64,000 nucleotides of DNA from an uncultured Candidatus Saccharibacteria bacterium (GTDB lineage: Bacteria; Patescibacteriota; Saccharimonadia; Saccharimonadales; SZUA-47), in assembly GCA_964536485.1 (NCBI GenBank), contig CAZHXX010000002.1, forward strand, positions 18,647 to 82,646. The letters are read 5' to 3'. Of this stretch, positions 1 through 64,000 are shown one piece after another. The notes under the pieces were generated by a model. That model did no database searches and had not been told where the DNA came from. It saw nothing but the letters and a program-made list of their open reading frames with translations. The position numbers and the translations under genes were made by a program. The first letter of the stretch is position 1; each line of letters begins with the position of its first letter.

Positions 1-643
1 GCGGGACGTGTTGCGTATCTCTACGGAAGAGCACCGCAGTTTTGTCGAGCTTTAGTTTCTCGATAACTCTTATCCAAGTAGGTTTGCTATGCATGTGGAG
101 TTGGTCTATCCAGGGGGGTGAATTGTCTAGCCCGCTTTCCCACGGGTGTATAAGTAAAACCAGTCCTTCATTGTGAGGATCTCTCTCCGCGTAGAGCCAC
201 TTATGATAGGCCAAAAGTGCGGGGTACATATCTTGATACCAGCTTCTTTTTTCGACACGTTTGAGCTTTTGTCCGATCCGAACGATGGCTTCTGCGAACA
301 TTGGGGGCTGTGTGATACCCGTGGTAGAGACATGATCTGGAGCAAAAGCATTGCGCCACGACTGCCAAATGTTTCTGTCGCGCTTATGGGTGTCGCCTTC
401 TGCAAAAATAATGTTCGGGAGCATGCCGTTACTCCATTGCCCACGTAGCAAGCTTCGCAGTTCGTTTTGGGCTCTGGGTAGATCATACTCAGCAAGTCCT
501 ATAGCAATAAAGCAACTATCCCATAGCCATTGATGAGGATAAAGGTTTTCGACCGGCATCGTGTAATCACCACGCTGGTTTTTAAGCAGTATTTCCTTAC
601 AAGCTTCAAGAACTTGGTCATTTGTCGGGAGAGCCTCTTCCAT
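1..643 (-). CDS. six-hairpin (alpha/alpha)6 glycoside hydrolase, GH63-like (mannosyl-/glucosylglycerate hydrolase-like); 5' part only, 3' end lies beyond window start
   Basis: Not in ORF track (no stop inside window). Own translation of the complement from ATG at 643-641: MEEALPTNDQVLEACKEILLKNQRGDYTMPVENLYPHQWLWDSCFIAIGL...LVLLIHPWESGLDNSPPWIDQL, open to position 1. WDSxF and ESGxDNSPxW motifs recalled from GH63/GH37-type glycosidases. Confidence 0.6.
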   Translation of the reverse strand, partial: MEEALPTNDQVLEACKEILLKNQRGDYTMPVENLYPHQWLWDSCFIAIGLAEYDLPRAQNELRSLLRGQWSNGMLPNIIFAEGDTHKRDRNIWQSWRNAFAPDHVSTTGITQPPMFAEAIVRIGQKLKRVEKRSWYQDMYPALLAYHKWLYAERDPHNEGLVLLIHPWESGLDNSPPWIDQLHMHSKPTWIRVIEKLKLDKTAVLFRRDTQHVP

Positions 644-735
644 AGGTAGTAGTATAGCGGTTATGCTCACTCAAGACAAAAACCTATTTCCAATAGTTAA
701 CGAAACAAGTAAACTATTAGAAAAGGAGAGTTGCT

Positions 736-2007
736 ATGGGTATGGAAAATCATAATGGAATAGTTAGTTTTTCGCCAGGTCCTGCGGACGTACATTGTCA
801 TCCAAGGGTTTTTGCCCCGCTCAATATGTATACGCGACAGGATGGGCTAACGGTTCCTGTTGGTAAGGCTGGGCTAGAAGTCTATACAGAAACTATGCTT
901 CGATCTGGTTTGACGTATATGGGAGCAATGTCAAATGAGTTCCTGTATGTTCGCACTGCAGAAGACCCCGACGTTGTTGCACTTAAACAGTTCCCCATAT
1001 CTACTCCTGACAGAGCGACTATAGTTGCACATCAACTTGAAACCTATTCTGCGGTGGAGGCGACACTGCATTTTGGAGTTTCAAAAGATATATTGAGTGA
1101 AGATGGAACCGATTTTGACAGAGCAAGACTAAGGCAAAATTTCTCAGGAGGTGGTGATTTGGCTTCTGCATTAAAGATTTTTGCCGACATATCAACGGGC
1201 GGTCAGAATATCCCAAAGGAACTTATCCCGGAAATGAAACATATTTGGCATGAATATCATCCTAATAAGCCGGTAATTCTCCATGTTGAGGGTGAGGGTG
1301 TAGCGGATATATTGCGCGAACTTGCAACGACTGAGGTTGGTCGTAAGATTCCTGTGCATATTGCACACGTATCGTCGCAAGTTGAACTCGAAGCGGTGAT
1401 AGAAGCAAAGCAACGTGAGCAAAATGTGACTTGTGAGGTGACGCCACATCACCTGTTTACTTTTGATGAGGAAGTTGAACCGCTTGGTGGATATGGCTGC
1501 ATGAAACCAAGTATTAAACGGCGAGAAGATATGCTGTTTATTCGAGCTCACTTAGAGTCGGTTGATATGATCGCGAGTGACTGTGCCCCTCATCAGGAGA
1601 GCGAAAAGAAAGCAGAGAACCCGGCATTTGGTGTAACGAATCATACTCCTTACATGCACTTACTTTTTGGAGCGGTGGAAGAAGGCTGGATGACACTCGA
1701 AGACGTCTATCAGAAAACGGTGGTAGCGCCTCGAGCTCGCTTTAACATTCCTGACACAGGCCGTACGAGTGTCGTGTTTGACCTTAACCGCTCACCAACT
1801 AGTGTCGAAGAAGTCGAAAAGACGGCGCGCGCTCGATATGGTGAAAATCTGTTTCTTGCCCTTGAGCGTGCTGGGAGAAGCTCGCACTTGGCAGGCGTGT
1901 TGCTACATGCTGCTTCGGGGACGTCGCGATTAAGTAGGGACCATGGTGTATTAGAAGAGAATATAAAGCATGATATGTCGCATGCGCTCGATATGAGGAG
2001 AAAATAA
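736..2007 (+). CDS. pyrC: dihydroorotase-like metal-dependent amidohydrolase
   Basis: 423 aa. DVHCHPR (HxH), PVHIAHVSS, EVTPHHLF, MKPSIKRRED and DMIASDCAPH follow the class I dihydroorotase motif order (DxHxH, HxxHxS, PHHL, NPPLR, DHAPH; here DCAPH). SD aaaggagag upstream. Confidence 0.7.
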   Translation: MGMENHNGIVSFSPGPADVHCHPRVFAPLNMYTRQDGLTVPVGKAGLEVYTETMLRSGLTYMGAMSNEFLYVRTAEDPDVVALKQFPISTPDRATIVAHQLETYSAVEATLHFGVSKDILSEDGTDFDRARLRQNFSGGGDLASALKIFADISTGGQNIPKELIPEMKHIWHEYHPNKPVILHVEGEGVADILRELATTEVGRKIPVHIAHVSSQVELEAVIEAKQREQNVTCEVTPHHLFTFDEEVEPLGGYGCMKPSIKRREDMLFIRAHLESVDMIASDCAPHQESEKKAENPAFGVTNHTPYMHLLFGAVEEGWMTLEDVYQKTVVAPRARFNIPDTGRTSVVFDLNRSPTSVEEVEKTARARYGENLFLALERAGRSSHLAGVLLHAASGTSRLSRDHGVLEENIKHDMSHALDMRRK

Positions 2008-2009
2008 TA

Positions 2010-3044
2010 ATGTCAAAGCAACTACTAGAAATAAACCCCGAGTTTGTACCATATGGTCCGGGCCCTGGGACAATAAATGGGTTAAATCGAGAAGAGATAG
2101 CGGGACATTTTCGCGACATAGCTCGCTCACCAGCGGGAATATTTTACTATGGCTCACTTACTGCTGAGAGACGAGAAGGCAACCAGGGACAGACCTATTA
2201 CCACGATCCTACTACGGGTAAGACAGTCAACGCCATGGGGCTACCAAACTTGGGGATTGTCGAAGCGACTCCAGTCATGAAGGTTGGTCAGCAGATGGCT
2301 GATGATGAAGGAAAAGAGTTCATAGTTAGCGTATCTCCTGCACATGGTGATGATCCTGAAGAAGTTCTGCCGTATCTTGTCTCAAAGGTTTTGGAAGCTG
2401 GCGTACGTAAGGTTGAAGTAAACTACAGTTGCCCAAATAAAGTAGCAGATGATGGAGTTAGCCGGGACCCTGTACTCGGCTACGATGCAGAGACAGTTTT
2501 GAGAACTCGAGAAGCTATTTTTAGAGAAGTGGGTGCCGACTTTTACTTAAGCGAAAAATGGCCCCCATTTTTGTCACCTGATTTACCGAGGTCATATCAA
2601 AATGAGCTTATTGCCATGTTGTTCTATCTTGATGAGCGAGCGAACGCACGAGTCTCAGCACTTGCTATCAGCAATACAGTGATGGGTGTAGATTTGCTAA
2701 GAGAAGATGGTTCGCATGCACTTGATATTGTTACTCAAACCGCAGACGGAGAGGCAAAACATTCGCATATTGGTGGAATGAGTGGAATTTATGTCGCTGA
2801 GTCTGCTAGAAATGAACTTGCACAAGTATATTGGAGAAATACTTATAATAGATTGGACATCATAAGTGCTGGTGGTGTTGCAAGCGGAGATGAAGTGCTG
2901 TGGCGTAAAAAACTCGGGGCTATTGCCTCGGTTGGCGTGACTGCATTTTGGGAAGGGAAAAAAGCTGGCAGAAGTTTTGGGCGGACAGCAGCTTTGATTG
3001 CAGAGGAATACTTCACTGCTAAAGAGCAAGAAGGTATTGCTTAA
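2010..3044 (+). CDS. pyrD: dihydroorotate dehydrogenase, class 1A-like (Cys active-site base)
   Basis: 344 aa. ERREGN, NAMGLPNLG, EVNYSCPN, SEKWPP, ISNTV, IGGMSG and ISAGGVASG align with Lactococcus-type DHOD A. Starts 3 nt after the pyrC-like stop; no pyrK-like partner adjacent. Confidence 0.7.
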   Translation: MSKQLLEINPEFVPYGPGPGTINGLNREEIAGHFRDIARSPAGIFYYGSLTAERREGNQGQTYYHDPTTGKTVNAMGLPNLGIVEATPVMKVGQQMADDEGKEFIVSVSPAHGDDPEEVLPYLVSKVLEAGVRKVEVNYSCPNKVADDGVSRDPVLGYDAETVLRTREAIFREVGADFYLSEKWPPFLSPDLPRSYQNELIAMLFYLDERANARVSALAISNTVMGVDLLREDGSHALDIVTQTADGEAKHSHIGGMSGIYVAESARNELAQVYWRNTYNRLDIISAGGVASGDEVLWRKKLGAIASVGVTAFWEGKKAGRSFGRTAALIAEEYFTAKEQEGIA

Positions 3045-3073
3045 AAACCAATAGTGTGATATAAAAAAAATAT

Positions 3074-3646
3074 ATGTCAGCTGATAGACTTACTGTTGTA
3101 GGAGCGATGCTTGACGTGACGGATCGTTCACGCACAGAACTCGAGGCTTTCCATTTTGGAACAATTATACTTCCAGGTGAAACTCCGCAACAAGACGAAT
3201 ACGAAAGACTACGCGCACAAGCACTTGGTTTAAAAGAACTTTATGTGACACCGAAGTTTGAAGGAACGCAAAATACTGCAGATTTAATGGGTCGTACCTG
3301 TCTGGAAGCGAGCGTTGCATTTATCATGAACATAAAACCTTCTTCTTGGGCTGACGTGCGACGGTTTGAGTTGAACGGTCTGGTTAGGGAGCTTGCTCCG
3401 TTTGTGGCAACAGCTGCAGCTAAATACCCAAAAACACCTGGAAGTGTAGATAACTTTAGACACCCATCGCAAGTCGAACTACGCACGCATTCAGAACGGA
3501 TGCGATTTGTTATGGGCCACGCACAGAGTTACGCCACATTGATAGAAGTGTCTCGACCAACAAATGTTGGTGAAGTTGACACTTTTGTTGCTATGGTGAG
3601 AGACTTCCTTGGGAGAATTACTGTCGAGAGCGAACGGCGGCACTAA
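3074..3646 (+). CDS. hypothetical protein (190 aa), third gene of the pyrC-like/pyrD-like unit
   Basis: Long ORF on the same strand, 29 nt after pyrD-like. No motif recognised (no PRPP-binding loop). 3' end overlaps convergent yajQ by 4 nt. Confidence 0.5.
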   Translation: MSADRLTVVGAMLDVTDRSRTELEAFHFGTIILPGETPQQDEYERLRAQALGLKELYVTPKFEGTQNTADLMGRTCLEASVAFIMNIKPSSWADVRRFELNGLVRELAPFVATAAAKYPKTPGSVDNFRHPSQVELRTHSERMRFVMGHAQSYATLIEVSRPTNVGEVDTFVAMVRDFLGRITVESERRH

Positions 3647-4137
3647 CGGAAATTAGTAAAGAGAACCGGAAAGTTGAAGTCGGCTTCTTTGACTGCCTTC
3701 ATCGCTTCTTGTAGTTCATCTTTTTTACCGCTCATAACTCTGACACTGTCGCCTTGTATCTGTGCTTTTACTTTTGGCAGTTTATCACGCAACAGTTTCG
3801 TAATTTTCTTAGCATCGTCTTGAGTTAAGCCGTTCTTAAGAGGTATTTGCCAAATCTTACGTAAGTTTGTGGTTTCGGGTTCTTTACTCGTGTCAAAAGT
3901 TTTTTGGCTAACGCCACGTGTGCCGGCTTTTTTACGAAGCATATCCATAATTGCATCAAGATGGTATTGGTTGTCGCCGTAGAGTTTAAGCCCTTTTTTG
4001 TCATCAAGCCACTCAAGAGCTGTATGCGTGCCTTTTAGATCAAAACGTGACCCTAGTTCGCGTTGGACCTGGTCATACACGTTGTTCATTTCGCCAATGT
4101 CGTAAGTTGATTCTATATCAAAACTAAATGTTCCCAT
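3643..4137 (-). CDS. yajQ: YajQ family nucleotide-binding protein (UPF0234)
   Basis: 164 aa. FSFDIES start, RFDLKG and C-terminal LFTNFR match the YajQ pattern. -10-like TATACT lies 7 nt upstream of the ATG with no SD. Confidence 0.85.
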   Translation of the reverse strand: MGTFSFDIESTYDIGEMNNVYDQVQRELGSRFDLKGTHTALEWLDDKKGLKLYGDNQYHLDAIMDMLRKKAGTRGVSQKTFDTSKEPETTNLRKIWQIPLKNGLTQDDAKKITKLLRDKLPKVKAQIQGDSVRVMSGKKDELQEAMKAVKEADFNFPVLFTNFR

Positions 4138-4226
4138 GACCGTTAGTATACGTTACGATAACTGACATTTTAAGGGGGCACGGCTCGTGGCAAAAAACCT
4201 GCGCACTAATTTTAGCCATCGATCGC

Positions 4227-4255
4227 TTGTATTTTAAATTTATAGGTGTTATATT
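4227..4255 (+). promoter_or_regulatory. candidate promoter TTGTAT-17-TATATT upstream of the first ABC exporter
   Basis: Hexamers at 4227-32 and 4250-55. The first ATG downstream (4265) opens an 11-codon uORF, not the ABC gene. Confidence 0.45.
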
Positions 4256-4337
4256 GTTGTAATTATGAAAACTACTGCACTCTCTTCCACACAGCTTTAA
4301 TTCCAAAGCATTTTAAAAGATAATTTAAAGGTAGTTT

Positions 4338-6137
4338 ATGAAAAAAGATAAAAAATATGAGCTCGTTGCTCACGAATATGTTCCTGGGACTTTTCGCGGT
4401 CTGGTATTCATGATGATTAGACCATTTCGTGGGAGGGTTTTAGCGTTCTTTGGGCTTTCTCTTCTCGGTATCCTAAGTTGGACTGTGGCGCCATATATCA
4501 TAAGAAATCTAATTAACACCCTATCAGAAGAAGGTGAGGTCACTACTCATGCATGGTTGCTAGTTAGTCTATTTATACTCGCACGGTTTTCAGATGAGTT
4601 TTTCTGGAGGGTCGCCGAGTATTTAGTGAAAGCTTTCAAGCCAAAAATGATTGAAAGCGTTCGCACTGCGTTATTTGAAGAAACAATGAAAAAACCGCAT
4701 TCATTTTATGTAAATAGTAGTAGCGGACGTATTGGACACTGGATTAATCAGACTACCGGAACAATGGATATATTCGTCAATACGACAATTTGGAGCGTTT
4801 GGCCTCGCGCTATTGGGTTGATTTTAGCGGGTATGTTTCTGTTATTTGCTCATTGGATGTTGGCACTTTTGTTTTTTGTGTGGCTTGTAGCACTCTTTGC
4901 TTTCACCGTAAAGAGAGGTAAGACTTTCAGTGAGTATGTGCAACAAAAAAGTGATGCAGAAAGCAAAACTGCAGGGCGCGTTGTTGATAGCATGTCCAAC
5001 AATGTGAGTGTGCGAGTCTTTAATGCACAACATGCAGAGATTGAAGGGTTGAAGCAACAGCAACACAATATTCTAAAATATTGGCATAAAGAATGGGGGT
5101 ACCACTACATTACCAATATGGTAAAGGGTAACAGCGTTGTTGTTGTAACTGGTGTGGCAATGTCTATAATTTTGTATCTGTTTAGCAAGGGCGAAGTCAC
5201 GGTTGGAGATATCGTGCTTTTCATCGCTTACTTTAACGACGCAAGCAGTAGTTTGTGGGAGCTGTCATGGCAACTTGACCAATATTACAATCAAGCTGGA
5301 ACGGTAAATAATGCACTCAGTGGATTACTGAGAGATGAGAACGAGCGTCATCCTATTTCTCCTGAAAAAGAGGTGCGAACGCCTAAGAGCGCTGAAATTG
5401 AAATAAAGAATCTTTCTTTTTCGTACGAGGAGCAGAAGCAAGAAATTGTTCTTTCAGATATTTCCCTTGCAATTGCACGTGGAGCAAAAGTAGGAGTTGT
5501 TGGCCACAGTGGTGCAGGAAAATCTACTCTCGTAGGGCTACTACTTGGATTTTACGAGCCAAGTAAAGGAGTTATCTATGTAAATGGTGAAGATATGAGT
5601 TCGAGTAGCCCTGCATACATCCGTTCGTTAATTGGCTATGTTCCGCAAGATACAAGCCTGTTTAACCGAACTATTAGGGACAATATAGCTTATGCAAAGC
5701 CAACTGCAAAAGAAGAAGAAATTATTACTGCTCTGAAAAAAGCAGAGGCGTGGGACTTTGTCGCAAAACTGCCGAATGGGCTTGATACGTTGGTCGGTGA
5801 AAGAGGCGTTAAACTGTCTGGCGGGCAGCGACAACGAATTGCTATCGCCCGCGCAATTTTAAAAGATGCGCCGCTTCTCTTATTAGACGAAGCTACGAGT
5901 GCACTCGACAGCGTTAGTGAACAGGCTATCCAGAGAGCGTTGCACGAGCTTATGAAGGGGAGGACGGCAATAGTGATTGCCCATCGCTTATCAACGCTCA
6001 AGCATCTTGACAAAATATTCGTGCTCGAAAAAGGCATAATAGCGGAACAAGGAACTCACGACGAGTTGTTGAAAATAAAATACGGTATGTATGCTGATTT
6101 ATGGAAACGTCAGAAAGACGGCTTCATCGTCGAATAG
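4338..6137 (+). CDS. ABC transporter, fused permease/ATPase (MsbA/multidrug-exporter type)
   Basis: 599 aa. N-terminal 6-TM domain, Walker A GHSGAGKST, signature LSGGQRQR, Walker B LLLDEATSALD. Confidence 0.9.
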   Translation: MKKDKKYELVAHEYVPGTFRGLVFMMIRPFRGRVLAFFGLSLLGILSWTVAPYIIRNLINTLSEEGEVTTHAWLLVSLFILARFSDEFFWRVAEYLVKAFKPKMIESVRTALFEETMKKPHSFYVNSSSGRIGHWINQTTGTMDIFVNTTIWSVWPRAIGLILAGMFLLFAHWMLALLFFVWLVALFAFTVKRGKTFSEYVQQKSDAESKTAGRVVDSMSNNVSVRVFNAQHAEIEGLKQQQHNILKYWHKEWGYHYITNMVKGNSVVVVTGVAMSIILYLFSKGEVTVGDIVLFIAYFNDASSSLWELSWQLDQYYNQAGTVNNALSGLLRDENERHPISPEKEVRTPKSAEIEIKNLSFSYEEQKQEIVLSDISLAIARGAKVGVVGHSGAGKSTLVGLLLGFYEPSKGVIYVNGEDMSSSSPAYIRSLIGYVPQDTSLFNRTIRDNIAYAKPTAKEEEIITALKKAEAWDFVAKLPNGLDTLVGERGVKLSGGQRQRIAIARAILKDAPLLLLDEATSALDSVSEQAIQRALHELMKGRTAIVIAHRLSTLKHLDKIFVLEKGIIAEQGTHDELLKIKYGMYADLWKRQKDGFIVE

Positions 6138-6145
6138 GAAAGATT

Positions 6146-7318
6146 ATGTCTGTGGAAAGAAAAATTGAAACAAGCTATAAGCTCTTGCAACTAGAGTCTT
6201 TGTTGACGGTGATGATGTTTACCGTACCAGTGTTTACAGTGTTTTTGAACAGTGTGGGCTTGAGCCAAGTTGCAGTTGGTGTATCGCAAGCAATATTCAT
6301 GGCTGTTGCGATGTTGTTTGATGTTCCGTCTGGCTGGCTCGCTGACAGGTTTAGCAGAAAGTTAAGCAACTGCTTTGGTGATTTACTGGTTGCTTCAGGG
6401 TTGTTTTACTATGCGACGGTACATTCACTTTTAGGTGTTATCGTGGCTGAAATATTGATTGGAGCTGGAATGGCATTTACGAACGGTGCGGACGTAGGCT
6501 TGTTGCGTTCGTACGCAAAAAAGTTAGGAAAAGATTATGGAAAGATTAGTGCGCGGCTGGGCACGCTTCGGCCTCTCTTTGAGATTACTGCGTTTGTTTT
6601 GGGTGGAATTATTGCCACCCGCAATATTCGTGCGACGTTTGTGGTAAGTGGGTGTATCTTTGTGATTGGAGCACTTATCTCTCTTTTTGTTGAAGAAATA
6701 GGCGAACGACGAAAAACCGAGAAGCATCCACTACGAGATATGGTTGATATAACTAAGTACTCACTACACGGGCACGAAGGCCTCAAGTGGCGAATTATAG
6801 CGGCAGCGGTCGGGGCAAATGTGACGCACACGGTGATATGGATCTTTACTCCTATGCTTTTAGCGGTTAATTTTCCTCTTAGTAGCTTGGGATTTGTCTG
6901 GGGCTGTACGCTTCTTTTTGTAAGTGGTGGGTCTTTGCTGGCGCATCGTTACGCAGACAAACTTAGTGATGCGAAGAAGGTTGCCATTCCTATGGTTGCC
7001 TCAATAGGTGCTTATGTCATCTTAGGTGCTCATCTAAGCGTTTTCACTATTGCATTTGTGCTTCTATTCTCGCTGTCGCGCGGATGGTTTATGGCGGTCT
7101 CTAGCCCAATGATACAAGCTTCAGCACCAGATGATATTCAAGCGACGGTTATTTCTGTTTCGTCATTATTACGGCGTCTTTTCTATATACCTTTGGTGCT
7201 TATGGTGAACTGGCTTGCTGGAATGTCCTTTTCATACGCCTTGCTTGGTTCAGCACTTGTGTATGCTGTTGTTTGCATCTTTTTGGTCCGTGGTCTTAAG
7301 AGATATGCTACGCTGTAG
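6146..7318 (+). CDS. MFS transporter
   Basis: About 390 aa and about 12 hydrophobic segments. MFS motif-A-like GWLADRFSRK. ATG 6146 chosen (aggaaag SD) over the track start 6101, which overlaps the ABC gene. Confidence 0.75.
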   Translation: MSVERKIETSYKLLQLESLLTVMMFTVPVFTVFLNSVGLSQVAVGVSQAIFMAVAMLFDVPSGWLADRFSRKLSNCFGDLLVASGLFYYATVHSLLGVIVAEILIGAGMAFTNGADVGLLRSYAKKLGKDYGKISARLGTLRPLFEITAFVLGGIIATRNIRATFVVSGCIFVIGALISLFVEEIGERRKTEKHPLRDMVDITKYSLHGHEGLKWRIIAAAVGANVTHTVIWIFTPMLLAVNFPLSSLGFVWGCTLLFVSGGSLLAHRYADKLSDAKKVAIPMVASIGAYVILGAHLSVFTIAFVLLFSLSRGWFMAVSSPMIQASAPDDIQATVISVSSLLRRLFYIPLVLMVNWLAGMSFSYALLGSALVYAVVCIFLVRGLKRYATL

Positions 7319-7320
7319 CT

Positions 7321-7908
7321 ATGAATATTCTTGTAATTTCAGCGAGCATGCGCGCACAGTCTCAGAGCCTAAAGATAGCAAATTGGCTCGCACAGCACCT
7401 GAACGATATGCGGGTAGAGTCATCGGTGCTCGATTTACACTCATTCAAGCTACCGCTCTTTGATGATGGTGAAACTCCAGCGGAAAACCTGGCAGAACTA
7501 CACAGGCAACTTGCCCAAGCAGACGGCTACGTCTTTGTGAGCCCTGAATGGAACGGCATGATGAGTCATGGGCTGATAAACATGCTCCACTATGTTGAGA
7601 AGCAGATGGCATATAAGCCAGTAATGTTGGTTGGGGTAAGTGCGGGCCGAGGAGGGACACACCCTATCGATCAGATGAAACTAATGGGCGGGAAAAACAG
7701 ACACTATATTATTAGCCCTGAGAATCTTGTTGTCTCAGGGGTTGAGCAAGCATTTAACAGCCCAGATGTTAATGAAAGTGCCCCGGACTATCCGCTTAAG
7801 AATCGTGCAGTGTATTCCTTAAAAATGCTCACCACTCTTGCAGAGGCACTAACAGCGGTGAGAGCCTCAGGCGCGATTGATTTTGGACAGTTTGCAAATG
7901 GTGTGTAA
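7321..7908 (+). CDS. NAD(P)H-dependent FMN reductase family oxidoreductase
   Basis: 195 aa. MNILVISASMR...ADGYVFVSPEWNGMMSHGLINMLHY matches the FMN_red pattern (SxR ... tPEYNg). Confidence 0.75.
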   Translation: MNILVISASMRAQSQSLKIANWLAQHLNDMRVESSVLDLHSFKLPLFDDGETPAENLAELHRQLAQADGYVFVSPEWNGMMSHGLINMLHYVEKQMAYKPVMLVGVSAGRGGTHPIDQMKLMGGKNRHYIISPENLVVSGVEQAFNSPDVNESAPDYPLKNRAVYSLKMLTTLAEALTAVRASGAIDFGQFANGV

Positions 7909-7950
7909 GCTTACTTATCTTTAAGCGAGCAGTTATGCTACTATGAACTT

Positions 7951-8916
7951 ATGGTTTCAGCACTTGCAATTACTGCAGTGTCAATAACACTTGAGGGTGC
8001 AGAAGTTGGGCTTTATCCGCTCATCATTGCTGTCTTGATAGGGATGCTTATCATATTGCCGTCGGCGCTATTTAGAAAATGGTACTTTTACCGGAGGCGT
8101 CTAAAAAAGAATGTTATTACTGCAGAGTACGAACCCCCACTTGGTCTTAACCCTGCCGAGGTAGGCTATTTATTTGATGGAAAGTTACGCGAACGAGAAG
8201 TCGGAGCAACCATAATTTATCTCATACAAAAGGGGTTTCTACACATAAAAAAAGTGAACGGAGAAAAGAGAATTTATGCGGGTCCGCGGATTGGTGACAA
8301 CTTAAAGACCTATGAGAAAAAATTAATAGAAGAAGCAGACAAGCCAGATGGTGTGACGGCAGGTGCGCTTTTAAGTAGATTTATTGCATATAAAGATAAA
8401 AATTTTGGTGGAGTTGCGAGTAGAGAGCTTGTTTTTACACAGCTAGTTCATTCTGATTTGCACAGAAGACAATATGTAAAAGGCTCTTTCTTGAAGTACT
8501 TTTTGGCTGGTTCGTTAAAGATAACGGTTTTGCTACAACTCGTGCTCGTTTATTTGCCACTTTTTTCGTTATTTATCATAGCTACTATTCAGGATGGCAC
8601 CACAGACTTTACCTTGCTTATGACCTTGCTTATGACGGGATTTTTTGTTTGTATATTTTTGTTATTGCCATTTTTTATAGCAGCGATGATCTTAAATTAT
8701 CTTCGCGGGAGAATACTTGGAAGGGAGTGGATAATTACCGAAAAGCTAAAACGGCTTTGGCCTCAGCTTGTAGGCTATAGGCAGTATATCAAGCTAGTGG
8801 AAAACGACAGACTTGAGTTCCAGTCTGAAGAACTTCAAACTGTCAGCAAAAATGAAACGCTCCCCTATGCTGTTGCAATGGGATATGTAAAAAATTGGCG
8901 ACATATCTTAAGCTAG
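7951..8916 (+). CDS. DUF2207 C-terminal-region-like membrane protein (lacks the N-terminal extracellular domain)
   Basis: 321 aa. EYEPPLGLNPAEVGYLFDGKL...ATIIYLIQKGFLHIKK and C-terminal WPQLVGYRQYI...LPYAVAMG parallel the 14247-15989 paralog. Confidence 0.6.
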   Translation: MVSALAITAVSITLEGAEVGLYPLIIAVLIGMLIILPSALFRKWYFYRRRLKKNVITAEYEPPLGLNPAEVGYLFDGKLREREVGATIIYLIQKGFLHIKKVNGEKRIYAGPRIGDNLKTYEKKLIEEADKPDGVTAGALLSRFIAYKDKNFGGVASRELVFTQLVHSDLHRRQYVKGSFLKYFLAGSLKITVLLQLVLVYLPLFSLFIIATIQDGTTDFTLLMTLLMTGFFVCIFLLLPFFIAAMILNYLRGRILGREWIITEKLKRLWPQLVGYRQYIKLVENDRLEFQSEELQTVSKNETLPYAVAMGYVKNWRHILS

Positions 8917-8917
8917 A

Positions 8918-9370
8918 TTAGATAAGCTCGTAAAATTTAGTTACATCTGCGGGTAAAAGTATGTTTGCCTGATAGCCCATCGATACGCCGAACCACACTT
9001 GGTTTAAAATTCCATTGCTCAATGTATGGCCCGCAATGTTGACCCCTTCAAGCATGCCCCATAGCTTTCTGTCAGGATACATTTTGGCATTTTGGTGCCA
9101 TCCGTAGCATTGAATTACGAATTGTGATGCGTTGACGATGACACCGTTGCTTGCCTTTAACCTTTCGTCGACAGAAGGTGAGTTCTCCCAAGCGCTTCTT
9201 ATCCTTTGTACCGCATCAACCATCACCTGTATTTCCTCATCTTTATCGATTGAAATGCTCTTTCCTCCTTCAACACTACAGAGGTTTTTATAATAGGCAC
9301 ACAGCGAGTTAAAATCTACGCCTAAATCTATTTCGCGGTAACAGTCTGGCGAGTCGGGTAATGTAAGCAT
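8918..9370 (-). CDS. hypothetical protein (150 aa), lone minus-strand gene
   Basis: ORF 8918-9415. Internal ATG 9370 preferred (MLTLPDSPD...) because the first 15 codons (MLMIFNIISLRYSRK) fall in the AT-rich promoter region. No motif recognised. Confidence 0.45.
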   Translation of the reverse strand: MLTLPDSPDCYREIDLGVDFNSLCAYYKNLCSVEGGKSISIDKDEEIQVMVDAVQRIRSAWENSPSVDERLKASNGVIVNASQFVIQCYGWHQNAKMYPDRKLWGMLEGVNIAGHTLSNGILNQVWFGVSMGYQANILLPADVTKFYELI

Positions 9371-9425
9371 CTTTCTAGAGTAGCGCAAACTAATAATATT
9401 AAAAATCATAAGCAAAATGAATTTG

Positions 9426-9455
9426 TTGTAACTAAAGCAAGCAAGGAGTTACAAT
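9426..9455 (+). promoter_or_regulatory. candidate promoter TTGTAA-18-TACAAT, 7 nt from the pheS ATG
   Basis: Hexamers at 9426-31 and 9450-55; ATG 9463; no SD at functional distance. Confidence 0.5.
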
Positions 9456-9462
9456 TAGACTA

Positions 9463-10479
9463 ATGAAAGAAATTAATACAGCGCGTGAGGCGCTTCGCCA
9501 AGAGTTCGAAAAGCTTGAGGATAAAAAAGCTATAATGCGTAGTGTTCAGTTGCGCGCGCTCTTTGATGGAATTCGAGAGATAGAGGCGGATAAGCGAGCT
9601 GAATATGGGCAAGCCGTAAACAGGCTAAAGCAAGAACTGCAAGAATGGATTGATGAACAATCCCAAACTGTTGATGTCGTGACGGCTATAGATGTGACCG
9701 CACCGTGGGATGTTAACACGGCTTCAGATAAACGACCAAGATTCTTACCGAGCACACAGGGTAGTGTGCACCCTCTTAAAACAGAGATTGAGCGTATCTG
9801 TGATATTTATCAGCGCATGGGCTTTGTGGTTGAAGAATCGCGCGAGATTGATGATGACTACCACATGTTTGCGAGCCTTAACTTCCCTGAAGGCCATCCG
9901 GCCCGTGATGACTATGACACTTTCATGACAGACGAAGGGTTTATTGCACCAGCGCACACTAGCACTATGCAGAACAGAATGCTCAAGAAATATCGAGATA
10001 ACCTAGAAAAAGGCGAGCCAATTGCCGTTATTGTCCCGGATAGGGTCTTCCGTAACGAGGATATTGATGCAACTCATGAACATACGTTCTACCAGATTGA
10101 AGGTGTGTATGTGTCGCGTGGAGTGACAGCTGGAAATCTCATCGCGACGCTGTCAGCTTTTATGAATGAATATTTTGGCCAAGAATTAAAGACAAAATTA
10201 CAGCCATTTTACTTTCCGTTTACGGAGCCAAGTTTTGAGTTTGCGATTGAGCGACCAGATGTTTTAAAAAAGGATAATTCTGAAGAGCAAAAGTGGCTTG
10301 AACTGCTCGGCTGCGGGATGATTCACCCCAACGTTTTAAGAGAAGCGGGGATAGACCCAGAAGTTTATACGGGTTTTGCTTGGGGAAATGGTATTGAGCG
10401 TATGGTCATGATGAGGAACCGGATAGAAGATATTCGTCATTTTGAGTCGGGTAACTTAAAGTTTTTGAGGCAATTTTAA
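9463..10479 (+). CDS. pheS: phenylalanine--tRNA ligase alpha subunit
   Basis: 338 aa. Class II core motifs (FPEGHPARD, RVFRNEDIDATHEHTFYQIEG, GWAWGNGIERMVM). Confidence 0.95.
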   Translation: MKEINTAREALRQEFEKLEDKKAIMRSVQLRALFDGIREIEADKRAEYGQAVNRLKQELQEWIDEQSQTVDVVTAIDVTAPWDVNTASDKRPRFLPSTQGSVHPLKTEIERICDIYQRMGFVVEESREIDDDYHMFASLNFPEGHPARDDYDTFMTDEGFIAPAHTSTMQNRMLKKYRDNLEKGEPIAVIVPDRVFRNEDIDATHEHTFYQIEGVYVSRGVTAGNLIATLSAFMNEYFGQELKTKLQPFYFPFTEPSFEFAIERPDVLKKDNSEEQKWLELLGCGMIHPNVLREAGIDPEVYTGFAWGNGIERMVMMRNRIEDIRHFESGNLKFLRQF

Positions 10480-10661
10480 TGGAGCGAATTATTTTAGGGA
10501 TTGCACTAGTCGTGTCTGTTCTTCTAAACACGACACTTTTCATCGGGAACATTGTTGCAAAAAATTGGCCGATGGCTCTTGGCAATTTACTTATAGACGG
10601 CATGTTCGTGTTTATTTTATGTATTGGCTATAAATCAACAGCTAAAGGAAAGCATAAATGA
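10479..10661 (+). CDS. small membrane protein (60 aa, 2 predicted TM)
   Basis: Start overlaps the pheS stop (TAATG) and stop overlaps the HIT start (ATGA). Hydrophobic. Coding status inferred from the coupling geometry. Confidence 0.45.
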   Translation: MERIILGIALVVSVLLNTTLFIGNIVAKNWPMALGNLLIDGMFVFILCIGYKSTAKGKHK

Positions 10662-11113
10662 GCACGATCTTCGACAAAATTGTAAGCGGGGAAATGGCGT
10701 CATGGGTAGTTTGGCAAGATGAGAACTATATGGCGTTTTTAACACCTTTTCCAAACACGCCAGGTTTTACCGTGGTCATACCAAAAAAGAATGTTGGGGA
10801 CTACTTATTTTCTCTCAGCAATGAAGACTATTTAGGCTTGCTGAGTGCATCAAAGTTAGTAGCAAAAAAGCTAGAAAAGGCGTTTGACACGCCTAGAGTA
10901 GCCATGGTGGTAGAAGGTACGGGCGTCGCGCACGTTCATGTGAAGCTTATTCCTTTGCACGGCGAACTTGCAGGCCAAACAGATGTATGGAGCAAGCACA
11001 CCGAATTCCATGAGACCTATCAAGGATTTCTCACGACAGCAGAAGGTCCTAAAATGGACGACGAACAACTAGACGAGATTCAAAAGAAGATCCTCGAGGC
11101 TCAAATTGATTAA
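10658..11113 (+). CDS. HIT (histidine triad)-like hydrolase, variant motif HVHVK
   Basis: 151 aa. WQDENYMAFLTPFPNTPGFTVVIPKK and GVAHVHVKLIPLHG fit the HIT fold pattern, but the third His of HxHxH is Lys and the usual PGH is PGF. Confidence 0.7.
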   Translation: MSTIFDKIVSGEMASWVVWQDENYMAFLTPFPNTPGFTVVIPKKNVGDYLFSLSNEDYLGLLSASKLVAKKLEKAFDTPRVAMVVEGTGVAHVHVKLIPLHGELAGQTDVWSKHTEFHETYQGFLTTAEGPKMDDEQLDEIQKKILEAQID

Positions 11114-11705
11114 TGAGAATTTTGTTTTTGTTGGGTTCTTGCTGACTATGGTTGGCTCGCTGGCGTATGTCCGGGACATTGTACGAGGAAAGGTCAGACC
11201 TAATATTGTGACGTGGGTATTATGGGCGCTTGCACCTATGGTGGCTTTTTCGGCACAGATTGTTGAAGGAGCTGGCTTGCGCTCGGTTCATACATTTAGC
11301 ACTGGGTTCGGCCCACTTCTTATTGTCGTAACAGCGCTACTCTACAAACATTCTCTTTTCAAAATAAAGAAAAGAGACTACTTTTTTGGAGCATTGTCAC
11401 TCGTTGGCATTATCTTATGGAAAATAACGGGCGAAGGATCTATTGCAATACTGTTTGCAATTCTGGCTGACCTATTTGCAGCTTTGCCGACAATAGAAAA
11501 ATTGTACTTTCATCCCGAGACCGAGAATGGCTGGGTGTTTGGCATTGGTATTCTAGGGGCACTAATTGCGCTCTTGACCGTAAAAGACTGGCGCTTTCAA
11601 GAGTTTGGGTTTTCACTCTATATATTTTTGGTTAATATAGTAATGTTTACCCCAACAGCCAGGCGCTACGTGCAGGCACGACAAAAAAATGGAGTTACCG
11701 TATGA
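11106..11705 (+). CDS. multi-pass membrane protein, unknown family
   Basis: 199 aa, about 6 hydrophobic segments. TTG start overlapping the HIT stop by 8 nt; stop overlaps the pheT ATG (ATGA). Confidence 0.55.
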   Translation: MINENFVFVGFLLTMVGSLAYVRDIVRGKVRPNIVTWVLWALAPMVAFSAQIVEGAGLRSVHTFSTGFGPLLIVVTALLYKHSLFKIKKRDYFFGALSLVGIILWKITGEGSIAILFAILADLFAALPTIEKLYFHPETENGWVFGIGILGALIALLTVKDWRFQEFGFSLYIFLVNIVMFTPTARRYVQARQKNGVTV

Positions 11706-14263
11706 AGTTTAGTTGTAATATAGCTGATTATTATAGTGATATTGACTTTAGGGCGTTACCTAAAGACGAGTTAGTAACGCGCATGGGTTTGCAACTTGGC
11801 GCGATTGAAAGTTTCGCTGACTATGCACCGAAGTATAAGGACGTTATTGTCGTTCGAGTTGTTGAATGTATAAAGCACCCTAATGCAGATAAGTTGAGCC
11901 TGTGTCGAGTCGATGATGGTGGCATGATGCAACATGTGGAACGTGGTGAAGATGGCCTTGTCCAAGTAGTATGCGGTGCGCCTAATGTGCGAGCAGGAAT
12001 ACTCGCTGCCTGGATACCACCAGGAGCGACAGTGCCAGCAAGTTATGATACTGACCCATTTGTCCTAGAAGCGCGAGAGCTTCGAGGCAAGGTCAGCAAC
12101 GGCATGTTAGCAAGTAAAAAAGAGCTTGCTATAAATGACGACCATGATGGTATTCTCGAAATCGACGAGGCTGAGATTGGGCGGGTACCTGCAGTGGGTG
12201 AGCCTGTTGCGCCTCTCTACGGCCTGGATGACTTCGTTATTGACTGTGAGAATAAGATGTTCACCCATCGACCTGATTGTTTTGGTAATTTAGGCATTGC
12301 TCGTGAAGTTGCCGGAATTTTTGGTAAAAAATTTACGAGCCCAGAGTGGTATGGGGGCACGGTAACTTTTGACGATGCTGACGAAGTGAGTCTTATGAGC
12401 GACAACCAAATTCCAACAAAAGTTCCGCGCATCATGACTGTGGCGATGAAAAATGTTACGGTAAAACCAAGCCCTATTCGGCTACAGGCATATTTACAGC
12501 GCGTTGGGATTAAGCCTATTAATAACGTAGTGGACGTCACAAACTATGTAATGCACCTCACCGCCCAACCACTACATGCGTTTGATCTTGACAAGCTGGC
12601 ATCACGTTCAGAGAAGCTCGGGGTGTTTCCTCGGATGGCTACTAAAGGTGAAAAAATTATGCTCTTAGGCAATAAAGAAGTGATACTGACTGAAGAAGAT
12701 ATGGTTATCTCAACAGATAAGCAGGTGGTTGCCCTTGCTGGAGTTATGGGTGGCGCCGAGACAGAAGTTGACGAAACTACCAAGAATATTCTTATTGAAT
12801 GCGCAACTTTTGACATGTATACCGTGCGACGAACAAGTATGCGTCATGGATTGTTTACCGAAGCAGTGACGCGCTTTAATAAAGGCCAATCTCCAAAACA
12901 AAACCCTCATGTCCTCGCTTATGCTATGAAAGCTATGAACGACCATGCTGGTGCAGTGCAGGCAAGTAACGTCACCGACGCTCCTCTTGCTGAAGACCAT
13001 AAAGGTGAGCTTGTATTTCGGCTCTATGACGGGGTGCGTGGGCCAATGGAAGGTCCTGAGCCTATCAGCATTTCTTTTATCAATGAACGACTTGGCACGC
13101 AACTTACCATCGAAGAAGTGTGCGCCCTACTCGAGAATGTTGAATTTTCGGCATACCCTAAAGACGAGGCAGAGCTCTTTTACTGGGCACCTTATTGGCG
13201 AATGGATATCGCTATTCCAGAGGATGTGGTCGAAGAGATTGGGAGACTATATGGCTACGATAAACTTCCGGTGACGCTCCCAGCCAGATCATCAAAGCCG
13301 GCACCTCGCAATGCGCGTTTTGACTTTGCTCGTTCACTTGCTAAGAAACTACAAAAAGCAGGCGCAAACGAACTGTTAACTTATTCGTTCGTTCATGGCG
13401 ATTTGCTTAAGAATACCGGCACTCAACCAGAAGAATCCGCCTACCACTTGCGAAATGCTTTGAGTCCGGATCTGCAGTACTACCGCACAAGCTTGTTACC
13501 TAGTTTGCTTGCAAAAGTCCGCCAGAACAGTAAAGCTCAAGCAGGAAGTGAGAATAATGAATTCGCGCTGTTTGAAATAGGTAAGGCACACGTTAAGGGC
13601 GAGAACAAAGAGCACGAAGAATTGCCGAAGCAGATGAGAAGACTTGCTTTTGTACACGTTGCAGACCAGAAAACAGCAAAGAATTACGACGGGGCGCCAT
13701 ATTACCAAGCAAAACAATATGTTGACTATGTGACCAACGGACAGGCAAAATATTTGCCACTAGATACAAATGATTATCCGATAAGCGCGCCGTTCCAGCT
13801 CGGTAGGTCGGCAGTTATTATGGTGGCAGACCAAGTCCTTGGGATTGTTGGTGAGTTTAATCATAGAACAAAAGCTCACTTAAAGCTTCCCGATTTCTGT
13901 GCCGGCTTTGAATTAGACATAGATTTATTGCAGACACATATCTCTGAGAAACGTTACAAGCCACTTTCTGTCTATCCTAGTACCGAACAAGATATGACGC
14001 TTGAAGTTGACGAAACCGTGACATGGCAACATATTGAAGAGCTTCTGCACGCCGAGCTAGCGGTGGCTAAGGCAGAAAGTGGCTACGACTATGATATTGA
14101 ACCACTTGATATCTACCAATCCGAAGGTGCTACGAAGAAGCGCATAACGTTTCGGATCCGCCTGACGCATTACGAGAAGACACTTAAAACCGAAGAGGTA
14201 AGCATACTCTTTGCCCAGCTTGCAAAAGTAGCAAAGGAGCTACTCGGTGCGACACTTATCTAG
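11702..14263 (+). CDS. pheT: phenylalanine--tRNA ligase beta subunit
   Basis: 853 aa. N-terminal tRNA-binding domain (HPNADKLSLCRVDDG), B3/4 and B5 regions, C-terminal FDX-ACB-like end. Confidence 0.95.
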   Translation: MKFSCNIADYYSDIDFRALPKDELVTRMGLQLGAIESFADYAPKYKDVIVVRVVECIKHPNADKLSLCRVDDGGMMQHVERGEDGLVQVVCGAPNVRAGILAAWIPPGATVPASYDTDPFVLEARELRGKVSNGMLASKKELAINDDHDGILEIDEAEIGRVPAVGEPVAPLYGLDDFVIDCENKMFTHRPDCFGNLGIAREVAGIFGKKFTSPEWYGGTVTFDDADEVSLMSDNQIPTKVPRIMTVAMKNVTVKPSPIRLQAYLQRVGIKPINNVVDVTNYVMHLTAQPLHAFDLDKLASRSEKLGVFPRMATKGEKIMLLGNKEVILTEEDMVISTDKQVVALAGVMGGAETEVDETTKNILIECATFDMYTVRRTSMRHGLFTEAVTRFNKGQSPKQNPHVLAYAMKAMNDHAGAVQASNVTDAPLAEDHKGELVFRLYDGVRGPMEGPEPISISFINERLGTQLTIEEVCALLENVEFSAYPKDEAELFYWAPYWRMDIAIPEDVVEEIGRLYGYDKLPVTLPARSSKPAPRNARFDFARSLAKKLQKAGANELLTYSFVHGDLLKNTGTQPEESAYHLRNALSPDLQYYRTSLLPSLLAKVRQNSKAQAGSENNEFALFEIGKAHVKGENKEHEELPKQMRRLAFVHVADQKTAKNYDGAPYYQAKQYVDYVTNGQAKYLPLDTNDYPISAPFQLGRSAVIMVADQVLGIVGEFNHRTKAHLKLPDFCAGFELDIDLLQTHISEKRYKPLSVYPSTEQDMTLEVDETVTWQHIEELLHAELAVAKAESGYDYDIEPLDIYQSEGATKKRITFRIRLTHYEKTLKTEEVSILFAQLAKVAKELLGATLI

Positions 14264-15989
14264 AATTTTTTTAGGGATTATTCTTGCTGTAAGTTTTGGA
14301 CTGTTGCCTCACCACGCGAGCGCAGAGGATACTGATAATTTTGTCATAGAATCATTTGACGCAGGCTATAAACTCACGAATGAAGACCAGCAAGGCAAGC
14401 TTACTACGACGGAAACTATCACTGTAAACTTTAGCGGACAAAACCACGGTATCTTGCGGGCAATACCCGTCAAGTATGGTGAAGACTCTACAAATCCTGT
14501 CGTGCAAGAGGTACAACGTGATGGTCGTACAGAGCCCTATACGACCACCGAAGATAGCGACAATCTTGTACTGCGTATCGGAGACCCGTCTTTACTGATA
14601 ACGGGTATGCACACATATCGTATTACCTATACTGTTGAAAATGCGGTTCGTTTCTTTGACGATCATGATGAAGTCTATTGGGATGTTAATGGCGACCAAT
14701 GGAAACAGTCTGCCAAAAGTGTTAGCGCGAGTTTTGATGCCGACGTGGCTCTGAAGGTCGTGCCGGTGCTTTGTTATACGGGGGTTCAGGGGGCAAAAGA
14801 AAGTGCTTGCGAAGTGACGACAGGAGATAGGAGCTTCAGTGTTAAAACGACGCGTTCACTTAGCCCCCAAGAGACATTAACCTTTGTGGTGGCGTTTGAG
14901 AAAGGCCATTTTACGCCAAAAACGTGGCTCGAACGGTATTGGCAGTGGATTTTTGTCAGTCCTCTGTTCTTACTTCAGTCGGGGGTTGTCTATTCTGCCT
15001 ACCGTCGCTGGAAAAAGATAGGTAAAGATTATAAGAAACGCGGAATAACAGTACCTTATTATGAGAGACCAAAGAATATTAGCGTTATGGAGACGAGCTA
15101 TGTGGCAACTAATATGATTACGACAAAGCATATAAGTGCTGGGATAATTGACCTCGCTATACGAGGCTATATAAAAATTGTTGAACACAAGGAGCGCTTT
15201 AAGACCAAACACGAACTGGTGCATATGAAGGCTTCGCGTAGCGAGCTACAAGAGGACGAAGCCATGCTAATGGATAAACTTTTTACGGATATTCCTGTGG
15301 GGAGTGGATTTATGCTTGAAGACAAGGCAAATAAACTGTACAAAGCAACGCAGGAACTCGGTGCATTGTTAGACGAACGGGCGATAAAGCACGGCTATTA
15401 TGAAGTCTCACCAAAGAAAGCTTTAACAGCGCTTTTGAAGCAACTCATCATCTCTATTCTTTTACTTGTTATTGGGTTTTTTGTCTCACCAATTACGTCA
15501 GGAATGACAATCTTGACAGGTTTTGGGGCAGTTGTCTTGGTGATCATCTTTAACGCCCTCATGGCAAAAAGAAGCCTTGCCGGTAATTCGATAGTCGAAC
15601 ATTACGAAGGGTTAAAGCTGTATATAGAAACTGCCGAAAAAGACCGCATAAAGGCACAAGATGCTGTAGACGCACCCCTTGCAATGCATGGAGACGAGCC
15701 GGTTCATGACATCAAGTTTTTTGAGAAACTATTACCTTTTGCTGTAGCGCTTGGTGTTGAAAAGACATGGGCCAAAGCTTTTGAAGGCATCTACACCGCT
15801 CCGCCTGATTGGTATGGAGGGAATTGGAATACGTTTGGAACAGTGGCGCTTGCCCAGAGTTTGAGTCAAACTACAAAAGCTACAGGCATGTCATTTAGCC
15901 CGCCTTCAAGCTCGGGAAGTTCTGGCTTTTCGGGTGGCGGTGGCTTCTCCGGTGGCGGAGGTGGCGGAGGTGGCGGTGGTGGCTGGTAG
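14247..15989 (+). CDS. DUF2207 domain-containing membrane protein with Gly-rich C-terminal tail
   Basis: 580 aa. Signal peptide (...LLPHHASA/ED), extracellular N-domain, YERPKNISVMETSYV...DLAIRGYIKI, TM cluster, tail SGGGGFSGGGGGGGGGGGW. GTG start overlaps pheT by 17 nt. Confidence 0.75.
   Translation: MRHLSRIFLGIILAVSFGLLPHHASAEDTDNFVIESFDAGYKLTNEDQQGKLTTTETITVNFSGQNHGILRAIPVKYGEDSTNPVVQEVQRDGRTEPYTTTEDSDNLVLRIGDPSLLITGMHTYRITYTVENAVRFFDDHDEVYWDVNGDQWKQSAKSVSASFDADVALKVVPVLCYTGVQGAKESACEVTTGDRSFSVKTTRSLSPQETLTFVVAFEKGHFTPKTWLERYWQWIFVSPLFLLQSGVVYSAYRRWKKIGKDYKKRGITVPYYERPKNISVMETSYVATNMITTKHISAGIIDLAIRGYIKIVEHKERFKTKHELVHMKASRSELQEDEAMLMDKLFTDIPVGSGFMLEDKANKLYKATQELGALLDERAIKHGYYEVSPKKALTALLKQLIISILLLVIGFFVSPITSGMTILTGFGAVVLVIIFNALMAKRSLAGNSIVEHYEGLKLYIETAEKDRIKAQDAVDAPLAMHGDEPVHDIKFFEKLLPFAVALGVEKTWAKAFEGIYTAPPDWYGGNWNTFGTVALAQSLSQTTKATGMSFSPPSSSGSSGFSGGGGFSGGGGGGGGGGGW
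15951..15983 (+). repeat. in-frame GGTGGCGGA-type 9-nt microrepeat (about 3.5 units) encoding the poly-Gly tail
   Basis: ggtggcgga ggtggcgga ggtggcggt ggtggc read directly at 15951-15983; a further ggtggcggtggc at 15933-15944. Confidence 0.8.
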
Positions 15990-15992
15990 TCT

Positions 15993-16928
15993 ATGAATGA
16001 AATATATGTCGTCGTTGTTGCCATAGTATCGTTTGTCGCCATGTTTGTGGCAGTGAAATTTCTTATGTTCAGTTATTTTTTGAATGATACAGTGAGCGTA
16101 GAATCGCTAAAAACATACAGTTTGTATGCTGGTTACAATTTGTTGCCAGAAGATGTTTGTAGCATCAGCCTTAAACGATCGTCCTTTAACAAGGGAAGGG
16201 TTTTAGCAGGATTTGAAGGCACGCTGACTGAGTCAAAGAATCCATTTGTATGTATGTACCACTCCGAAGCCGGGGGAGCAGGAAAGACAAGAGCGAATTT
16301 CACTCGCACAATCCTCTCGATCAGCATACCTGATACACGGCTACAAGTGATTATAAATAGCCGTCTTGCCAGCGATCTTAAATCCGGGGGAAATCTGAGT
16401 CAGTATTCTCGTGGACAGCGGTATCTGCCTGAAGGTGACTTTGGGATATTCTATGAAATTTACTTCCCAGAAAGTACACAGTCTGAATCACTTGCGATTC
16501 TAAGCCCTGATTCACTGTTATATTTATTGAAAGAATTTTCTGCATATGATATTGAAATTGCTGGTAATACTTTGTACATATACTCGTATAAGTTGCTTCC
16601 GGCTAAGGTAGTAGATCAAATGTTGCACAAGGCAGATGAACTAATGAAACAATTAAGACTGAGGAAGAGCGATAGTGTTACTGAGCCGACTACTCAAAAT
16701 CTCGTAGCCCTGACCGCTATAGATGCCCCTGTAGTATTGAGAGGCTTACGCAAGAATACACAACGTTTTTTTGGCAGTTTAGCTTTCATTCTTTTTCTGT
16801 TTACGCCAATGTTAAATGGTGTGGTTTTTGCGCTCGCCATCGTTTTGGTCGTTACAATTATGGCTACTCTTGCTTTTAGTGAGACCTCGTTAAAGAGAAA
16901 ATATAATAAGTTTATTCGTAATAGCTAG
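15993..16928 (+). CDS. membrane protein, DUF3137-like pattern
   Basis: 311 aa. N-terminal TM, FEGTL...FTRTILSISIPD, LPEGDFGIFYEIYFPE...LAILSPDSLLYLL...YDIEIAGNTLYIYSY, C-terminal TM pair. Family name recalled from memory and not verified. Confidence 0.5.
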   Translation: MNEIYVVVVAIVSFVAMFVAVKFLMFSYFLNDTVSVESLKTYSLYAGYNLLPEDVCSISLKRSSFNKGRVLAGFEGTLTESKNPFVCMYHSEAGGAGKTRANFTRTILSISIPDTRLQVIINSRLASDLKSGGNLSQYSRGQRYLPEGDFGIFYEIYFPESTQSESLAILSPDSLLYLLKEFSAYDIEIAGNTLYIYSYKLLPAKVVDQMLHKADELMKQLRLRKSDSVTEPTTQNLVALTAIDAPVVLRGLRKNTQRFFGSLAFILFLFTPMLNGVVFALAIVLVVTIMATLAFSETSLKRKYNKFIRNS

Positions 16929-16931
16929 GAG

Positions 16932-17393
16932 ATGAATGTGGAAGTAGAAGACATTATAAGAAATAATATTGGAGCAACTGTACACATGTCACTCGCTACT
17001 GTTTCAAATAATCATCCGTGGGTGTGTGAGGTACATTTTGCCTATGATGAAGAGCTGAATTTGTACTTTCGTTCCAAAGCAAGTAGACGGCATAGCCAAG
17101 AAATTGCGCAGAATCCATATGTGTCGGGTAATATTGTAAAACAGTTTGAGCTTGGCGAACCGGTAGTTGGTGTGTATTTTGAAGGTACGGCAGAGCAACT
17201 TGCGCATGTCACTGAAGAAAGTCCAGCGTTCGTTGCATTACAAAGGCTTGGTTTGAAAACCGATGCACTTACTGAGGCGGAGAACGAGGCCGATGGTCAT
17301 AAATTCTATAAAATTACGGTGAAAAACTGGTACGCTTTCGGCCGATTTGGTGCAGACCATGGGCAGAAACTAAGCTTGGAATGGAACAAATAA
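16932..17393 (+). CDS. pyridoxamine 5'-phosphate oxidase-like FMN-binding split-barrel protein
   Basis: 153 aa. HMSLATVSNNHPWVCEVHFAYDEELNLYFRSKASRRHSQEI resembles general-stress-protein-26/PNPOx-like proteins. Confidence 0.55.
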   Translation: MNVEVEDIIRNNIGATVHMSLATVSNNHPWVCEVHFAYDEELNLYFRSKASRRHSQEIAQNPYVSGNIVKQFELGEPVVGVYFEGTAEQLAHVTEESPAFVALQRLGLKTDALTEAENEADGHKFYKITVKNWYAFGRFGADHGQKLSLEWNK

Positions 17394-17509
17394 AAGATGA
17401 TGGGCTGGCAGAATACGTCGAGACTCTTCAGTAATAGAGAGTGTAGTTGCTTTATTGTTTGTTTTGCCTAATAATGAATTTAGATTCACATAAACAAAAA
17501 GGTAAAAAA

Positions 17510-18337
17510 ATGAAAACTACGCTTACTGAACCAATTTATAATCATCAAGCACTTGTCGGGTCCGCTTTCCTGGGTGGCCCGTTGGCATTTGCCTATATGT
17601 CCTACGCGAATTATAAGGTGTTTTCTGCTTTGGCAGATGAAAAAGAGAAGAGTGAAATCACCAAAAAACTATTCCTCTCATTCGTGCCTTTAGCTACTGT
17701 TCTTCTCCTGGTGTTTATGGCACCAACTCGAATCGCAGTGCTGGTAACCGTTCCACTTATTGTTGGCATTGGTTCCCTATGGAAAGAAACCACAGACAGT
17801 TACGTAAAAAATGGCGGAAAGGTATATGGAAACGGGAAGATCCTTCTGACAATGCTTCTCTCTGCTTTGGTATGGGTAGCTAGTGTTATTGGCGTGGTTT
17901 ATGTTGCTGATAAAGATTTTCGGAAAGATTTTGGTCTATCAAGTATTTCACAGCTTGTCATTCCTGGTAATTTCGATGCGGAGAAGTACAACAGCCTTAT
18001 AGATGAATATACTAAGAATGAAGAGGCTGCTTCTGCAATAAATGAAAAAAATACTCAAGTTGCTACAACGCGTCTGCAAGAGCTTGAGGAGACAGAAACC
18101 TTATGGGCAAAAAATGCCTCAATAATTACAAGCTTGCACAATTTGCAGGACAAACCTAAATCAAGAGAAGAGGCTATCCAAGCGCTAGATACCTATACAA
18201 GCTTAAGGGTGAAAGAAAATAGCGCGCTAAAAACTTTTGTAAAAGATCCTTCGAAGGCAAACGAGATTTATCTAGATAATGTGCAAGCTGATCTACAAAA
18301 AGCATATGAAGCAGTTGTTTCACTTTCAAAAAAGTAG
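17510..18337 (+). CDS. membrane protein with C-terminal coiled-coil-like region, unknown function
   Basis: ATG 17510 (MKTTLTEP, aaaagg SD) preferred over track start 17447. About 4 hydrophobic segments followed by a charged helical tail. Confidence 0.5.
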   Translation: MKTTLTEPIYNHQALVGSAFLGGPLAFAYMSYANYKVFSALADEKEKSEITKKLFLSFVPLATVLLLVFMAPTRIAVLVTVPLIVGIGSLWKETTDSYVKNGGKVYGNGKILLTMLLSALVWVASVIGVVYVADKDFRKDFGLSSISQLVIPGNFDAEKYNSLIDEYTKNEEAASAINEKNTQVATTRLQELEETETLWAKNASIITSLHNLQDKPKSREEAIQALDTYTSLRVKENSALKTFVKDPSKANEIYLDNVQADLQKAYEAVVSLSKK

Positions 18338-18365
18338 GTAACTAGCTTTCGTGCTGTCAACATTA

Positions 18366-18374
18366 TGGTATACT
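18366..18374 (+). promoter_or_regulatory. extended -10 promoter (TGgTATACT) for the metK leader
   Basis: tggtatact at 18366-18374. No good -35. Would place the TSS near 18381, just upstream of the candidate aptamer. Confidence 0.35.
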
Positions 18375-18398
18375 TGTATTACTTAACAATTTAAAAGT

Positions 18399-18489
18399 AT
18401 AAAGAGTGCAAGGTAGAGTTCTAGCTCGTCGATCTTGCCAGCAACCACGTAAATTTTTACGAACGGTGCTCCATCTAGCCTGACTTTGT
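18399..18489 (+). ncRNA. candidate SAM-I-clan (SAM-IV or SAM-I/IV-like) riboswitch aptamer in the metK leader
   Basis: Core strings aGAGUG, P2 GCAAG(18408-12)/CUUGC(18434-38), CAGCAACC, P3 hairpin CGUAA-auuu-UUACG, GGUGC. CUAG in the P2 loop and CUAG in J3/4 could form the pseudoknot. P1 AUAAAG(18399-404)/CUUUGU(18484-89). Hand-folded only. Confidence 0.4.
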
Positions 18490-18522
18490 TCAGGAAAAAT
18501 AGTTTTGAATGTATCTTCAATA

Positions 18523-18559
18523 TTCTTTCTTATCCTGAGTACAGCCAGAGAAGAAAGGA
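18523..18559 (+). promoter_or_regulatory. SD-sequestering helix (expression platform) upstream of metK
   Basis: UUCUUUCUU (18523-31) pairs over 9 bp (one G-U) with AAGAAAGGA (18551-59), which contains the metK SD gaaagga. AAAGAG of the P1 5' strand can alternatively pair with UUCUUU. Confidence 0.4.
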
Positions 18560-18566
18560 TATTTTT

Positions 18567-19682
18567 ATGTCATATCAATTATTTACCAGCGAGAGCGTTG
18601 CCGCGGGTCATCCAGACAAGATAGCTGATGCTATTAGTGATGCACTGCTTGACGCGTTGCTTGAGCAGGATCCGTTTGCGCGCGTTGGCCTAGAAACGAT
18701 TGTTGGTGCTAATAAGATTGGGTTGTTCGGCGAGATTAAAACAACTGCTGTGGTTGATATTGAATCAATTGTACGTGCCACGGTAAAACGACTAGGATAT
18801 ACAAACCCGGCTTGGAACTTTTCTTACGAGTCACCTATAGATGACAATATTCATCAGCAGTCACCAGAGATAGCAATCGGAGTAGACAATGACGGCGCTG
18901 GAGACCAAGGGATGATGTTTGGTTTTGCATGCAACGAAACGCCGGAACTTATGCCTCTGCCAATAACGCTTGCACATGCGCTTACGAGGACGCTCGACGC
19001 AAAACGCGAGTCTGGTGAAATTGCATTTTTACGGCCTGACGGTAAAAGTCAGGTAACCGTGAGATATGAGAATGGCGTGCCTACGAAGATAGAGAAGGTT
19101 GTTATGGCAGTGGCGCATGACGAGGAGACGCCAGCAGAGAAAGTGCATCAGATCGTAAAAACAGAAGTAGTTGACGAAGCCTTGAGTGCGTACGGATTTG
19201 ATATTGATGATAGCGAGGTCGTGGTAAACGGCACTGGCTTATGGCATATACCTGGACCAGACACTGACGCAGGCCTGACAGGGAGGAAAATTGTGGTTGA
19301 CGGCTATGGTGGATATGCCAGAGTTGGAGGAGGTGCGTTTAGCGGTAAAGATCCGAGTAAAGTAGACCGTTCTGCTGCGTACGCTGCACGCTACCTTGCA
19401 AAAAATGTTGTAGCCAAAGGTTACGCGAGTAAGTGTGAGGTTGCACTTGCGTACGTCATTGGGAAGGCTAAACCACTGATGCAAGCATTTGATACGTTCG
19501 GGAGCGAGACTGCGCCTCTTGATGAGATTGAGAAGTATATAGCTGGGCTTCTCGATACAAGTGTGAAGGGGATTGTTGAAGGGTTGAATTTAAGAAAACC
19601 AATTTATAGCGCCACTACGGCATATGGTCATTTTGGGAAAAAAGAGTTACCGTGGGAACAGCTAGACAAAAAAACTAGATAA
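18567..19682 (+). CDS. metK: S-adenosylmethionine synthase
   Basis: 371 aa from ATG 18567 (MSYQLFTSESVAAGHPDKIADAISD). GAGDQGMMFGFA, GGGAFSGKDPSKVDRSAAY. Confidence 0.95.
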   Translation: MSYQLFTSESVAAGHPDKIADAISDALLDALLEQDPFARVGLETIVGANKIGLFGEIKTTAVVDIESIVRATVKRLGYTNPAWNFSYESPIDDNIHQQSPEIAIGVDNDGAGDQGMMFGFACNETPELMPLPITLAHALTRTLDAKRESGEIAFLRPDGKSQVTVRYENGVPTKIEKVVMAVAHDEETPAEKVHQIVKTEVVDEALSAYGFDIDDSEVVVNGTGLWHIPGPDTDAGLTGRKIVVDGYGGYARVGGGAFSGKDPSKVDRSAAYAARYLAKNVVAKGYASKCEVALAYVIGKAKPLMQAFDTFGSETAPLDEIEKYIAGLLDTSVKGIVEGLNLRKPIYSATTAYGHFGKKELPWEQLDKKTR

Positions 19683-19691
19683 TAGTATAAT
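19663..19691 (+). promoter_or_regulatory. sigma70-type promoter TAGACA-17-TATAAT
   Basis: -35 at 19663-68, -10 at 19686-91, ATG of the next gene 9 nt downstream (19701). Lies in the metK 3' end. Confidence 0.5.
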
Positions 19692-19700
19692 GTTGCTATT

Positions 19701-20072
19701 ATGGCAAAAGCATTTCTACTCACTGAATCAATGAAAGACACAAGAGTTGCTGAAGTTGTCGACGATGCACTTAGTCGCCCCAACGAATCAGACAGAATTG
19801 ACACACTACATAGGGTGGCAAACTATCAACGAGAAGTTGGTGAAAACAGCAGAAGACTCTCAAAGCCACTCGAAGTTATTGTTCTCGGGGCGGCACTGGG
19901 AGGAATTATTGCTGAAAGACTTGGTCACTCTGGGGTCTCTAAAGCATTGTTAGGTATCGCAGGTGTTGCAACTGTAGTTGAGCTAGGTGCTAGCGCAACA
20001 GAGGCATATAATTTGCGAGCTGCTAACGATATGCTATCGATGGCTGAGCAACTCAAAAAACAATCAGCTTAG
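19701..20072 (+). CDS. hypothetical protein (123 aa) with Gly/Ala-rich hydrophobic segment
   Basis: ORF with its own promoter; no motif recognised. Confidence 0.45.
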   Translation: MAKAFLLTESMKDTRVAEVVDDALSRPNESDRIDTLHRVANYQREVGENSRRLSKPLEVIVLGAALGGIIAERLGHSGVSKALLGIAGVATVVELGASATEAYNLRAANDMLSMAEQLKKQSA

Positions 20073-20109
20073 TTTCATCTAGTACTCGGCCTACTATATA
20101 CTTAGAATA

Positions 20110-21885
20110 ATGAAGCAAATTATACGTATTTTAGGTATTGGCTGGGACTTGCGCAAAAGCTATGCCATCATAGGGCTATGCACCACGTTACTTTCCACTT
20201 CAAGCATACTTGTGCCACTACTTTCTGGGTGGGCAATTGACGAAATCCGGAAAGGGACTGCAACAGACTTGAGCTATGTTCTCTGGATAGCGACCGCCAT
20301 CTTTGCGCTAGATTTTAGCCAGACACTCCTTTCAAACTTTAATGGCTATGTTGGAGACCAGATTCAAGTTAGGCTGCAAAAAATATTAAGTGCTCGCTAC
20401 TATGAGCATCTTATGCAGTTGCCACAGAGTTATTTTGATACCGAACTTACAGGGAAGATTATCAACCGTCTCAATCGCTCTATCGCGCAGGTTACCGGCT
20501 TTATACAAGCGATGACGAATAATTTCTTGCAGTTTATCTTTTCTACACTGTTTAGCTTAGTTGCAATTGCACTTTATAGCTGGCAGGTGGCGCTGATGCT
20601 TTTTGTCCTATACCCAATCTTTATTATCTTGACGATTCGCAGTAGCGGAAAATGGCAAGACTACCAAAAAAAGAAAAACGAACATACTGACATTGCAACT
20701 GGGCGTTTTGCTGAGTCAATCAGCCAGGTGAAGGTAGTGAAAAGTTATATTCAGGAAAAACGCGAACTCGGTTTTTTTGACCGACACTTTACGGTAGTTG
20801 AAAAGACGAACCGCCCACAGTCAAGACATTGGCATGTTCAGGATATAAAACGACGAGTTGTATTGAACCTTATTTTTTATGCGGTGTACGCATTTATTTT
20901 TTATCAGGCTGCACATGGGGTGTTAAGTCCGGGTCAAGCGGTGGCGTTGATCTTGTATGCGATGAATATCAGGATCCCTATTTTTACGATAAGTTGGCTT
21001 GTTGAGCAGACGCAAAAAGCAGTAGCAGACAGTAAGGACTATTTTGAAATTATGTCCATCGCTCCACAGATAAAAGACAAAGAGAATGCCAAAAAACTGG
21101 CAATTAAAAAGGCTGAGATACGATTTGATAATGTGCATTTTAGCTACGAAAAGGGGAAGGGTGTGATACAAGGTGTCACCTTTACGATACAACCTCATAC
21201 GAAAGTCGCTTTAGTTGGGGAGAGTGGTGAAGGCAAAACAACGCTAACAAATTTGCTTCTTCGTTTTTATGAGCCAGAAAGCGGAACAATACTCATTGAT
21301 GATACTTCTATTCTTGATGTCACCCAAGAAAGTTTGCGCGAGAACATCGGGGTCGTTTTTCAGGATGCAAGCTTATTTAGCGGAACAATACGCGAAAATA
21401 TCGCTTACGCGCGACCTTCGGCTAGTGATGAAGATGTACAAAAGGCGGCACGAGCGGCAAACGCGCACGAATTTATTGAAAAACTAGAAAAAGGTTACGA
21501 CACAGAAATTGGTGAGCGAGGGCTTAAGCTCTCTGGTGGACAGAAACAGCGGATAGCGATTGCACGGGCATTATTAAAAGATGCGCCGATACTGATTCTG
21601 GATGAGGCAACGAGTAGTCTTGATAGCAAATCTGAACTGTTGGTCCAGGAAGCATTGGAACGACTCATGAAACATCGCACGACTATTATTATCGCTCATC
21701 GTCTTAGTACCATACAGAACGTAGACACTATTATTGCTCTTAAAGGTGGCAGAGTGTCCGAGCAAGGAAGCCCAAAGGAACTCGCTAAAGGGAGCGGCAT
21801 TTATGCACGACTCTTGGCTGTACAAACAGCACGATCAAGCGAAGAACGTCAAAAAGCACTCGCAAAATTTGGCATCGTTTCTTGA
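20110..21885 (+). CDS. ABC transporter, fused permease/ATPase (MsbA/multidrug-exporter type), paralog of 4338-6137
   Basis: 591 aa. Walker A GESGEGKTT, LSGGQKQR, ILILDEATSSLD. -10 TATACT (20097-102) lies 7 nt before the ATG. Confidence 0.9.
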   Translation: MKQIIRILGIGWDLRKSYAIIGLCTTLLSTSSILVPLLSGWAIDEIRKGTATDLSYVLWIATAIFALDFSQTLLSNFNGYVGDQIQVRLQKILSARYYEHLMQLPQSYFDTELTGKIINRLNRSIAQVTGFIQAMTNNFLQFIFSTLFSLVAIALYSWQVALMLFVLYPIFIILTIRSSGKWQDYQKKKNEHTDIATGRFAESISQVKVVKSYIQEKRELGFFDRHFTVVEKTNRPQSRHWHVQDIKRRVVLNLIFYAVYAFIFYQAAHGVLSPGQAVALILYAMNIRIPIFTISWLVEQTQKAVADSKDYFEIMSIAPQIKDKENAKKLAIKKAEIRFDNVHFSYEKGKGVIQGVTFTIQPHTKVALVGESGEGKTTLTNLLLRFYEPESGTILIDDTSILDVTQESLRENIGVVFQDASLFSGTIRENIAYARPSASDEDVQKAARAANAHEFIEKLEKGYDTEIGERGLKLSGGQKQRIAIARALLKDAPILILDEATSSLDSKSELLVQEALERLMKHRTTIIIAHRLSTIQNVDTIIALKGGRVSEQGSPKELAKGSGIYARLLAVQTARSSEERQKALAKFGIVS

Positions 21886-21892
21886 TAGAGCG

Positions 21893-21920
21893 TTGTTGGT
21901 CTTTACTTGCGTGATACACT
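21893..21920 (+). promoter_or_regulatory. candidate promoter TTGTTG-16-TACACT for the RND gene
   Basis: Hexamers read at 21893-98 and 21915-20, followed by SD aaagagggg and ATG 21941. Confidence 0.4.
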
Positions 21921-21940
21921 AGGTGAAAAGAGGGGTTTTC

Positions 21941-24631
21941 ATGTCTACCAAGAAAGATACTATGAACATATGGCAAAAAATTGGTTTGTTTTTCTATGAT
22001 AAAAAGCGCACGACGTTAATCATATGGCTTGTCTTCGTCTTGTTTGGGGCTTTAAGCTACACCACATTTATGCGGAAAGAAGGCTTTCCGAGTGTTGAAG
22101 TGCCCCTAGGAGTTGTGCAGGTAGTGAGCTTTGACAGAACTGCAACAGAAATTGATGAGAGTTTTTCTCTTCCAATCATTACGCGTGCAAAAGAAGATAA
22201 GGCGGTAAAAGATATTGCAACAACGTCAACCGACAAAGGCGCACAAATAAGAATTACTTATGAACGGGGAACAGATGTTGCGAAGTCTCTAGATGAGCTA
22301 AAAACACGTCTAGGGGATTCTTTGCCGAGCAATGCGCAAGTTGCTTACGTGAAGGTCAACGCAGGCAAACTTACAAAAGAAGGCGATGATATCCTGGTAA
22401 GTGTACATAGTAGCTCGCTGACAACTGCTGAGCTGGACGACGCAGCAGAGAAACTTGCTCCGATTATTAAGCAAAAAGTTGCACTTGCTGAGACAGTGCA
22501 CGTGTTTAAGTCCATTGAAAGTGTGATAGACCCAACGACAGGAAAGACAACTTCTGGGCAAGTACGATTTGATCGTTATTATGATGCAGAAACCGGAGCT
22601 GTCTTGCCTTCAGTCGCCGTGGGAATTGCCGGAGTTCAGGGTGCCGATCAGCTTGCGCTCTATGATCAGATAGAAGAGGCACTTGCAAGCACTGAAGCAG
22701 TTGCCTCGGGAGCCCAAAGTAAGATAGCAGTAGATTTTGCAGAGGGAATTCGAGAACAAGTCTCTGGGCTACAGCGGAATCTATTCGAAGGCTTGATTGC
22801 TGTTTTACTGGTTAGTCTTATCCTGATATCTTTGCGCGCTTCACTGGTGACCGCACTCTCGATGACAACTACGGTAGCTATCACTATCGGTGTACTGAAT
22901 CTCATTGGCTACAGCATCAATACCATTACTCTTTTCTCACTCGTACTATGTTTGGCACTTATTGTTGACGACACGACAATAGTTGTAGAGGCAATTGATG
23001 CTGGACTCTCGACAGGGAAACAATTTCGTTCTGTCGTAGCTCAATCTCTGAAGAAAGTGGTGCGAGCATCGGCGACAGGAACATTTACCACTATTCTTGC
23101 TTTTTCGCCGATGTTGTTTATCGGCGGTATTCTTGGAGAGTTTATTAGAGCTATACCGGTAACTATTATTATTAGTTTATTCGTTAGCCTTGTCGTCTCT
23201 TTTGTATTTATCCCGCTCTTTATGTATGTCTCTTATGCGCGACGCTCACATAAGATGCAACGACGAGAGACTGTGGTGTCTCGACTCGAACACCGATTTG
23301 GCGATAAGTTAGCCGGTGCTGTCTTGTGGTCAACCAAAACAAAAGTGCGAAGTTACTCAACGAAACTACACGCCGTCTTTTTTGTAGGGGTCTTTGTCTT
23401 TCTTGGGATGCTTATATTGCGAAGTGTTGAGTTTAATATTTTCCCGTCGCCTAAGGACGGCACTGAGCTGTATGTGCAGGCCATGGTACGAGATAAACAG
23501 AGTGCATCGATTAAGACTACTGAGGATGTTGCGAGCGAGCTTCTTGAACAAGTCAAAAATAATGTTGGAAGCGATCTTAAAAAAATGACACTTTTGTCAC
23601 AAAATGGCGCCGACAAAGAAGATTTTACCGCTTCACTGACGCTAACTCCTATTCGCGACAGGGAGCAAACTTCGGTTGAAATTGCAAAACAGCTCCAGAC
23701 AAAGCTAGAGCCTTTGTATCCCGGGCTGATCATCAAGGCTGAAGCTGCGGGTGTTGGGCCGCCTGCTGGTAATTTTACGGTACAGATAAAAACTGGCGAT
23801 AATGTTGAAGGTGCGCAAAAGCTAGCGACTGACCTTAAAAATTATCTCGATACACACACATTGACTAGAGTAGATAAGACAACTGCTTCTCTGAAAGATG
23901 TCACAGTTTCTGCACTATCGACTATTACGCGCGAAGACGAAGAACGGATACTAACAGTAAGTGGAGACTTTGACGCTAAAGATGTCTCTACCTTGGTAGA
24001 ACTTGCTAAAAGTGATGTGAAAAAAGAATTTTCTGAAGATAAAGTGGCAGGATATGGATTGGCAGGCGATGCGGTACAATTCGATTTTGGACAAGAAGAT
24101 GAAAATCAAGAGTCTTTCGCATCGATGGGGAAGGCGGCAGGACCTTTGTTCTTAGCTATGCTGGTGTTGATGGCACTTTTGTTTAGGAGCGTGTTGCAAT
24201 CATTGCTCATTCTGACAGCTCTACCTTTTGCTTTGTTTGGAGTAGCGTCTGGGCTTTCATTGACAAACAACCCCCTCAGTTTCTTTGTGATGCTTGGGGT
24301 GTTCGCGCTGATTGGGATTAGTGTTAACAATGCGATTCTTCTAACGGACTATGCTAATCAAGCGCGTAGTACCGGTGCGTCACCAGCTGATGCCATCGCC
24401 CAAGCACTAAGGGCACGATTACGCCCATTGCTCACCACCAGCATCACGAGTATATTAGCTCTGTTACCGCTTGCGCTGAATGATCCCTTCTGGGAAGGAA
24501 TTGCTTACACTCTTATTTTTGGGTTACTCTCTAGTACTTTGCTGGTTATCTTTATCTTTCCGTATTTCTTCCTCATCGAGGAAGCGCTACGTGCGCGATT
24601 ACGTCGGCTTTTTCGTCTAAAAAACGCTTAA
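21941..24631 (+). CDS. RND-superfamily efflux transporter permease (AcrB-like), no adjacent adaptor protein
   Basis: 896 aa from ATG 21941. Two 6-TM bundles separated by large soluble loops. N-terminus FPSVEVPLGVVQV resembles the AcrB family. Confidence 0.8.
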   Translation: MSTKKDTMNIWQKIGLFFYDKKRTTLIIWLVFVLFGALSYTTFMRKEGFPSVEVPLGVVQVVSFDRTATEIDESFSLPIITRAKEDKAVKDIATTSTDKGAQIRITYERGTDVAKSLDELKTRLGDSLPSNAQVAYVKVNAGKLTKEGDDILVSVHSSSLTTAELDDAAEKLAPIIKQKVALAETVHVFKSIESVIDPTTGKTTSGQVRFDRYYDAETGAVLPSVAVGIAGVQGADQLALYDQIEEALASTEAVASGAQSKIAVDFAEGIREQVSGLQRNLFEGLIAVLLVSLILISLRASLVTALSMTTTVAITIGVLNLIGYSINTITLFSLVLCLALIVDDTTIVVEAIDAGLSTGKQFRSVVAQSLKKVVRASATGTFTTILAFSPMLFIGGILGEFIRAIPVTIIISLFVSLVVSFVFIPLFMYVSYARRSHKMQRRETVVSRLEHRFGDKLAGAVLWSTKTKVRSYSTKLHAVFFVGVFVFLGMLILRSVEFNIFPSPKDGTELYVQAMVRDKQSASIKTTEDVASELLEQVKNNVGSDLKKMTLLSQNGADKEDFTASLTLTPIRDREQTSVEIAKQLQTKLEPLYPGLIIKAEAAGVGPPAGNFTVQIKTGDNVEGAQKLATDLKNYLDTHTLTRVDKTTASLKDVTVSALSTITREDEERILTVSGDFDAKDVSTLVELAKSDVKKEFSEDKVAGYGLAGDAVQFDFGQEDENQESFASMGKAAGPLFLAMLVLMALLFRSVLQSLLILTALPFALFGVASGLSLTNNPLSFFVMLGVFALIGISVNNAILLTDYANQARSTGASPADAIAQALRARLRPLLTTSITSILALLPLALNDPFWEGIAYTLIFGLLSSTLLVIFIFPYFFLIEEALRARLRRLFRLKNA

Positions 24632-24687
24632 GAAAATAGCTTTGCTCGCTCAGTGCTCTTGCCGACAATTACACAACGATTATATGT

Positions 24688-24715
24688 TTGATGGTGTTCG
24701 GCCAACGTCTATACT
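24688..24715 (+). promoter_or_regulatory. candidate promoter TTGATG-16-TATACT
   Basis: Hexamers at 24688-93 and 24710-15. This argues against the track start 24719 (only 3 nt from the -10) and for ATG 24767 with a GGAGGG SD. Confidence 0.45.
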
Positions 24716-24766
24716 TATATGCAAGACGCGAAAATTACATTAAGAGCGCGTGGAGGGTACAACTAT

Positions 24767-25354
24767 ATGGCAACGAACAGCGGCCAACGTGTCGCAGCTT
24801 TTTTACTAGCTGCTTTGTTTCTATTATCAACTATTGGGGCAACAGCATATGTCGTTTGGGAAATTAACCGTGACGACGTGTTAGTGACCGAGAAAGATCA
24901 AAATCAATCGACAACAGACCCACAACAAGATGCTTCAGCAAGTACCGCTTGTGGTTCTGATGAGCTAGCGAGCGTTGCACCAAAGGCAGTACCTTCGGTT
25001 ACCAAAGTGGACGGAACGGTCACCGAACTTAAGAAGGTTGATGTTACGGTTGGAGACGGGGAAGAAGTTCAAGCAGGAGACTGTGTGACAGTGCTTTATT
25101 ATGGTACGCTTGCGAAAGATGGCACCAAGTTTGACGGAAACTATGAGACTGGTCAACCAATCCAATTGTCATTGTCTGGTGTTATCGCTGGCTGGACAGA
25201 GGGCATTCCTGGTATGAAAGTTGGTGGCGTGAGACGCTTGGAGATACCTTCAGCGCAAGGGTATGGTGAAGCAGGAAGTGGCCAAACTATTCCACCAAAC
25301 TCAGACCTTATTTTTGAAGTTCAAGTGCTTGGTACGCGTCGAGCAGACCAGTAA
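24767..25354 (+). CDS. FKBP-type peptidyl-prolyl cis-trans isomerase, membrane-anchored
   Basis: N-terminal TM then GDCVTVLYYGTLAKDGTKFD...GVIAGWTEGIPGMKVGGVRRLEIP..GYG, the classic FKBP_C pattern. Confidence 0.85.
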   Translation: MATNSGQRVAAFLLAALFLLSTIGATAYVVWEINRDDVLVTEKDQNQSTTDPQQDASASTACGSDELASVAPKAVPSVTKVDGTVTELKKVDVTVGDGEEVQAGDCVTVLYYGTLAKDGTKFDGNYETGQPIQLSLSGVIAGWTEGIPGMKVGGVRRLEIPSAQGYGEAGSGQTIPPNSDLIFEVQVLGTRRADQ

Positions 25355-25386
25355 GAAAAAAAGACAAAAACACAACATATAGTGGC

Positions 25387-25415
25387 TTGATACTTAAGCT
25401 TACACCAGCTATAGT
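25387..25415 (+). promoter_or_regulatory. sigma70-type promoter TTGATA-17-TATAGT
   Basis: -35 at 25387-92, -10 at 25410-15, upstream of the glutaredoxin-like gene. Confidence 0.5.
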
Positions 25416-25481
25416 AATAAAGCATAAGCTTTTAAAAAGATTAAAACATATAAAATACACGCAAATTAAGGAGCACTTATC

Positions 25482-25730
25482 ATGTCTAAAAAAATCACCG
25501 TCTTTACTACTAACACCTGCGCATATTGTGCAATGGTAAAAAAATATCTTGACGGAAAAGGCATCGCATATAGTGTCGTGAACCTTGATGAGCAACCAGA
25601 AAAGCAGGCAGAAGTTTATGCAAAAAGTGGCGCATTAACTGTCCCTGTAACCTTAGTTGAGCGTGAAGATATGACAGAAGAAGTTGTCGTTGGTTTTAAC
25701 TTGCCACGTCTTGCGTCAGTTGTTGCGTAA
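25482..25730 (+). CDS. glutaredoxin-like protein (NrdH/YruB type)
   Basis: 82 aa. CAYC redox motif at positions 13-16; TVPV cis-Pro region. Confidence 0.8.
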   Translation: MSKKITVFTTNTCAYCAMVKKYLDGKGIAYSVVNLDEQPEKQAEVYAKSGALTVPVTLVEREDMTEEVVVGFNLPRLASVVA

Positions 25731-25754
25731 TAGCAGGGTGCAAGTGAGATAAAA

Positions 25755-25777
25755 GGCTTGCGAGGGCAAGCCTTTTT
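25755..25777 (+). terminator. rho-independent terminator
   Basis: GGCTTGC-gagg-GCAAGCC (25755-25772) followed by TTTTT. Confidence 0.8.
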
Positions 25778-25825
25778 CATATAAAATGTTTAAGTAGTTA
25801 CTTAAAGGTTAGGAACAGAAGCGAT

Positions 25826-26767
25826 ATGGCTGAAGAATCACAAGTTTATGATGTTGTTATGATAGGAGCGGGCCCCACCAGTTTAGCGGCCGCTGTGTAT
25901 ACGTCTCGAGAAGATATCTCAACTCTAGTTATTGAAAAGGGAATTATTGGTGGTCTTGCCGCTATCACGGACAAGATTGATAATTACCCAGGTTTCCCTG
26001 ATGGGATTGAAGGCATGGAACTTGCAGAAAATTTGCGCAAACAAGCTGAACGCTTTGGCGCAGTAATTGAGCTAGACGAAGTACAAAAGATTGAAAAACA
26101 AGACGGAACTTTTTTGTTAAGGAGTGCAATCGGGAGCTACCGTGCAAAGACAGTGCTTGTCGGGACGGGCTCAGAATGGAAAAAGCTTGGCATACCGGGT
26201 GAGCAAGAGTTCTACGGCCGTGGCGTGCACAACTGCGCAACCTGTGATGGGGCATTTTATCGTGACAAAAAACTCGTTGTTGTTGGGAGCGGAAACTCGA
26301 GTGCTCAGGAAGCACTATTTTTGACTAAATTTGCCAGCCATATCGATATTCTTATCCGTAGCGATGCATGGAAGGCAAGTGATGTCTTGGTGCAAGAAGT
26401 TAACAAAAATGAAAAGATTACCGTACATTTCAACACGTCGCCAGAGGAGATAGCTGGAGGAGATGTCGACGGCATTCACAGAGTCACAAAAGTTGTTGCC
26501 AAGAAGGACGGTGAGAAAGTTGATTTTGTCACTGATGGGGTGTTTGTGTTTATTGGCTTGCGTCCTGTGACATATTTCTTAGAGGGTACAGGTGTTGAGT
26601 TTGATGAAGTTGGCTTTGTGAAGACAGACCAGAAGCTGATGACAGCCGTTCCTGGTATATTTTGCGCCGGTGATGTACGAAGTGGTGCTACGATGCAAAT
26701 AGCGAGTGCTGTTGGCGAAGGAGCGAGTGCGGCGCTTTCAATTCGAGAATATCTCGAGCGACAGTAA
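25826..26767 (+). CDS. trxB: thioredoxin-disulfide reductase
   Basis: 313 aa. GAGPTS FAD motif, CATCDG redox centre, GSGNSS NADPH motif, GDV C-terminal FAD motif. Confidence 0.9.
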   Translation: MAEESQVYDVVMIGAGPTSLAAAVYTSREDISTLVIEKGIIGGLAAITDKIDNYPGFPDGIEGMELAENLRKQAERFGAVIELDEVQKIEKQDGTFLLRSAIGSYRAKTVLVGTGSEWKKLGIPGEQEFYGRGVHNCATCDGAFYRDKKLVVVGSGNSSAQEALFLTKFASHIDILIRSDAWKASDVLVQEVNKNEKITVHFNTSPEEIAGGDVDGIHRVTKVVAKKDGEKVDFVTDGVFVFIGLRPVTYFLEGTGVEFDEVGFVKTDQKLMTAVPGIFCAGDVRSGATMQIASAVGEGASAALSIREYLERQ

Positions 26768-26793
26768 AAAGCCACCTACTACCAATTATAAAG

Positions 26794-26814
26794 CCAGCCG
26801 GAAAGGCTGGTTTT
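26794..26814. terminator. bidirectional rho-independent terminator between convergent trxB and the cytochrome b5-like gene
   Basis: CCAGCC-ggaaa-GGCTGG flanked by an A-run upstream (ataaa) and TTTT downstream. Confidence 0.75.
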
Positions 26815-26843
26815 ATGTTTATATGTGAACTAGTCTAACTATG

Positions 26844-27305
26844 TTATTCTTGCGCGAGTTCACCAAGTTTCAGGCTTCCCAGATGCTCGTAAGCCTCGCT
26901 ACTTCCACTGTGATCCTTCGTGTCGCCTTCCTGGCCGGCTTTTTCTCCTTTACAATATGCCGTTGCGTCTGTCCCGCATGCACTGAGAATATTGTCTCCG
27001 CCGGGATGTTCCTGGATGAATGAAGTGAGATTGTAGACGGAGGAATCGATAATTGTCCAGCAGTCATCTTTTGAGGCGTGCTTTGCTACTTGCTCACGTG
27101 TTGGAGCGCTGTCGAGGGCTTCTACCATATCTTCAGCAGAGTGGTTGAGGTGATGGCCCTCGGCGTCATGCTCAAACCCGCCGTGAGTGCTGGTAGTAGT
27201 TTTTGTTGCTGGCGCATCTTCGTCACCTTGGCTTAGTAGATACGCACCTATGCCCCCACAGACTATAACGCCCGCAATAATACCTACAATGATGTGTTTG
27301 TTCAT
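26844..27305 (-). CDS. membrane-anchored cytochrome b5-like heme-binding domain protein
   Basis: ATG 27305 (gaggagg SD). N-terminal TM. DDCWTIIDSSVYNLTSFIQEHPGGDNILSACGTDAT...DHSGSSEAYEHL equals the b5 pattern (HPGG ... HS). Confidence 0.75.
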   Translation of the reverse strand: MNKHIIVGIIAGVIVCGGIGAYLLSQGDEDAPATKTTTSTHGGFEHDAEGHHLNHSAEDMVEALDSAPTREQVAKHASKDDCWTIIDSSVYNLTSFIQEHPGGDNILSACGTDATAYCKGEKAGQEGDTKDHSGSSEAYEHLGSLKLGELAQE

Positions 27306-27328
27306 TTTGCCTCCTCGCACTTTAACCG

Positions 27329-27352
27329 CTTATGGTAGCATCATACCATAAG
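27329..27352. repeat. perfect 9-bp inverted repeat with 6-nt spacer between the GDPD and cytochrome b5-like genes
   Basis: CTTATGGTA-gcatca-TACCATAAG read directly. No U-tract follows it on the transcribed (minus) strand. The loop contains TATGAT in minus-strand orientation. Confidence 0.6.
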
Positions 27353-27358
27353 AAAAAG

Positions 27359-27949
27359 TTACTTTGTGGTAAACAGACTTGGGTAGTCTGTGAAGATACC
27401 ATCAACACCCCAGCTCTCAAGTTCGTCTGCGCGGTCACGACTATTGACCGTGTAAGCATACAGCGTATAGCCACGGTGTTTCATTGAGCGAACAAACCCT
27501 GACCATAGCCACTGCTGGTTTATATGAACACGCGTGGTTCCAAGTAATGATGCCTCTGCTACTGCGCGAACACCAGACCATTTTTCTAATACTGCAATAT
27601 CAGCCTTTGGAAACACGGCGCGTACTTTTTGAAGCGTTTTGAATTCGAAACTCGAAAACAAGATTTTGCCCTTGTAGTGCTTAAGTAGAGCAGGAAGGTG
27701 CTCAACAACTTCACTCTCCTTGAGCTCTAAATTTAGGGGAACTTTCCCTTTTAGCGTCTGGAGAGCTTCAGTGAGCGATGTGTATGAATGGCTTTTTGTT
27801 GTAGGGTCGTGCGACAAGACGATAGTTCCCTCGTGCATGCGAAGGTCAACCTCTATCATGTCAACTCCGTTGGCGAGACCGCGTAGAATTGCTTTTGTGG
27901 TATTTTCTGGTGCAAGTCCACGGGCGCCACGATGGCCAATTATTTGCAT
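27359..27949 (-). CDS. glycerophosphodiester phosphodiesterase
   Basis: ATG 27949 (MQIIGHRGARGLAPENT, the GDPD signature). Track start 28009 would overlap the divergent ppa gene. Confidence 0.8.
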   Translation of the reverse strand: MQIIGHRGARGLAPENTTKAILRGLANGVDMIEVDLRMHEGTIVLSHDPTTKSHSYTSLTEALQTLKGKVPLNLELKESEVVEHLPALLKHYKGKILFSSFEFKTLQKVRAVFPKADIAVLEKWSGVRAVAEASLLGTTRVHINQQWLWSGFVRSMKHRGYTLYAYTVNSRDRADELESWGVDGIFTDYPSLFTTK

Positions 27950-27993
27950 AGCTATAGTGTACAATAGAATGAAAGATAACAAGGAGTAAACAG

Positions 27994-28518
27994 ATGGATT
28001 ATGACGCACTTTTATCAGCGTATGCAGAGGACGACATCTTGCATACAGTAGTTGAGATACCGTTAGGCTCTTCTCTAAAAATTGAATTTGATAGAGAACG
28101 CAAACTTATGGTTGTCGACCGTGTTGAGCCACAAATTTTTGCAAAGCCAGTAAACTATGGATTTATCCCTGGGACACTTGATGAAGATGGCGACGCACTT
28201 GACACACTTATTGTGACTATGGAGCCTTTGCCAACGGGAGTCTACTTGCAGGTTATCGTTGTTGGTGTTATGGAGTTTGAAGACGGAGGTGAAATGGATC
28301 ACAAAGTTATTTGTGTGCCTGCAGACGACCGACACACGGGTAATGGTATCAAAACCCTAGCTGACCTCGGCGAGCAGTGGCGACGTCAAGTTGAGCATCA
28401 CTTTACGCATTATAAAGACTTAAAGAAACCGGGCACGACGAAGGTGCTAGGCTTTGGTGATGCATTTCGCGCTCACGAAGTGATTAAAGAATGTATTGAG
28501 CGCTGGGAAAGCCGCTAG
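27994..28518 (+). CDS. ppa: inorganic pyrophosphatase (family I)
   Basis: 174 aa. VVEIPLGSSLKIEFD, NYGFIPGTLDEDGDALDTLIV. aaggag SD. Confidence 0.9.
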   Translation: MDYDALLSAYAEDDILHTVVEIPLGSSLKIEFDRERKLMVVDRVEPQIFAKPVNYGFIPGTLDEDGDALDTLIVTMEPLPTGVYLQVIVVGVMEFEDGGEMDHKVICVPADDRHTGNGIKTLADLGEQWRRQVEHHFTHYKDLKKPGTTKVLGFGDAFRAHEVIKECIERWESR

Positions 28519-28519
28519 A

Positions 28520-28963
28520 GTGAGCTCCGCGACAAAAACCGATATTGTACAAAAGGCACTTCTTCTTTCTTCGAGTGGCAAAATGCTTCTACTACGACGA
28601 AGCGAGACAGACAAACGCCGGCCATTGCAATGGGATTTACCTGGAGGCTTGTTAGAAAAAGATGAAGCACTTGAGACGGGTGTGAAAAGAGAAATAAAAG
28701 AAGAAGCCGGCATAGAAGCGGATATTAAGGCTATTATTTTTGCTAAAACTGAAGTTTCGGTGTGGGAACAAAATGGAGTGCCACAAAAATGCAACACGGT
28801 TCGACTCTATTATGTTGCTGAAGCGCCAAATGAGACGGTGACGCTAAGTCATGAACATGATGATTTCTGCTGGGTATCACTCGAAGAAGCTCTTGAGTTA
28901 CTTGAATATCCTCGACATAAAGCTGTTTTAGAACATATTCTACAGAATGGTATTGAGCTTTAA
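28520..28963 (+). CDS. NUDIX hydrolase
   Basis: Nudix box GGLLEKDEALETGVKREIKEEAGI. Start uncertain: GTG 28520 directly after the ppa stop, or TTG 28496. Confidence 0.8.
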   Translation: MSSATKTDIVQKALLLSSSGKMLLLRRSETDKRRPLQWDLPGGLLEKDEALETGVKREIKEEAGIEADIKAIIFAKTEVSVWEQNGVPQKCNTVRLYYVAEAPNETVTLSHEHDDFCWVSLEEALELLEYPRHKAVLEHILQNGIEL

Positions 28964-28982
28964 AGCATAAGCACGTTACAAT
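28953..28982 (+). promoter_or_regulatory. candidate promoter TTGAGC-18-TACAAT for the gap cluster
   Basis: Hexamers at 28953-58 and 28977-82, followed by SD aaaggag and ATG 29011. Confidence 0.45.
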
Positions 28983-29010
28983 AGAGCTAACTAAAGGAGT
29001 AGAGTCCCCT

Positions 29011-30024
29011 ATGAAGACACGAGTAGCAATCAATGGTTTCGGTAGAATCGGCCGTATGGCGTACCGAATCATGGCAGAACGAACAGATATTGAAGTGGTG
29101 GGGATTAATGATCTTACCGACACAAAGACGCTCGCGCATCTTCTGAAGCATGATACAAACTATGGCGAATTTTCTCATGAGGTATCGTTTGATGAGACGA
29201 ACATCATTGTTGATGGTGTGGCTATCCCTATTAGCGCCGAAAAAGACCCAGCTTCGTTGCCTTGGGCAAGTCTAAATGTTGACGTTGTTATCGAATCAAC
29301 TGGACGGTTTACTACTACAGAGCAAGCGGGTGCACACCTTAAAGCAGGTGCTAAAAAAGTAGTGATTAGCGCACCGGCCAAAGATGATGAAACCGCCACG
29401 CTGGTGATAGGCGCTAATGAAGAAAGTCTTGCGAACGCGGGAGATGTGATTAGCAACGCAAGCTGTACGACAAATAGCATCGCCGCGGTGATGGCAATCA
29501 TGGAAATGGAGTTTGGCGTCGAAAAGGCTATGCTCACCACCGTGCATAGCTATACCGCAACGCAGGTGTTGCAAGATGGACCTAGCAAAGATTTACGCGA
29601 AGCTCGCGCAGCTGCTCAAAACCTCGTCCCAACAACGACAGGCGCAGCAAAAGCCGTTGCTTTGACGGTGACGAGCCTTAAGAATAAGTTTGATGGCTTG
29701 AGCGTCCGCGTTCCAACTAGCGTCGTCTCTCTGAGTGATGTGACGATGGTCTTGAAGCGCGACACAACTATCGAAGAAATAAACGCTGTGTTTAAAAAGC
29801 ACGCCAATGAACCATACTTCCAGGGTATCTTGGGCGTTTCTGAAGTGCCTCTGGTAAGCAGCGACTACATCGGCAATAGCCACTCTGGAACGGTAGATTT
29901 GTTACTTACGAACGTTGTTGATGGGAATCTGGCAAAAGTTGTTGTTTGGTACGACAACGAGTGGGGTTATTCTAACAGATTGGTCGAAATGGTTGCTGAT
30001 GTTGGAAAGGCACTTAACGCATAA
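29011..30024 (+). CDS. gap: type I glyceraldehyde-3-phosphate dehydrogenase
   Basis: 337 aa. INGFGRIGR, SNASCTTN active site, WYDNEWGYS. Confidence 0.95.
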   Translation: MKTRVAINGFGRIGRMAYRIMAERTDIEVVGINDLTDTKTLAHLLKHDTNYGEFSHEVSFDETNIIVDGVAIPISAEKDPASLPWASLNVDVVIESTGRFTTTEQAGAHLKAGAKKVVISAPAKDDETATLVIGANEESLANAGDVISNASCTTNSIAAVMAIMEMEFGVEKAMLTTVHSYTATQVLQDGPSKDLREARAAAQNLVPTTTGAAKAVALTVTSLKNKFDGLSVRVPTSVVSLSDVTMVLKRDTTIEEINAVFKKHANEPYFQGILGVSEVPLVSSDYIGNSHSGTVDLLLTNVVDGNLAKVVVWYDNEWGYSNRLVEMVADVGKALNA

Positions 30025-30026
30025 TT

Positions 30027-30212
30027 ATGGCACGCAACAGTAAAAGGCAACCACTCTCCCTTCAGAGGCTGAACACTACCACAGTCGCACTTGTTTTATT
30101 GGCTTTACCTTTTCATTTATTGTTTGATATTCCAGCAACTACGGGGTTACTGTGGGGTTGGTGGGCTTTAGCCGTTTTAAGCGCTGCCGGGATATGGTGG
30201 AGTGAAAAATAA
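30027..30212 (+). CDS. small membrane protein (61 aa, Trp-rich, 2 TM)
   Basis: ORF packed exactly between gap (2-nt gap) and rpiB (1-nt gap); hydrophobic. Confidence 0.4.
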   Translation: MARNSKRQPLSLQRLNTTTVALVLLALPFHLLFDIPATTGLLWGWWALAVLSAAGIWWSEK

Positions 30213-30213
30213 C

Positions 30214-30657
30214 ATGACTTTTTTCCTTGGTGCCGACCACAATGGCTATGACTTAAAAGAGCGGATTGAGAAATATCTTTTGTCGCTCGGACATGACGTG
30301 GTTGACTGCGGAGACGAGCGACTAAATCCAGAAGATGATTTTACGGTGTTTGCCTCGCGCGTTGTACACGCTATGAAGGCCGAAGGTGAACACGCAAGGG
30401 GCATACTTGTCTGCGGAAGTGGGCAGGGAATGGCTATTGCTGCTAACCGCTTTAAGGGTATACGAGCAGGACTTGGCTGGAGTGTTCAAGCAGCACGAAG
30501 TACGCGCAACGACGAAGACAGTAACGTGCTGGCTTTGCCAGCTGAGGTGCTACACGATAAAGCTCAGTGGCAGGCGGTGGTTGATACCTGGATAAGAACT
30601 CCCTTTGCTGGAGCCACCCGCTACAAAAGGCGCAACAGACAACTCGACGAATTATAA
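30214..30657 (+). CDS. rpiB: ribose-5-phosphate isomerase B
   Basis: ATG 30214. FLGADHNGYDLKE, GILVCGSGQGMAIAANRFKGIRA. Confidence 0.9.
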   Translation: MTFFLGADHNGYDLKERIEKYLLSLGHDVVDCGDERLNPEDDFTVFASRVVHAMKAEGEHARGILVCGSGQGMAIAANRFKGIRAGLGWSVQAARSTRNDEDSNVLALPAEVLHDKAQWQAVVDTWIRTPFAGATRYKRRNRQLDEL

Positions 30658-30690
30658 GAATAATCGCTTTAATAATGCTATCGTAGACAC

Positions 30691-31323
30691 ATGGCAGTTA
30701 TTACACCCACAATTACGACACAAGATCCTCACGAATATCGCGAACAGATGGAACGCATCGCGACTTTTGCCGAGGGGGTTCATATAGACTTCGCAGATGG
30801 AGAATTTGCACCAACAAAACTTCTCCCGCTCGATCAAGCATGGAGAAGTGATGACCTTATTACGCATGCGCACATTATGTATCAAAAGCCCTTAGAACAT
30901 ATTGAAGAGATAATGCACCTTGAGGCGGATATGGTGATCTTGCACATTGAAGCTGACGATGTCGCTGAGTGTCTTGAGATTCTTCAAGAACATGGCACAA
31001 GAACAGGTATTGCTCTCTTGCCGGAAACAAATATTTCAGAACTGAAAGAACTGGCAATTGATGATTTATTTGACCATGTCTTACTTTTTGGCGGATCTTT
31101 AGGGCACCAAGGTGGTAAAGCGGACCTGAGTGTTATTAAAAAAGTCCAAACGCTCCGTAGTGGGTATCCCGATGTAGAAATTGGTTGGGACGGAGGGGTC
31201 AATGAAGAGACGATTGGAGAAATTGTTTCTGCTGGGGTCGATGTTATTAACGTTGGAAGTTATTTTAAGAAAGCCGAAGACCCGAAAAAAGCTTACGCAA
31301 CGCTACGTTCTCTGCTATCATAA
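30691..31323 (+). CDS. rpe: divergent ribulose-phosphate 3-epimerase family protein
   Basis: 210 aa. Aligns by eye with E. coli Rpe: VHIDFADGEFAP (cf. HFDVMDNHYVPN), THAHIMY (cf. DVHLMV), VILHIEA, IGWDGGVNEETIGEIVSAGVDVINVGS. Confidence 0.7.
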   Translation: MAVITPTITTQDPHEYREQMERIATFAEGVHIDFADGEFAPTKLLPLDQAWRSDDLITHAHIMYQKPLEHIEEIMHLEADMVILHIEADDVAECLEILQEHGTRTGIALLPETNISELKELAIDDLFDHVLLFGGSLGHQGGKADLSVIKKVQTLRSGYPDVEIGWDGGVNEETIGEIVSAGVDVINVGSYFKKAEDPKKAYATLRSLLS

Positions 31324-31328
31324 GCGTA

Positions 31329-32234
31329 ATGGGGAAAAATTTTACTGCACGCAAACTTTCGCTTGATAAGCTTCAGCTAAAAGCTAATGAGATACGTCAA
31401 GACATTATTACGTCGCTAGAAGCGGCGGGAAGTGGTCACAGTGCTGGGCCCTTGGGTCTTGCAGATATTTTTACGGCGCTTTATTTTGATATCTTGAAGC
31501 ACGATCCTAAAGACCCAGAGTGGGAAGAACGAGATATATTACTTTTGAGCAATGGACACTGCGTCCCTGTGCAGTACGCTAGCATGGCTCACGCGGGATA
31601 TTTTCCTCGGAAGGAACTTCTGACTCTGCGCAAGTTTAAGAGTCGATTGCAGGGCCATCCGGAACGGGATATGTTGCCCGGGCTTGAAAATACGAGTGGC
31701 CCATTGGGGTGTGGCTTGAGCCAGGCAGCTGGTATAGCATTGGCAATGCAAATGAATAAACAAAGCCATCGTTGGGTGTATGTCATCACGGGGGATGGTG
31801 AGCTTAACGAGGGCAATATCTGGGAAGCTGCCATGTTTACGGCAAAATATAAGCTTCACAATGTTATTGCTATTGTTGACAGGAACAACATCCAGATAGA
31901 TGGCACAACAGAGCACGTCATGCCACTTGAAGACTTGCGAGGTAAATGGGAGAGCTTTGGATGGCATGTTATCGAAATCGATGGAAATGATGTTGAAGCC
32001 GTGATAGACGCTTGTGCTATGGCGCGCGCGATTGTTGAAAAACCTATAGTTATTATTGCTCATACTATTCCGGGCAAGGATGTTGACTATATGGAGTATG
32101 ACTACCACTGGCATGGTATTCCTGTGGGTCTTCAAGATGTTGCGGGAGCACCTCCTAAGAACGAACAGGCTCATGAGGCTCTCAAAGAGCTTCGTAGCTT
32201 GCATGGAAAGATAAAAAACGAAGGTACGCACTAA
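31329..32234 (+). CDS. tkt: transketolase, N-terminal (TPP-binding) subunit
   Basis: 301 aa. GSGHSAGPLG, GDGELNEGNIWEA. Confidence 0.9.
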   Translation: MGKNFTARKLSLDKLQLKANEIRQDIITSLEAAGSGHSAGPLGLADIFTALYFDILKHDPKDPEWEERDILLLSNGHCVPVQYASMAHAGYFPRKELLTLRKFKSRLQGHPERDMLPGLENTSGPLGCGLSQAAGIALAMQMNKQSHRWVYVITGDGELNEGNIWEAAMFTAKYKLHNVIAIVDRNNIQIDGTTEHVMPLEDLRGKWESFGWHVIEIDGNDVEAVIDACAMARAIVEKPIVIIAHTIPGKDVDYMEYDYHWHGIPVGLQDVAGAPPKNEQAHEALKELRSLHGKIKNEGTH

Positions 32235-33200
32235 ATGGACTATCTCTATCTATTGGACATAAAAGACTGGAAAAGTGAGCCAACGCGTAAGGGTTTTGGC
32301 CGAGGATTGCTTAAGGCGGGAGAAGAAGATGAGAACGTTGTTGCGCTTTGTGCTGACCTCACAGGCTCTACTCAAATTGAGCCATTTGCGAAGGCTTTCC
32401 CTGAGCGTTTTATAGAGGTAGGAATTGCCGAGCAGAACCTGGTTACTGTTGCGAGTGGTATGGCAAAGATGGGCAAAGTACCTTTTACTTCTAGTTATGC
32501 AGCTTTTAGCCCAGGGAGGAACTGGGAGCAGATTCGAACAACCATTTGTCTTAATGACCAGAAGGTAAAGATTATTGGCTCACACGCGGGTTTATACACT
32601 GGCCCAGATGGGGCAACGCACCAGATGCTTGAAGATATTGCACTCATGCGCGTCCTTCCGAATATGGTAGTCATCGTTCCTGGAGATGCGGTGGAGGCAG
32701 AAAAAGCAACGCTCGCTATTGCCAAAGATTCAAGACCCGCATACTTACGACTGGCACGTGACGACTCGCCGGTGGTGACGACCGACAAAACCCCATTTGA
32801 GATTGGCAAAGCCTACGTATTTGCTCACGGAACTGATTTAACGATTGTCTCAACTGGCGTGATGACACCCGTAGCACTTGAAGCAGCAGAAAAACTATTT
32901 CACCAGGGAATCGACGTGGAAGTGGTGCATTGTCCAACGATAAAACCACTTGATACGGCAACTTTAGTAAAAAGCGCCAAAAAAACAGGCCGCGTGCTTA
33001 CGCTTGAAGAAGCGCAGATTGCGGGTGGCCTTGGTGGTGCTGTTGCTGAATGTCTTGCCGAAGAGTGTCCTGTGCCTATGATACGCATGGGGGTCAAGGA
33101 TGAGTTCGGTCAGAGCGGTACCCCCGCGGAGCTACTTGCCCACTACGGCCTTGACGTAAAACACGTCGTCCTGCAAGCCCATGCACTAATGGATAAGTAG
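32235..33200 (+). CDS. tkt: transketolase, C-terminal (pyrimidine-binding) subunit
   Basis: 321 aa. FIEVGIAEQNLV, GPDGATHQMLEDIALMR. ATG immediately follows the N-subunit stop. Confidence 0.9.
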   Translation: MDYLYLLDIKDWKSEPTRKGFGRGLLKAGEEDENVVALCADLTGSTQIEPFAKAFPERFIEVGIAEQNLVTVASGMAKMGKVPFTSSYAAFSPGRNWEQIRTTICLNDQKVKIIGSHAGLYTGPDGATHQMLEDIALMRVLPNMVVIVPGDAVEAEKATLAIAKDSRPAYLRLARDDSPVVTTDKTPFEIGKAYVFAHGTDLTIVSTGVMTPVALEAAEKLFHQGIDVEVVHCPTIKPLDTATLVKSAKKTGRVLTLEEAQIAGGLGGAVAECLAEECPVPMIRMGVKDEFGQSGTPAELLAHYGLDVKHVVLQAHALMDK

Positions 33201-33210
33201 GGAAAAGAGA

Positions 33211-33239
33211 TTGCGAAGAAAACCATAAGCGGTTACAAT
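33211..33239 (+). promoter_or_regulatory. candidate promoter TTGCGA-17-TACAAT upstream of fba
   Basis: Hexamers at 33211-16 and 33234-39. Confidence 0.5.
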
Positions 33240-33254
33240 AGTACTAATTAATCG

Positions 33255-34181
33255 GTGGGTATACAAAAAGTGTCTTTAACTTTAGATGAAATTAGAAGTA
33301 ATTGTATGCGGGCCCGTGAGCTCATGGCTCGAGCACGAGCAGAGAAATTTGCTGTAGGTGCATTTAATTTAGACAATCAAGAGACACTTATCGCAGTGGT
33401 GCGAGCGGCAAGACGCTATAACTCACCGGTGCTTGTTGAAGTGAGTCAGGGCGAAGTTGATGCCCTAGGTATTGCCAATGTAAGAGATATGGTTGATAAC
33501 TACAAGAAGCAATATGGCGTTGAGATTTACATTAATCTTGATCATAGTCCTAGCGTCGAAGCAGCCATTGCTGGGATAAATGCCGGGTTTGAATTTATTC
33601 ATATCGACGTTTCACAGGCAAATCATAACGCAACTAACGAGCAGATTGTTGATGCAACGCGAGCTGTGGTGGCTCAGGCACGTTTTACCGGCGCACTCGT
33701 GGAGAGTGAGCCACACTATTTTGGTGGGAGTAGCAACGTGCATACAGAAAAGATAGATTACAAGGAAATTAAGAAGACCTTTAGTACTCCTGAAGGTGCT
33801 GCTTATTTTGTGCAGGCGACGGGAATAGACACCTTTGCTGCGGCGATTGGTAACTTGCATGGAAGCTATCCTACTCCAAAGGTCTTGGATATTGATCTCC
33901 TGCGTCAAATCCGCTCTGCCATCACCTGCAACATATCGTTGCACGGGGGTAGTGGCACGCCCGGACACTATTTTGAAGAAGCAGTAAAAGTTGGAGTGCA
34001 GAAGATTAACATCAACAGCGATATGCGAAGAGCTTACCGCGATACACTCGAAAAAGTTCTGGCTGAGAATAAAACTGAATATGCGGTAGTCAAGCTAATG
34101 GAGCAAGTCATAGCAGAAGTTCAGGCTGTGGTGGAATCTAAGATAGCACTCTTTAATAGTGCAGGAAAGGCAAAAGTATAA
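33255..34181 (+). CDS. fba: class II fructose-bisphosphate aldolase
   Basis: FAVGAFN, INLDHS, HIDVS, GNLHG, LHGGSG. Start uncertain (GTG 33255, GTG 33270 or ATG 33306). Confidence 0.9.
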   Translation: MGIQKVSLTLDEIRSNCMRARELMARARAEKFAVGAFNLDNQETLIAVVRAARRYNSPVLVEVSQGEVDALGIANVRDMVDNYKKQYGVEIYINLDHSPSVEAAIAGINAGFEFIHIDVSQANHNATNEQIVDATRAVVAQARFTGALVESEPHYFGGSSNVHTEKIDYKEIKKTFSTPEGAAYFVQATGIDTFAAAIGNLHGSYPTPKVLDIDLLRQIRSAITCNISLHGGSGTPGHYFEEAVKVGVQKININSDMRRAYRDTLEKVLAENKTEYAVVKLMEQVIAEVQAVVESKIALFNSAGKAKV

Positions 34182-34182
34182 A

Positions 34183-35190
34183 ATGGCAGATGAAAAAAAG
34201 CTTGACGTGCTAAGTGTTGGTGATGTGGTCACTGATGCATTTATAGATCTTATTGATAAATATGAATACGTTGAACAAACAGATAAGGGTCCTATCCTAA
34301 ATATCCCTCTTGGTATGAAGATCCCTTATGATCATGCACAAGTTATTGCCGGTGTTGGTAATGCGCCGAACGCGGCTGTGGCATTTGCGCGACTTGGGCT
34401 TAAGAGTGGTCTTATATCTAATGTTGGCGAGGATGACTGGGGAAGAGAAATTGTCCGAGCACTTAAGGCTAATAAAGTTGATACGCGTTTTGTTCACGAA
34501 AATCCAGGAAAGGTAAGCAACTATCATTATGTGTTGTGGTACAAAGAAGAACGTACGATCTTAATTAAGCACGAAGCATACGATTATGAGTGGCCAAAGT
34601 TCCGTCCAAGTGATATCCCACGCTGGATTTATTTTAGTTCTATTTCAGACAACGCACTGCCTTATCACGACGAAATGGCTGATTGGCTTGATGAGCATCC
34701 AGACGTGAAACTTGCCTTCCAGCCGGGAACATTCCAGATGCAGGCGGGAGTTGAAAGACTAAAGCGTCTCTATCAGCGCGCAGAAGTGGTTGCACTGAAT
34801 CGTGAGGAGGCAACAGAAGTGTTTAACGCAAATCACGAAGATATCCATGACCAGCTCAATAAAATGCACGAAGCCGGAATAAAGATTGCCTTAGTTACTG
34901 ATGGGCCAAATGGTGCATATGCATCTGATGGAACAAAACGTTGGAGTATGCCACTTTATCCAGACCCAGCACCACCTTTTGAGCGTACTGGAGCAGGCGA
35001 TGCCTTCGCCTCAACCTTTACTGCCACACTGATGCATGGAGCAGATGTTCCTAGTGCGTTGTTGTGGGCGCCTATTAACTCTATGAATGTCGTGCAACAT
35101 GTTGGGGCTCAAGAGGGTCTTCTTAGTCAGGACCAGATTGATTACTATTTGCGTCATGCGCCGAAATTCTACCATCCTACAGAAATGTAG
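34183..35190 (+). CDS. PfkB-family carbohydrate/sugar-phosphate kinase
   Basis: ATG 34183 (MADEKKLDVLSVGDVVTD). C-terminal TGAGDAFASTF anion-hole motif. Confidence 0.8.
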   Translation: MADEKKLDVLSVGDVVTDAFIDLIDKYEYVEQTDKGPILNIPLGMKIPYDHAQVIAGVGNAPNAAVAFARLGLKSGLISNVGEDDWGREIVRALKANKVDTRFVHENPGKVSNYHYVLWYKEERTILIKHEAYDYEWPKFRPSDIPRWIYFSSISDNALPYHDEMADWLDEHPDVKLAFQPGTFQMQAGVERLKRLYQRAEVVALNREEATEVFNANHEDIHDQLNKMHEAGIKIALVTDGPNGAYASDGTKRWSMPLYPDPAPPFERTGAGDAFASTFTATLMHGADVPSALLWAPINSMNVVQHVGAQEGLLSQDQIDYYLRHAPKFYHPTEM

Positions 35191-35297
35191 GGAGAGGGGG
35201 AGGACGTTAGTGAGTAATAGGTGGGTTGCGCACGTTGGTTGCGAGCATGAAGGAACACAAATGCTAGATAGTAGCATCCTAGAGAGGATGCAGAAAA

Positions 35298-36509
35298 ATG
35301 TCTAAGCTACTTGTGGATTTGTTGCATGTGCACGAACGTGACTTCAGGGAAATGATTACTCGGTTAGAGCACGTCTGTTTGTCTCCGGGTGTTGATATTA
35401 GGCTTAGTGCAGAGATTCGTCTAAAAGTAAGGGAAAAATTTCAGCTGTTAGGGCTGGATGTTAACGATACGACAGGAGAAGAGCTGTATTTCGCTTTACG
35501 TGCTAAAGTGATTGACAGTGACACAAAGCTCTTGCAAGCACTAAAGCTGGCAAAAATTTCTCCGCAACAACGAGCCAAAAAACTCAGTGTTCTTGCGAAC
35601 AAGCTTTCTAAGAAGGAGCGAGCACTTAGTATCACCTCTGCCGGATGTCGCCGGATGTTACAGGCGGTTCCTCCAAGGCGCACTCTTAAACTTCTCAAAC
35701 TGCGTTCTTTAGACTCGGTTCTAAAAAGAGAAGACCCTCGTACTTTGTATGCTCTCGCTACCTATATAGAGGATGATTCTTGGAAATCGCAAGTGCACGC
35801 AAAGATGAAACGCTTACAGGCCAAAGACATTGGTTGGCACGTACCAGAAGCAGTCGTGTTGCCTTCGGGGTGGTATGAGAAAGTAGCGCTAGCACTTGGG
35901 TCCCATGGAATGCTCGTTCGTTCTCCTGAAATGGCATTGCTGGTCATGCTCCCAGTCATGAACAACACGCGCCCGGGCCTTTCCCTGTATGCGCTTGGGA
36001 CGCTTTTACAGGCACTGCAACAGTTTTCTATCGAGAGTATGCCCTATATTCAAGCTGGTTTTTTGCAAGGCTACAACAGCGCATTGCCAGAGATTGCGCA
36101 TGGCAAACAGCCGTTTCTTGATACGATTCATGGGTTACGGCCAGCGTGGAGTGCAGTGTATGAACTATTCATGAGGGGCCATTTCACGCAAGAATTTCCT
36201 GATGCGGAGTTAGTGCTGGGCGATATATCTTGGCAAACAGTAGAGATGAAAATAGCTTCATTGATGCCAGATTTTTCTTTCTGGGTAGGGAGCCATTTTC
36301 TCGGAAGTACCGATGAGGGCAACGTTGTCTCGTTTCATTTTCTTGATGTCGCACGAAATACTGCTCTAGATGCAAGTTATGGTTCTCAGTCAAATGCGCA
36401 CCTGGAAGCCTCTTTGTGGAACGAAGTTCAGGTTCGCTATCTACAACAGCAGGCGGTGGCGCGTATGCTTATAAATCAATTACGACGAGAAGAAGTGGAT
36501 GTGATATGA
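35298..36509 (+). CDS. hypothetical protein (403 aa), no recognisable family
   Basis: Long uninterrupted ORF with normal amino-acid composition; SD-like agagagga upstream. Confidence 0.55.
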   Translation: MSKLLVDLLHVHERDFREMITRLEHVCLSPGVDIRLSAEIRLKVREKFQLLGLDVNDTTGEELYFALRAKVIDSDTKLLQALKLAKISPQQRAKKLSVLANKLSKKERALSITSAGCRRMLQAVPPRRTLKLLKLRSLDSVLKREDPRTLYALATYIEDDSWKSQVHAKMKRLQAKDIGWHVPEAVVLPSGWYEKVALALGSHGMLVRSPEMALLVMLPVMNNTRPGLSLYALGTLLQALQQFSIESMPYIQAGFLQGYNSALPEIAHGKQPFLDTIHGLRPAWSAVYELFMRGHFTQEFPDAELVLGDISWQTVEMKIASLMPDFSFWVGSHFLGSTDEGNVVSFHFLDVARNTALDASYGSQSNAHLEASLWNEVQVRYLQQQAVARMLINQLRREEVDVI

Positions 36510-36540
36510 TAAGCACAATCATTATGAAGAGTAACAAAAA

Positions 36541-37206
36541 ATGAAATATTCAATTTGCGTTTCTGGTGCTGCGTCTGGTTCAACTGTGGAGTCTTCTTGT
36601 GGGCTAGCTTATGAAGTTGGAGTAGCAGTTGCCAAGCACGGGCATATCTTAACAACCGGTGCAACCGTGGGAGTGCCTATGTATGCTGCAAAAGGAGCAA
36701 CAGACGCTGGCGGACAAAGCATCGGGTTTAGTCCCGCTGCTAGTCTTCGAGAACATGTAAGTAAGTATCGATTGCCTATTGGGCTGTATGACTATATAAA
36801 CTTCACGGGCATGCACTATATTGGTCGCGATATTCATCTTGTTCAGAGTAGTGATGCGGTTATCACGGTTGGTGGACGCATGGGAAGTTTGCATGAATTT
36901 GCAACTGCTGTTGAAGCACATATGCCATGCGGAATCTTGCTCGGGAGCGGAGGTATTGCTGATTTTATTCCACGAATGCTTGAGGAGCTCGGAGAACTTG
37001 GTAAGCAGGCAGAAGGACTTATTATTTATGACGATGATCCAGCGCGACTTGTCAAAAAAGTGGTCCAAGTCCTCGAAGAAAAGAACAAAGATATTATGCT
37101 TAACAGAGTCAAAGATGAATGGATTATTAAGGCAAGTATCTGTGAGCCGCTAGCCGGTAAGCACGGCTTTCTAAAAGGACAAAGCACCTCAAATCGCATG
37201 GGATAA
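36541..37206 (+). CDS. LOG / TIGR00725-like Rossmann-fold protein (lysine-decarboxylase-like family)
   Basis: 221 aa. ICVSGAASG N-terminus, TTGATVGVPMYAAKGA, AVITVGGRMGSLHEF (GGxGTxxE-like). Family assignment from memory. Confidence 0.55.
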   Translation: MKYSICVSGAASGSTVESSCGLAYEVGVAVAKHGHILTTGATVGVPMYAAKGATDAGGQSIGFSPAASLREHVSKYRLPIGLYDYINFTGMHYIGRDIHLVQSSDAVITVGGRMGSLHEFATAVEAHMPCGILLGSGGIADFIPRMLEELGELGKQAEGLIIYDDDPARLVKKVVQVLEEKNKDIMLNRVKDEWIIKASICEPLAGKHGFLKGQSTSNRMG

Positions 37207-37221
37207 GCTACAATAGTAGCA

Positions 37222-39186
37222 ATGACAAAGTTTAAGATACGATCTGACTACAAGCCCACGGGTGATCAGCCAACAGCTATAGAGACGCTTGTTAGCGGAC
37301 TCGAAAATGGTGAGCGAGAACAAGTGCTCCTTGGTGTTACGGGCTCTGGGAAAACCTTTACAATGGCAAATATCGTTGAGCGAACTCAACGGCCAACACT
37401 TGTGATCTGTCATAACAAAACTCTCGCTGCCCAATTGTACGAAGAATTCAAGAACTTTTTCCCCGATAACGCAGTACACTATTTTGTTAGCTATTTCGAC
37501 TATTACCAGCCTGAAGCTTATGTGCCTCGCTCTGATACGTATATTGAAAAAGATAGTGATATAAACGAAGAAATCGACCGCATGCGACACGCGGCGACGG
37601 ACTCTTTGCTTACGCGCAGAGACACCATAATTGTGGCTAGTGTGTCTTGTATCTACGGCATAGGAAGCCCAAGCGATTACTCAAGTTTGTCCATCAAGCT
37701 TCATGTTGGTGAACGCAAGGTGCGCGATAAGTTTATTCGTCAGCTTACCGACATCCAGTACCAGCGAAATGATATAGATTTTCACCGTGGAACATTTCGC
37801 GTTCGCGGTGATGTGATTGATATTTTCCCGGCTGCGGAAGAGGTTGCATATAGAGTTGAGTTTTTTGGTGATGAAATAGAGGCAATCACTAAAATGGATG
37901 CACTTACCGGCGAAGTACTTAGCAAACCGAAGGAATTCACTATTTTCCCAAGCAGTCACTATGTTACTCCACAAGAAAAATTAAAAGTAGCACTCGGTAA
38001 AATAGAGCATGAGCTAGAAGAGCGAGTGGCATTTTTTGAAAAAGAAGGCAAGTTGCTTGAAGCCCAGCGTCTCAAACAGCGTACTAATTTTGATCTGGAG
38101 ATGCTCCAAGAAACAGGTTTTGTGAAGGGTATCGAAAACTATAGTCGTTATTTGACTGACCGCGAAGAAGGCGAGCAACCCGCAACACTCCTTGACTATT
38201 ACCCTGACGACTATCTCTTACTTATCGATGAATCGCATATGACTATGCCACAGATCCGTGGCATGTATAACGGAGATAGGGCGCGCAAAGAAGTGCTTGT
38301 TGACTACGGCTTCCGGCTTCCAAGTGCTCTCGATAATCGCCCTCTAACATTCACTGAGTTTGAGCGACATATGAACCAGGCTATTTATGTGAGCGCAACG
38401 CCTGCGGAATACGAATTATCACGTAGCCCGGCACCTGCCCAGCAAGTCATACGCCCGACAGGGCTACTCGATCCAAAAATTGAAGTACGGCCTATTGAGC
38501 ACCAGGTAGATGATTTGATTGCAGAAATACGGGACACTATTGCGAAGCACCAGCGGGTGCTGGTGACAACTTTGACGAAGCGGATGAGTGAAGATTTAAC
38601 CGAGTACTTACAGGAACTCGGTATGAAAGTTGCATACCTGCATAGTGAAGTAGATACACTTGATAGAACGGATATATTGCGAGATTTACGCATGGGTGTT
38701 TACGATGTATTGGTTGGCATTAACTTGTTGCGTGAAGGCTTGGATCTTCCCGAGGTAAGCCTTGTAGCCATACTTGATGCTGATAAAGAAGGCTTTTTGC
38801 GAAGTGAATCCGCGCTTGTGCAAACGATCGGACGAGCGGCTCGTCATGAAGAAGGCCGAGTTATTATGTACGCAGATGTTATGACAAAGAGCTTAACTGC
38901 TGCAATTAGTGAAACGAATCGTCGGCGTAAATTGCAAGAAGACTTTAATAGAGCACACGGCATTACGCCGACGAGCGTTAAGAAGCTCATTGCTGAACGT
39001 ATGAGCAAGGAAGAGTCTGTTACTGATAAGAAAAAGCACCTCGACTTGAGGAAGATACCAAAAGAAGAGTATGCGACACTTATGAAAGATCTAGAGAGAC
39101 AAATGCACCTTGCAAGTGCGAATCTAGAGTTTGAAAAAGCAGCTGAGCTACGTGACCTCATCCAAGAAGTAAAAGATAAGCTTTAG
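37222..39186 (+). CDS. uvrB: excinuclease ABC subunit B
   Basis: 654 aa. GVTGSGKT, beta-hairpin region [10 protein letters not shown], helicase motifs, C-terminal UVR (FEKAAELRD). Confidence 0.95.
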
Positions 39187-39405
39187 CAAAAACTACATAA
39201 ATAATTAAATTGACATTCGTGCAACGACAAGAGTAATCTCTTATTAAAGACGGAGTAATCGTTCTTAATTGCTGTCTGCAAATAGAATGAGGTGGTAGTT
39301 CTGGCTTGTACATCAAAGCAAATAAGTTTTGTAATGTCTGAGGTAACAGCCAAGGCCTGTCTTAAGACGGAGCAAAAATAGTGAAGATAACGGAGGTGTT
39401 TATAA

Positions 39406-42400
39406 ATGTATAAGATGAATGGTGTAAAACAACTATCGAGAATCTTAGTCTCAGGCATTCTCCTAAGTGCGCAAATTATTCCATACTTTTCCTTAAACAC
39501 GCAAAAAGCATCAGCGGCAACAAGTAGCGTCAGAATTTGTCACGTAAATAATAATGTGAACTCTCCTTATGTAAGTTTGTCAGTAAGTGCTGATTCGGTT
39601 GATGGTTTAGGAGCTGGCGATCACTACCTCGAGCACACCGGCCCAATTGCAACGAGCGTTTCTGTCGCACAGCAATTTAAAGATAATCATGAAAGTTGGG
39701 GAGATATTATTCCTCCGGTCCCTGGTGTTCATGCTGGGCTTAACTGGACAAGTGTTGGTCAAGCCATATGGAATGCTAACTGTAGTATTACTACTATTGA
39801 GGTAAAAAAAGTACTTGTGCCAGCAAATGATCCAGGATTGTTTAATCTTAAGATTGAAGGCTCTGTCTATGCCACAAACATCGGCAACAATGGGACAACC
39901 GGTGCAATTTATATTGACGATACCCAAGACATCAGTGTTGGCGAAACAGCCGGAACCTCAACTGCTCTTGGCGATTATTCAACCAGTATCGTGTGTAAGA
40001 ATGATAATGGAAATGGGGCTATAGTAGAGACGGGGAACCCGGCGAGTGTTAATAGCCGTGATGACACTATCTCGAATCTCGATATTAGTGCAGGGGATGC
40101 CATAGTTTGCGTATTTACGAACACCCGTCTCTTTGGTACGCTCGTCGTTAATAAAATTCTCAATCAAGATAATGGCGGGAACAAGACCGCGAGTGATTTT
40201 AGCTTTACTGTATCTAATTATAATAGCGGAAATCCAATTGCATTTGAGTCCGATGGGTCAAATTCTTTGCAGGTACCTATTGGCACCTATAGTGTTGTTG
40301 AGACAGCTACTCCTGGTTACGACGTAACTTATCAGACGTGTAGTGATATTACGATTACAGCAAACACATCAAAGACCTGTACGATTACAAATACTTCGCA
40401 ACCCGCATACCTTACAGTGACAAAAGTAGTACAGAATAATAATGGAGGCAATGCGCAACCAGATGATTTTGGACTTACCGTAAATGGCAAACTAGTACTT
40501 TCAGGCCAGAAAAAGGCCTATTTAGCAGGAACGCCACTTACTCTTGATGAAACGCAACTTCCTGGCTATGAATTTGTTTCTATCACCGGCGACGAAGCTT
40601 GTCCGTCAGCGCTCGATGGTTCTCTGACACTTCAGCCAGGTGATGATATTTCTTGCACGATTACTAACAAAGACGTTGCACCAACTGTAACTATTGTTAA
40701 GAAAGTGATAAATGATAACGGTGGTACCCTCACGGCAAACGATTTTGGTATTAGCATGAATGACTCTGCGGTAAGTTTTGGTACTCCCCAAGTAAACGGC
40801 TTCACGAGTACTTATACTGCAACGCAAGCTGTGACGGCAAACACTACAATTGTACTTTCGGAAGAAGACACACCTGGGTATAGCGAGGGGAGTTGGAGCT
40901 GCACAAACAGTGAGACAGTGATTATATTTACTATCTCATTTCTGCTAGAAGAAGGACAAAACATTACTTGTACTGTTACTAACAACGACCAGGCTCCAGC
41001 TTTGTCGCTTATTAAGAATGTCGTAAATAGTTATGGCGGAAACACCACCGCAGACGCGTGGACGCTTATAGCTCAGCATGCAAACGATACGCCAGTTATT
41101 GCACAACAGGGAATGATTGCTCCGCAAAGTAATGGCCAACAGGCGGCTACACCTCTTGTTCCTGTCGAATCAGGAGTCTTTTATACCTTGTCAGAGTCTA
41201 ATGGTCCAACAGGCTATGTCGCAGGCGAATGGACGTGTGAAGGTGGCGAGCTGGTAAATGGCGCAGTCAAACTCGTGTACGGTACAAAAGTATTTTGTTC
41301 AATTACAAATACTGAAGTACGCCCGACGCTCACGGTAGTGAAGTACGCAACCAATGATAATGGTGGCACCATGCAGGCAGATGATTTTACGCTGTATGTG
41401 AACAATGAAGAGTTGACTGATCCTGAAGTAAGTGAAGAGGTGGAAGGTACCTCAAGTGCACTCTACGAGCTTCCCCTCTACAGTAATGCTGAATATAACG
41501 TTTCGGAGAGTGAAGTTCCTGGGTATGAGAATACGTCGATCGACTGTATGGATGTGACAAACGGTCTCGAAGACGCACCAGCACTCAGCCAGCCATTTAC
41601 CGCCTCCTCAGGCATGAAAGTACGCTGTGAGGTGTACAATAACGACAAAGCACCTGTTGTTCATGTGACAAAAACTACCGAAGGAGAAGAATGCTTTTAT
41701 GATGAATCATGGTACGACGAAGAAAACTGGTGTGAGGGTGAGCGATTCAACTTCACTATGAATCTCGGTGGTGAAGAATATACCGACTTTGGCCTCGGCA
41801 ATGGTGATGAGTTCACGACAGAGAGCGATATGAAGGCCGGAGTCGTTGAGGTGACTGAAGCTGAAACTGAAGGCTGGTTCCTTGTTGAGGCAAACTGCTA
41901 CAGCTATGCTAACGACAATATGATGGAATATCTTAGCACTACTTTTAAGACTGAGATAGGGAAAGAATACTACTGCGATTTCTATAACGAAAAAGCAGGG
42001 CAAGTTATCGTAACGAAGTTTCACGATTATGATGAAGACGGTGAGTGGGATGAAGGCGAACCTGCGCTCTCTGACTGGGAGATGACCTTAACGCCTCATA
42101 GCTATTGCGAAGGGAGTCTCTCAAAAATAACTGCGGTGCAGGCAATTGATAGTGTTGTGCTTGATAATTGTGAGCAGCCCAAAGTTGTATCAATGAAAGA
42201 GACTACTGACGAAGACGGTGAAGCCCTTTTTGATGGGTTACGTCGAGGGCGGTATGACGTCGACGAAATTATGCAAGACGGCTGGGTGCAATCTTCGATT
42301 TACTGCGAAAATGACTGGGATAAAGTAGTTCGTATATCAAGTGAGCAACAGAAAATGAGCCACAGTGTGTATGTACGACCAGGCCAGACAGCTTACTGTT

Positions 42401-43041
42401 ATGTCGGGAACTATAAAGAGCCACAAGTTTCAATAGAGAAGACTAACAATACGACAGGTCCAGTACTGCGTGGGACTCAGATTACCTTTACGATAGTTAT
42501 AACCGTACCTGGCGTCGCTACAAGCGGGATTCTGCATGGCACATATAATGGATCAACCTACGTTCCGGTTACTGTGTTTGATGAGTTCACTAACGAATTT
42601 GAATATATTATAGGAAGCTACACGGCTGTCTCAAGCATCCGAGGCGATCTAAAAGCGCAAGGTATCGTGACTGATCCAAATTATGCATCACCAGGAACTT
42701 GGAACTTAACTTCAGAAACATCAAATGATGTTTTGCCAGGTGAGGTGATTACGCTTACCTACAAGGGAATCGTAGAGCCGAACGCACCTGCTGCGAAGTA
42801 TAAAACAACAGCAACTGTAACGGGTTACGGCGATACGATCACTGTTCAAGTGAGCGATACGGACGATGACCAAGTACTTGTGTACGTTCCTGCAGTACTA
42901 GGTACTTCTACGACGGCAAAAAAACAGCTCGCATCCACCGGAAGTAACGCGGTATATGCACTTATTTTAGGATGTAGCGTGATCGCAGTGAGCTGGCAGG
43001 TGTCTAGGCTATCAAAGAAACAACCAGCATCGTCAAAATAG
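39406..43041 (+). CDS. LAXTG-anchored multidomain cell-surface protein (tandem prealbumin/Cna-B/DUF11-like Ig-fold domains)
   Basis: 1211 aa. Signal peptide (...QKASA/ATSS), N-terminal ICH..NSPY..GDIIPP..NW..C module, about 9 consecutive beta-rich domains, C-terminal LASTG (42928-42942) + hydrophobic helix + KKQ. ggaggtg SD. Confidence 0.85.
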   Translation: MYKMNGVKQLSRILVSGILLSAQIIPYFSLNTQKASAATSSVRICHVNNNVNSPYVSLSVSADSVDGLGAGDHYLEHTGPIATSVSVAQQFKDNHESWGDIIPPVPGVHAGLNWTSVGQAIWNANCSITTIEVKKVLVPANDPGLFNLKIEGSVYATNIGNNGTTGAIYIDDTQDISVGETAGTSTALGDYSTSIVCKNDNGNGAIVETGNPASVNSRDDTISNLDISAGDAIVCVFTNTRLFGTLVVNKILNQDNGGNKTASDFSFTVSNYNSGNPIAFESDGSNSLQVPIGTYSVVETATPGYDVTYQTCSDITITANTSKTCTITNTSQPAYLTVTKVVQNNNGGNAQPDDFGLTVNGKLVLSGQKKAYLAGTPLTLDETQLPGYEFVSITGDEACPSALDGSLTLQPGDDISCTITNKDVAPTVTIVKKVINDNGGTLTANDFGISMNDSAVSFGTPQVNGFTSTYTATQAVTANTTIVLSEEDTPGYSEGSWSCTNSETVIIFTISFLLEEGQNITCTVTNNDQAPALSLIKNVVNSYGGNTTADAWTLIAQHANDTPVIAQQGMIAPQSNGQQAATPLVPVESGVFYTLSESNGPTGYVAGEWTCEGGELVNGAVKLVYGTKVFCSITNTEVRPTLTVVKYATNDNGGTMQADDFTLYVNNEELTDPEVSEEVEGTSSALYELPLYSNAEYNVSESEVPGYENTSIDCMDVTNGLEDAPALSQPFTASSGMKVRCEVYNNDKAPVVHVTKTTEGEECFYDESWYDEENWCEGERFNFTMNLGGEEYTDFGLGNGDEFTTESDMKAGVVEVTEAETEGWFLVEANCYSYANDNMMEYLSTTFKTEIGKEYYCDFYNEKAGQVIVTKFHDYDEDGEWDEGEPALSDWEMTLTPHSYCEGSLSKITAVQAIDSVVLDNCEQPKVVSMKETTDEDGEALFDGLRRGRYDVDEIMQDGWVQSSIYCENDWDKVVRISSEQQKMSHSVYVRPGQTAYCYVGNYKEPQVSIEKTNNTTGPVLRGTQITFTIVITVPGVATSGILHGTYNGSTYVPVTVFDEFTNEFEYIIGSYTAVSSIRGDLKAQGIVTDPNYASPGTWNLTSETSNDVLPGEVITLTYKGIVEPNAPAAKYKTTATVTGYGDTITVQVSDTDDDQVLVYVPAVLGTSTTAKKQLASTGSNAVYALILGCSVIAVSWQVSRLSKKQPASSK
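40135..41652 (+). repeat. five tandem protein-domain repeats (about 90-110 aa each) inside the surface protein
   Basis: Units start at 40135, 40405, 40681, 40996 and 41323. Each opens with (T/S)hxhhKxhxNxxGG(N/T)xxxxDF/W and closes with C(T/S/E)hxN. Similarity is at protein level, not as an identical DNA repeat. Confidence 0.7.
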
Positions 43042-43077
43042 CGTGCTGTGTCTGTTGCCTCAAACTAGCAAATCCCA

Positions 43078-43107
43078 TTGATAACAGGGGCCCTCGTCAG
43101 CTATACT
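43078..43107 (+). promoter_or_regulatory. sigma70-type promoter TTGATA-18-TATACT, 7 nt from the gatC ATG
   Basis: -35 at 43078-83, -10 at 43102-07, ATG 43115, no SD in between. Confidence 0.55.
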
Positions 43108-43114
43108 ACAGTAA

Positions 43115-43414
43115 ATGGCTCAGTTAACACGCGAACACATACTCAAGCTTGCTCGTCTTAGTCGACTTGAGCTTAAGGAAAATGAGATTGAGCAATATCT
43201 TAGTGAATTGCAGGCTATTTTGGCCTATGTTGAAAGGCTTGATGCAGTCGATGTATCGGGGCTTGCGCCTACTTACCAAGTAAGTGGCTTACGCAATACG
43301 CCTGATAGTATGCGCACTGATGAGGTAAAAAAACAGCTCGCATCTCCAGGAGAGCTTTTAAAGGGAGTCCCTCGCTCAAAAGACGGCTATATACAAGTCG
43401 GTAGGATGATATAA
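43115..43414 (+). CDS. gatC: Asp/Glu-tRNA amidotransferase subunit C
   Basis: 99 aa. ILKLARLSRLEL...YVERLDAVDVSG. Confidence 0.9.
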   Translation: MAQLTREHILKLARLSRLELKENEIEQYLSELQAILAYVERLDAVDVSGLAPTYQVSGLRNTPDSMRTDEVKKQLASPGELLKGVPRSKDGYIQVGRMI

Positions 43415-43416
43415 CT

Positions 43417-44850
43417 ATGCAGTTCGAAGGATGGAAGCCACTGACTGAATTGGTAAGCGATGTACTTAGCGGCAATGTTACTGCCCAAGCGCTTGTTGAA
43501 GAGGCGCTCCTACGCATAGAAAGACTCAATCCTGACTATCAAGCAGTAATTAGCGTCCTCGACGCACGCGCAAAAGAACGCGCAGAAGCTGTCGATAAGC
43601 TCGTAAAATCGGGGAACTTTAAGGGTAAGCTTGCTGGCATACCATTTATTGCAAAAGATAATTATCTTGTTTTTGGCGGTGAAACAACTGCAGCTAGCAA
43701 TATGCTCAAAGGATTTGTTGCTCCATACCAAGCGACTGCTATTGAAAAGCTGGAGGCAGAAGGAGCTATATGTGTCGCGAAAGCTAATCTTGATGCTTTT
43801 GCCCATGGTGGCTCGACTGAAAACAGTGACTTTTTTGTGACAAAAAATCCTTACGACACTACACGTGTTGCGGGCGGAAGTAGTGGTGGGTCTGCTGCGA
43901 GTATCGCGCTGGGACTTGTGCCTTTTGCTCTCGGGACAGATACTGGTGGTTCGATTCGACAGCCTGCAAGCTATTGTGGCGTCGTTGGGCTTAAGCCAAC
44001 GTATGGTTTGGTGAGCAGAAGCGGTGTTGTTGCAATGGCAAGCAGTACTGACGTGCTCGGCCCGTTTGCTCGTACAGTGCAAGATGCTGCGCTGGTGCTT
44101 GAGTGCATGGCTGGAAAAGACGAGCTCGACGGAACAACTATTGAACGAGATGAAATGCCGTACACACAAATCAACGCCTCACTCAAAGGTGCAAAAGTGG
44201 GCATTATTAAGGAATACCTGGCGGAAGGTGTTGATAACGAAGTAAAAGAAGCAGTTCTTGAAGCGATTGAGAAAATGAAAAAGGCCGGAGCTGAGGTGAA
44301 AGAAATAAGTCTTCCAAGCCTTCCGTTGGCGCTTGCTGTCTACTACATTGTTGTGCCTGCAGAGCTTAGTTCTAACTTGGCTCGTCACGACGGTCAACGA
44401 TTCCAGTATTCCGCTCCTGATACAGCAACACTTGAAGAAAGTTACTTACATAGTAGAAGTAATGGCTTTGGAGCAGAGGCAAAACGACGAATCATGATTG
44501 GCACGCATGTGCTTAGTTCCGGCTACTACGATGCCTACTATAAAAAAGCTCAGACGGTACGGACAAAACTCATACAAGAGTTTGAGTCGGCTTTTCATGA
44601 TGTAGATTTTTTGGTTGGGCCGGTTGCTCCGTCGACGGCATTTAAGATTGGCGAAAATGTGAACGATCCAGTTAAAATGTACGTGCAAGATATCATGACC
44701 GTTGCTGCTAACTTGACGGGTGTTCCAGCGATAAGCATACCTCTCCCTGTTGGTGATACTCTGCCTGTAGGTTTACAGGTTATGTCTGCGCAACAAAAGG
44801 ATAGAGAGCTTTTGAGTATAGCAACAGACATTGAAGGAGTGCTGAGATGA
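43417..44850 (+). CDS. gatA: Asp/Glu-tRNA amidotransferase subunit A
   Basis: 477 aa. Amidase signature GGSSGGSAASIA, GTDTGGSIRQPAS. Confidence 0.95.
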   Translation: MQFEGWKPLTELVSDVLSGNVTAQALVEEALLRIERLNPDYQAVISVLDARAKERAEAVDKLVKSGNFKGKLAGIPFIAKDNYLVFGGETTAASNMLKGFVAPYQATAIEKLEAEGAICVAKANLDAFAHGGSTENSDFFVTKNPYDTTRVAGGSSGGSAASIALGLVPFALGTDTGGSIRQPASYCGVVGLKPTYGLVSRSGVVAMASSTDVLGPFARTVQDAALVLECMAGKDELDGTTIERDEMPYTQINASLKGAKVGIIKEYLAEGVDNEVKEAVLEAIEKMKKAGAEVKEISLPSLPLALAVYYIVVPAELSSNLARHDGQRFQYSAPDTATLEESYLHSRSNGFGAEAKRRIMIGTHVLSSGYYDAYYKKAQTVRTKLIQEFESAFHDVDFLVGPVAPSTAFKIGENVNDPVKMYVQDIMTVAANLTGVPAISIPLPVGDTLPVGLQVMSAQQKDRELLSIATDIEGVLR

Positions 44851-45257
44851 GTCCAGAAGCACTTACCGCACTTGGTTTGGGTGCCGTCGTTGTACTGACG
44901 ATACTATTTTTCGCATTACGTAAATTTCCCAAGCGAGTGAAGTCGAGCCATTATATAAAAAAGTGGCGAGAAATTCAGAAACTTTGCGCGAACAAAGACG
45001 ATTGGCCACATGCGGTGGTGCATGCAGACATGCTTCTTGACGAAGTGATGAAAAAGAAAAAAATCGGTGGCAAAACAACAGGTGAGAGAATGGTAAATGC
45101 CCAGAAAAAGTTTAGTGCCAACGATAGTGTCTGGAATGCGCACAAGCTCGCAAATTCAATCCGCCAGGAAGCAGAGAAGACGATTACGGAATCGGTCGTA
45201 AAAGATACTTTGATAGCCTTTAGGCAAGCGTTGCGTGATTTAGGAGCGATAAAATAA
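44847..45257 (+). CDS. membrane-anchored hypothetical protein (136 aa) inserted between gatA and gatB
   Basis: ATG overlaps the gatA stop (ATGA) and its TAA overlaps the gatB ATG (TAATG). One N-terminal TM then a Lys-rich helical domain. Confidence 0.6.
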   Translation: MSPEALTALGLGAVVVLTILFFALRKFPKRVKSSHYIKKWREIQKLCANKDDWPHAVVHADMLLDEVMKKKKIGGKTTGERMVNAQKKFSANDSVWNAHKLANSIRQEAEKTITESVVKDTLIAFRQALRDLGAIK

Positions 45258-46720
45258 TGAGTGACACCATGGACGCATACAAAATTCGAGGCTATTATCC
45301 AACTATCGGTATTGAGTGTCATGTGCAGCTAAAGACGAAGACCAAGCTATTTTCTAGTGTAAGCAACGAAGCTCGAGACGCCCTGCCAAACAGCCTGGTA
45401 AGCCATATATGTTTTGGCTTGCCCGGTGCGTTGCCAGTGCTAAATGGCGAAGCGGTTCGTCTTGCATCTTATGCAGCATATGCGCTTGGTACAACTCCGC
45501 AAAAATTTAGTAAATTTGACCGCAAGCATTACTTTTACCCTGATTTACCCAAAGGCTATCAGATTAGTCAGTTTGATCAGCCAATCATACTTGACGGCTC
45601 TATTACAATTTATCTTGAAGATGGCAAAGAGAAAATTATCCGAATTACCAGAGCGCACCTCGAAGAGGATGCGGGAAAAAGCACTCATCCAGTTGGAGCT
45701 GATTTCTCATTAGTCGATCTCAACCGAGCAGGCACACCGTTGCTTGAGATTGTGTCTGAACCTGAACTTCATTCGAGTGCGGAAGCAAAGGCATATGCAA
45801 AAGAGTTGTGGCTTCGCATGAAGTATGCTGGCGTCAGCGATGTCGATCTCTATCACGGAAACATGCGCTTTGACGTGAATGTGAGCGTCAGTAAAGATCC
45901 ATCACGACTAGGAACAAGGACAGAAACCAAAAATCTTAATAGTTTTCGTAGCATTGAGCGAGCGGTAGAGTATGAGATTGAGAGGCAAATTGATGCCTTA
46001 GAAAATGGCGAGACTATTGTCCAGGAGACAAGAGGCTGGTTAGACGACGTGCAGAAAACAGTCTCGCAACGAAGCAAAGAAGATGCGCACGACTATCGAT
46101 ATTTTCCAGACCCAGACATCCCGCCTATAGTACTTGACGAGGATTTTATTCAGCACATCGAATTGTCACTTCCTAAAATGGCTTACCACTATCGAGAAGA
46201 ATTGCGGGAGCTTGGAATTGACGCGGGTTCTGTCGAAACACTCTTAAATATAAGCAGTGATGATGATAATCTTGTTGACCTTGTTGCCAGTTGTCTACCA
46301 GACAAAAAGCTTGCAAGTTTTGTCGCAAAATACGTCGTTAACAGTCTTGCTGGTAGTGATGAAACTGATAGCGGAGCAAAGCATCGTCCAAACAAACAAC
46401 ACTATGAGCAAGTATTTTCTATGATAGAAGCTGGAAAGCTTAGTTCGACGAATGCCAAGCTACTCCTAGACACCCTGAAAGATGGTGACGATCCAGAGCG
46501 TATTGCTGAAGAAAAGGGTCTCATTCAAATGAGCGATAGCGGGGAAATGAAAGCACTTGTTTCTCGTGTACTTGCAGACAATCCAAAACCAGCCGAAGAT
46601 GTGAAGAATGGTGAAATGAAAGCGATTGGGTTCTTGGTTGGTCAGGTAATGAAAGCGAGCCAAGGAAAAGCGAATCCATCAGAGGTACAGAAGATTATCA
46701 AAGCTAAACTGGGGGTATAG
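45257..46720 (+). CDS. gatB: Asp/Glu-tRNA amidotransferase subunit B
   Basis: 487 aa. GIECHVQL, HLEEDAGK, NRAGTPLLEIVSEP, C-terminal YqeY-like tail. Confidence 0.95.
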   Translation: MSDTMDAYKIRGYYPTIGIECHVQLKTKTKLFSSVSNEARDALPNSLVSHICFGLPGALPVLNGEAVRLASYAAYALGTTPQKFSKFDRKHYFYPDLPKGYQISQFDQPIILDGSITIYLEDGKEKIIRITRAHLEEDAGKSTHPVGADFSLVDLNRAGTPLLEIVSEPELHSSAEAKAYAKELWLRMKYAGVSDVDLYHGNMRFDVNVSVSKDPSRLGTRTETKNLNSFRSIERAVEYEIERQIDALENGETIVQETRGWLDDVQKTVSQRSKEDAHDYRYFPDPDIPPIVLDEDFIQHIELSLPKMAYHYREELRELGIDAGSVETLLNISSDDDNLVDLVASCLPDKKLASFVAKYVVNSLAGSDETDSGAKHRPNKQHYEQVFSMIEAGKLSSTNAKLLLDTLKDGDDPERIAEEKGLIQMSDSGEMKALVSRVLADNPKPAEDVKNGEMKAIGFLVGQVMKASQGKANPSEVQKIIKAKLGV

Positions 46721-46721
46721 T

Positions 46722-47600
46722 ATGGAGGGGGTAAGACCAATACGGAAGGCAGTGATAGCAGCTGCCGGTATGGGAACACGCTTTTTACCACAAACAAAAG
46801 CTATGCCTAAAGAAATGCTGCCGATAATCGACAAGCCCGTAATACAGCTTGTCGTTGAGAGCGCAGTTAGTTCTGGGGTAGAAGACGTTATTATCGTCAC
46901 CGGGGCAACAAAACGAGCTATCGAAGATCATTTTGACCGCTCGATTGAGTTTGAGACTGAACTTCGTGCAAAAGGAAAAGAAAACGAAGCAGACACCATA
47001 AAATCTATTGCTGAGCTAGCAAATTTTGTCTACATAAGACAAAAAGGTGACATAAAAGGAAATGCTGTGCCGGTGATAAACGCAGAGCATCTTCTGGGCG
47101 GAGAACCTTTTATGTATTTTTTCGCTGACGACTTTTACACCGGAGATATCCCTTACGCAACACAGTTGATGGATGTTTATAAGCGTACGGGGAAATCGGT
47201 GGTATGCCTAAGAGAGGTGAATGACGAAGACACTAACCGCTACGGGGTTGTTGGCATAAAAGAAGCTTTGGGTGATGGTCTTTATAAAATTGAAGGCTAC
47301 TATGAAAAGCCTGGACCGGAAAAAGCTCCTTCGCGCTTGGCATGTGTGTGCGGGTATATCCTAACACCGTCCATTATGCCACTAATTAAGCAAGGCACGC
47401 CGAGCGCAAGAGGTGAGATCGAGATGGCTGACGCAATACACGCGCTTGCACAGAGTGAGGATGTGTACGGGCTGGTTATTAAAGGCGACTACCACGATAC
47501 GGGCTCACCAGAACTTTATGTACAAACGCTGTTAGATATTGCACTGAACGACAGTCGATACGGTGATACATTACGAGAGTATTTGCGAACGAAGATATAA
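46722..47600 (+). CDS. galU: UTP--glucose-1-phosphate uridylyltransferase
   Basis: 292 aa. AAGMGTRFLPQTKAMPKEMLPIIDKP. Confidence 0.85.
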   Translation: MEGVRPIRKAVIAAAGMGTRFLPQTKAMPKEMLPIIDKPVIQLVVESAVSSGVEDVIIVTGATKRAIEDHFDRSIEFETELRAKGKENEADTIKSIAELANFVYIRQKGDIKGNAVPVINAEHLLGGEPFMYFFADDFYTGDIPYATQLMDVYKRTGKSVVCLREVNDEDTNRYGVVGIKEALGDGLYKIEGYYEKPGPEKAPSRLACVCGYILTPSIMPLIKQGTPSARGEIEMADAIHALAQSEDVYGLVIKGDYHDTGSPELYVQTLLDIALNDSRYGDTLREYLRTKI

Positions 47601-47617
47601 AGTGAGACAATAAGCTT

Positions 47618-47863
47618 ATGGAATCATACGATATACTCGTCATACTACTTTCAGTAGCGTTAGGAATTTCACTTGTGGTGTGGATTTGTGTTGGCGTGAT
47701 AGTTATGCAGGTGCTAAAAAAAATTAAGATTGCAAGCGATACAGCACAGGCTGCGGTTGAGAATGTAGAAGCGTTTACGTCCCAGTTAAAAAATGTCGGC
47801 AAAGCAACTATGGTTGGGTCGGTCATGAATCAAATAACAAAAGCATTTAAAGGGAGAAAATAG
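47618..47863 (+). CDS. small membrane protein (81 aa)
   Basis: One N-terminal TM plus an amphipathic tail; tightly packed before the YtxH gene. Confidence 0.45.
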   Translation: MESYDILVILLSVALGISLVVWICVGVIVMQVLKKIKIASDTAQAAVENVEAFTSQLKNVGKATMVGSVMNQITKAFKGRK

Positions 47864-47865
47864 CG

Positions 47866-48270
47866 ATGGACAAGCGAGAACGAAAAGGATTAGCAATTGG
47901 TGCAGTGTTTGGCGCGGTTGCAGGAGTGATAACGGGAATACTGTTTGCGCCTAAAAGTGGTAAAGAAACTCGTAAAGATATCAAAGACGCAGCATCAAAA
48001 GCTGCGGAAAAAGTGGTTGATGAGGCACACAAACTCCAAGACGAAGCAAAACAATTAATTGAAAAAGCTGAAGCACAGGTAAAGACCCTTAAAGGCAAAG
48101 CGAGTGACATGGCAAAAGAACATGTTTCAGACCTTAAAAGAACTACTGACAACATGAAGGCTGCTGCGCGAGCCTTTAAATCTGGTGAAGCATCCGATAA
48201 AGATTTAAGCGAAGCCGTTAAAAAGGCGAAAGAAGCGCAAAAAGCCTTTAAATCTTTTCTCATTAAATAA
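47866..48270 (+). CDS. YtxH domain-containing protein
   Basis: 134 aa. GAVAGVITGILFAPKSGKETRKDIKD is the YtxH signature, followed by a Lys/Ala/Glu-rich helix. Confidence 0.75.
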   Translation: MDKRERKGLAIGAVFGAVAGVITGILFAPKSGKETRKDIKDAASKAAEKVVDEAHKLQDEAKQLIEKAEAQVKTLKGKASDMAKEHVSDLKRTTDNMKAAARAFKSGEASDKDLSEAVKKAKEAQKAFKSFLIK

Positions 48271-48275
48271 CTTTG

Positions 48276-48530
48276 ATGAAGAAGAAAGATTTGACAGAGC
48301 CTGATTACGAGAAAATCGGGAAGGCTATTGTTTCTTTGCAGGATGTTTTTGTTGATAAGAAGCGCTTATACAAAACAGCATTTATTAAAGGACTATTTTC
48401 TGGGTTGGGTGGCGTCGTAGGAGCAACCTTGTTGGTTGCCGTACTACTTTGGGTGCTGTCGTTTTTTCATACAATACCGCTTATTGGCAATTTTACCGAA
48501 ACCATACGCAATACAATACAAACACAGTAA
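48276..48530 (+). CDS. small membrane protein (84 aa)
   Basis: ATG 48276. GLFSGLGGVVGATLLVAVLLWVLSFF TM segment; third member of the small-protein trio. Confidence 0.45.
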   Translation: MKKKDLTEPDYEKIGKAIVSLQDVFVDKKRLYKTAFIKGLFSGLGGVVGATLLVAVLLWVLSFFHTIPLIGNFTETIRNTIQTQ

Positions 48531-48574
48531 TAGCACGACCGAAACGCAGGTGAATAAGCTATACTAGTAGACAG

Positions 48575-51500
48575 ATGGGTACTGAAAAAAAGACGTTAAC
48601 GCCGGCTGATTTTGTCGCGCTTCATAATCATACGCACTATAGTTTGCTCGATGGTCTGCAGAAAGTTGTACCAATGGTTGAGCGTGTCAAAGAGCTTGGC
48701 ATGGAAGCAGTTGCTCTTACTGATCACGGAACACTCTCTGGGGCAATAGAACTATACAAAGAGGCGAATGCGCGCGGTATAAAACCGCTTATTGGCATGG
48801 AAACGTATGTCGCGACTCGATCTCACACCGATCGTGACCCTTCTAGGGACAAACAGAACTATCATCTTATTCTGATTGCGATGAATAATACCGGCTATCA
48901 AAACCTTATGAGGCTTAGCACTATCGCTAACCTCGATGGGTTTTACTACAAGCCTCGCATTGATCATAATTTGCTTGAAAAATATCACGAAGGCATTATC
49001 GCTCTTAGCGCGTGTATAGGTGGGGAGGTTGGTGATGCCCTGCGACAAGGTCAGTATGAGCAAGCTAAAGAAATAGCTCTATGGTATAAGCAGATTTTTG
49101 GTGACCGATATTATCTAGAACTTCAGGATCATGGACACCCTGAGCATCCTCACGCATGGGATGAACAAGTGCGGGTGAATGCAGAGCTTATAAAATTGTC
49201 TAAAGAATTGGACATTCCATGCGCTGTTACTATGGATGCGCATTATTTGCGCCACGAAGATCAAGAGGCACATGAGATTTTGCTTTGTGTGCAGACCGGC
49301 TCTTTTATTGACGATGCGTCTCGCATGAGTCTAAAAGAATTTGAGCTACATATCGCTGATCCGCTCGATGTCATAGCACGTTGGCAAGATACGTTTCCAG
49401 AAGCTATTAGTAATACAAAGGCGATCGCTGATCGATGCGAAATAACACTTGAACTTGGCCGTATCTTAATCCCTAAGTTCCCGTTACCGGATGGTGTGAC
49501 CGAAAAGCAACATCTTGATGAGCTGGTCTACCAAGGGCTTTTAGCGCGATATGGAGAACAAGTGCCTGTAGATAAAGGAACTCTCACTGTTGAAGAAGCA
49601 AAAACTTACCTTCCGGAAAACGTACTAACGAGGGCTGAGTATGAGCTGCAAATTATTGATCAAATGGGCTTTAACGGCTACTTTTTGATTATCTCCGACT
49701 TTATGAGCTGGGGCAAAGACGAAGGAATTGTTTTTGGCCCTGGGCGTGGCTCGGCAGCCGGCTCGATAATCGCCTATGCGCTTAGAATAACAGAACTGGA
49801 CCCGTTGCGATTTGATCTTTTGTTTGAGCGATTTTTGAACCCTGATCGTATTAGTATGCCCGATATTGATATAGACATTCAAGATACTCGACGTGACGAG
49901 GTTATTCAGTATTGTGTGCGTAAATATGGTGAAAGCAGAGTCGCCAACATTGTGACATTTGGCCGAATGGCTGCTCGTAACGCCGTGCGTGATGTTGCAC
50001 GCGTACTACGAGTGCCTTACGGAGAAGCTGACCGTATCGCAAAAATGATACCGCCTCCAATACAAGGACGCCACATTCCGCTTGAAGTATCGCTAAAAGA
50101 GAACGCTGAACTGAGAAATGAAAACGAGAATAATCCCGTCGCTAAAAAAGTTTTTGACCTTGCCGTTAATCTGGAGGGAACGATTCGCTCACATGGGGTG
50201 CACGCAGCTGGGGTGGTTATAGCGCCCGACGATATTGTCAAGTTTGTGCCACTAGAAAAAGCGCAAAAAGGCGTCATAGCCACACAGTATTCGATGGGTC
50301 CTGTTGAAGAGCTAGGGCTACTCAAGATGGACTTCTTGGGGCTGTCTAACTTGACTATTATTAAAAATACACTTCGCATAATTAAACGTGTTCATGATCT
50401 TGATATTATCATTGAGACAATTCCACTGGATGATGAAAAAACTTTTGAGCTATTGCAGCGCGGTGATACAACGGGCGTTTTTCAGCTAGAATCTGCGGGC
50501 ATGAAACGCTATCTAAAAGAGTTAAAGCCGACGGAGTTTGAAGACATTGTCGCTATGTGTGCTTTGTATCGGCCTGGACCACTTGGTGCAGGGCTGACAG
50601 ACTCATTTGTGAAGCGCAAAAATGGTGTCGAGACGGTCACCTATGACCACCCACTCACTCGTAATTCGCTAGAGCCTACTTATGGGGTAATTGTCTACCA
50701 AGAGCAAGTCATGCAGATGAGTAAAGAGATGTGTGGTTTTACTGGTGGGGAAGCAGATACTTTGCGAAAAGCCATCGGTAAAAAGAAGCGTGATGTCATG
50801 GATAAAATGGGCAAGCAATTTATCGAGGGAGCAGTTAAAAACGGGGTACCACAACAAGTGGTTGAAAAAATCTGGAAAGACATTCTTGGGTTTGCCGACT
50901 ATGCATTCAACAAGTCTCACTCTGCATGCTACGGTCTCATTGCCTATCAGACTGCCTATCTAAAAGCTCACTATCCGGCAGAATTTATGGCTGCGCTTAT
51001 GACCAGTGATTATGATGATACTGACCGCTTGACCATTGAAATGAGTGAGTGTGCGAACATGGGGGTAGAGGTGCTACCACCAGATGTAAATGAATCTTTT
51101 GTCGAGTTTGCCGTCGTACCGGGCAAAAACCAGATTCGTTTTGGGATGAGCGCTATAAAGAATGTTGGAATTTCGGCAGTCGAAGAAATTTTGCGTGCGC
51201 GGAAGGCAGGAGAATTTGCTACCATTGAAGACTTTTTTGGTCGTGTAAATTCGCATACGGTTAACAAAAAATCCGTAGAAAGTCTCATAAAAACTGGAGC
51301 ATTTGACCGCTTTGGTTCGCGTTCGCTGTTACTTAACAATATGGATGCACTTCTTGCATTCTCGCAAAAAAAACAAAAGGAACAAGATAGTGGCCAAACT
51401 GACCTTTTTGGCAACGATCAGTCGTCTGCTTCTAGTACAAAGATTCCTCTTGGGCCAGAAGAGATTGCTTACAATAAAAAGGATTATCTGAAATGGGAGC

Positions 51501-52210
51501 GAGAACTTATGGGGCTGTATCTGTCTGCTCACCCGCTCAGTGATTATGAAAAGTTACTACAAGAAAAAGCTCATCCGATAAAAGACGTCACGTACAAGCA
51601 TGAAAATAAACGTGCCATTATCGGGGGCATCGTGACGGATGTGCGGATTATCCAGACAAAAAATGGTCAAAATATGGCATTTGTGCGTATGGCCGACATG
51701 AGCGGAGATATAGAGCTCTTATTGTTTCCAAAAGTATTCACAGAGACATCTTGGCTCTGGGTAGTTGATAAGGTTGTCATTGTCGAAGGTGATGTGAACA
51801 CAAAAGATAGAGAGGGCAATAGCACCGAAGAAGTAAAGATTGCCGTAGTCTCTGCGCGCGAAATTCCACACGAAGAAGCTATAAATTTTGTCCCTGGCTC
51901 GAAGAGGCCACCAAAGAAACTTGATGATCTAAAACCAAAAAATCGTACATCAAAAAAGGAATCTGCCGAGAAGAATAAGCAAAAGCGTATCTACGTGAGA
52001 CTGGCCGACACGGCGGACGCTAGCAGACTTCAAGCGCTAAAGGAGCATCTAGGGAGTCATCCTGGCGATACGGAACTTGTCCTTGTTGTTGGCTCCACAG
52101 AGAATAAACAAGCAATAAAATTGCCTGAAAAGACGTCGAACGATGATGAGAGTATCGATAAACTGGCGCAACTCTTTGGAGGTGAAAATATCAAGGTGGT
52201 TGATGTATGA
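48575..52210 (+). CDS. dnaE: DNA polymerase III alpha subunit
   Basis: 1211 aa. PHP domain LHNHTHYSLLDG, polymerase core GRGSAAGS, PDIDIDI, OB fold near the C-terminus. Confidence 0.95.
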   Translation: MGTEKKTLTPADFVALHNHTHYSLLDGLQKVVPMVERVKELGMEAVALTDHGTLSGAIELYKEANARGIKPLIGMETYVATRSHTDRDPSRDKQNYHLILIAMNNTGYQNLMRLSTIANLDGFYYKPRIDHNLLEKYHEGIIALSACIGGEVGDALRQGQYEQAKEIALWYKQIFGDRYYLELQDHGHPEHPHAWDEQVRVNAELIKLSKELDIPCAVTMDAHYLRHEDQEAHEILLCVQTGSFIDDASRMSLKEFELHIADPLDVIARWQDTFPEAISNTKAIADRCEITLELGRILIPKFPLPDGVTEKQHLDELVYQGLLARYGEQVPVDKGTLTVEEAKTYLPENVLTRAEYELQIIDQMGFNGYFLIISDFMSWGKDEGIVFGPGRGSAAGSIIAYALRITELDPLRFDLLFERFLNPDRISMPDIDIDIQDTRRDEVIQYCVRKYGESRVANIVTFGRMAARNAVRDVARVLRVPYGEADRIAKMIPPPIQGRHIPLEVSLKENAELRNENENNPVAKKVFDLAVNLEGTIRSHGVHAAGVVIAPDDIVKFVPLEKAQKGVIATQYSMGPVEELGLLKMDFLGLSNLTIIKNTLRIIKRVHDLDIIIETIPLDDEKTFELLQRGDTTGVFQLESAGMKRYLKELKPTEFEDIVAMCALYRPGPLGAGLTDSFVKRKNGVETVTYDHPLTRNSLEPTYGVIVYQEQVMQMSKEMCGFTGGEADTLRKAIGKKKRDVMDKMGKQFIEGAVKNGVPQQVVEKIWKDILGFADYAFNKSHSACYGLIAYQTAYLKAHYPAEFMAALMTSDYDDTDRLTIEMSECANMGVEVLPPDVNESFVEFAVVPGKNQIRFGMSAIKNVGISAVEEILRARKAGEFATIEDFFGRVNSHTVNKKSVESLIKTGAFDRFGSRSLLLNNMDALLAFSQKKQKEQDSGQTDLFGNDQSSASSTKIPLGPEEIAYNKKDYLKWERELMGLYLSAHPLSDYEKLLQEKAHPIKDVTYKHENKRAIIGGIVTDVRIIQTKNGQNMAFVRMADMSGDIELLLFPKVFTETSWLWVVDKVVIVEGDVNTKDREGNSTEEVKIAVVSAREIPHEEAINFVPGSKRPPKKLDDLKPKNRTSKKESAEKNKQKRIYVRLADTADASRLQALKEHLGSHPGDTELVLVVGSTENKQAIKLPEKTSNDDESIDKLAQLFGGENIKVVDV

Positions 52211-52704
52211 GTCACAAAAGAAAATTGTGCCTTGTGTCTGTTGATGTTCGAAGTGCACATAATATCGGCTCATTTTTTCGAACATGCGATGGCTTTGGCG
52301 CAGAACTTTTTATTGTGGGTGGCTCGCCTCGTCCAAGCTATGACGATGATACTAGGTTGCCACATGTCGTTAAAAAAGCTCAAAAAGAAATTGCTAAGAC
52401 TGCTCTTGGAGCAGAAACAACGGTGCGGTGGCGCTACGCGGAAACCCTACTTGAATGTATTACAACTTTACGCAAAGAGGGATTTTTTGTGTATGCTGTT
52501 GAGCAATCTGCAGAGAGCATACCTCTTAAAAAGATGAGGAAGGATGTGCCACTTGCCCTTGTGGTTGGCAGAGAAGTTGAAGGACTTGATATGGTCGAGC
52601 TTTCGTTATGCGACGGCGTCTGTGAAATAGCTATGAGTGGCAAGAAAGAGTCATTTAATGTCTCTGTCGCCAGTGGCATCGCACTATACGAAGCAAGTCG
52701 CTAG
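52207..52704 (+). CDS. SpoU/TrmH-family RNA 2'-O-methyltransferase
   Basis: 165 aa. HNIGSFFRTCDGFG, LVVGREVEGL, IAMSGKKESFNVSVASGIALYE. ATGA overlap with the dnaE stop. Confidence 0.8.
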   Translation: MSHKRKLCLVSVDVRSAHNIGSFFRTCDGFGAELFIVGGSPRPSYDDDTRLPHVVKKAQKEIAKTALGAETTVRWRYAETLLECITTLRKEGFFVYAVEQSAESIPLKKMRKDVPLALVVGREVEGLDMVELSLCDGVCEIAMSGKKESFNVSVASGIALYEASR

Positions 52705-52746
52705 TGCTTATTGCATCAGCGTGCTACACTAGTATTAGGAACTTTT

Positions 52747-53805
52747 ATGCCAAAAAAGACAAAAAACATACGGATATCTAAAAAGACTACTGCGCACAAG
52801 AAGCAACATCCAAAACACTTCTTAAAAGTTTATTGGCCGTATATACCAATTTTATTTGTCGTGGTATTTGGTATGTTTTTTGGTGGCGTACGACCACAAC
52901 AGCGTCAAAACCATCCCGCTACTCTTGCTTATGCTACCGAGATGAGCATCCAAGGCCTTCTTCAGTACACAAATTCTCAACGTGCAAGTAATGGGCTGGG
53001 ACCACTTACAATAAACTCGAAGCTCAATACTTCTGCCCAAGCAAAAGCAAACAATATGGTATCGCGTGATTATTGGGCACATAACACACCAGATGGTGAT
53101 GAGCCTTGGGTATTTATCGATGCTACAGGATATCAGTATCAAAAAGCGGGTGAAAATCTTGCCTATGGGTTCTCTAACAGTGAAGCAACAGTTATTGGCT
53201 GGATGAATAGTCCTACTCATCGTGCAAATATTCTTGATCAGACATATACAGAAGTTGGATTTGGCTTTGTTAATGCGGATAATTTTGTTAACACCGGACA
53301 AGAAACGGTTGTTGTGGCCCACTATGGGGAGCCAATCAAAGTAGCTTCAGCGCCGACGACAGTCGAAACCAAACAAGTTGCTCCACCAGCCCAGACTCCA
53401 GCAACAAAGAACGCGACGATAGAGAAGACGCCCGTTCAAGAGACGCCAGCGTCAGAGTCAGAAAAACCACAGGAAGAACCAGTAAAAACGCCTGAGCGCC
53501 TCTCAGAAGATAGGGTGAACCAGCCTATTACAACGGAGAACCCTGTTCCGCAAGAGACACCATCAACAAACATTACGCGGCTTCAACGTCTTACTGGAGG
53601 GAAGGCACCCTGGAGCGCGCTTGCAGTGTCTGTTGTGAGTTTTATCGTCGTCGTTTTATGGCTCGTAAAGCACGCTGTTTTAGTGAAGCGATTTGTACTG
53701 CACGGTGAACATTTTGTGGCGCATCATCCTGTGCTTGACTTGTCAGTCGTAAGTATTGCAGCCATGGCAGTCTATCTGTCTCAATCATCCGGCGTCGTGC
53801 GTTGA
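52747..53805 (+). CDS. CAP/SCP (PR-1-like) domain protein with Pro/Thr/Glu-rich linker and C-terminal TM segments
   Basis: ATG 52747. N-terminal TM. AQAKANNMVSRDYWAHNTPDG...GENLAYGF...GWMNSPTHRANIL equals the YkwD/CAP pattern. Confidence 0.8.
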   Translation: MPKKTKNIRISKKTTAHKKQHPKHFLKVYWPYIPILFVVVFGMFFGGVRPQQRQNHPATLAYATEMSIQGLLQYTNSQRASNGLGPLTINSKLNTSAQAKANNMVSRDYWAHNTPDGDEPWVFIDATGYQYQKAGENLAYGFSNSEATVIGWMNSPTHRANILDQTYTEVGFGFVNADNFVNTGQETVVVAHYGEPIKVASAPTTVETKQVAPPAQTPATKNATIEKTPVQETPASESEKPQEEPVKTPERLSEDRVNQPITTENPVPQETPSTNITRLQRLTGGKAPWSALAVSVVSFIVVVLWLVKHAVLVKRFVLHGEHFVAHHPVLDLSVVSIAAMAVYLSQSSGVVR

Positions 53806-53864
53806 GTTATAAGTATGACAAACTGGTCATTTCTTAGTGCTTATGCTTTAATGTAAGGTGAATT

Positions 53865-55460
53865 ATGTCACAAAACGCTCGTCTTGATGAAGAACTATCG
53901 ACTGCCCGTCGGGCACGCGTGTTAAACATGCCATACTCCGACACGTCGGCCATTCAAGATAAGATTTTGTATAAGCAGTTGTTGAGCATTCCTGAAATGC
54001 GACAGTATAAAATAATCCCGCTCACCGCAGACCCACACCATGTACGCTTTGGCATAACAACGACAACGTCGCAAAAAACCATGCAACAGCTCACTCAACG
54101 CTTTCTAGACCAACAGGTCACGTTTAGCATTATTAGCGACGCCGGCTATAGAGAATACATGCAACTTTATGATCCGCCCAAAAAGGTTGAATACACCGAT
54201 ATTTCTATTACGAAAAAACTCGATGAGCAGTCGATTGCGCAGATATCCTCAACGCTTTTACAAGTCAGAGCAGACGATATGCTGGCGTATCTTGTGCAAC
54301 AAGCCTTTCGACTCAACGCATCAGATATACATCTTGAAAGTAAACATGAAGGCGCGAGAATACGTCTACGGGTGCATGGTGTCTTGCATTCCGTCGCAAC
54401 CTTGAATATTGATAAATATCGGCAGTTGATGTCAGCGCTAGCGAGTGCAGCAAACATTAGCACGAGTGCTCAGGACGACCAGACCGGACAAATAAATCAG
54501 ACCTATAAAATGGCTACCGGTGAAGACGTGCTAGTCAATTTGCGTGTTGAGACGGTTCCGGCAATTAATGGCATTGACGCGGTTTTGCGGTTGTTTAACT
54601 TCCGCACCGACATGTTGAAGCTGGAGAAGCTTGGACTCGATGAGTATCAATCTGATGTTATGAGAAGTATCATTTCGCATCCTTCGGGACTTGTGCTCAT
54701 TGTTGGTCCAACAGGATCAGGTAAGACGACAACATTGTACAGCCTTATTAATGAGCTAAATACCGATGAGCGAAAAATTATCACTCTTGAAGACCCAGTA
54801 GAGTACCATATCGAAGGCATTACGCAGATACCAGTGCAGTCTCGTTCGGGACAGAGTTTTTCTGAGAAGTTCCGAGCCGTTATGCGACTTGACCCCGACG
54901 TGATTATGGTGGGGGAAATTCGTGATACTGATACAGCAAAGACTGCGTTACAGGCAGCGCTTACTGGTCATCTCGTGTTGAGTACGTACCACGCAAGCTC
55001 GGCATCGGCAGCGATGACGCGGTTACTGGATGCAATTGGAGAAAATCCTCTCTATGCAAGTGCCATACGACTCGTCCAAGCACAACGGCTTGTCCGGCGG
55101 CTCGATGATGCAACAAAACAAGAAATTCCTGTTGAGCCTGAGGTTGAAAGGCATCTCGAAACAATCGTAAAAGGAATCACGGCACAAGTCGACCTGTCTT
55201 TTTTGCCCGACGCGAAGCTCTATAAGCCGGGGAGTTCAGAAGAAAATCCCTTCGGATTTAGCGGGCAGTTTGCTATACGAGAACTACTGCTTATGACTCC
55301 GGATATGCGTCAGCTTCTAAGTAGGCCTGTGCATGAACTATCGACAGAGCTCATAGAGGAGGTCGCCGTAAAAAATGGGATGCTCACAATGCAACAAGAC
55401 GGCATACTCCATGTCTTGAAGGGTGATACGACACTCGAAGAAATAAACAGAGTTATTTAA
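53865..55460 (+). CDS. GspE/PilB-family secretion ATPase (type IV pilus/T2SS assembly ATPase)
   Basis: 531 aa. T2SSE_N-like N-terminus, Walker A GPTGSGKTTTL, LEDPVEY, GEIRD, His box. Confidence 0.85.
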   Translation: MSQNARLDEELSTARRARVLNMPYSDTSAIQDKILYKQLLSIPEMRQYKIIPLTADPHHVRFGITTTTSQKTMQQLTQRFLDQQVTFSIISDAGYREYMQLYDPPKKVEYTDISITKKLDEQSIAQISSTLLQVRADDMLAYLVQQAFRLNASDIHLESKHEGARIRLRVHGVLHSVATLNIDKYRQLMSALASAANISTSAQDDQTGQINQTYKMATGEDVLVNLRVETVPAINGIDAVLRLFNFRTDMLKLEKLGLDEYQSDVMRSIISHPSGLVLIVGPTGSGKTTTLYSLINELNTDERKIITLEDPVEYHIEGITQIPVQSRSGQSFSEKFRAVMRLDPDVIMVGEIRDTDTAKTALQAALTGHLVLSTYHASSASAAMTRLLDAIGENPLYASAIRLVQAQRLVRRLDDATKQEIPVEPEVERHLETIVKGITAQVDLSFLPDAKLYKPGSSEENPFGFSGQFAIRELLLMTPDMRQLLSRPVHELSTELIEEVAVKNGMLTMQQDGILHVLKGDTTLEEINRVI

Positions 55461-56584
55461 CGAATTGTATTCGCAACCGCTTCTACCACCCCTGGATCAA
55501 AAGGACTAGGGATAATCTTTTCAGCGTGAGGCTCTGTCACAAGGCCTGCTAATGCCTCTGCAGCGGCAATCTTGTGCGCGTCAGTGATTTTCTGTACGTT
55601 ATGATCAAGTGCCCCTCTAAAAATACCAGGGAATCCAAGAGCGTTATTCACCTGGTTAGGAAAGTCACTGCGCCCAGTAGCGATAACCGCAACTCCTGCT
55701 GAGATCGCTTCTTCAGGGAGAATCTCTGGTACTGGATTCGCAAGTGCGAACACAATTGGCTTGGGAGCCATAAGCTGTATCATCTCTGACGAGAGCAAGC
55801 CACCTTTGCTTAGACCGATAAAAATATCAGCATCTATCAGGGCATCTTCTAGTGTGCCTCGCTCTTGTTTGTCACTGTAGCTCATGAGCAAGACTTTTTC
55901 TTCAGTTAAATCTTTTCTACTAGGCTCAAGAATGCCTTTGCTATCGACAACTGTAATGGATGGACGTGCGTAAAGATACAAGAGTTTTGCTACTGCAACA
56001 CCAGCGGCGCCAGCCCCAACAAGAACAATTTTGCAGTCTGATAGTTTCTTGCCGGTTACTTTTGTGGCGTTAATCAGCCCGGCTAGTACGACGATAGCTG
56101 TCCCATGTTGGTCATCGTGCATGACAGGGATTGAAAGCTCGTTTTTTAGGCGCTCTTCTATCTCAAAACACTTCGGAGCGGCAATGTCTTCGAGGTTTAT
56201 TCCACCGAAACTTGGTGCAATTGCCTTTACTGCAGAAACAATTTCGTCGGCTGTGTGCACATTCAGCACGATAGGAACGGAGTCAATGTTGGCAAAATGC
56301 TTAAAGAGCATCGATTTTCCCTCCATAACAGGCATGGCGCCTTCAGGTCCGATGTCTCCGAGTCCAAGCACCGCAGAACCATCCGATATGACTGCTATGA
56401 GGTTGTTTGTCCACGACACCTCTTTGAGTTTTTCTGCGTCGTGTTGTGCGTAGAGAGAGGCAGCGCCCACGCCTGGAGAATAAAACAGCTTAAGTGTGTC
56501 TTTAGTGACCTCACCCCTTAGCGCTGTTGAAATTTTGCCCTTTAACTCTTTGTGAAGCTGAATTGCTTGTTCATTTATATCCAT
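55457..56584 (-). CDS. NAD(P)-dependent malic enzyme (short form)
   Basis: ATG 56584 (aagaggtg SD). YSPGVG, VISDGSAVLGLGDIGP, FGGINLEDI, VLVGAGAAG. Confidence 0.9.
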   Translation of the reverse strand: MDINEQAIQLHKELKGKISTALRGEVTKDTLKLFYSPGVGAASLYAQHDAEKLKEVSWTNNLIAVISDGSAVLGLGDIGPEGAMPVMEGKSMLFKHFANIDSVPIVLNVHTADEIVSAVKAIAPSFGGINLEDIAAPKCFEIEERLKNELSIPVMHDDQHGTAIVVLAGLINATKVTGKKLSDCKIVLVGAGAAGVAVAKLLYLYARPSITVVDSKGILEPSRKDLTEEKVLLMSYSDKQERGTLEDALIDADIFIGLSKGGLLSSEMIQLMAPKPIVFALANPVPEILPEEAISAGVAVIATGRSDFPNQVNNALGFPGIFRGALDHNVQKITDAHKIAAAEALAGLVTEPHAEKIIPSPFDPGVVEAVANTIR

Positions 56585-56696
56585 TGTTCGCACACCTCTT
56601 ATTATTGTTAGACGCTTATAGTAATGATACAGCACCTCCCCTGGTGATACTCAAACAAAAAGATATAGATTTATCCTTTTATTTTTTCATGTTAAC

Positions 56697-56705
56697 TGGT
56701 ATAAT
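56697..56705 (+). promoter_or_regulatory. extended -10 promoter TGgTATAAT upstream of rplS
   Basis: tggtataat read at 56697-56705, 35 nt before the ATG. Confidence 0.45.
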
Positions 56706-56740
56706 TACATGAAATAACGAAGTAATAAGAGACAGGTAGT

Positions 56741-57265
56741 ATGAATTCAGTTCTTCAAGACGTCGCAAATAGCTATAAGAAACGTATTGTCGTTGATGTA
56801 CGTAGTGGTGACACGGTCCGTGTTCACCAAAAAATTAAAGAAGGCAACAAAGAGCGTGTGCAGGTATTTGAGGGTATGGTTATTCGTACCAGCAAAAAGA
56901 ACAGTCACACCGCAACGATCACCGTTCGACGTATTGCTGGCGGTATTGGCGTTGAGAAAAGCTACTTGTTGCACAGCCCTCTTGTAACGAAGGTTGAAAT
57001 TACCAAGCGTGGAAAGGTACGAAGAAACTACCTAACCTATATGCGAGAACTTCGTGGCAAGTCAGCGCGACTTACAGGTAAAGACTTTGATAGAATCGCT
57101 GTTAATAATGTTCATGATGAAGAGGCAGAAAAAGCAGAGGCTGAGTTGAAGGCTCAAGCAGAAGCAGAACATGCTCGCTTGGATGCAGAAAAAGCAACAG
57201 AGCAAGCGGAACTGGAAGCTAAGCAAAAGGCTGTAGAAGAAGCTCATAAAGCAACCCAAGCCTAA
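56741..57265 (+). CDS. rplS: 50S ribosomal protein L19 with about 55-aa Glu/Ala/Lys-rich C-terminal extension
   Basis: 174 aa. GDTVRVHQKIKEGNKERVQVFEGMVI...ITVRRI..GIGVEKSYLLHSP core, then EEAEKAEAELKAQAEAEHARLDAEKATEQAELEAKQKAVEEAHKATQA. Confidence 0.9.
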   Translation: MNSVLQDVANSYKKRIVVDVRSGDTVRVHQKIKEGNKERVQVFEGMVIRTSKKNSHTATITVRRIAGGIGVEKSYLLHSPLVTKVEITKRGKVRRNYLTYMRELRGKSARLTGKDFDRIAVNNVHDEEAEKAEAELKAQAEAEHARLDAEKATEQAELEAKQKAVEEAHKATQA

Positions 57266-57287
57266 AAATTGTAACGACAAAATTGAA

Positions 57288-57313
57288 AGAGTCGGAAGTT
57301 TCCGACTCTTTTT
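57288..57313 (+). terminator. rho-independent terminator after rplS
   Basis: AGAGTCGGA-agtt-TCCGACTCT (9-bp stem) followed by TTTT. Confidence 0.85.
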
Positions 57314-57347
57314 AAATGTAGCTTAAAAGCTTATACTCATTTTACAG

Positions 57348-57914
57348 ATGATAGGTATTGATGAAGTTGGACGCGGTGCTTGGGCAGGCCCTCTTGTTGT
57401 TGCTGGATGCTATTTTACGTCAGACACCGCAGTGCTGGCTGGGCTCGATGATTCTAAGAGACTAACAAAAAAGCAACGCGAGGCCCTGGTAGATTCAATT
57501 AAAATGTCAACAATACATAAAGTTGTCGTTCTTGATGCAGAGATTGTTGACAGGCTTGGACTGACGCAGTGCATTAAAAATGCCGTACTGGAAATTATGG
57601 AGCTCATGCCGAAAGAAACTGAAATTATGCTTGACGGAAAGTATAACTTTCTTTCAGGAACCCCCTATGAGCCACGAACAAAAGTAGTTGTGGGAGCTGA
57701 TGGACTGTATCCGGCAGTGATGGCTGCCTCTGTTCTCGCAAAAGTCACGAGGGATAAGTTGATGGCTCTTCATGACAACGTACATCCAGGCTATGGCTTT
57801 GCGAAAAATGTTGGCTACGGCACCTTAGAGCACCGAAACGCTTTGAAGACTCGAGGCGTATGCTCGCTTCATCGACGTAGCGTTGCCCCCATAAAAAATC
57901 TGGAGTTCCAGTGA
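57348..57914 (+). CDS. rnhB: ribonuclease HII
   Basis: 188 aa. IGIDEVGRGAWAGPLVVAG, DDSKRLT. Confidence 0.9.
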   Translation: MIGIDEVGRGAWAGPLVVAGCYFTSDTAVLAGLDDSKRLTKKQREALVDSIKMSTIHKVVVLDAEIVDRLGLTQCIKNAVLEIMELMPKETEIMLDGKYNFLSGTPYEPRTKVVVGADGLYPAVMAASVLAKVTRDKLMALHDNVHPGYGFAKNVGYGTLEHRNALKTRGVCSLHRRSVAPIKNLEFQ

Positions 57915-58243
57915 GTACCACATCTGAAGGCAGGGGCGCAGAGCGTGAAGTTGCCGATACACTCGTAAGAAAAGGCCACACGATTCTTTCAATGAACTGG
58001 CGAACGAGATGGTGCGAGATTGACATTGTGAGTAAGAAAGGAGAAGTAGTCTATTTTACGGAAGTAAAATATCGTTCAAGTTCTGCTCAAGGAGGCGGTC
58101 TAGACTACATCACGTCAAAAAAGCTTTCGCAAATGAGATTTGCAGCAGAACTATGGATGACCCAACACAAATGGGAGGGCGAGGTCGAGCTACTCGCAGC
58201 TGAAGTTGCGAGTGATTACAATGTGACTATAGTCGAGCCTTAA
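57911..58243 (+). CDS. yraN: YraN-family (UPF0102) endonuclease-like protein
   Basis: 110 aa. GAEREVADTLVRKGHTIL..NWRTRWCEIDIV...FTEVKYR. GTGA overlap with the rnhB stop. Confidence 0.8.
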   Translation: MSTTSEGRGAEREVADTLVRKGHTILSMNWRTRWCEIDIVSKKGEVVYFTEVKYRSSSAQGGGLDYITSKKLSQMRFAAELWMTQHKWEGEVELLAAEVASDYNVTIVEP

Positions 58244-60803
58244 ACCAGGCGAGCGCTACTTCTGCGTCACGTTTGTGCCAGGCAATGTTGGTTTGGATTA
58301 TCTCGAAGCCTTGGTCGTAGGAGCGTTTTATGACCGGTTCCATTTTACTTTCAAAGAAGGTGGTGTACTCTTGCAAAAATTCGCTGTCGGTAAAATTACG
58401 CGCTACATACACAGGAACGCGAGCAAAACCTAGGTCTGTGCCAATGACTTCTTTAAGCCATGCCCAGTTTTCTTGTAGCCATTGCCAAGTTTGGCGACGT
58501 GAATGTCGGTTCATAAAGCTGTAGGCAATCCAGTAACTGAGGTCTTGCGTCCGGATAGTATCGCTAGAGAGAAGTGCCAGTACTTTGGCATGAAGTTCGG
58601 GTTGCTGAAAGCTTGTCATGGCGGCGGTAATTGAGAGCTTTTCGTCACTTGATTGTGTGGCGCTATAGGCTTCTAACAGTTCGTCATATTCTTTTTGTCC
58701 GCCAGTGCGGGCTACGGTTACATAGGCAATTGCACGTAAGTCTGGATCTATGGCCTCACCGTTCTGGATTTTTTTTCTGTACATTTGATGTAGCTTTTCT
58801 AGTGTTGCCGGTTCGTCAGCACTTGCGCTGAGCGAGATGATAAGTGGACGAAGTAAGCTGTCGAGATGTTTTTCGTCTGGGTGCTTTTCCCATCCCAGTC
58901 TATGAAGCTCTTGAGCGGATAGTTTGGCGACAAATGGTTTCATGGCGTCTCTTAGGCTGTCGTCACTGTCGCTTGGCGCGAGGGTGTGACGTATGGCGCT
59001 AAGACTAGCGCTAATAATTTCCCAAGCGGGTAATTCGGTTTCGTTACGATAGTTTTCGAGCAGTGCTAGGTAATCGGTTACTGACTGGTATCCAGCCTTT
59101 GTCACTTCGAACCCATCAGACAAGAGCCCCATACGATCAATGTTGCTCATAGTGCCACGTTGCAGTGCGTCGGCTTGGTGTTTTTGCATCGAAGGTGAGT
59201 AATCGGTGCGGTAAAAGCCAGTAAGCCCCTGGTTGAGTACGAGTGGGGCATTTTTTGCCACAAGTGGAATAACCGTCTTCCTCTTTTTTACGAGAGCGTC
59301 AGGAAGTTCTTTTGCAAGCAAAGGAATCGGCCATAGAGTGGTGTCATTGCGCGCAGTACTTTCTGGGTTGAGAACAAAGCGTTTTTGCTCGCATATAACT
59401 GCATTATTTTCTAGCTCTACTGACAAGAGAGGATAGCCACTCTTGCTTGTCCAGGTTTGCATAAATGTGGTGACTGGCTTGCCGCTGACGTCTTCAAGTG
59501 CTTGCCATAAGTCACGCGTTTCGGCGTTTTTGTAGGCAAACTTTTTAAGATAATGTTGCAGTCCAGCCTGGAAATCTTTGGCTCCAAGATAATCATTGAG
59601 CATGTGTATGACGCTGGCGCCTTTTTGGTAGCTAATAATATCAAATATAGTTCTAATTTCGTCAGGATGATGGACGGGTACCTCGATTGGGTGGGTAAAC
59701 TCTAGCGCATCTGCTTTTAGGGCTGACTGTTGTTCGTCGACACTAAACTGCGTCCACAAATCCCATTCCGGGAAAAGGGTATCAACAGCAAGGTATTCCA
59801 TCCATGAAGCAAAGCCTTCGTTAAGCCAAAGATCTGTCCACCAGCGCATTGTCACGAGATTGCCAAACCATTGATGCGTGAGCTCGTGCGCTACAACGAT
59901 TGCGACGTACTGCTTTGTCCCGAGACTTGTGTGCTCGTCACATAACATAGTCTGTTCTCTAAAGGTAATGAGTCCCCAGTTCTCCATGGCACCACTTGCA
60001 AAATCGGGAAGAGCTACGAAGTCGCATTTAGGAAGAGGGAACGGAATATCGTAGTAATCTTCGTAAAAATCCATGGCTTTAACGGCAACTTCTAGGGCGA
60101 ATTCTGAGTTCTCTATCTGGTCAGGAACCGTGTAGGTGCGGATGGTGACGCCACGTTTACTTTTCGCCTCTTTGTAAGACAACTCACCGACGACAAAGGC
60201 TACGAGGTATGTGCTCATTATGGGTGTAATAGCAAATTCGGTTACTTTTCTATCGCCATTAATGTGCTCATTTTCAACCGGGGTGTTGCCAAGCGCAGTC
60301 TCGTGCGAGGCATGGTCAAGACTTAGTTTAAAGGTCGCTTTTGCCTCAGGTTCGTCTATACATGGAAACGCTTCGCGGGCATGATGACTTTCGAACTGCG
60401 TGGCGATAAGCTCTTTCTGTACGCCGTCCATTTCAAAAAAACATGGATAAATGCCGTCCATATTCTTGGTAATACGGCCATGAAACTCAAGCGTAACCGT
60501 GTAGTCTCCTGGATATAACGTCTCTTCTGAATGTAGCCGTACTTCATCATAGGATGCGTGGAGTACCGTTCTGGAAAGCGGAATTACTTTTGCGGGTGTC
60601 TTTTTTAAGAGAGATACGACTTCTGCCTTGGTTATGGTGAGTCCTTTTTGGTGGAAAGTGAGCCTTTTACTTGGACGGCCTGTTTTTTTGCCACTGATTA
60701 TGACTTTTCCATTAAAACTTCGCTTGTCGTCATGGAGGCTTAGGCTGACGTCATAATGAGATGGTTGGAAGGAACTAAAGAGTCGTTTTACGTTTTTTGC
60801 CAT
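58227..60803 (-). CDS. pepN: M1-family aminopeptidase N
   Basis: ATG 60803. GAMENWG, HELTHQWFGN...WLNEGFA zinc site. 3' end overlaps convergent yraN by 17 nt. Confidence 0.9.
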   Translation of the reverse strand: MAKNVKRLFSSFQPSHYDVSLSLHDDKRSFNGKVIISGKKTGRPSKRLTFHQKGLTITKAEVVSLLKKTPAKVIPLSRTVLHASYDEVRLHSEETLYPGDYTVTLEFHGRITKNMDGIYPCFFEMDGVQKELIATQFESHHAREAFPCIDEPEAKATFKLSLDHASHETALGNTPVENEHINGDRKVTEFAITPIMSTYLVAFVVGELSYKEAKSKRGVTIRTYTVPDQIENSEFALEVAVKAMDFYEDYYDIPFPLPKCDFVALPDFASGAMENWGLITFREQTMLCDEHTSLGTKQYVAIVVAHELTHQWFGNLVTMRWWTDLWLNEGFASWMEYLAVDTLFPEWDLWTQFSVDEQQSALKADALEFTHPIEVPVHHPDEIRTIFDIISYQKGASVIHMLNDYLGAKDFQAGLQHYLKKFAYKNAETRDLWQALEDVSGKPVTTFMQTWTSKSGYPLLSVELENNAVICEQKRFVLNPESTARNDTTLWPIPLLAKELPDALVKKRKTVIPLVAKNAPLVLNQGLTGFYRTDYSPSMQKHQADALQRGTMSNIDRMGLLSDGFEVTKAGYQSVTDYLALLENYRNETELPAWEIISASLSAIRHTLAPSDSDDSLRDAMKPFVAKLSAQELHRLGWEKHPDEKHLDSLLRPLIISLSASADEPATLEKLHQMYRKKIQNGEAIDPDLRAIAYVTVARTGGQKEYDELLEAYSATQSSDEKLSITAAMTSFQQPELHAKVLALLSSDTIRTQDLSYWIAYSFMNRHSRRQTWQWLQENWAWLKEVIGTDLGFARVPVYVARNFTDSEFLQEYTTFFESKMEPVIKRSYDQGFEIIQTNIAWHKRDAEVALAWFKARL

Positions 60804-60827
60804 ATGTACTCTAGTGTAGCAGAGCGC

Positions 60828-60856
60828 TTGTTGATTCGTCGCCAATTTGCTATACT
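60828..60856 (+). promoter_or_regulatory. candidate promoter TTGTTG-17-TATACT for the nusA leader
   Basis: Hexamers at 60828-33 and 60851-56. Confidence 0.4.
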
Positions 60857-60866
60857 ACATTTGTTG

Positions 60867-60892
60867 TCCGGCCACCTGAGGTCGGATTTTTT
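60867..60892 (+). terminator. intrinsic-terminator-like hairpin + U6 inside the nusA 5' leader (candidate attenuator)
   Basis: UCCGGCC-accuga-GGUCGGA (7 bp, one G-U) followed by UUUUUU. No + strand gene ends upstream of it (pepN is on the other strand). Confidence 0.55.
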
Positions 60893-60975
60893 AATAAAAG
60901 ATAAGATGTATAGAGAGGACATTCTTCTCAACTTGAAGGGTAGTGAGCCCAAACGCAGAGAGGAGTGAAAGAACA

Positions 60976-62142
60976 ATGGAATTTGATGTAAAATTACTCG
61001 CCCAGGCAATGAAACTTATTGCCGAAGAGAAGAATCTAGACGAAACACTCGTGCAAGAAATTGTTGAAGGTGCCTTAGCGGCAGCTTATAAGAGAGATTA
61101 CGGCGACAGAGAGCAAGAAGTGCGTGTTGCGGTTAACCTTTCAACTGGTGCTGTCGATGTGTATGTCCAAAAAGAAGTCGTACAAGTAGTAGGTGATCCG
61201 AACTTTGAAATTAGCCTTGACGATGCAAAGAAGGCAAAGAAAGACAGCGTCCTTGGTGACATGATCGAGCAGTACGTTGAAGTGAAAACTTTTGGTCGCG
61301 TAGCCGCGCAGACAGCAAAGCAGGTTATTATGCAACGATTGCGTGAATCTGAGCGTGAAGTTGTCATGGCGGAGTACGAGGATAAGGTTGGCCAGCTTGT
61401 TAATGGTATTGTGACGCGCGTTGAAAACCGTCTCGTACGAGTTGAAGTTGGAAAGGCCCAAGCTATTATGCCAGCGAGCGAACAAAGTTCAGCTGAGCGG
61501 TACTTCCCAGGCCAACGACTCAAGTTGTTCTTGAAAGAGATTGAAAAAAGCTTCCGCGGACCGCAACTAATTGTCAGTCGCGGGTCAGCTGAACTGGTAA
61601 GGCAACTTTTCTTTGCTGAAGTTCCAGAGATGGAAGGTGGCGCGGTCGAGATGCGAGCGATTGCCCGCGAGGCGGGTGTGCGAACTAAGCTGGCTGTTAG
61701 CTCGACTGTACAGGGTGTTGATCCAGTGGGTACCTTTGTTGGCGGACATGGAACACGCGTGAATGCCGTGGTGAACGAAATCGGCGACCAAGAAAAGATT
61801 GACATTGTGGTATGGGACGAAAATCCAGAAGTATTTATCGCCAGCGCACTAGCACCTACAAAGGTAACAAAAGTAACTATCGACCCAGAGACAAAAAGAG
61901 CGAAGGTAGTTGTACCTGAAGACCAGTTGAGCGTGGCTATTGGTAAGGGTGGGCAGAATGTCCGTCTTGCGAGCAAGCTAACTGGCTATGAGATTGATAT
62001 CAATGCAGACCAAACTTCGGCTCCAGAAGTAGAAGTTGCATCAGCTCCCCTTACTGTTGATAAGGTGCAAAAACACAAACTCAAGAGAAAATCAGATCTT
62101 GAGAATAGTCTCTTGAGCGCTATCGACGAACACGCTGAATAA
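60976..62142 (+). CDS. nusA: transcription termination/antitermination factor NusA
   Basis: ATG 60976 (agaggag SD). N-terminal domain, S1 (GQLVNGIVTRVE), two KH domains (GHGTRVNAVVNEI; IGKGGQNVRLASKLTG). Confidence 0.9.
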   Translation: MEFDVKLLAQAMKLIAEEKNLDETLVQEIVEGALAAAYKRDYGDREQEVRVAVNLSTGAVDVYVQKEVVQVVGDPNFEISLDDAKKAKKDSVLGDMIEQYVEVKTFGRVAAQTAKQVIMQRLRESEREVVMAEYEDKVGQLVNGIVTRVENRLVRVEVGKAQAIMPASEQSSAERYFPGQRLKLFLKEIEKSFRGPQLIVSRGSAELVRQLFFAEVPEMEGGAVEMRAIAREAGVRTKLAVSSTVQGVDPVGTFVGGHGTRVNAVVNEIGDQEKIDIVVWDENPEVFIASALAPTKVTKVTIDPETKRAKVVVPEDQLSVAIGKGGQNVRLASKLTGYEIDINADQTSAPEVEVASAPLTVDKVQKHKLKRKSDLENSLLSAIDEHAE

Positions 62143-62181
62143 AACCTCGGATATAGATTCAAGCGGTAATGGCAAAGATAA

Positions 62182-62208
62182 TTAGCACTCAGTATTGACG
62201 AGTGCTAA
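62182..62208. promoter_or_regulatory. CIRCE element (HrcA operator), perfect consensus
   Basis: TTAGCACTC-agtattgac-GAGTGCTAA read directly, identical to the canonical TTAGCACTC-N9-GAGTGCTAA. Confidence 0.8.
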
Positions 62209-62224
62209 TTTTGCTGTGTATAAT
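62195..62224 (+). promoter_or_regulatory. sigma70-type promoter TTGACG-18-TATAAT of clpC, overlapped by CIRCE
   Basis: -35 at 62195-200, -10 at 62219-24, clpC ATG 7 nt downstream, no SD. Confidence 0.6.
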
Positions 62225-62231
62225 CGTAGCT

Positions 62232-64000
62232 ATGGATCAAAACGCTGACGATTTTCAAGATTTTCTTCACCACTTAAGTGACAACGCATTACAGAGTTTG
62301 CGTCATGCAGACGGTATTGCGAGGGCTACGGGGAGCGCTTATGTTGGTACTGAGCATCTTCTTCTAGGAGTACTCGCGCAAGAAAATTCACTAGGGGCGA
62401 AAATTTTACGGCAAAATGGGGTGTCAATAGAAAAAGCAAAGCTCGCAATGAACCTTTCTGCTAATGGTGCAAACTTGATGACAAACATGGGTGCAAAGGG
62501 GTTGAGCGAAGCGGCAAAACTGACACTGAAAATGAGCTGGGAGGTTGCGCAAGAGTATGCTCAAGAAACATGTGGAACTGAACATATAGTTTATAGTATT
62601 TTATCTCAGAAAAATGCAAGTGCGACGGTACTACTCAGGAATATGAATGTGCCGGTTGATAGTGTACTGTCAGAACTAGAGCTATTGCTTAACAAGCAAA
62701 GCTATGATCAGACAGATGAAATCGGTACTACTCGACGCAAAAAGGGAAAAAAGACGCTCCTTGAACAGTACAGTACCGACCTCACTGCGCAAGCACGTGA
62801 AGGAAAGCTTGACCCTGTTATTGGGCGAGATATGCAGATACGACGACTCGTTACTATCCTAAATAGACGAACGAAGAACAACCCTGTGCTCATAGGTGAG
62901 CCCGGCGTAGGTAAAACAGCAATCGTTGAAGGAGTAGCGCAACGAATAGTCAATGATGATGTGCCTGATGCACTGGTTGACAAGAGGATCGTGATACTTG
63001 ATTTGGCAGCAATGATCGCTGGTACGAAATACCGCGGAGAGTTTGAAGACAGACTTAAAAAGGTAATGCGAGAGCTAGAAGCCGATAGAAGCACTATAGT
63101 GTTTATCGACGAAATACACCAGCTGGTTGGGGCTGGCTCTGCTGAAGGGTCTATGGATGCAGGCAATATCCTAAAGCCGAGTTTAGCGCGTGGAAAGATT
63201 CAGATGATAGGTGCAACAACTACTGCTGAATATACGAAGCACATTGAAAAGGATGCGGCACTTGAGCGCCGGTTGCAGCCTGTTACAGTCCCAGAAACTA
63301 CCGAACAAGAAACTCTCGCAATTTTGCGCGGACTTAAGAAGCATTATGAAGATTTTCATGCGGTGACAATAGACGACGAAGTACTTGTTGATACTGTTGC
63401 GCTGGCTGCTCGATATATTCAAGATAGATTTATGCCAGATAAAGCGATAGATTTACTTGACGAAGCAGCGGCTCATTTGCGCGTAGAAAAAGGCAAAACG
63501 CCACCAAAACTTCGTGAACTGACTAAAGAACTGAAACTAGTGCAACTCCGGATAGACGATGCTGTTGATGCAGAGGACTATGAGAGAGCTGCCAAAGAAA
63601 AACAGCGGGCGAGTCAGTTGCAAGCAGACATTGTAGAGCTTGAAAAAACCAGCCAAAGTGCACGCAGGATAAAGCTTTCAAGTGATGATGTTGCTGATGT
63701 TGTCTCTCGGATGACCGGTGTGCCAGTGAGCAAAGTTATCCGCTCAGAGGTATCATATCTTATGAACCTGGAGAAAAAACTCTCGAAGCATATTATTGGC
63801 CAGCAAGAAGCGGTGTCTGCGGTGTCTCGTGCTTTGCGTCGTAGCAGGAGTGGCGTAGCTAGTAGCAAGCGTCCAATTGGATCGTTCATTTTTATGGGTC
63901 CTACTGGTGTTGGAAAAACTGAGCTAGCCCGTAAACTTGCGAGCGAGTTTTTTGGCAACAAAGATGCCCTCATAAAGATTGATATGAGTGAGTTCTCGGA
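62232..64000 (+). CDS. clpC: ATP-dependent Clp protease ATP-binding subunit ClpC (5' 589 codons; continues beyond window end)
   Basis: Not in ORF track (no stop in window). Own translation: MDQNADDFQDFLHHLSDNALQSLRHADGIARATGSAYVGTEHLLLGVLAQ (Clp_N), GEPGVGKTAIVEG, UVR-like DAEDYERAAKEKQRASQL linker, second Walker A GPTGVGKTELA. Confidence 0.9.
   Translation, partial: MDQNADDFQDFLHHLSDNALQSLRHADGIARATGSAYVGTEHLLLGVLAQENSLGAKILRQNGVSIEKAKLAMNLSANGANLMTNMGAKGLSEAAKLTLKMSWEVAQEYAQETCGTEHIVYSILSQKNASATVLLRNMNVPVDSVLSELELLLNKQSYDQTDEIGTTRRKKGKKTLLEQYSTDLTAQAREGKLDPVIGRDMQIRRLVTILNRRTKNNPVLIGEPGVGKTAIVEGVAQRIVNDDVPDALVDKRIVILDLAAMIAGTKYRGEFEDRLKKVMRELEADRSTIVFIDEIHQLVGAGSAEGSMDAGNILKPSLARGKIQMIGATTTAEYTKHIEKDAALERRLQPVTVPETTEQETLAILRGLKKHYEDFHAVTIDDEVLVDTVALAARYIQDRFMPDKAIDLLDEAAAHLRVEKGKTPPKLRELTKELKLVQLRIDDAVDAEDYERAAKEKQRASQLQADIVELEKTSQSARRIKLSSDDVADVVSRMTGVPVSKVIRSEVSYLMNLEKKLSKHIIGQQEAVSAVSRALRRSRSGVASSKRPIGSFIFMGPTGVGKTELARKLASEFFGNKDALIKIDMSEFS

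Follow-up and report, generated by a model that had tools for sequence, protein, structure and literature searches.

The genes pheS and pheT, which encode the two subunits of phenylalanine--tRNA ligase (PheRS), are adjacent in most bacteria. In the window (the whole 64,000-nt stretch of Saccharibacteria DNA analysed here), three genes separate them over a distance of 1225 nt. Do these genes serve PheRS, or do they only share its operon? A preliminary description gave the order as pheS, a 60-aa ORF with two transmembrane segments, a HIT-like gene, a gene for a 199-aa membrane protein and pheT, and its coordinates were exact. The features of the region are the following.

7951..8916, + strand: gene for a DUF2207_C protein upstream, context marker (PF20990, E 4.6e-21)
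9426..9455, + strand: promoter-like site TTGTAA-18-TACAAT just 5' of pheS, weak candidate (consensus match)
9463..10479, + strand: pheS, phenylalanine--tRNA ligase alpha subunit, 338 aa (TIGR00468, PF01409, PF02912)
10479..10661, + strand: 60-aa ORF with two hydrophobic segments (purifying selection; GAGG 8 nt before the ATG)
10658..11113, + strand: HIT-superfamily protein, 151 aa, [H/Y]-x-H-x-K subfamily (PF01230)
11106..11705, + strand: 199-aa seven-helix membrane protein (AF2 model; homologues)
11702..14263, + strand: pheT, phenylalanine--tRNA ligase beta subunit, 853 aa, all five domains (TIGR00472)
14247..15989, + strand: gene for a DUF2207 membrane protein downstream, context only (PF09972, PF20990)

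Apart from the three genes in between, the locus resembled a canonical pheST operon: both subunits were full-length, scored as equivalogs and were encoded co-directionally with pheS first. PheS scored 247.1 bits against TIGR00468 (cut-off 237.45) and matched PF01409 (E 7.1e-75) and PF02912. PheT scored 539.3 bits against TIGR00472 (cut-off 402.65) and contained the tRNA_bind, B3_4, B5, tRNA_synthFbeta and FDX-ACB domains.

The four junction overlaps claimed earlier were all seen on direct reading of the DNA. They were TAATG at 10477-10481 between pheS and the 60-aa ORF (a 1-nt overlap), ATGA at 10658-10661 between the 60-aa ORF and the HIT gene, an 8-nt overlap at 11106-11113 between the HIT gene and the 199-aa ORF, and ATGA at 11702-11705 between the 199-aa ORF and pheT. 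A GGAG/GAGG/AGGA motif was located 5' of each of the five starts, at a distance of 6-8 nt (16 nt for pheS). The five genes are a compact co-directional block, as had been described, and their geometry suggests one mRNA with translational coupling. Promoter and terminator signals inside the block were no more frequent than in shuffled sequence. The region 8800-16200 contained 14 promoter-like sites versus 12.3 +/- 4.0 in shuffled sequence, an absence of excess that makes the site at 9426..9455 a consensus match and no evidence of function. Overlapping or near-abutting junctions were common across the window. Roughly a quarter of its same-strand gene pairs overlapped by our count, so the run of four is notable, not extraordinary.

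Each of the three inserts is a real gene maintained by purifying selection. Compared with L087, the closest relative (L numbers designate loci of other genomes), pN/pS values were 0.14/0.89 for the 60-aa ORF, 0.091/0.87 for the HIT gene and 0.159/0.80 for the membrane gene; the value for pheS was 0.082/0.857. It is scarcely credible that the small ORFs are products of chance or mis-assembly and that pheS and pheT are truly adjacent. Such an artefact would agree with the lack of a family match for the 60-aa ORF and with a database gene call that starts the membrane gene elsewhere. However, L087 is an independent assembly with the identical five-gene layout, and this layout and the purifying selection on every insert effectively refute the idea. 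Database homologues of the inserts, numbering 107 and 1551, respectively, and confident AF2 models also argued against it.

The comparison with relatives separated the three inserts. The sampling of loci started from HIT and from the membrane protein. In 33 of 80 species-level Saccharibacteria HIT loci, the HIT gene lay between an upstream pheS and a downstream pheT; eight more, some at contig ends, had only one of the two. Where the genes abutted, the distance from the HIT stop to the pheT start was -4 nt (ATGA) in 16 of 18 loci, and that from the pheS stop to the HIT start was -4 to +4 nt in 12 of 14. HIT was found on every main branch of a PheS tree that extended to 54% PheS identity, with differing outer flanks; the trees, neighbor-joining trees of 150-aa and 340-aa proteins, are too weak to prove a single ancestral insertion. 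pheS–HIT–pheT is a conserved layout in Saccharibacteria, and HIT is its only conserved insert. The placement of HIT is thus non-random: it is a conserved resident of the slot and usually runs onto pheT by ATGA. The 60-aa and 199-aa inserts are lineage-specific.

The contents of the slot varied widely. Between pheS and pheT, the shortest distance was 448 nt (14 loci with only HIT) and the longest 7181 nt, and more than 20 unrelated cargo families were found in it, including GDSL, SDR, FMN reductase, pyridine-nucleotide disulphide oxidoreductase, NUDIX, MazG, CYTH, NYN, cupin, PNPOx, DprA-like, DUF5674 and Ser hydrolase. L030 contained MetRS, KsgA- and TatD-like genes, named by sequence reading without a Pfam scan. 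Among the closest relatives, L007 and L074 had HIT only, L010 had a 59-aa ORF, a Ser hydrolase and HIT, and L009 had a small ORF, GDSL, HIT and SDR. Cargo indels relative to L007 and L074 were exact at gene borders, and no repeats were found at these borders. L011 (HIT only) and L088 (membrane protein only, with 4-nt overlaps on both sides) shared 75% PheS identity. The slots of L088, L093 and L097 did not contain HIT. The full set of 60-aa ORF, HIT and 199-aa gene was present only in the window and L087. The three inserts were thus not the unit that the preliminary description had implied. Sister genomes had only HIT, only the membrane protein or different cargo, and sister lineages exchanged HIT for the membrane protein.

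The product of the HIT gene matched PF01230 with 42.6 bits (cut-off 21.5; E 1e-10). The motif had been called atypical, and it is: the sequence reads G-V-A-H92-V-H94-V-K96-L and N-T-P-G-F37. The pattern [H/Y]-x-H-x-K was invariant (H94 and K96 invariant, H or Y at position 92, a hydrophobic residue at position 37) across 83 loci and the active domains of the best 150 representatives, and HxHxH did not occur among them. The H-V-H-V-K motif marks a discrete, uncharacterised HIT subfamily, which was found in 260 species-level genomes and which animals carry as tandem fusions.

The AF2 model (pLDDT 84.7) confirmed the HIT fold by Foldseek. The best matches were 3p0t and 7mqw (TM 0.70-0.78), mycobacterial HIT-family proteins of unknown function that were also the top sequence matches (E 5e-14 to 8e-15). 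They share with the window protein a similar length, including a C-terminal extension, and a short pre-triad loop (..G-x-x-V-x-H-x-H..), and both lack the Hint N..GQ segment. A difference is that they have canonical H-L-H-V-H and 'T-Q-G-H' where the window protein has H-V-H-V-K and 'T-P-G-F', and they have no known link to pheS or pheT. The Hint/HinT branch (human HINT1, E. coli HinT) has the same fold and the same nucleophile histidine. Hint is said, in work by Chou and Wagner from 2007, to hydrolyse lysyl-AMP made by LysRS. HINT1 with Lys-AMS (PDB 4eqe) and with Ap4A (6j65) were among the structural neighbours of the window protein. However, the latter was far under the NCBIfam HinT cut-offs (39 versus 130 bits; 23.5 versus 206 bits), has Lys in place of the third His and, in alignments, has a shorter and different Hint-specific Asn/Gln/Ser loop.

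Replacement of the third His with retention of the nucleophile is also known from the GalT/Ap4A phosphorylase (Apa1/2) branch, which has HxHxQ. This change reportedly accompanies nucleotidyl transfer or phosphorolysis, not hydrolysis, according to a 2002 review by Brenner. The residue in the window protein is Lys, not Gln, the bacterial form of the subfamily is a single HIT domain of about 150 aa whereas GalT-type proteins have two repeats, and the window protein had no sequence match to the GalT or Apa families. We infer the catalytic roles from homology to Hint, Fhit and GalT. In this scheme, His94 would attack a nucleoside-5'-monophosphate conjugate, the putative substrate class, at the alpha-phosphate and so give a covalent NMP-His intermediate. 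Lys96 may contact the phosphate or the leaving group, as the third His does in canonical HIT proteins. The N-terminal His, which normally packs against that third His, would have been co-replaced by the hydrophobic residue.

The 60-aa two-helix membrane protein is lineage-specific cargo. It had no family match in profile searches (Pfam, NCBIfam), and its product was 72% identical in L087. Related small ORFs at the same position in L008, L009 and L010 shared the motif K[ND]W..A.GN...DG...Y..KS. In L007 and L074 it was missing, and pheS directly adjoins the HIT gene. The ORF was confined to the closest family-level relatives, always directly 3' of pheS.

The 199-aa membrane protein is lineage-specific accessory cargo as well. 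Its TTG start is the weakest point, because the database gene call P0121 gives a 185-aa form from ATG 11148. The N-terminus MINENFVF was kept in 19 homologues (M1, F6 and V7 invariant), and GAGG was located 6 nt 5' of the TTG, with no such motif before ATG 11148; this sequence evidence supports the TTG start. Over 56 members, the protein had no Pfam or NCBIfam match, including PQ-loop and MtN3, even at E<=1. The high-confidence AF2 model (pLDDT 93.7) had seven helices, and its top Foldseek matches were AtSWEET13, cystinosin, the KDEL receptor and MPC (E >= 0.014, TM 0.45-0.58). The 3+1+3 seven-helix SWEET/PQ-loop/KDEL-receptor transporters were the only coherent fold matches, although an internal repeat was undetectable by sequence (hhalign E 0.23). 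The family has conserved Pro motifs, G-K-V-[KR]-P-N after helix 1 and L-P-T-I-x-K in helix 5. The protein represents an unannotated 7-TM family, for which the model weakly suggests a SWEET/PQ-loop/KDEL-receptor-like fold and a putative role in small-solute transport. Homologues at least 57% identical were between pheS and pheT (L087, L088, L093, L095, L097), and those at most 54% identical were elsewhere. None of the 80 loci sampled through HIT contained the protein.

With modest confidence, we favour the reading that HIT was inserted long ago into a PheRS operon that is permissive and constitutively expressed, and that other cargo turned over later. The [H/Y]-x-H-x-K HIT gene would have entered between the two PheRS genes early in the ancestry of the Saccharibacteria sampled and would have stayed there, in most cases with an ATGA overlap between its stop and the start of pheT. 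The interval may then have become a permissive slot for genes dropped exactly at gene borders. Such genes would share the transcript of an operon that is essential and constitutively expressed, with translation through coupling or from an SD of their own, so lineages could gain and lose cargo there. In the window, the extra cargo would be the two-helix protein and the seven-helix SWEET/PQ-loop-like putative transporter. HIT itself may be a general adenylate/nucleotide house-cleaning enzyme, linked to PheRS mainly by co-expression and by entrapment between two genes that selection keeps adjacent.

A closer bond, a dedicated clean-up role for HIT as the preliminary description had it, is plausible, but we regard it as a tentative, minority possibility. 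The enzyme would be co-produced with PheRS beta to dispose of released Phe-AMP, of Tyr-AMP formed by misactivation, or of the Ap4A/Ap3A that PheRS makes at limiting tRNA, by hydrolysis or phosphorolysis via His94-AMP, with selection for stoichiometric or local co-production fixing its operon position. Its two biochemical premises stood up: PheRS is among the aaRSs with high Ap4A synthesis (PMC10148737), and HIT enzymes bind or cleave aminoacyl-adenylate analogues, as MccH does (PMC8323819) and as HINT1 with Lys-AMS illustrates. pheS-HIT-pheT was kept over deep divergence while flanks and other cargo varied, and the house-cleaning genes NUDIX, MazG and CYTH also occurred in the slot or beside HIT. 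HIT was the sole cargo that persisted over the full depth of the clade as sampled and the one guest that recurred on every main branch, and it joined pheT in a remarkably uniform way. This is more than would be required of a neutral passenger and agrees with selection for making HIT together with PheRS. However, a gene caught inside a co-selected pair stays put for free, so synteny alone is no proof of a dedicated partnership, and entrapment explains the position without a functional link. HIT orthologues (62-74% identity) were outside the slot in Paceibacterota, Moraniibacteriota, WWE3, Taylorbacteria and a subclade nested within Saccharibacteria; they shared no recurrent neighbour, and pheS, pheT and other aaRS genes were not nearby. 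Three slots had no HIT. The PheT editing-site residues aligned identically to those of T. thermophilus 1b70_B; the site appears intact, leaving no visible deficit for HIT to compensate.

It is improbable that HIT protects PheRS by detoxifying aminoacyl-adenylate mimics. MccH-type HIT hydrolases cut the N-P bond of such mimics, and stand-alone orthologues confer resistance (PMC8323819). HIT would then act in the way that MccH, which confers immunity to microcin C-like peptidyl-adenylates, acts on processed microcin C. By description, MccH resembles the window protein as a HIT enzyme whose job is defined by an aaRS. The mimics would be nucleoside antibiotics with a phosphoramidate or sulfamoyl group, such as those of the microcin C, agrocin 84 or phosmidosine type. 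Actinobacteria, which host Saccharibacteria, often produce these compounds, and the seven-helix protein could be a matching exporter or importer. The HIT gene adjoins the gene of a potential target, and its altered motif suggests a non-standard substrate. However, MccH protects AspRS and is encoded in antibiotic gene clusters or close to them; near the HIT locus, no cluster for biosynthesis or resistance was present. No Phe-adenylate mimic antibiotic was tied to the window system. The subfamily was very strongly conserved, with >=62% identity between members from different classes, and it was widespread and also present in animals, so it looks like housekeeping and not an arms race. Joint action of the 60-aa protein, HIT and the seven-helix protein with PheRS at the membrane, for example in channelling Phe uptake to PheRS or in a membrane-localised signalling complex, is more improbable still. 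Overlapping junctions would couple all of them in the window and L087, the slot repeatedly contains close homologues of the membrane protein, and PQ-loop relatives transport amino acids. Against this, the three inserts were never together outside these two loci, close relatives had HIT only, the membrane protein only or a small ORF with other cargo, and the transporter assignment came from weak fold matches. Nothing linked HIT to the membrane location once suggested for it; the protein has no membrane segment.

The outer flanks were partly shared among close relatives. The DUF2207_C gene was kept 5' of pheS in L007-L010, L074 and L087, and the downstream DUF2207 gene was also present in L007, L009, L010 and L074. 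The latter overlaps the end of pheT by 17 nt, provided that its longest-ORF start (GTG 14247) is correct, and the co-directional array goes on past pheT.

The pheS–pheT block was read from the list of ORFs together with the raw sequence. It comprises five genes:

9463–10479 (+), pheS, matching the TIGR00468 equivalog at 247.1 bits (cut-off 237.45 bits)
10479–10661 (+), 60-aa ORF, from the ORF list and raw sequence
10658–11113 (+), HIT-domain protein (PF01230)
11106–11705 (+), 199-aa hydrophobic ORF with a seven-helix AF2 model
11702–14263 (+), pheT, matching the TIGR00472 equivalog at 539.3 bits (cut-off 402.65 bits) and bearing the complete set of five PheT Pfam domains

The junctions are, in order, TAATG (1-nt overlap), ATGA, an 8-nt overlap and ATGA. 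The gene order, coordinates and overlapping junctions in the preliminary description were thus correct. Each start in the block is preceded by an SD-like motif located in the 3'-terminal part of the gene before it. At its other end, pheT is overlapped by 17 nt by a downstream DUF2207 gene (listed GTG start at 14247). Tight or overlapping junctions were also frequent across the rest of the window, so the overlaps of the block, though real, are not unique to it. Named homologues and the titles of matching loci assign the window to Candidatus Saccharibacteria (Saccharimonadia, Patescibacteria/CPR). Its G+C content is 41–47%, and almost every gene is on the same strand. Promoter- and terminator-like matches in 8800–16200 were not above the level of shuffled sequence. 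An AT-rich hairpin at 11352–11377, inside the membrane protein gene, was taken as a chance match.

Two features next to the block were observed. A minus-strand ORF of 165 aa without a family match (8918–9415, −) breaks the plus-strand array directly upstream of pheS, and L087, the locus of the closest relative, carries a 157-aa minus-strand gene at the equivalent position. DUF2207 membrane-protein paralogues flank the block at 7951–8916 and 14247–15989; the upstream copy consists of the C-domain only, and the downstream one is complete and carries a poly-glycine tail at its C terminus. This arrangement was also found in the closest relatives (loci L007, L009, L010, L074 and L087).

The five-gene layout is identical in L087, an independent assembly whose PheS is 88% identical. 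Between the two, synonymous sites were saturated (pS 0.80–0.89), and pN was 0.14 for the 60-aa ORF, 0.091 for the HIT gene and 0.159 for the membrane protein gene, with 0.082 for pheS. Small ORFs with the motif K[ND]W..A.GN...DG...Y..KS also directly follow pheS in L009, L010 and L008. These sequence comparisons indicated that all three inserts are real genes. In L087, pheT (5597–7988) is broken into four ORFs, and the contig name includes '2x'; low-coverage sequencing or an assembly error is the most likely cause, rather than a pseudogene.

For the membrane protein gene there is a competing start. The database call (protein P0121) is a 185-aa form beginning at ATG 11148, versus TTG 11106 for the 199-aa form. 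Homologues keep the N-terminal MINENFVF, and across 19 sequences M1, F6 and V7 do not vary. GAGG is located 6 nt upstream of TTG 11106, versus no such motif at ATG 11148. Because the first 14 residues are conserved and GAGG precedes the start, TTG 11106, and hence the 8-nt overlap, is favored.

The HIT protein (151 aa) matched PF01230 over residues 11–101 with 42.6 bits (cut-off 21.5 bits). It did not reach the HinT equivalog level (NF045834, 39.1 bits versus a cut-off of 130; NF007965, 23.5 versus 206). Its AF2 model (pLDDT 84.7) shows the alpha+beta HIT fold and superposes on HIT structures. Foldseek returned 118 PDB matches at E ≤ 1e-3, and the best 50 of the 118 were all HIT-family, with the best TM scores at 0.70–0.78. 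The closest matches were the uncharacterised mycobacterial structures 3p0t and 7mqw (sequence E about 1e-14; fold TM 0.70–0.78). His94 aligned with the middle, nucleophilic histidine of 3p0t, 7mqw and 3imi.

The preliminary description had called the HIT motif atypical. This held, and the feature is subfamily-wide instead of a one-off. His94 and Lys96 were invariant in 29 close homologues, in which the first histidine was H or Y and the histidine position of the N-terminal 'PGH' was F, L, V, M or Y. The pattern [H/Y]-x-H-x-K was present in 83/83 loci fetched. A profile search run exhaustively over 1.84 billion representatives gave 4416 relatives, and 118 of these had E ≤ 1e-30. For the top 150 relatives, the pattern in the active domain was almost always [H/Y]-x-H-x-K, with R or L rarely at the last position, and HxHxH was found in none of these 150. 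His94 was invariant in the 29 homologues, the 83 loci and about 150 of the representatives. The subfamily lacks the complete triad H-x-H-x-H, having Lys96 at the third position, apart from the rare R or L, and His or Tyr at the first. These alignments indicated that the [H/Y]-x-H-x-K HITs are a discrete subfamily. The joint loss of the third histidine and the N-terminal histidine suggests that the two positions are structurally coupled. By homology with the mechanisms of Hint, Fhit and GalT, His94 would form a covalent NMP–enzyme intermediate, and Lys96, in place of the third histidine, would contact the phosphate or the leaving group.

The subfamily also occurs as tandem proteins of ~310 aa, with an N-half without histidines and an active-type C-half, and as long fusions (proteins P0228–P0377). 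The named examples are from invertebrate deuterostomes, including amphioxus (P0234, Branchiostoma XP_078589389.1) and brittle star (P0231, Amphiura filiformis XP_072020392.1), and both are annotated merely as 'uncharacterized'. The GalT/Apa branch has HxHxQ and two repeats, whereas the HIT protein of the window has K at the third position and a single domain. The animal homologues are tandem like GalT/Apa, yet have K, not Q, in the active half. A literature search on the HxHxK variant, on HIT with pheS/pheT and on Saccharibacteria HIT with PheRS found no relevant paper.

The distribution of the variant was surveyed with one genome per GTDB species. It was found in 260 genomes; the analysis covered the best 80 of the 260 loci. 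The HIT gene lay between upstream pheS and downstream pheT on the same strand in 33 of these 80; 8 further loci had pheS or pheT on one side, some being ended by a contig edge. About 25 of the 80 had neither gene, with at least 4.5 kb present on both sides. Every HIT locus titled Taylorbacteria, Paceibacterota, Moraniibacteriota or WWE3 was in this last class. A nested Saccharibacteria subclade is also outside the slot, with HIT among alpha/beta-hydrolases and a two-component system, and one off-slot HIT adjoins a cupin and a NUDIX gene. No recurrent neighbor and no other aaRS was found near the HIT loci outside the pheS–pheT slot.

Where HIT abuts pheT, the junction was an ATGA overlap in 16/18 loci, and the distance from the pheS stop to the HIT start was −4 to +4 nt in 12/14 loci. 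In the PheS tree, HIT was present on all main branches, down to 54% PheS identity, and the genes outside pheS/pheT varied. The trees were NJ trees of single short proteins. Sampling was anchored on the HIT and membrane proteins rather than on pheS, and the counts refer to loci found in this way.

Among 37 loci with both genes, the shortest pheS–pheT gap was 448 nt (HIT only, 14 loci) and the longest was 7181 nt. Other slot occupants were GDSL hydrolases, SDR, FMN reductase, pyridine-nucleotide disulphide oxidoreductase, NUDIX, MazG, CYTH and NYN domains, cupin, PNPOx, a DprA-like protein, DUF5674, GIY-YIG/DUF4357 and a Ser hydrolase. Locus L030 (1977–9159) is an extreme expansion of the slot: pheS and pheT are 7.2 kb apart, with HIT, KsgA-like, YfiH-like, MetRS and TatD-like genes between them, all but HIT named by reading the sequences without a Pfam scan. 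The contents also differ among the nearest relatives of the window, which have PheS 78–88% identical and DUF2207 flanks in common.

Contents of the pheS–pheT slot in the window and other loci
Window and L087: small ORF, HIT, membrane protein
L007 and L074: HIT only
L010: small ORF, Ser hydrolase, HIT
L009: small ORF, GDSL, HIT, SDR
L093: membrane protein, DUF5674, another ORF; without HIT

Alignments of the window with L007 and L074 showed the additional genes as exact, cassette-like indels at gene borders. The pheS–pheT interval is a permissive slot. A mobile element or gene cassette with a repeat or recombinase signature was considered and rejected: the repeat search and the alignments with L007 and L074 gave no repeats or target-site duplications at the cargo borders beyond chance-type short repeats, and no integrase or transposase was found within the block. 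In the synteny survey, the position of HIT between pheS and pheT was conserved, and the three inserts did not occur together outside the window and L087.

The 199-aa membrane protein had 107 homologues. No Pfam or NCBIfam family was found for it; across 56 members of this protein group, Pfam matches at E ≤ 1 were scattered noise, and PQ-loop (PF04193) and MtN3 (PF03083) were absent among the matches listed (25 of 34 families). The AF2 model (pLDDT 93.7) has seven helices (4–26, 34–53, 57–79, 89–108, 111–135, 142–157 and 164–195). The sole coherent Foldseek matches, all weak (E ≥ 0.014, TM 0.45–0.58), were AtSWEET13, cystinosin, the KDEL receptor and the mitochondrial pyruvate carrier. These have the 3+1+3 fold, and the 199-aa protein is likewise seven-helix in the model. 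Comparison of the TM1–3 half with the TM5–7 half by hhalign was not significant (E 0.23 across 17 columns), with no sequence-level repeat detected. The protein is tentatively regarded as a putative small-solute transporter with a SWEET/PQ-loop-like fold.

Homologues with at least 57% identity were in the pheS–pheT slot (L087, L088/L089, L093, L095 and L097), and about 70 more distant ones were outside it. Locus L088 (3985–8113; GCA_965231105.1, 903-kb contig) has pheS–membrane protein–pheT joined by 4-nt overlaps, and HIT is absent from the locus. Its relative L011 (75% PheS identity) has pheS–HIT–pheT. The flanks of L088 (RmuC, GH63-like and YajQ) match those of L005/L012, which also has pheS–HIT–pheT.

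The data best fit an ancient HIT insertion with later gain and loss of cargo. The HxHxK HIT would have been inserted between pheS and pheT in Saccharibacteria, and further cargo would have come and gone at those gene borders, transcribed from the essential PheRS operon and translated via overlaps or SDs. We lean slightly towards HIT being a gene trapped in this operon that performs general adenylate and nucleotide house-cleaning. A gene lodged between co-selected subunit genes keeps its position without a functional tie, which tempers the guilt-by-association argument. The preliminary description had proposed HIT as a clean-up or signalling partner of PheRS, possibly at the membrane. This interpretation is supported in part: the HIT–PheRS linkage is real and conserved, but a functional unit of three genes and a connection to the membrane are not supported. 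A role of HIT in immunity against antibiotics and a three-protein membrane module are both very improbable.

That HIT is a dedicated partner of PheRS is a minority reading, which we consider rather unlikely. Even so, HIT persists on all branches and has a uniform ATGA junction with pheT, in both respects beyond other cargo. The chemistry is also apt. PheRS ranks with the strongest producers of Ap4A (PMC10148737), and aminoacyl-adenylate analogues are bound or cleaved by HIT enzymes (PMC8323819); PDB 4eqe, an instance of such binding, was among the structural matches of the window HIT. In its strongest form, HIT would be a true accessory factor, a third operon-encoded PheRS component that clears or converts Phe-AMP, Tyr-AMP or Ap4A, and this is unlikely. 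The reaction might be a phosphorolysis, since the third histidine is lost, by analogy with the HxHxQ branch.

Compensation by HIT for a degenerate PheT editing site was also considered and rejected. PheS and PheT are full-length. We take T249, N250, H261, G315, E334, T354 and A356 of T. thermophilus 1b70_B to be the editing-site residues of PheRS beta (B3/4 domain). All seven aligned with identical residues in the PheT of the window. The editing site appears conserved, so HIT is not obviously making up for lost proofreading.

A HIT subfamily without characterised members and an operon layout not described before are new here. To our knowledge, most bacterial HIT/HinT enzymes still have no assigned physiological substrate, and HIT–aaRS links have so far been proposed chiefly from in-vitro chemistry. 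The presence of the HxHxK subfamily, which has Lys for the third His and has lost its N-terminal His, in the PheRS operon over a large part of Saccharibacteria provides a concrete hypothesis. If HIT is a PheRS factor, the whole subfamily, tandem animal proteins included, would gain a first physiological substrate, and HIT would be the first enzyme of its kind fixed within an aaRS operon. If HIT is a mere passenger, the result is tidy yet ordinary comparative genomics. The locus also illustrates gene addition in ultra-small, promoter-poor genomes: cargo enters precisely at the boundaries between genes in an essential operon, is re-coupled through 1–8 nt overlaps and turns over rapidly among close relatives. 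It also revealed an unannotated seven-helix membrane family.

Elsewhere in the window, a SAM riboswitch (RF00162) was found at 18394–18505 (+), with 44.9 bits, just over the gathering score, directly upstream of metK (S-adenosylmethionine synthetase; ORF 18486–19682). The TTG listed as the start of metK overlaps the aptamer, so translation probably begins at a more downstream codon. The ORFs at 39406–43041 and 48575–52210, both exactly 1211 aa long, were considered as paralogues. They are unrelated and their equal length is coincidental; the former is a surface protein with SpaA/prealbumin-fold repeats, and the latter is DNA polymerase III alpha (DnaE).

Follow-up and report, generated by a model that had tools for sequence, protein, structure and literature searches.

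A probable SAM-I (S-box) riboswitch with a Shine-Dalgarno-sequestering hairpin in the metK leader of an uncultured Saccharibacteria bacterium

How does a Saccharibacteria bacterium adjust the production of S-adenosylmethionine (SAM)? The question is raised by the leader of metK in a 64,000-nt stretch of DNA from an uncultured Candidatus Saccharibacteria bacterium (hereafter, the window). The original prediction, made from the sequence alone, saw there a SAM riboswitch of the SAM-I clan acting as a translational OFF switch. We ask here to which member of the clan this leader belongs and how it would act on the gene. The window leader was compared with 17 metK leaders from Saccharibacteria/Patescibacteria (18 leaders in all), and the following features frame it.

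18366-18374, + strand: extended -10 element TGgTATACT, read from the sequence; the inferred start is at about 18381-83
18383-18393, + strand: 5' leader motif UUAACAAUUUA, identical or nearly so in 18/18 leaders
18567-19682, + strand: metK, coding for a 371-aa S-adenosylmethionine synthetase (453.5 bits with TIGR01034, whose cutoff is 309.4)

The gap before metK does measure 229 nt (18338-18566), and the claim that it is the longest non-coding stretch of the window is roughly correct, a mechanical ORF listing giving a gap of 240 nt at 496-735. Other large gaps in the window contain small genes. As a separate observation, the window carries two ORFs of 1211 aa that are mutually unrelated. The extended -10 was found exactly where it had been predicted, and TGnTAnnnT also occurs 7-9 nt before TTAACAA in those leaders of relatives whose available upstream sequence extends that far. 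Transcription would probably start at about 18381-83, judging from the position of this element. In the MFE folds of the window, residues 18386-93 pair with 18506-12 and thereby lengthen P1. This extension was considered as the cause of the conservation of the 5' motif, and it holds for the window and for leaders L162 and L164, not generally.

Compared with Rfam, the whole 64-kb window contains a single detected family, SAM-I (RF00162). The match covers positions 18394-18505 on the + strand and scores 44.9 bits (E 5.3e-7), only 0.5 bit above the gathering score of 44.4 bits, and its alignment is full-length (model positions 1-108 of 108). In the clan competition SAM-I outscored the other families and a lower-scoring clan match was suppressed, so that the leader is not assigned to RF01725 or RF00634. 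The aptamer and metK share a strand and are 61 nt apart, which places the aptamer in the 5' UTR of a SAM-metabolism gene. It contains all of the core strings UAU, AAGAG, GCAACC, GGUGC and AUA. The clan core GAGUG...GCAACC...GGUGC had been correctly recognized, and the leader strings named with it all lie at the coordinates given for them (CAGCAACC at 18439-46, AGAGUG at 18403-08, CGUAA-AUUU-UUACG at 18448-61 and GGUGC at 18465-69). The set of nucleotides forming the ligand pocket is invariant in the 18 leaders, namely the U-A and A-U pairs of P1, AAGAG in J1/2, and GCAACC...GGUGC in P3 with its bulged A. We take the pocket roles of these nucleotides to be those of the Thermoanaerobacter tengcongensis riboswitch structure. 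The window aptamer is predicted to bind SAM. Its parts are as follows.

18394-18401, + strand: P1 5' strand AAAGUAUA, Rfam model positions 1-8, including UAU, which lines the SAM pocket
18402-18405, + strand: J1/2 AAGA, from the Rfam alignment, part of the conserved core and invariant among aligned leaders; the next residue, G18406, opens P2
18406-18439, + strand: P2, parsed by hand against the sequence, with outer pair G18406-C18439 and U18407 bulged
18408-12/18434-38, + strand: P2a, GCAAG/CUUGC, 4 of its 5 pairs showing compensatory changes
18413-15 opposite 18428-33, + strand: K-turn in P2, GUA opposite GUC-GA-U, parsed by hand against the sequence
18416-18/18425-27, + strand: P2b, GAG/CUC, 100% paired across leaders
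18419-18424, + strand: P2 loop UUCUAG
18421-18424, + strand: 5' strand of the pseudoknot, CUAG, within the P2 loop, partner of 18475-78
18440-18470, + strand: P3, from the Rfam alignment, AGCA 18440-43/UGCU 18467-70, with A18444 bulged
18445-46/18465-66 and 18448-52/18457-61, + strand: middle of P3, CC/GG, and its distal stem, CGUAA/UUACG with loop AUUU
18475-18478, + strand: pseudoknot 3' strand CUAG in J3/4, from the hand parse and covariation
18479-18494, + strand: P4 hairpin, CCUGA 18479-83, loop CUUUGU 18484-89, UCAGG 18490-94, Rfam positions about 80-97, present in the MFE fold
18495-18505, + strand: J4/1 AAA and P1 3' strand AAUAGUUU (18498-505), Rfam positions 98-108

The same aptamer precedes metK in all 17 relatives, that is in 11/11 of the closest (41-58 bits) and in 6 more distant ones. 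Covariation was assessed on a hand parse combined with a clade covariance model, since RNAalifold missed the SAM-I fold on a plain MAFFT alignment of 7 leaders, in which the loops were misplaced. Across the 18 leaders, 90.3% of the cells of P1-P4 and the pseudoknot are paired, against 34-43% after sliding of the partners; both sides are changed in 16 of 31 pairs, and none of 500 shuffles matches the observed values. The check on orthologous metK leaders that had been proposed to decide the matter is thus favorable to the aptamer. The pseudoknot between the P2 loop and J3/4, already suspected from its two CUAG strings, is 100% paired in 18/18 leaders, and in L085 it reads UCGG/CCGA, with 3 of 4 pairs altered on both sides. 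Outer P3 is likewise 100% paired, CU/AG replacing CC/GG in L163 and L171, and the distal P3 stem varies in sequence among relatives while keeping its complementarity. The MFE fold of 18383-18569 gives P1-P4 followed by a sequestor hairpin and is more stable than shuffled sequences (z -2.4).

Two elements had been declared absent; P4 is present, and a near-consensus K-turn can be read in the sequence. P4 forms between CCUGA and UCAGG, is covered by the Rfam alignment, and shows 95.4% of its cells paired in the 18 leaders, 4 of its 5 pairs having compensatory changes. P1 had been misplaced: the proposed pairing of AUAAAG (18399-404) with CUUUGU uses what is in fact the P4 loop, and in the 18 leaders it reaches 52.7% of paired cells, which is the level of shuffles, and zero compensatory changes. 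The true P1 joins 18394-401 to 18498-505. Its pairs 5-7 (U-A, A-U, U-A) are invariant in 18/18 leaders, and the window copy has two mismatches, G18397xG18502 and A18401xA18498, the latter involving a window-specific A where the other 17 leaders have G.

The K-turn is the second of these elements. The window has the 3-nt bulge GUC followed by G.A at 1b.1n, A.U at 2b.2n and U.G at 3b.3n, and is near-consensus by sequence, the sole change being U for G at 2n. A canonical K-turn is found in 6/18 leaders of the clade versus 21/21 SAM-I metK leaders from other phyla. A natural A.U at 2b.2n folds in Kt-23 (PMC2790904), and in the T. tengcongensis riboswitch the G2nU,G3nU double variant still binds SAM with a Kd of 1.95 uM (PMC3651934), so that a K-turn with U at 2n should be compatible with SAM binding.

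Altogether, the metK leader (about 18381-18566) is probably a canonical SAM-I (S-box) riboswitch working as a feedback OFF switch. What the analysis shows directly is the identity of the aptamer, its helices and pseudoknot, the conservation of the sequestor described below and the nature of the target gene. Assignment to the SAM-I clan is borne out by the RF00162 match and by covariation; the notion of a variant devoid of P4 is not.

The output of the switch involves the region between the aptamer and the start codon, where we distinguish the following features.

18519-18531, + strand: anti-SD (anti-Shine-Dalgarno) arm AAUAUUCUUUCUU, the 5' arm of the sequestor, forming 13 bp with 18551-63 in MFE folds
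18533-18538, + strand: UCCUGA, which repeats the P4 5' strand and is the candidate partner of UCAGGA 18490-95 in a SAM-free, SD-open fold
18551-18563, + strand: SD arm AAGAAAGGAUAUU, holding the Shine-Dalgarno AAGGA at 18555-59, from MFE folds
18564-18566, + strand: remainder of the U-run between the hairpin and AUG, the full run being UAUUUUU 18560-66

The predicted sequestration of the Shine-Dalgarno proved right and somewhat underestimated. The 9-bp core between UUCUUUCUU (18523-31) and AAGAAAGGA (18551-59) lies where it had been located, within a helix of 13 bp that is more stable than shuffles (z -2.7). An SD-sequestering hairpin exists in 18/18 leaders, with dG from -10.5 to -19.7 kcal/mol. 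Relatives have an equivalent anti-SD arm, (A)UCCUUUC, and in most of them GAAAGGAU(AU)UUUU precedes the metK start; L085 reads GGGAGGUUUU there, and variants occur in several others.

The partner proposed for switching does not stand, however. The P1 5' strand AAAGAG was thought to pair alternatively with UUCUUU, but in the window this helix reaches only -3.9 to -5.8 kcal/mol, and in 18/18 leaders the best alternative partner of the anti-SD arm is the 3' end of the aptamer (P4 3' strand, J4/1 and P1 3' strand), with mean duplex energies of -14.3 kcal/mol versus -4.6 kcal/mol with the 5' end. The best duplex that the anti-SD region of the window can make with the aptamer involves UCCUGA (-9 to -10.2 kcal/mol), and the UCCUGA/UCAGGA pairing is present in the best window fold when the SD arm is held single-stranded. 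Among the 18 leaders the window has the weakest antisequestor duplex, which does not reach significance by itself (z -1.4). Of the 7 leaders folded with the SD arm kept open, 6 take up the antisequestor. We also considered two window-unique changes, 18498 G->A and 18524 C->U, as a compensatory antisequestor pair; one register allows it, but it is not the arrangement preferred by nearest-neighbour energies, and we give it no weight. These models predict an SD-open alternative fold in the window, and in them the leader has both attributes of a translational SD-sequestering platform, an SD/anti-SD helix and a mutually exclusive partner in the aptamer.

We propose the following scheme. Transcription of the leader would start from the extended -10 promoter at 18366-74, and 18394-18505 would fold as a four-way junction of P1-P4 in which the CUAG/CUAG pseudoknot joins the P2 loop to J3/4. 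Bound SAM would lock P1 and P4, leaving the anti-SD arm free to pair with the SD arm; the resulting helix would bury AAGGA, 7 nt before AUG, and block initiation on metK. When SAM is low, the 3' end of the aptamer, which is SD-like in sequence, could capture the anti-SD region during synthesis, in the window through pairing of UCAGGA with UCCUGA and flanking A-U pairs, and the SD would be exposed. In the calculations, which contain no ligand term, the SD-closed fold of the window lies 10.6 kcal/mol below the SD-open one, and the closed fold is favoured over the best open fold by 6.5-10.6 kcal/mol in 7/7 leaders tested. Since the sequestor fold needs no ligand to be the stabler of the two, we infer that the decision is kinetic and taken co-transcriptionally. 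The hairpin, together with the conserved U-run, may also terminate some transcripts. The leader would thus be a translational OFF switch and possibly a terminator too.

One could go further and assume that, with the same SAM-I aptamer, transcription termination is the main output, the 13-bp hairpin and U-run acting as an intrinsic terminator with SD burial secondary or added, and the aptamer 3' end pairing with the hairpin 5' arm as antiterminator, as in classical Firmicute S-box leaders. A run of 4-7 U directly follows the hairpin in 18/18 leaders, and it could possibly serve as a terminator U-tract; the SD-AUG spacer of metK is unusually U-rich for the window (6 of 8 residues are U, versus 0-5 elsewhere in it). 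A terminator fold stabler than its alternative suits a kinetic transcriptional switch, at least two clear hairpin and T-run sites lie between genes of this genome (window positions 26787-26817 and 57286-57311), and L004, a more distant relative, carries a GC-rich hairpin with U7 well upstream of metK. The stem of the window is A/U-rich, however, with A-U pairs at its base, just three U are left outside the helix, and a consensus scan of 18000-20200 finds no canonical GC-rich terminator. The hairpin 3' arm is the SD in 18/18 leaders, for which direct sequestration is the simpler account. We therefore consider termination as the main output unlikely. A joint reading, in which the hairpin is both sequestor and terminator, UUAACAAUUUA serves a second input and the clade tolerates extensive erosion of the K-turn, appears to us less likely still.

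The greater stability of the closed fold in all seven leaders could also mean that the sequestor forms with or without SAM and that a second input opens it, as in the SAM-I riboswitch of Xanthomonas (PMC7270179). UUAACAAUUUA, whose invariance in the 18 leaders is not explained by conserved pairing, could then belong to this input. Against this, kinetically controlled riboswitches usually have a stabler OFF fold, the leaders conserve a complementary antisequestor, and no candidate partner was identified, so that we give little credit to this explanation. As to a P4-less, K-turn-less aptamer resembling SAM-I/IV and switching through the P1 5' strand and UUCUUU, six P1 pairs can be drawn for it in the window and SAM-I/IV does precede metK in more distant Patescibacteria (L084, L087 and L090), showing that the clan varies within the phylum, but the covariation of P4 and the failure of the proposed P1 pairing refute it almost entirely, in line with the top clan score of SAM-I, the full-length alignment including P4 and the weakness of duplexes between the anti-SD arm and the 5' strand in 18/18 leaders.

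Returning to the SAM-I switch with SD sequestration, the leader indicates that reduced Saccharibacteria genomes retain metabolite-sensing RNA control of SAM synthesis. In the literature, our searches gave nothing specific on riboswitches native to Saccharibacteria or CPR. A 2024 perspective describes riboswitches as promising candidates for tools in Patescibacteria (PMC11665869), and the compact platform, with its SD within the hairpin, and the K-turn variants could inform such tools, the clade being a source of natural K-turn variants. The locus also calls for caution, as reading a low-scoring SAM-I by eye easily yields a false P4-less variant.

SAM-I ahead of metK is the example on which S-box control was founded. 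The window element is of a known kind, with a proposed feedback control of the textbook type, and is already detected by the Rfam model as it stands. With the SAM-I/S-box riboswitches of Bacillus subtilis yitJ and metK and of T. tengcongensis metF-H2, it shares the P1-P4 four-way junction, the core, a P2 that is predicted to be kinked, the pseudoknot between P2 loop and J3/4, the site before metK and, in the proposed OFF logic, a P1 3' strand that also belongs to the platform. It differs from them by a U at K-turn position 2n, which is G in 21/21 metK leaders from other phyla, by one extra pair and a bulged U in P2a, by a CUAG/CUAG pseudoknot where the Rfam consensus is cuGG/CCug, by an A.A at the top of P1, and by an output hairpin that contains the SD rather than sitting upstream of it. 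SAM-I/IV (RF01725) and SAM-IV (RF00634), of the same clan CL00012, have in common with the window the SAM core made of P1, P2, P3 and GCAACC...GGUGC; unlike it, they are devoid of internal P4 and K-turn and carry other elements 3' of P1, whereas the internal P4 of the window is backed by covariation. A parallel can be drawn with SAM-I(Xcc) of Xanthomonas campestris, a documented translational SAM-I riboswitch, which likewise combines a SAM-I aptamer with an anti-SD/SD platform and whose anti-SD hairpin is stable without SAM (PMC7270179). In Xcc alone, the AUG is sequestered too and extra helices P5-P7 are present; uncharged initiator tRNA (tRNA-fMet) binds its anti-SD (PMC7270179), while nothing in the window points to a tRNA input. 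Finally, the Xcc riboswitch controls a met operon (PMC7270179), whereas the target of the window riboswitch is metK.

The element preceding metK is an ordinary full-length SAM-I riboswitch with a low score. When all 4227 Rfam families were scanned at their gathering thresholds over the whole 64-kb window, RF00162 (SAM-I) was the sole match (18394-18505, + strand; 44.9 bits, gathering score 44.4; E 5.3e-7; all of model positions 1-108). Over 18300-18620, scanning with permissive settings returned the same match, a lower-scoring one from the same clan being suppressed, and no other credible Rfam match. The SAM-I clan had thus been rightly named in the original prediction, which sensed a known element correctly but misread its structure. 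In our literature search, native Saccharibacteria riboswitches were the subject of no paper, but the element is not new on that account. The leader lies between an ORF ending at 18337 (the intervening stretch was read directly) and metK itself at 18567-19682 (TIGR01034, 453.5 bits; cutoff 309.4). A mechanical ORF list gave metK 398 aa through an in-frame TTG extension (18486-18566) overlapping the riboswitch platform; this is an ORF-calling artefact, because homologues start at or near ATG 18567.

Helix assignments rest on the Rfam alignment together with manual parsing, the latter verified base by base against the sequence.

Aptamer elements in the metK leader (+ strand)
P1: AAAGUAUA 18394-401 with AAUAGUUU 18498-505, two mismatches
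J1/2: AAGA 18402-05
P2 outer pair: G18406-C18439, U18407 bulged
P2a: GCAAG 18408-12 with CUUGC 18434-38
P2b: GAG 18416-18 with CUC 18425-27
P2 loop: UUCUAG 18419-24
P3: 18440-70, AGCA-A-CC ... GG-UGCU, distal stem CGUAA/UUACG
J3/4: CCAU, then CUAG 18475-78
P4: CCUGA 18479-83 with UCAGG 18490-94, loop CUUUGU
J4/1: AAA

The unconstrained MFE fold of 18383-18569 recovers all four helices (z -2.4; 2 of 200 shuffles equally stable) and lengthens P1 outward (18386-93 with 18506-12). P4, said to be lacking, is found in the Rfam alignment and in the MFE fold, with covariation; it seemed missing because its loop, CUUUGU 18484-89, had been taken as the 3' strand of P1. All SAM-I features testable by sequence are present, with a probable K-turn that is near-consensus. 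SAM-I/IV (RF01725) and SAM-IV (RF00634) were excluded, since the internal P4 is backed by covariation and SAM-I wins the clan competition.

Among species-representative genomes, the closest MetK matches belong to Saccharibacteria or Patescibacteria MAGs (59-68% identity); a broader protein search gave one identical NCBI protein together with numerous homologues (70-86% identical), some of which bear the name Candidatus Saccharibacteria or Saccharimonadales. Full-length RF00162 precedes metK in all 11 closest relatives (41.1-58 bits, nine above threshold) and is also found in six more distant ones (36.8-56.8 bits). In Patescibacteria further removed than these (54-60% MetK identity), SAM-I/IV takes its place before metK (40-53 bits; L084 1366-1471, L087 1333-1457, L090 1336-1454 and L086 1344-1460), so that both clan members control metK within the radiation. 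In the relative L004, a similar core upstream of metK is followed, by eye, by a GC-rich hairpin and U7. In L172, a 55-codon ORF (437-604) lies between the riboswitch SD/AUG and metK, its stop overlapping the metK start (ATGA), which suggests translational coupling through the inserted ORF.

We collected 17 homologous leaders (L001-L003, L081, L082, L085 and L162-L172), realigned them with that of the window to a clade covariance model, and scored the pairs of P1, P2, outer P3, P4 and the pseudoknot. The covariation supports the SAM-I fold: standard pairs fill 90.3% of cells, versus 34-43% in controls with partners shifted by 1-3 columns, and two-sided changes occur in 16 of 31 pairs (53 cells). 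In 500 shuffles, the observed values for pairing, for two-sided changes (by pair or by cell) and for the covariation score were never reached; the count of further pair types was no better than in shuffles (263/500). Because the structure guided the alignment, these figures lean in its favour; both the hand parse and the shifted controls are consistent with them. P4 is paired in 95.4% of cells, with compensatory changes in four of its five pairs, and the pseudoknot in 100%, CUAG/CUAG being replaced by UCGG/CCGA in L085. The P3 pairs CC/GG become CU/AG in L163 and L171, and by hand parse the distal P3 stem and P4 extensions keep complementarity with wholly different sequences. The P1 originally drawn (18399-404 with 18484-89), on the other hand, pairs in 52.7% of cells, as shuffles do (312/500), with no compensatory change.

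Nor is the K-turn missing as had been stated. Between P2a and P2b, GUA (18413-15) faces GUC-GA-U (18428-33); by hand parse, this gives a three-nucleotide bulge, G1b.A1n, A.U for A.G at 2b.2n and U.G at 3b.3n. We thus read P2 as containing a probable K-turn, one position off consensus. By analogy, published work shows that such a deviation should be tolerable: G2nA and G3nU variants bind normally and the double variant G2nU,G3nU still binds (Kd 1.95 uM; PMC3651934), and the naturally occurring K-turn Kt-23, whose 2b.2n pair is A.U, folds in Mg2+ (PMC2790904). The K-turn is canonical in 6 of the 18 Saccharibacteria-type leaders, versus 21 of 21 SAM-I metK leaders from other phyla; 2n is G, U or A, 1b is sometimes A and bulges span 3-6 nt, with A1n invariant.

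Downstream, AAUAUUCUUUCUU (18519-31) and AAGAAAGGAUAUU (18551-63) form a 13-bp helix that includes one G.U (-14.1 kcal/mol, z -2.7), a sequestor longer than the 9 bp first proposed, covering AAGGA 7 nt 5' of the AUG. An upstream (A)UCCUUUC and, immediately ahead of the start codon, GAAAGGAU(AU)UUUU recur, exactly or in closely similar form, in most of the other 17; the arms of L085 instead read CCUCUC/GGGAGG. Loops and helix extensions vary, the predicted hairpins ranging from -10.5 to -19.7 kcal/mol.

In sequence, the 3' end of the aptamer resembles the SD region (relatives: ...GGAAAGAUAUU... versus GAAAGGAUAUU). We propose that in the SD-open state the anti-SD region would pair with this 3' end, disrupting P4 and P1. 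In all 18 leaders the anti-SD region forms a better duplex with the last 24 aptamer nucleotides (mean -14.3 kcal/mol) than with the 5' end (mean -4.6), and in 17 these also beat any internal segment. Forcing the SD arm single-stranded gave this antisequestor in six of seven leaders, destroying P4 and P1. Switching through the P1 5' strand AAAGAG, as first suggested, reaches -3.9 to -5.8 in the window; the 3'-end partner is stronger in every leader. The window antisequestor, UCAGGA 18490-95 with UCCUGA 18533-38 and a few A-U pairs, is the weakest of the 18 (-10.2, z -1.4). UCCUGA repeats the P4 5' strand just 3' of the anti-SD core, and L165 shows the same design in a perfect 12-bp duplex (-20.7). 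The SD-closed fold is more stable than the SD-open one by 6.5-10.6 kcal/mol without a ligand term, so switching is presumably kinetic. The window alone among the 18 has A at 18498, the first P1 3'-strand nucleotide (others G), and U at 18524 in the anti-SD core (others C), which puts the G.U in the sequestor; pairing of the two in an antisequestor is possible in one register but not favoured by computed energies.

SD sequestration is taken as the main mechanism, with termination, alone or in addition, kept as its main rival. Four to seven U follow the hairpin in 18/18 leaders, no other spacer among the 37 window starts compared is as U-rich as that of metK, and clear hairpin-plus-T-run sites occur elsewhere in the window. 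However, a consensus terminator scan of 18000-20200 found nothing, and the window sequestor stem is A/U-rich. Between the convergent genes 25826-26767 (+) and 26844-27320 (-), a G+C-rich 13-bp hairpin flanked by A- and T-runs (26787-26817) looks like a bidirectional intrinsic terminator.

The predicted extended -10, TGgTATACT (18366-74), fits a TGnTAnnnT kept at constant spacing in those relatives whose leaders reach that far (L081 is too short). From 7-9 nt after it, an invariant TTAACAATTTA(A) (18383-18393) adjoins the P1 5' side, and is seen at the same position in L001-L003, L081, L082 and L162-L172; we infer that transcription would start near 18381-83. P1 is lengthened by the motif in just three leaders, those of the window and of L162 and L164, its two nearest relatives; the motif could mark where transcription starts, bind a protein or serve a second input. 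Many genes in the window lack a Shine-Dalgarno and carry, only 6-10 nt upstream of the ATG, a -10-like box (TG)CTAnnnT (ATGs 7321, 7951, 30691, 31329, 37222, 43115 and 48575; also 19701, 20110, 24719 and 57348), which suggests that leaderless mRNAs are common in this genome.

A precedent for a translational SAM-I riboswitch comes from Xanthomonas (PMC7270179), whose anti-SD hairpin persists without SAM, much like the stable SD-closed fold predicted here. Within SAM-I, the clade stands out by pairing CUAG with CUAG in the pseudoknot, by a nucleotide bulged from P2a, by a K-turn that varies and by an SD inside the output hairpin. These peculiarities are lineage-level variation and make no new class.

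Follow-up and report, generated by a model that had tools for sequence, protein, structure and literature searches.

A perfect CIRCE element enclosing the −35 hexamer points to HrcA control of clpC in Saccharibacteria

To our knowledge, almost nothing is known of how genes are regulated in Saccharibacteria and the other ultra-small bacteria of the CPR, and no paper on HrcA or CIRCE in these bacteria was found in the searchable literature. The question of which repressor acts on clpC in this lineage is raised by a 64-kb stretch of a Saccharibacteria (Saccharimonadales) genome, referred to here as the window, in which the first-pass annotation had recognised a perfect CIRCE, the HrcA operator, on the clpC promoter. 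This identification was confirmed. The 27-bp element, TTAGCACTCAGTATTGACGAGTGCTAA, is a 9-bp inverted repeat with arms exactly 9 nt apart, TTAGCACTC-N9-GAGTGCTAA, and has no mismatch (18/18) to the CIRCE consensus given in PMC545781 and PMC4245973. It is the sole match in the window even with 3 mismatches tolerated, a setting at which 0.03 matches are expected from the shuffled window; for an exact match to all 18 bases the calculated chance expectation is around 2e-6 per 64 kb. The −35 hexamer placed inside the element, the −10 hexamer and the clpC ATG 7 nt beyond it were likewise all found as described (Table 1). The element overlaps the −35 and spacer of a stress-gene promoter and is kept at orthologous clpC loci. 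On this evidence we put at roughly 80% the probability that it is a working HrcA operator on the clpC promoter, belonging to a lineage-wide HrcA regulon.

Table 1. Features of the nusA-clpC region, in window coordinates
Feature	Position	Strand	Description
nusA, upstream gene (context)	60943..62142	+	NusA domains; stop codon 39 nt before CIRCE
Extended palindrome AA-CIRCE-TT	62180..62210	.	11-bp arms; from window sequence
CIRCE operator	62182..62208	.	TTAGCACTC, 9-nt spacer, GAGTGCTAA; roughly −50 to −24, counted from the inferred start of transcription, 62232
−35 hexamer TTGACG	62195..62200	+	Spacer positions 5-9 and first base of right arm; promoter scan
−10 hexamer TATAAT	62219..62224	+	18 nt from −35, 7 nt ahead of ATG
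clpC, 5' part (589 codons)	62232..64000	+	Two Clp_N, AAA, AAA_lid_9, start of AAA_2; runs off window end

The downstream gene has the architecture of clpC: in the 589 residues encoded within the window, two Clp_N repeats are followed by AAA+ modules. As to the middle domain, short in ClpC but a long coiled coil in ClpB, the ClpA model aligns to the protein without interruption and the ClpB models align in two pieces with a break near residue 476, all of these scores being below their cut-offs because the protein is truncated. The orthologues are 822-829 aa long, and about 826 aa is a size that agrees with ClpC. A tripeptide in the second AAA module, the ClpP-docking loop, is absent from ClpB. 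It was read in the orthologues, the window protein's own loop falling beyond position 64000; 12 of them carry (L/M/F)GF, which aligns with VGF of a Bacillus ClpC. Identity to Bacillota ClpC is 43-48%, and the best identity among GTDB representative genomes is 75%.

Comparison of the clpC upstream regions of relatives, proposed earlier as a check, found the palindrome to be conserved. Among 28 other species-level genomes of Saccharibacteria, 26 have a CIRCE (0-2 mismatches) immediately before clpC and two, L017 and L023, lack it; one Peribacteraceae genome has it too. Of closed Saccharibacteria genomes, CAURIH010000001.1 (993 kb) carries CIRCE at clpC and CP128407.1 does not. None was found at clpC in about 50 Bacillota and Chloroflexota clpC loci; a CIRCE-like match with 3 mismatches in L069 (Anaerotignum) was treated as chance. 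In the 27 orthologous clpC promoters compared, arm identity to the consensus is 98.6%, with pairwise identity of 0.35 in the CIRCE spacer and 0.31 in the 20 nt upstream, and the Saccharibacteria ClpC proteins themselves are only 46-75% identical across the species compared. The AA/TT flanks that extend the palindrome in the window recur in 13 of these 27 promoters; position 0 is A in 21 and position 28 is T in 22.

A palindrome 39 nt behind a stop codon could alternatively function mainly as RNA, as an intrinsic terminator or stabiliser of the nusA transcript rather than as a protein operator. The CIRCE region does fold as a stable hairpin (−18.4 kcal/mol, z = −3.7) with TTTT directly after the stem, and nusA-clpC synteny is seen in 19 relatives. 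However, terminator prediction called no terminator here, the loop is 9 nt long and only 4 T follow the stem. The arms are, moreover, kept in sequence and not merely in pairing, 5 of 6 variant sites carrying an uncompensated change. CIRCE also tracks clpC and not the 3' end of nusA: in loci with no nusA, or with nusA 350-1460 nt away, it is still next to clpC. The sequence occurs, too, ahead of hrcA, dnaK, dnaJ and clpP, where the genes on its upstream side are unrelated. The terminator was rejected since none was called and CIRCE follows clpC instead of nusA, and an RNA structure as the main role of the palindrome is highly improbable; as a secondary role, the hairpin may also be insulating.

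Control of clpC by CtsR was considered in the same way. All Bacillota clpC loci have ctsR next to clpC; it is absent from that position in all Saccharibacteria loci examined and in the window. A search for the CtsR box as the tandem heptad (A/G)GTCAAA-NAN-(A/G)GTCAAA found no such repeat near clpC; the window has 9 weak matches (2-3 mismatches), as many as chance would give, none of them close to 62 kb. The scan agrees with the earlier remark that clpC has no GGTCAAA direct repeat and, with neither box nor adjacent ctsR found, CtsR control was rejected.

The promoter that CIRCE overlaps, of sigma-70 type, matches 11 of 12 consensus positions in the promoter scan, with an 18-nt spacer. The placement of the −35 within the operator is conserved: TTG occurs within the CIRCE spacer in all 27 orthologous clpC promoters, in several registers (as TTGAC in 20), and every one has a TAnnnT hexamer 16-19 nt downstream of the −35. 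In the window, ATG 62232-62234 follows the −10 hexamer by 7 nt and there is no Shine-Dalgarno sequence, which is the layout of a leaderless mRNA (−10 hexamer 5-9 nt before the start, no Shine-Dalgarno). The in-frame GTG 62202 and TTG 62211 are not supported as starts by the orthologues: these share the N-terminus M-x(2-8)-DFQDF, which starts from the corresponding ATG, in many cases directly after a stop codon; judged from this conserved N-terminus, ATG 62232 is the true clpC start codon. We infer from this arrangement that the clpC transcript is leaderless and starts at the A of this ATG.

It might be argued that the spacing of TATAAT and ATG is coincidental and that clpC has a leader, with transcription or translation starting elsewhere. 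Leaders of 37-142 nt, mostly with a Shine-Dalgarno-like motif, are present in 16 of the 27 orthologues, so that a leader is compatible with function. Against this, the other 11 promoters have a −10 hexamer 3-10 nt ahead of the conserved ATG and no Shine-Dalgarno, the alternative in-frame starts are not conserved, and the distance from strong −10 hexamers to start codons across the window has its peak at exactly 7 nt (6 genes, with 2 more at 9 nt, over a background of about 1.6 per 4-nt bin elsewhere). A leader is thus unlikely, and the earlier description of clpC as apparently leaderless gains support from a layout that recurs in 10 other species and at least 7 other window genes.

If the element is an HrcA operator, the lineage should have HrcA. 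No hrcA was found in the 64-kb window with a profile of Saccharibacteria HrcAs, for which the positive control worked, and tblastn with a Bacillus HrcA probe (an approximate query sequence) gave no match in the window or the clpC loci. A short HrcA of about 235 aa is nevertheless widespread in Saccharimonadales, with at least 8000 matches, all at E<=1e-10, several of whose NCBI records name Candidatus Saccharimonadales. Pfam HrcA and winged-helix domains are detected in it, and its DNA-binding domain aligns closely to that of Thermotoga HrcA (1STZ), including the motif QPHTSAGR(I/V)PTDKGYRFY. In the alignment some 100 residues from the centre of canonical HrcA have no counterpart in it, and with these missing its dimerisation and stress sensing may differ from those of the canonical protein; the alignment and the Pfam profile coverage suggest the idea that the dimerisation domain is what is missing. 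The AlphaFold2 model has a mean pLDDT of 53, falling below 50 from residue 78 onward. NCBI labels the short protein “transcriptional regulator”, “HTH domain-containing protein” or “hypothetical protein”, an annotation gap through which genome surveys could wrongly call hrcA absent.

That hrcA lies outside the window, in the same genome, is inferred from the relatives and from the intact palindrome. Were it instead lost, CIRCE would be a relic and clpC would be expressed constitutively from the embedded promoter, as might be suggested by the absence of hrcA from the window and by the loss of the site in some Saccharibacteria (the two genomes noted above). An unbound 18-base palindrome would, however, be expected to decay, and yet all 18 positions are intact here and the arms stay near-invariant among species whose ClpC proteins have diverged widely; since the short HrcA is also widespread in Saccharimonadales, a relic is very unlikely.

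The same operator design is found ahead of other heat-shock genes. It precedes hrcA and dnaK on an 810-kb Saccharimonadales contig (L202) and clpP in two genomes (L021 and L022), and overall lies before hrcA, dnaK, dnaJ and clpP in Saccharibacteria-type contigs; in this lineage the autoregulatory hrcA layout heads an hrcA-grpE-dnaK-dnaJ operon. A metagenome scan for the CIRCE-promoter design returned 120 sites, most of them adjoining heat-shock genes. In forward orientation the neighbours were HrcA (31), DnaK (11), GroES/EL (9), ClpC, DnaJ and HtpG (4 each), and ClpB, ClpP and Hsp20 (2 each). The 11 DnaK proteins are 77-100% identical to that of L202 over the aligned N-terminal part. A groESL with CIRCE was not identified as Saccharibacteria, the groES-groEL matches being labelled only “Patescibacteria group bacterium” or “bacterium”.

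These sites also bear upon whether CIRCE in this lineage now serves some regulator that is not HrcA, as could be imagined given that the lineage's HrcA is atypical in length, lacks the central region and is not named as HrcA in NCBI records. The short hrcA genes have CIRCE directly before them, in the classical autoregulatory arrangement, and the winged-helix region of their products aligns closely with Thermotoga HrcA; furthermore, canonical HrcA binds a consensus to which the element corresponds exactly (PMC545781). Replacement by another regulator is accordingly the least probable of the alternatives.

Taken as an HrcA operator, the element suggests how clpC would be controlled. The half-sites flank the −35 hexamer, with the right half-site occupying the first half of the promoter spacer, and because of this geometry, and by analogy with HrcA of other bacteria, a bound dimer would be expected to exclude RNA polymerase from the clpC promoter. 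The promoter occlusion put forward in the first-pass annotation is supported to this extent, the −35 always lying within the operator in the orthologues. Heat or unfolded-protein stress would inactivate HrcA and open the promoter, whereupon leaderless clpC mRNA would be made from the ATG. In Bacillus subtilis, HrcA is inactivated through GroEL titration. The proposed lineage-wide regulon in Saccharibacteria would comprise hrcA, dnaK, dnaJ and clpC, with clpP in some families, such that one repressor would govern both folding and Clp-dependent degradation, a role which CtsR has for clpC in Bacillota. It thus appears, as far as these sequences indicate, that Saccharibacteria control protein degradation with a repressor mostly used for chaperones elsewhere.

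A wider proposal, for which we would offer only even odds, is that the truncated HrcA of about 235 aa, without the central inserted domain, is a single proteostasis master regulator across Saccharibacteria, possibly CPR-wide, acting on dnaK, dnaJ, probably groESL, and ClpC-ClpP through an operator built around the −35 of often leaderless promoters. If this is true, a compact HrcA circuit would stand in for the two circuits, HrcA and CtsR, that Bacillota keep apart. In any case, the analysis offers a concrete candidate regulon for Saccharibacteria (hrcA, dnaK, dnaJ, clpC and clpP), together with a defined promoter-operator design and candidate leaderless transcripts.

A close comparison is with the class I heat-shock system of B. 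subtilis (dnaK and groE), where the 9-N9-9 operator sequence is identical, the repressor likewise has the HrcA winged helix and C-terminal domain, and hrcA is autoregulated at the head of hrcA-grpE-dnaK-dnaJ. Unlike in B. subtilis, the putative Saccharibacteria targets include clpC, and clpP, and are not chaperone operons alone; the operator encloses the −35, the mRNA is predicted to be leaderless, and HrcA is about 100 residues shorter. The B. subtilis CIRCE reportedly lies, from work by Zuber and Schumann in 1994, downstream of the transcription start and ahead of the start codon.

The first-pass annotation had also spoken of a merged or rewired heat-shock and proteolysis regulon. The merging is supported by CIRCE at hrcA, dnaK, dnaJ, clpC and clpP, but “rewired” overstates how unusual this is, because clpB and lon are already under HrcA in Mollicutes (Mycoplasma gallisepticum and Spiroplasma melliferum; PMC4245973, PMC5138195). 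As in the Mollicutes, a reduced genome would have HrcA/CIRCE acting on AAA+ quality-control genes as well as chaperones. The two differ in phylum and in their targets, here the ClpP-dependent unfoldase ClpC and ClpP and not ClpB or Lon; the predicted Saccharibacteria regulon would be a second, independent reduced-genome case of AAA+ protease genes under a chaperone repressor.

With the CtsR regulon of Bacillota (ctsR-mcsA-mcsB-clpC, clpP and clpE) the Saccharibacteria arrangement shares the gene clpC and the logic of a repressor overlapping a stress promoter, but the operator is CIRCE, without an adjacent ctsR or a heptad-repeat CtsR box. In Oenococcus oeni, CtsR is the sole identified regulator of stress-response genes (PMC6305308). 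Such reliance on CtsR alone is the mirror image of the Saccharibacteria arrangement. A precedent for CIRCE before a Clp protease gene is provided by clpP of Streptococcus salivarius, which is said, following Chastanet and Msadek in 2003, to be under dual control by CtsR and HrcA; there, in a member of the Bacillota, HrcA acts jointly with CtsR, whereas at clpC of Saccharibacteria CIRCE is the only recognisable operator.

By sequence and by position, the element ahead of clpC in the window is a CIRCE, the operator of the repressor HrcA; it matches the consensus at 18/18 positions and is the only one in the 64 kb even when up to three mismatches are allowed (0.03 expected in shuffles). The -35 hexamer is enclosed by the element and lies 18 nt from the -10; this pair scores 11/12 in a promoter scan, which gave no second promoter-like site in 61800-62500. 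No Shine-Dalgarno sequence precedes the clpC ATG, which lies 7 nt downstream of the -10 hexamer, and a search for a CtsR box near the gene was empty. The first-pass annotation had described an exact CIRCE, a -35 within it, a TATAAT and then the clpC ATG 7 nt on, with no CtsR-type repeat nearby; all of its sequence statements are correct, coordinates included. It is clear that the near-consensus promoter of clpC has a canonical operator lying across it.

Features of the window and of loci from other genomes or metagenomes (L-numbers)
Feature	Position	Description
SAM riboswitch	18394-18505	Rfam RF00162, 44.9 bits; ahead of metK
metK	18486-19682	TTG start
Transketolase, N-terminal gene	31329-32234
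Transketolase, C-terminal gene	32235-33200
Repeat-domain protein	39406-43041	1211 aa; repeated SpaA/prealbumin-like fold domains
CAP-domain protein	52711-53805
pilB	53865-55460
Leaderless-type gene starts	3643-4137(-), 9463, 19701, 20110, 31329, 37222, 48575
CIRCE at clpC	62182-62208	TTAGCACTC-AGTATTGAC-GAGTGCTAA
-35	62195-62200	TTGACG
-10	62219-62224	TATAAT
clpC ATG	62232
CIRCE at clpP	L021:21453-21479; L022:10348-10374	directly upstream
CIRCE at hrcA	L202:9955-9981	variant, CTAGCACTC-TTGACTGAT-GAGTGCTAG
hrcA, short form	L202:10001-10708
CIRCE at clpC, Candidatus Peribacteraceae MAG (CPR)	L078:9941-9967	1 mismatch; 15 nt before clpC; without embedded -35

The clpC reading frame continues past the window end; inside the window it encodes two Clp_N repeats, an AAA module, AAA_lid_9 and the beginning of another AAA module. 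In-frame GTG and TTG codons upstream of the ATG were rejected as starts because the orthologue N-terminus, M-x(2-8)-DFQDF, opens at the equivalent ATG, which in orthologues often lies immediately 3' of a stop codon. The closest relatives of the ClpC fragment are from Candidatus Saccharibacteria/Saccharimonadales MAGs (46-75% identity), followed by ClpC of Bacillota and Chloroflexota (43-48%). The name clpC is warranted by the full-length orthologues of 822-829 aa, whose (L/M/F)GF tripeptide aligns with VGF, the ClpP-docking loop of a Bacillus ClpC.

CIRCE sites with 0-2 mismatches were sought in the complete set of clpC loci retrieved from species-representative genomes, 80 in number. The first-pass annotation had asked whether the palindrome is kept upstream of clpC in relatives, and it is: of the 28 Saccharibacteria loci that reach far enough upstream of clpC, 26 have a CIRCE directly before the gene, and the Bacillota and Chloroflexota loci, about 50 of them, have none there. 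Across the window's site and these 26, the arms deviate from the consensus at only 7 of 486 positions (98.6% identity), and in pairwise comparison the arms average 0.97-0.98 identity, the spacer 0.35 and the 20 nt upstream 0.31. CIRCE at clpC is under strong purifying selection across a phylum-level lineage; a relic site is a weaker explanation, as it would not remain 18/18.

The upstream neighbour of clpC is nusA in 19 relatives, and the palindrome could alternatively serve nusA as a terminator or hairpin. The hairpin is indeed stable, but a terminator search at the element called none, the conservation is of sequence, and the element tracks clpC rather than the upstream gene: it is still about 20-180 nt from the clpC start where an extra 350-1460 nt part nusA from clpC, and likewise where no nusA is nearby (as in L021, L022, L024-L026, L028 and L029). 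This explanation is accordingly the weaker one. In two Saccharibacteria loci, L017 and L023 (CP128407.1, oral taxon 488), neither CIRCE nor a recognisable promoter stands ahead of clpC (near 9950-9998). Their nusA-clpC gaps measure only 40-54 nt, with a clear Shine-Dalgarno sequence in L023; promoter and operator were probably lost together, and the short gap and Shine-Dalgarno sequence suggest that clpC is co-transcribed with nusA. The Candidatus Peribacteraceae site raises the possibility that HrcA control of clpC may reach beyond Saccharibacteria.

A -35-like TTG lies within the 9-nt spacer in all 27 CIRCE-bearing clpC promoters of Saccharibacteria (the window's included), as TTGAC in 20; it begins at spacer position 1 in 15, at position 5 in 7 (among them the window's) and at positions 2-4 in 5. 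In every case there is a TAnnnT hexamer 16-19 nt further downstream. Since the spacer is otherwise free, selection acts on keeping the -35 between the half-sites, and from this geometry a protein dimer on the half-sites would have to exclude sigma factor from the -35. The -10 lies 3-10 nt before the ATG, without a Shine-Dalgarno sequence, in 11 of the 27, including the window's; the remaining 16 have leaders of 37-142 nt, 14 of them with a Shine-Dalgarno-like motif. Starts of the leaderless type seem frequent in this genome: among 52 window genes a strong -10 ends exactly 7 nt before the start in 6 and 9 nt before it in 2, with no Shine-Dalgarno sequence, other distances occurring at about 1.6 per 4-nt bin. 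Examples are pheS, uvrB, dnaE, an ABC transporter gene and the N-terminal half of the split transketolase.

The window otherwise holds housekeeping genes: pheST, metK, secDF, gap, the split transketolase, fba, uvrB, gatAB, dnaE, pilB, a malic enzyme gene, rplS, rnhB, pepN and nusA. Translation of metK probably begins downstream of the listed TTG, since that codon overlaps the riboswitch and the Pfam match sets in only at residue 32. The transketolase genes sit in a sugar-phosphate metabolism cluster with gap, rpe, fba and a pfkB-family kinase, and the 1211-aa protein is likely a surface or pilus-type protein.

No hrcA was found in the window with a profile of Saccharibacteria HrcAs (positive control 1e-127), and no stress regulator is among its genes. 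The HrcA family is nonetheless present in the lineage: at least 8000 candidates matched the profile, all scored ones at E<=1e-10, and those listed are mostly 234-245 aa (some about 304 aa) and include several NCBI records from Candidatus Saccharimonadales, some on 0.8-0.9 Mb contigs. With a CtsR probe, each Bacillota locus gave a match next to clpC and none of the Saccharibacteria loci did; the latter lack ctsR as well as the CtsR box. The HrcAs of Saccharibacteria are short, 228-245 aa (some about 304), and are encoded downstream of CIRCE in L202 (an 810-kb Saccharimonadales contig of GCA_035247965.1), L087, L151, L158 and L178; the names they bear in NCBI are generic: "transcriptional regulator", "HTH domain-containing protein", "hypothetical protein". 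In the winged-helix domain they align closely with Thermotoga HrcA (PDB 1STZ), and compared with canonical HrcA they are short by about 100-110 residues owing to a gap in the middle of the protein, which is shared by a Falkowbacteria HrcA and two further short HrcAs (L110, L192); the Pfam HrcA model matches only the C-terminal half. The missing region may be the dimerising domain that is inserted in 1STZ; an AlphaFold2 model (pLDDT <50 after residue 78) is too poor to tell.

L202 carries a classical hrcA-grpE-dnaK-x-dnaJ operon. The CIRCE at hrcA extends over the 3' end of the preceding ORF, with 19 nt between it and the hrcA ATG; a TATCAT lies 7 nt before that ATG, so hrcA looks leaderless. 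A second copy stands ahead of dnaK in this relative, dnaK being one of the genes at which the first-pass annotation expected further copies. Binding by a protein other than HrcA is a weaker alternative, as it fits neither this autoregulatory placement before hrcA nor the conserved HrcA winged helix. In metagenomes, at least 120 CIRCE sites have their TTG at spacer positions 1-3, and almost all of the matches listed adjoin a heat-shock gene on at least one side. The gene downstream in forward orientation was HrcA at no fewer than 31 sites, DnaK at 11, GroES/GroEL at 9, ClpC and DnaJ at 4 each, HtpG at 4 (L081, L084, L186, L189), an FmdB-type zinc-ribbon protein at 4 (L092, L097, L157, L187), ClpB, ClpP and Hsp20 at 2 each and an RpoH-like sigma factor at 1, all of these being minimum counts. 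The CIRCE-preceded DnaKs share 73-82% identity over full length with that of L202, the DnaJs 59-85% and five HrcAs 48-82%; this places the contigs in the lineage of L202, in which the operator design is common to hrcA, dnaK, dnaJ and clpP. Non-classical neighbours recurring among the matches listed are small FmdB-type proteins (PF09723 in L092; the other three by similarity to it), HtpG and the RpoH-like sigma factor (L088 and five others). CIRCE with an embedded -35 also stands directly upstream of clpP in some Saccharibacteria, in L021 and L022 (Pfam CLP_protease) and in L146 and L182; none precedes clpP in L024-L026, L028 and L029.

We consider it likely, with a probability of about 0.8, that the element is an HrcA operator: HrcA encoded by this particular genome would bind CIRCE and block RNA polymerase at the clpC promoter, and stress would inactivate HrcA, so that clpC would then be transcribed as a leaderless mRNA. 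In B. subtilis, inactivation of HrcA under stress works via GroEL availability.

No relevant paper came up in full-text searches that paired HrcA with Saccharibacteria, Patescibacteria or "Candidate Phyla Radiation"; we found no description of clpC, or of clpP in some families, as HrcA targets, nor of this phylum, nor of the -35-in-spacer design or its frequent pairing with leaderless starts. The predicted regulon is clean and testable, its logic is familiar, and it comes from a phylum in which hardly any regulation is known. Control of AAA+ quality-control genes by HrcA is not new in principle, because the Mollicutes, which also have reduced genomes, place clpB and lon under CIRCE too (PMC4245973, PMC5138195). 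The lineage-specific aspects would be regulon content and operator geometry, the putative targets in Saccharibacteria being clpC and, in some families, clpP instead of clpB and lon.
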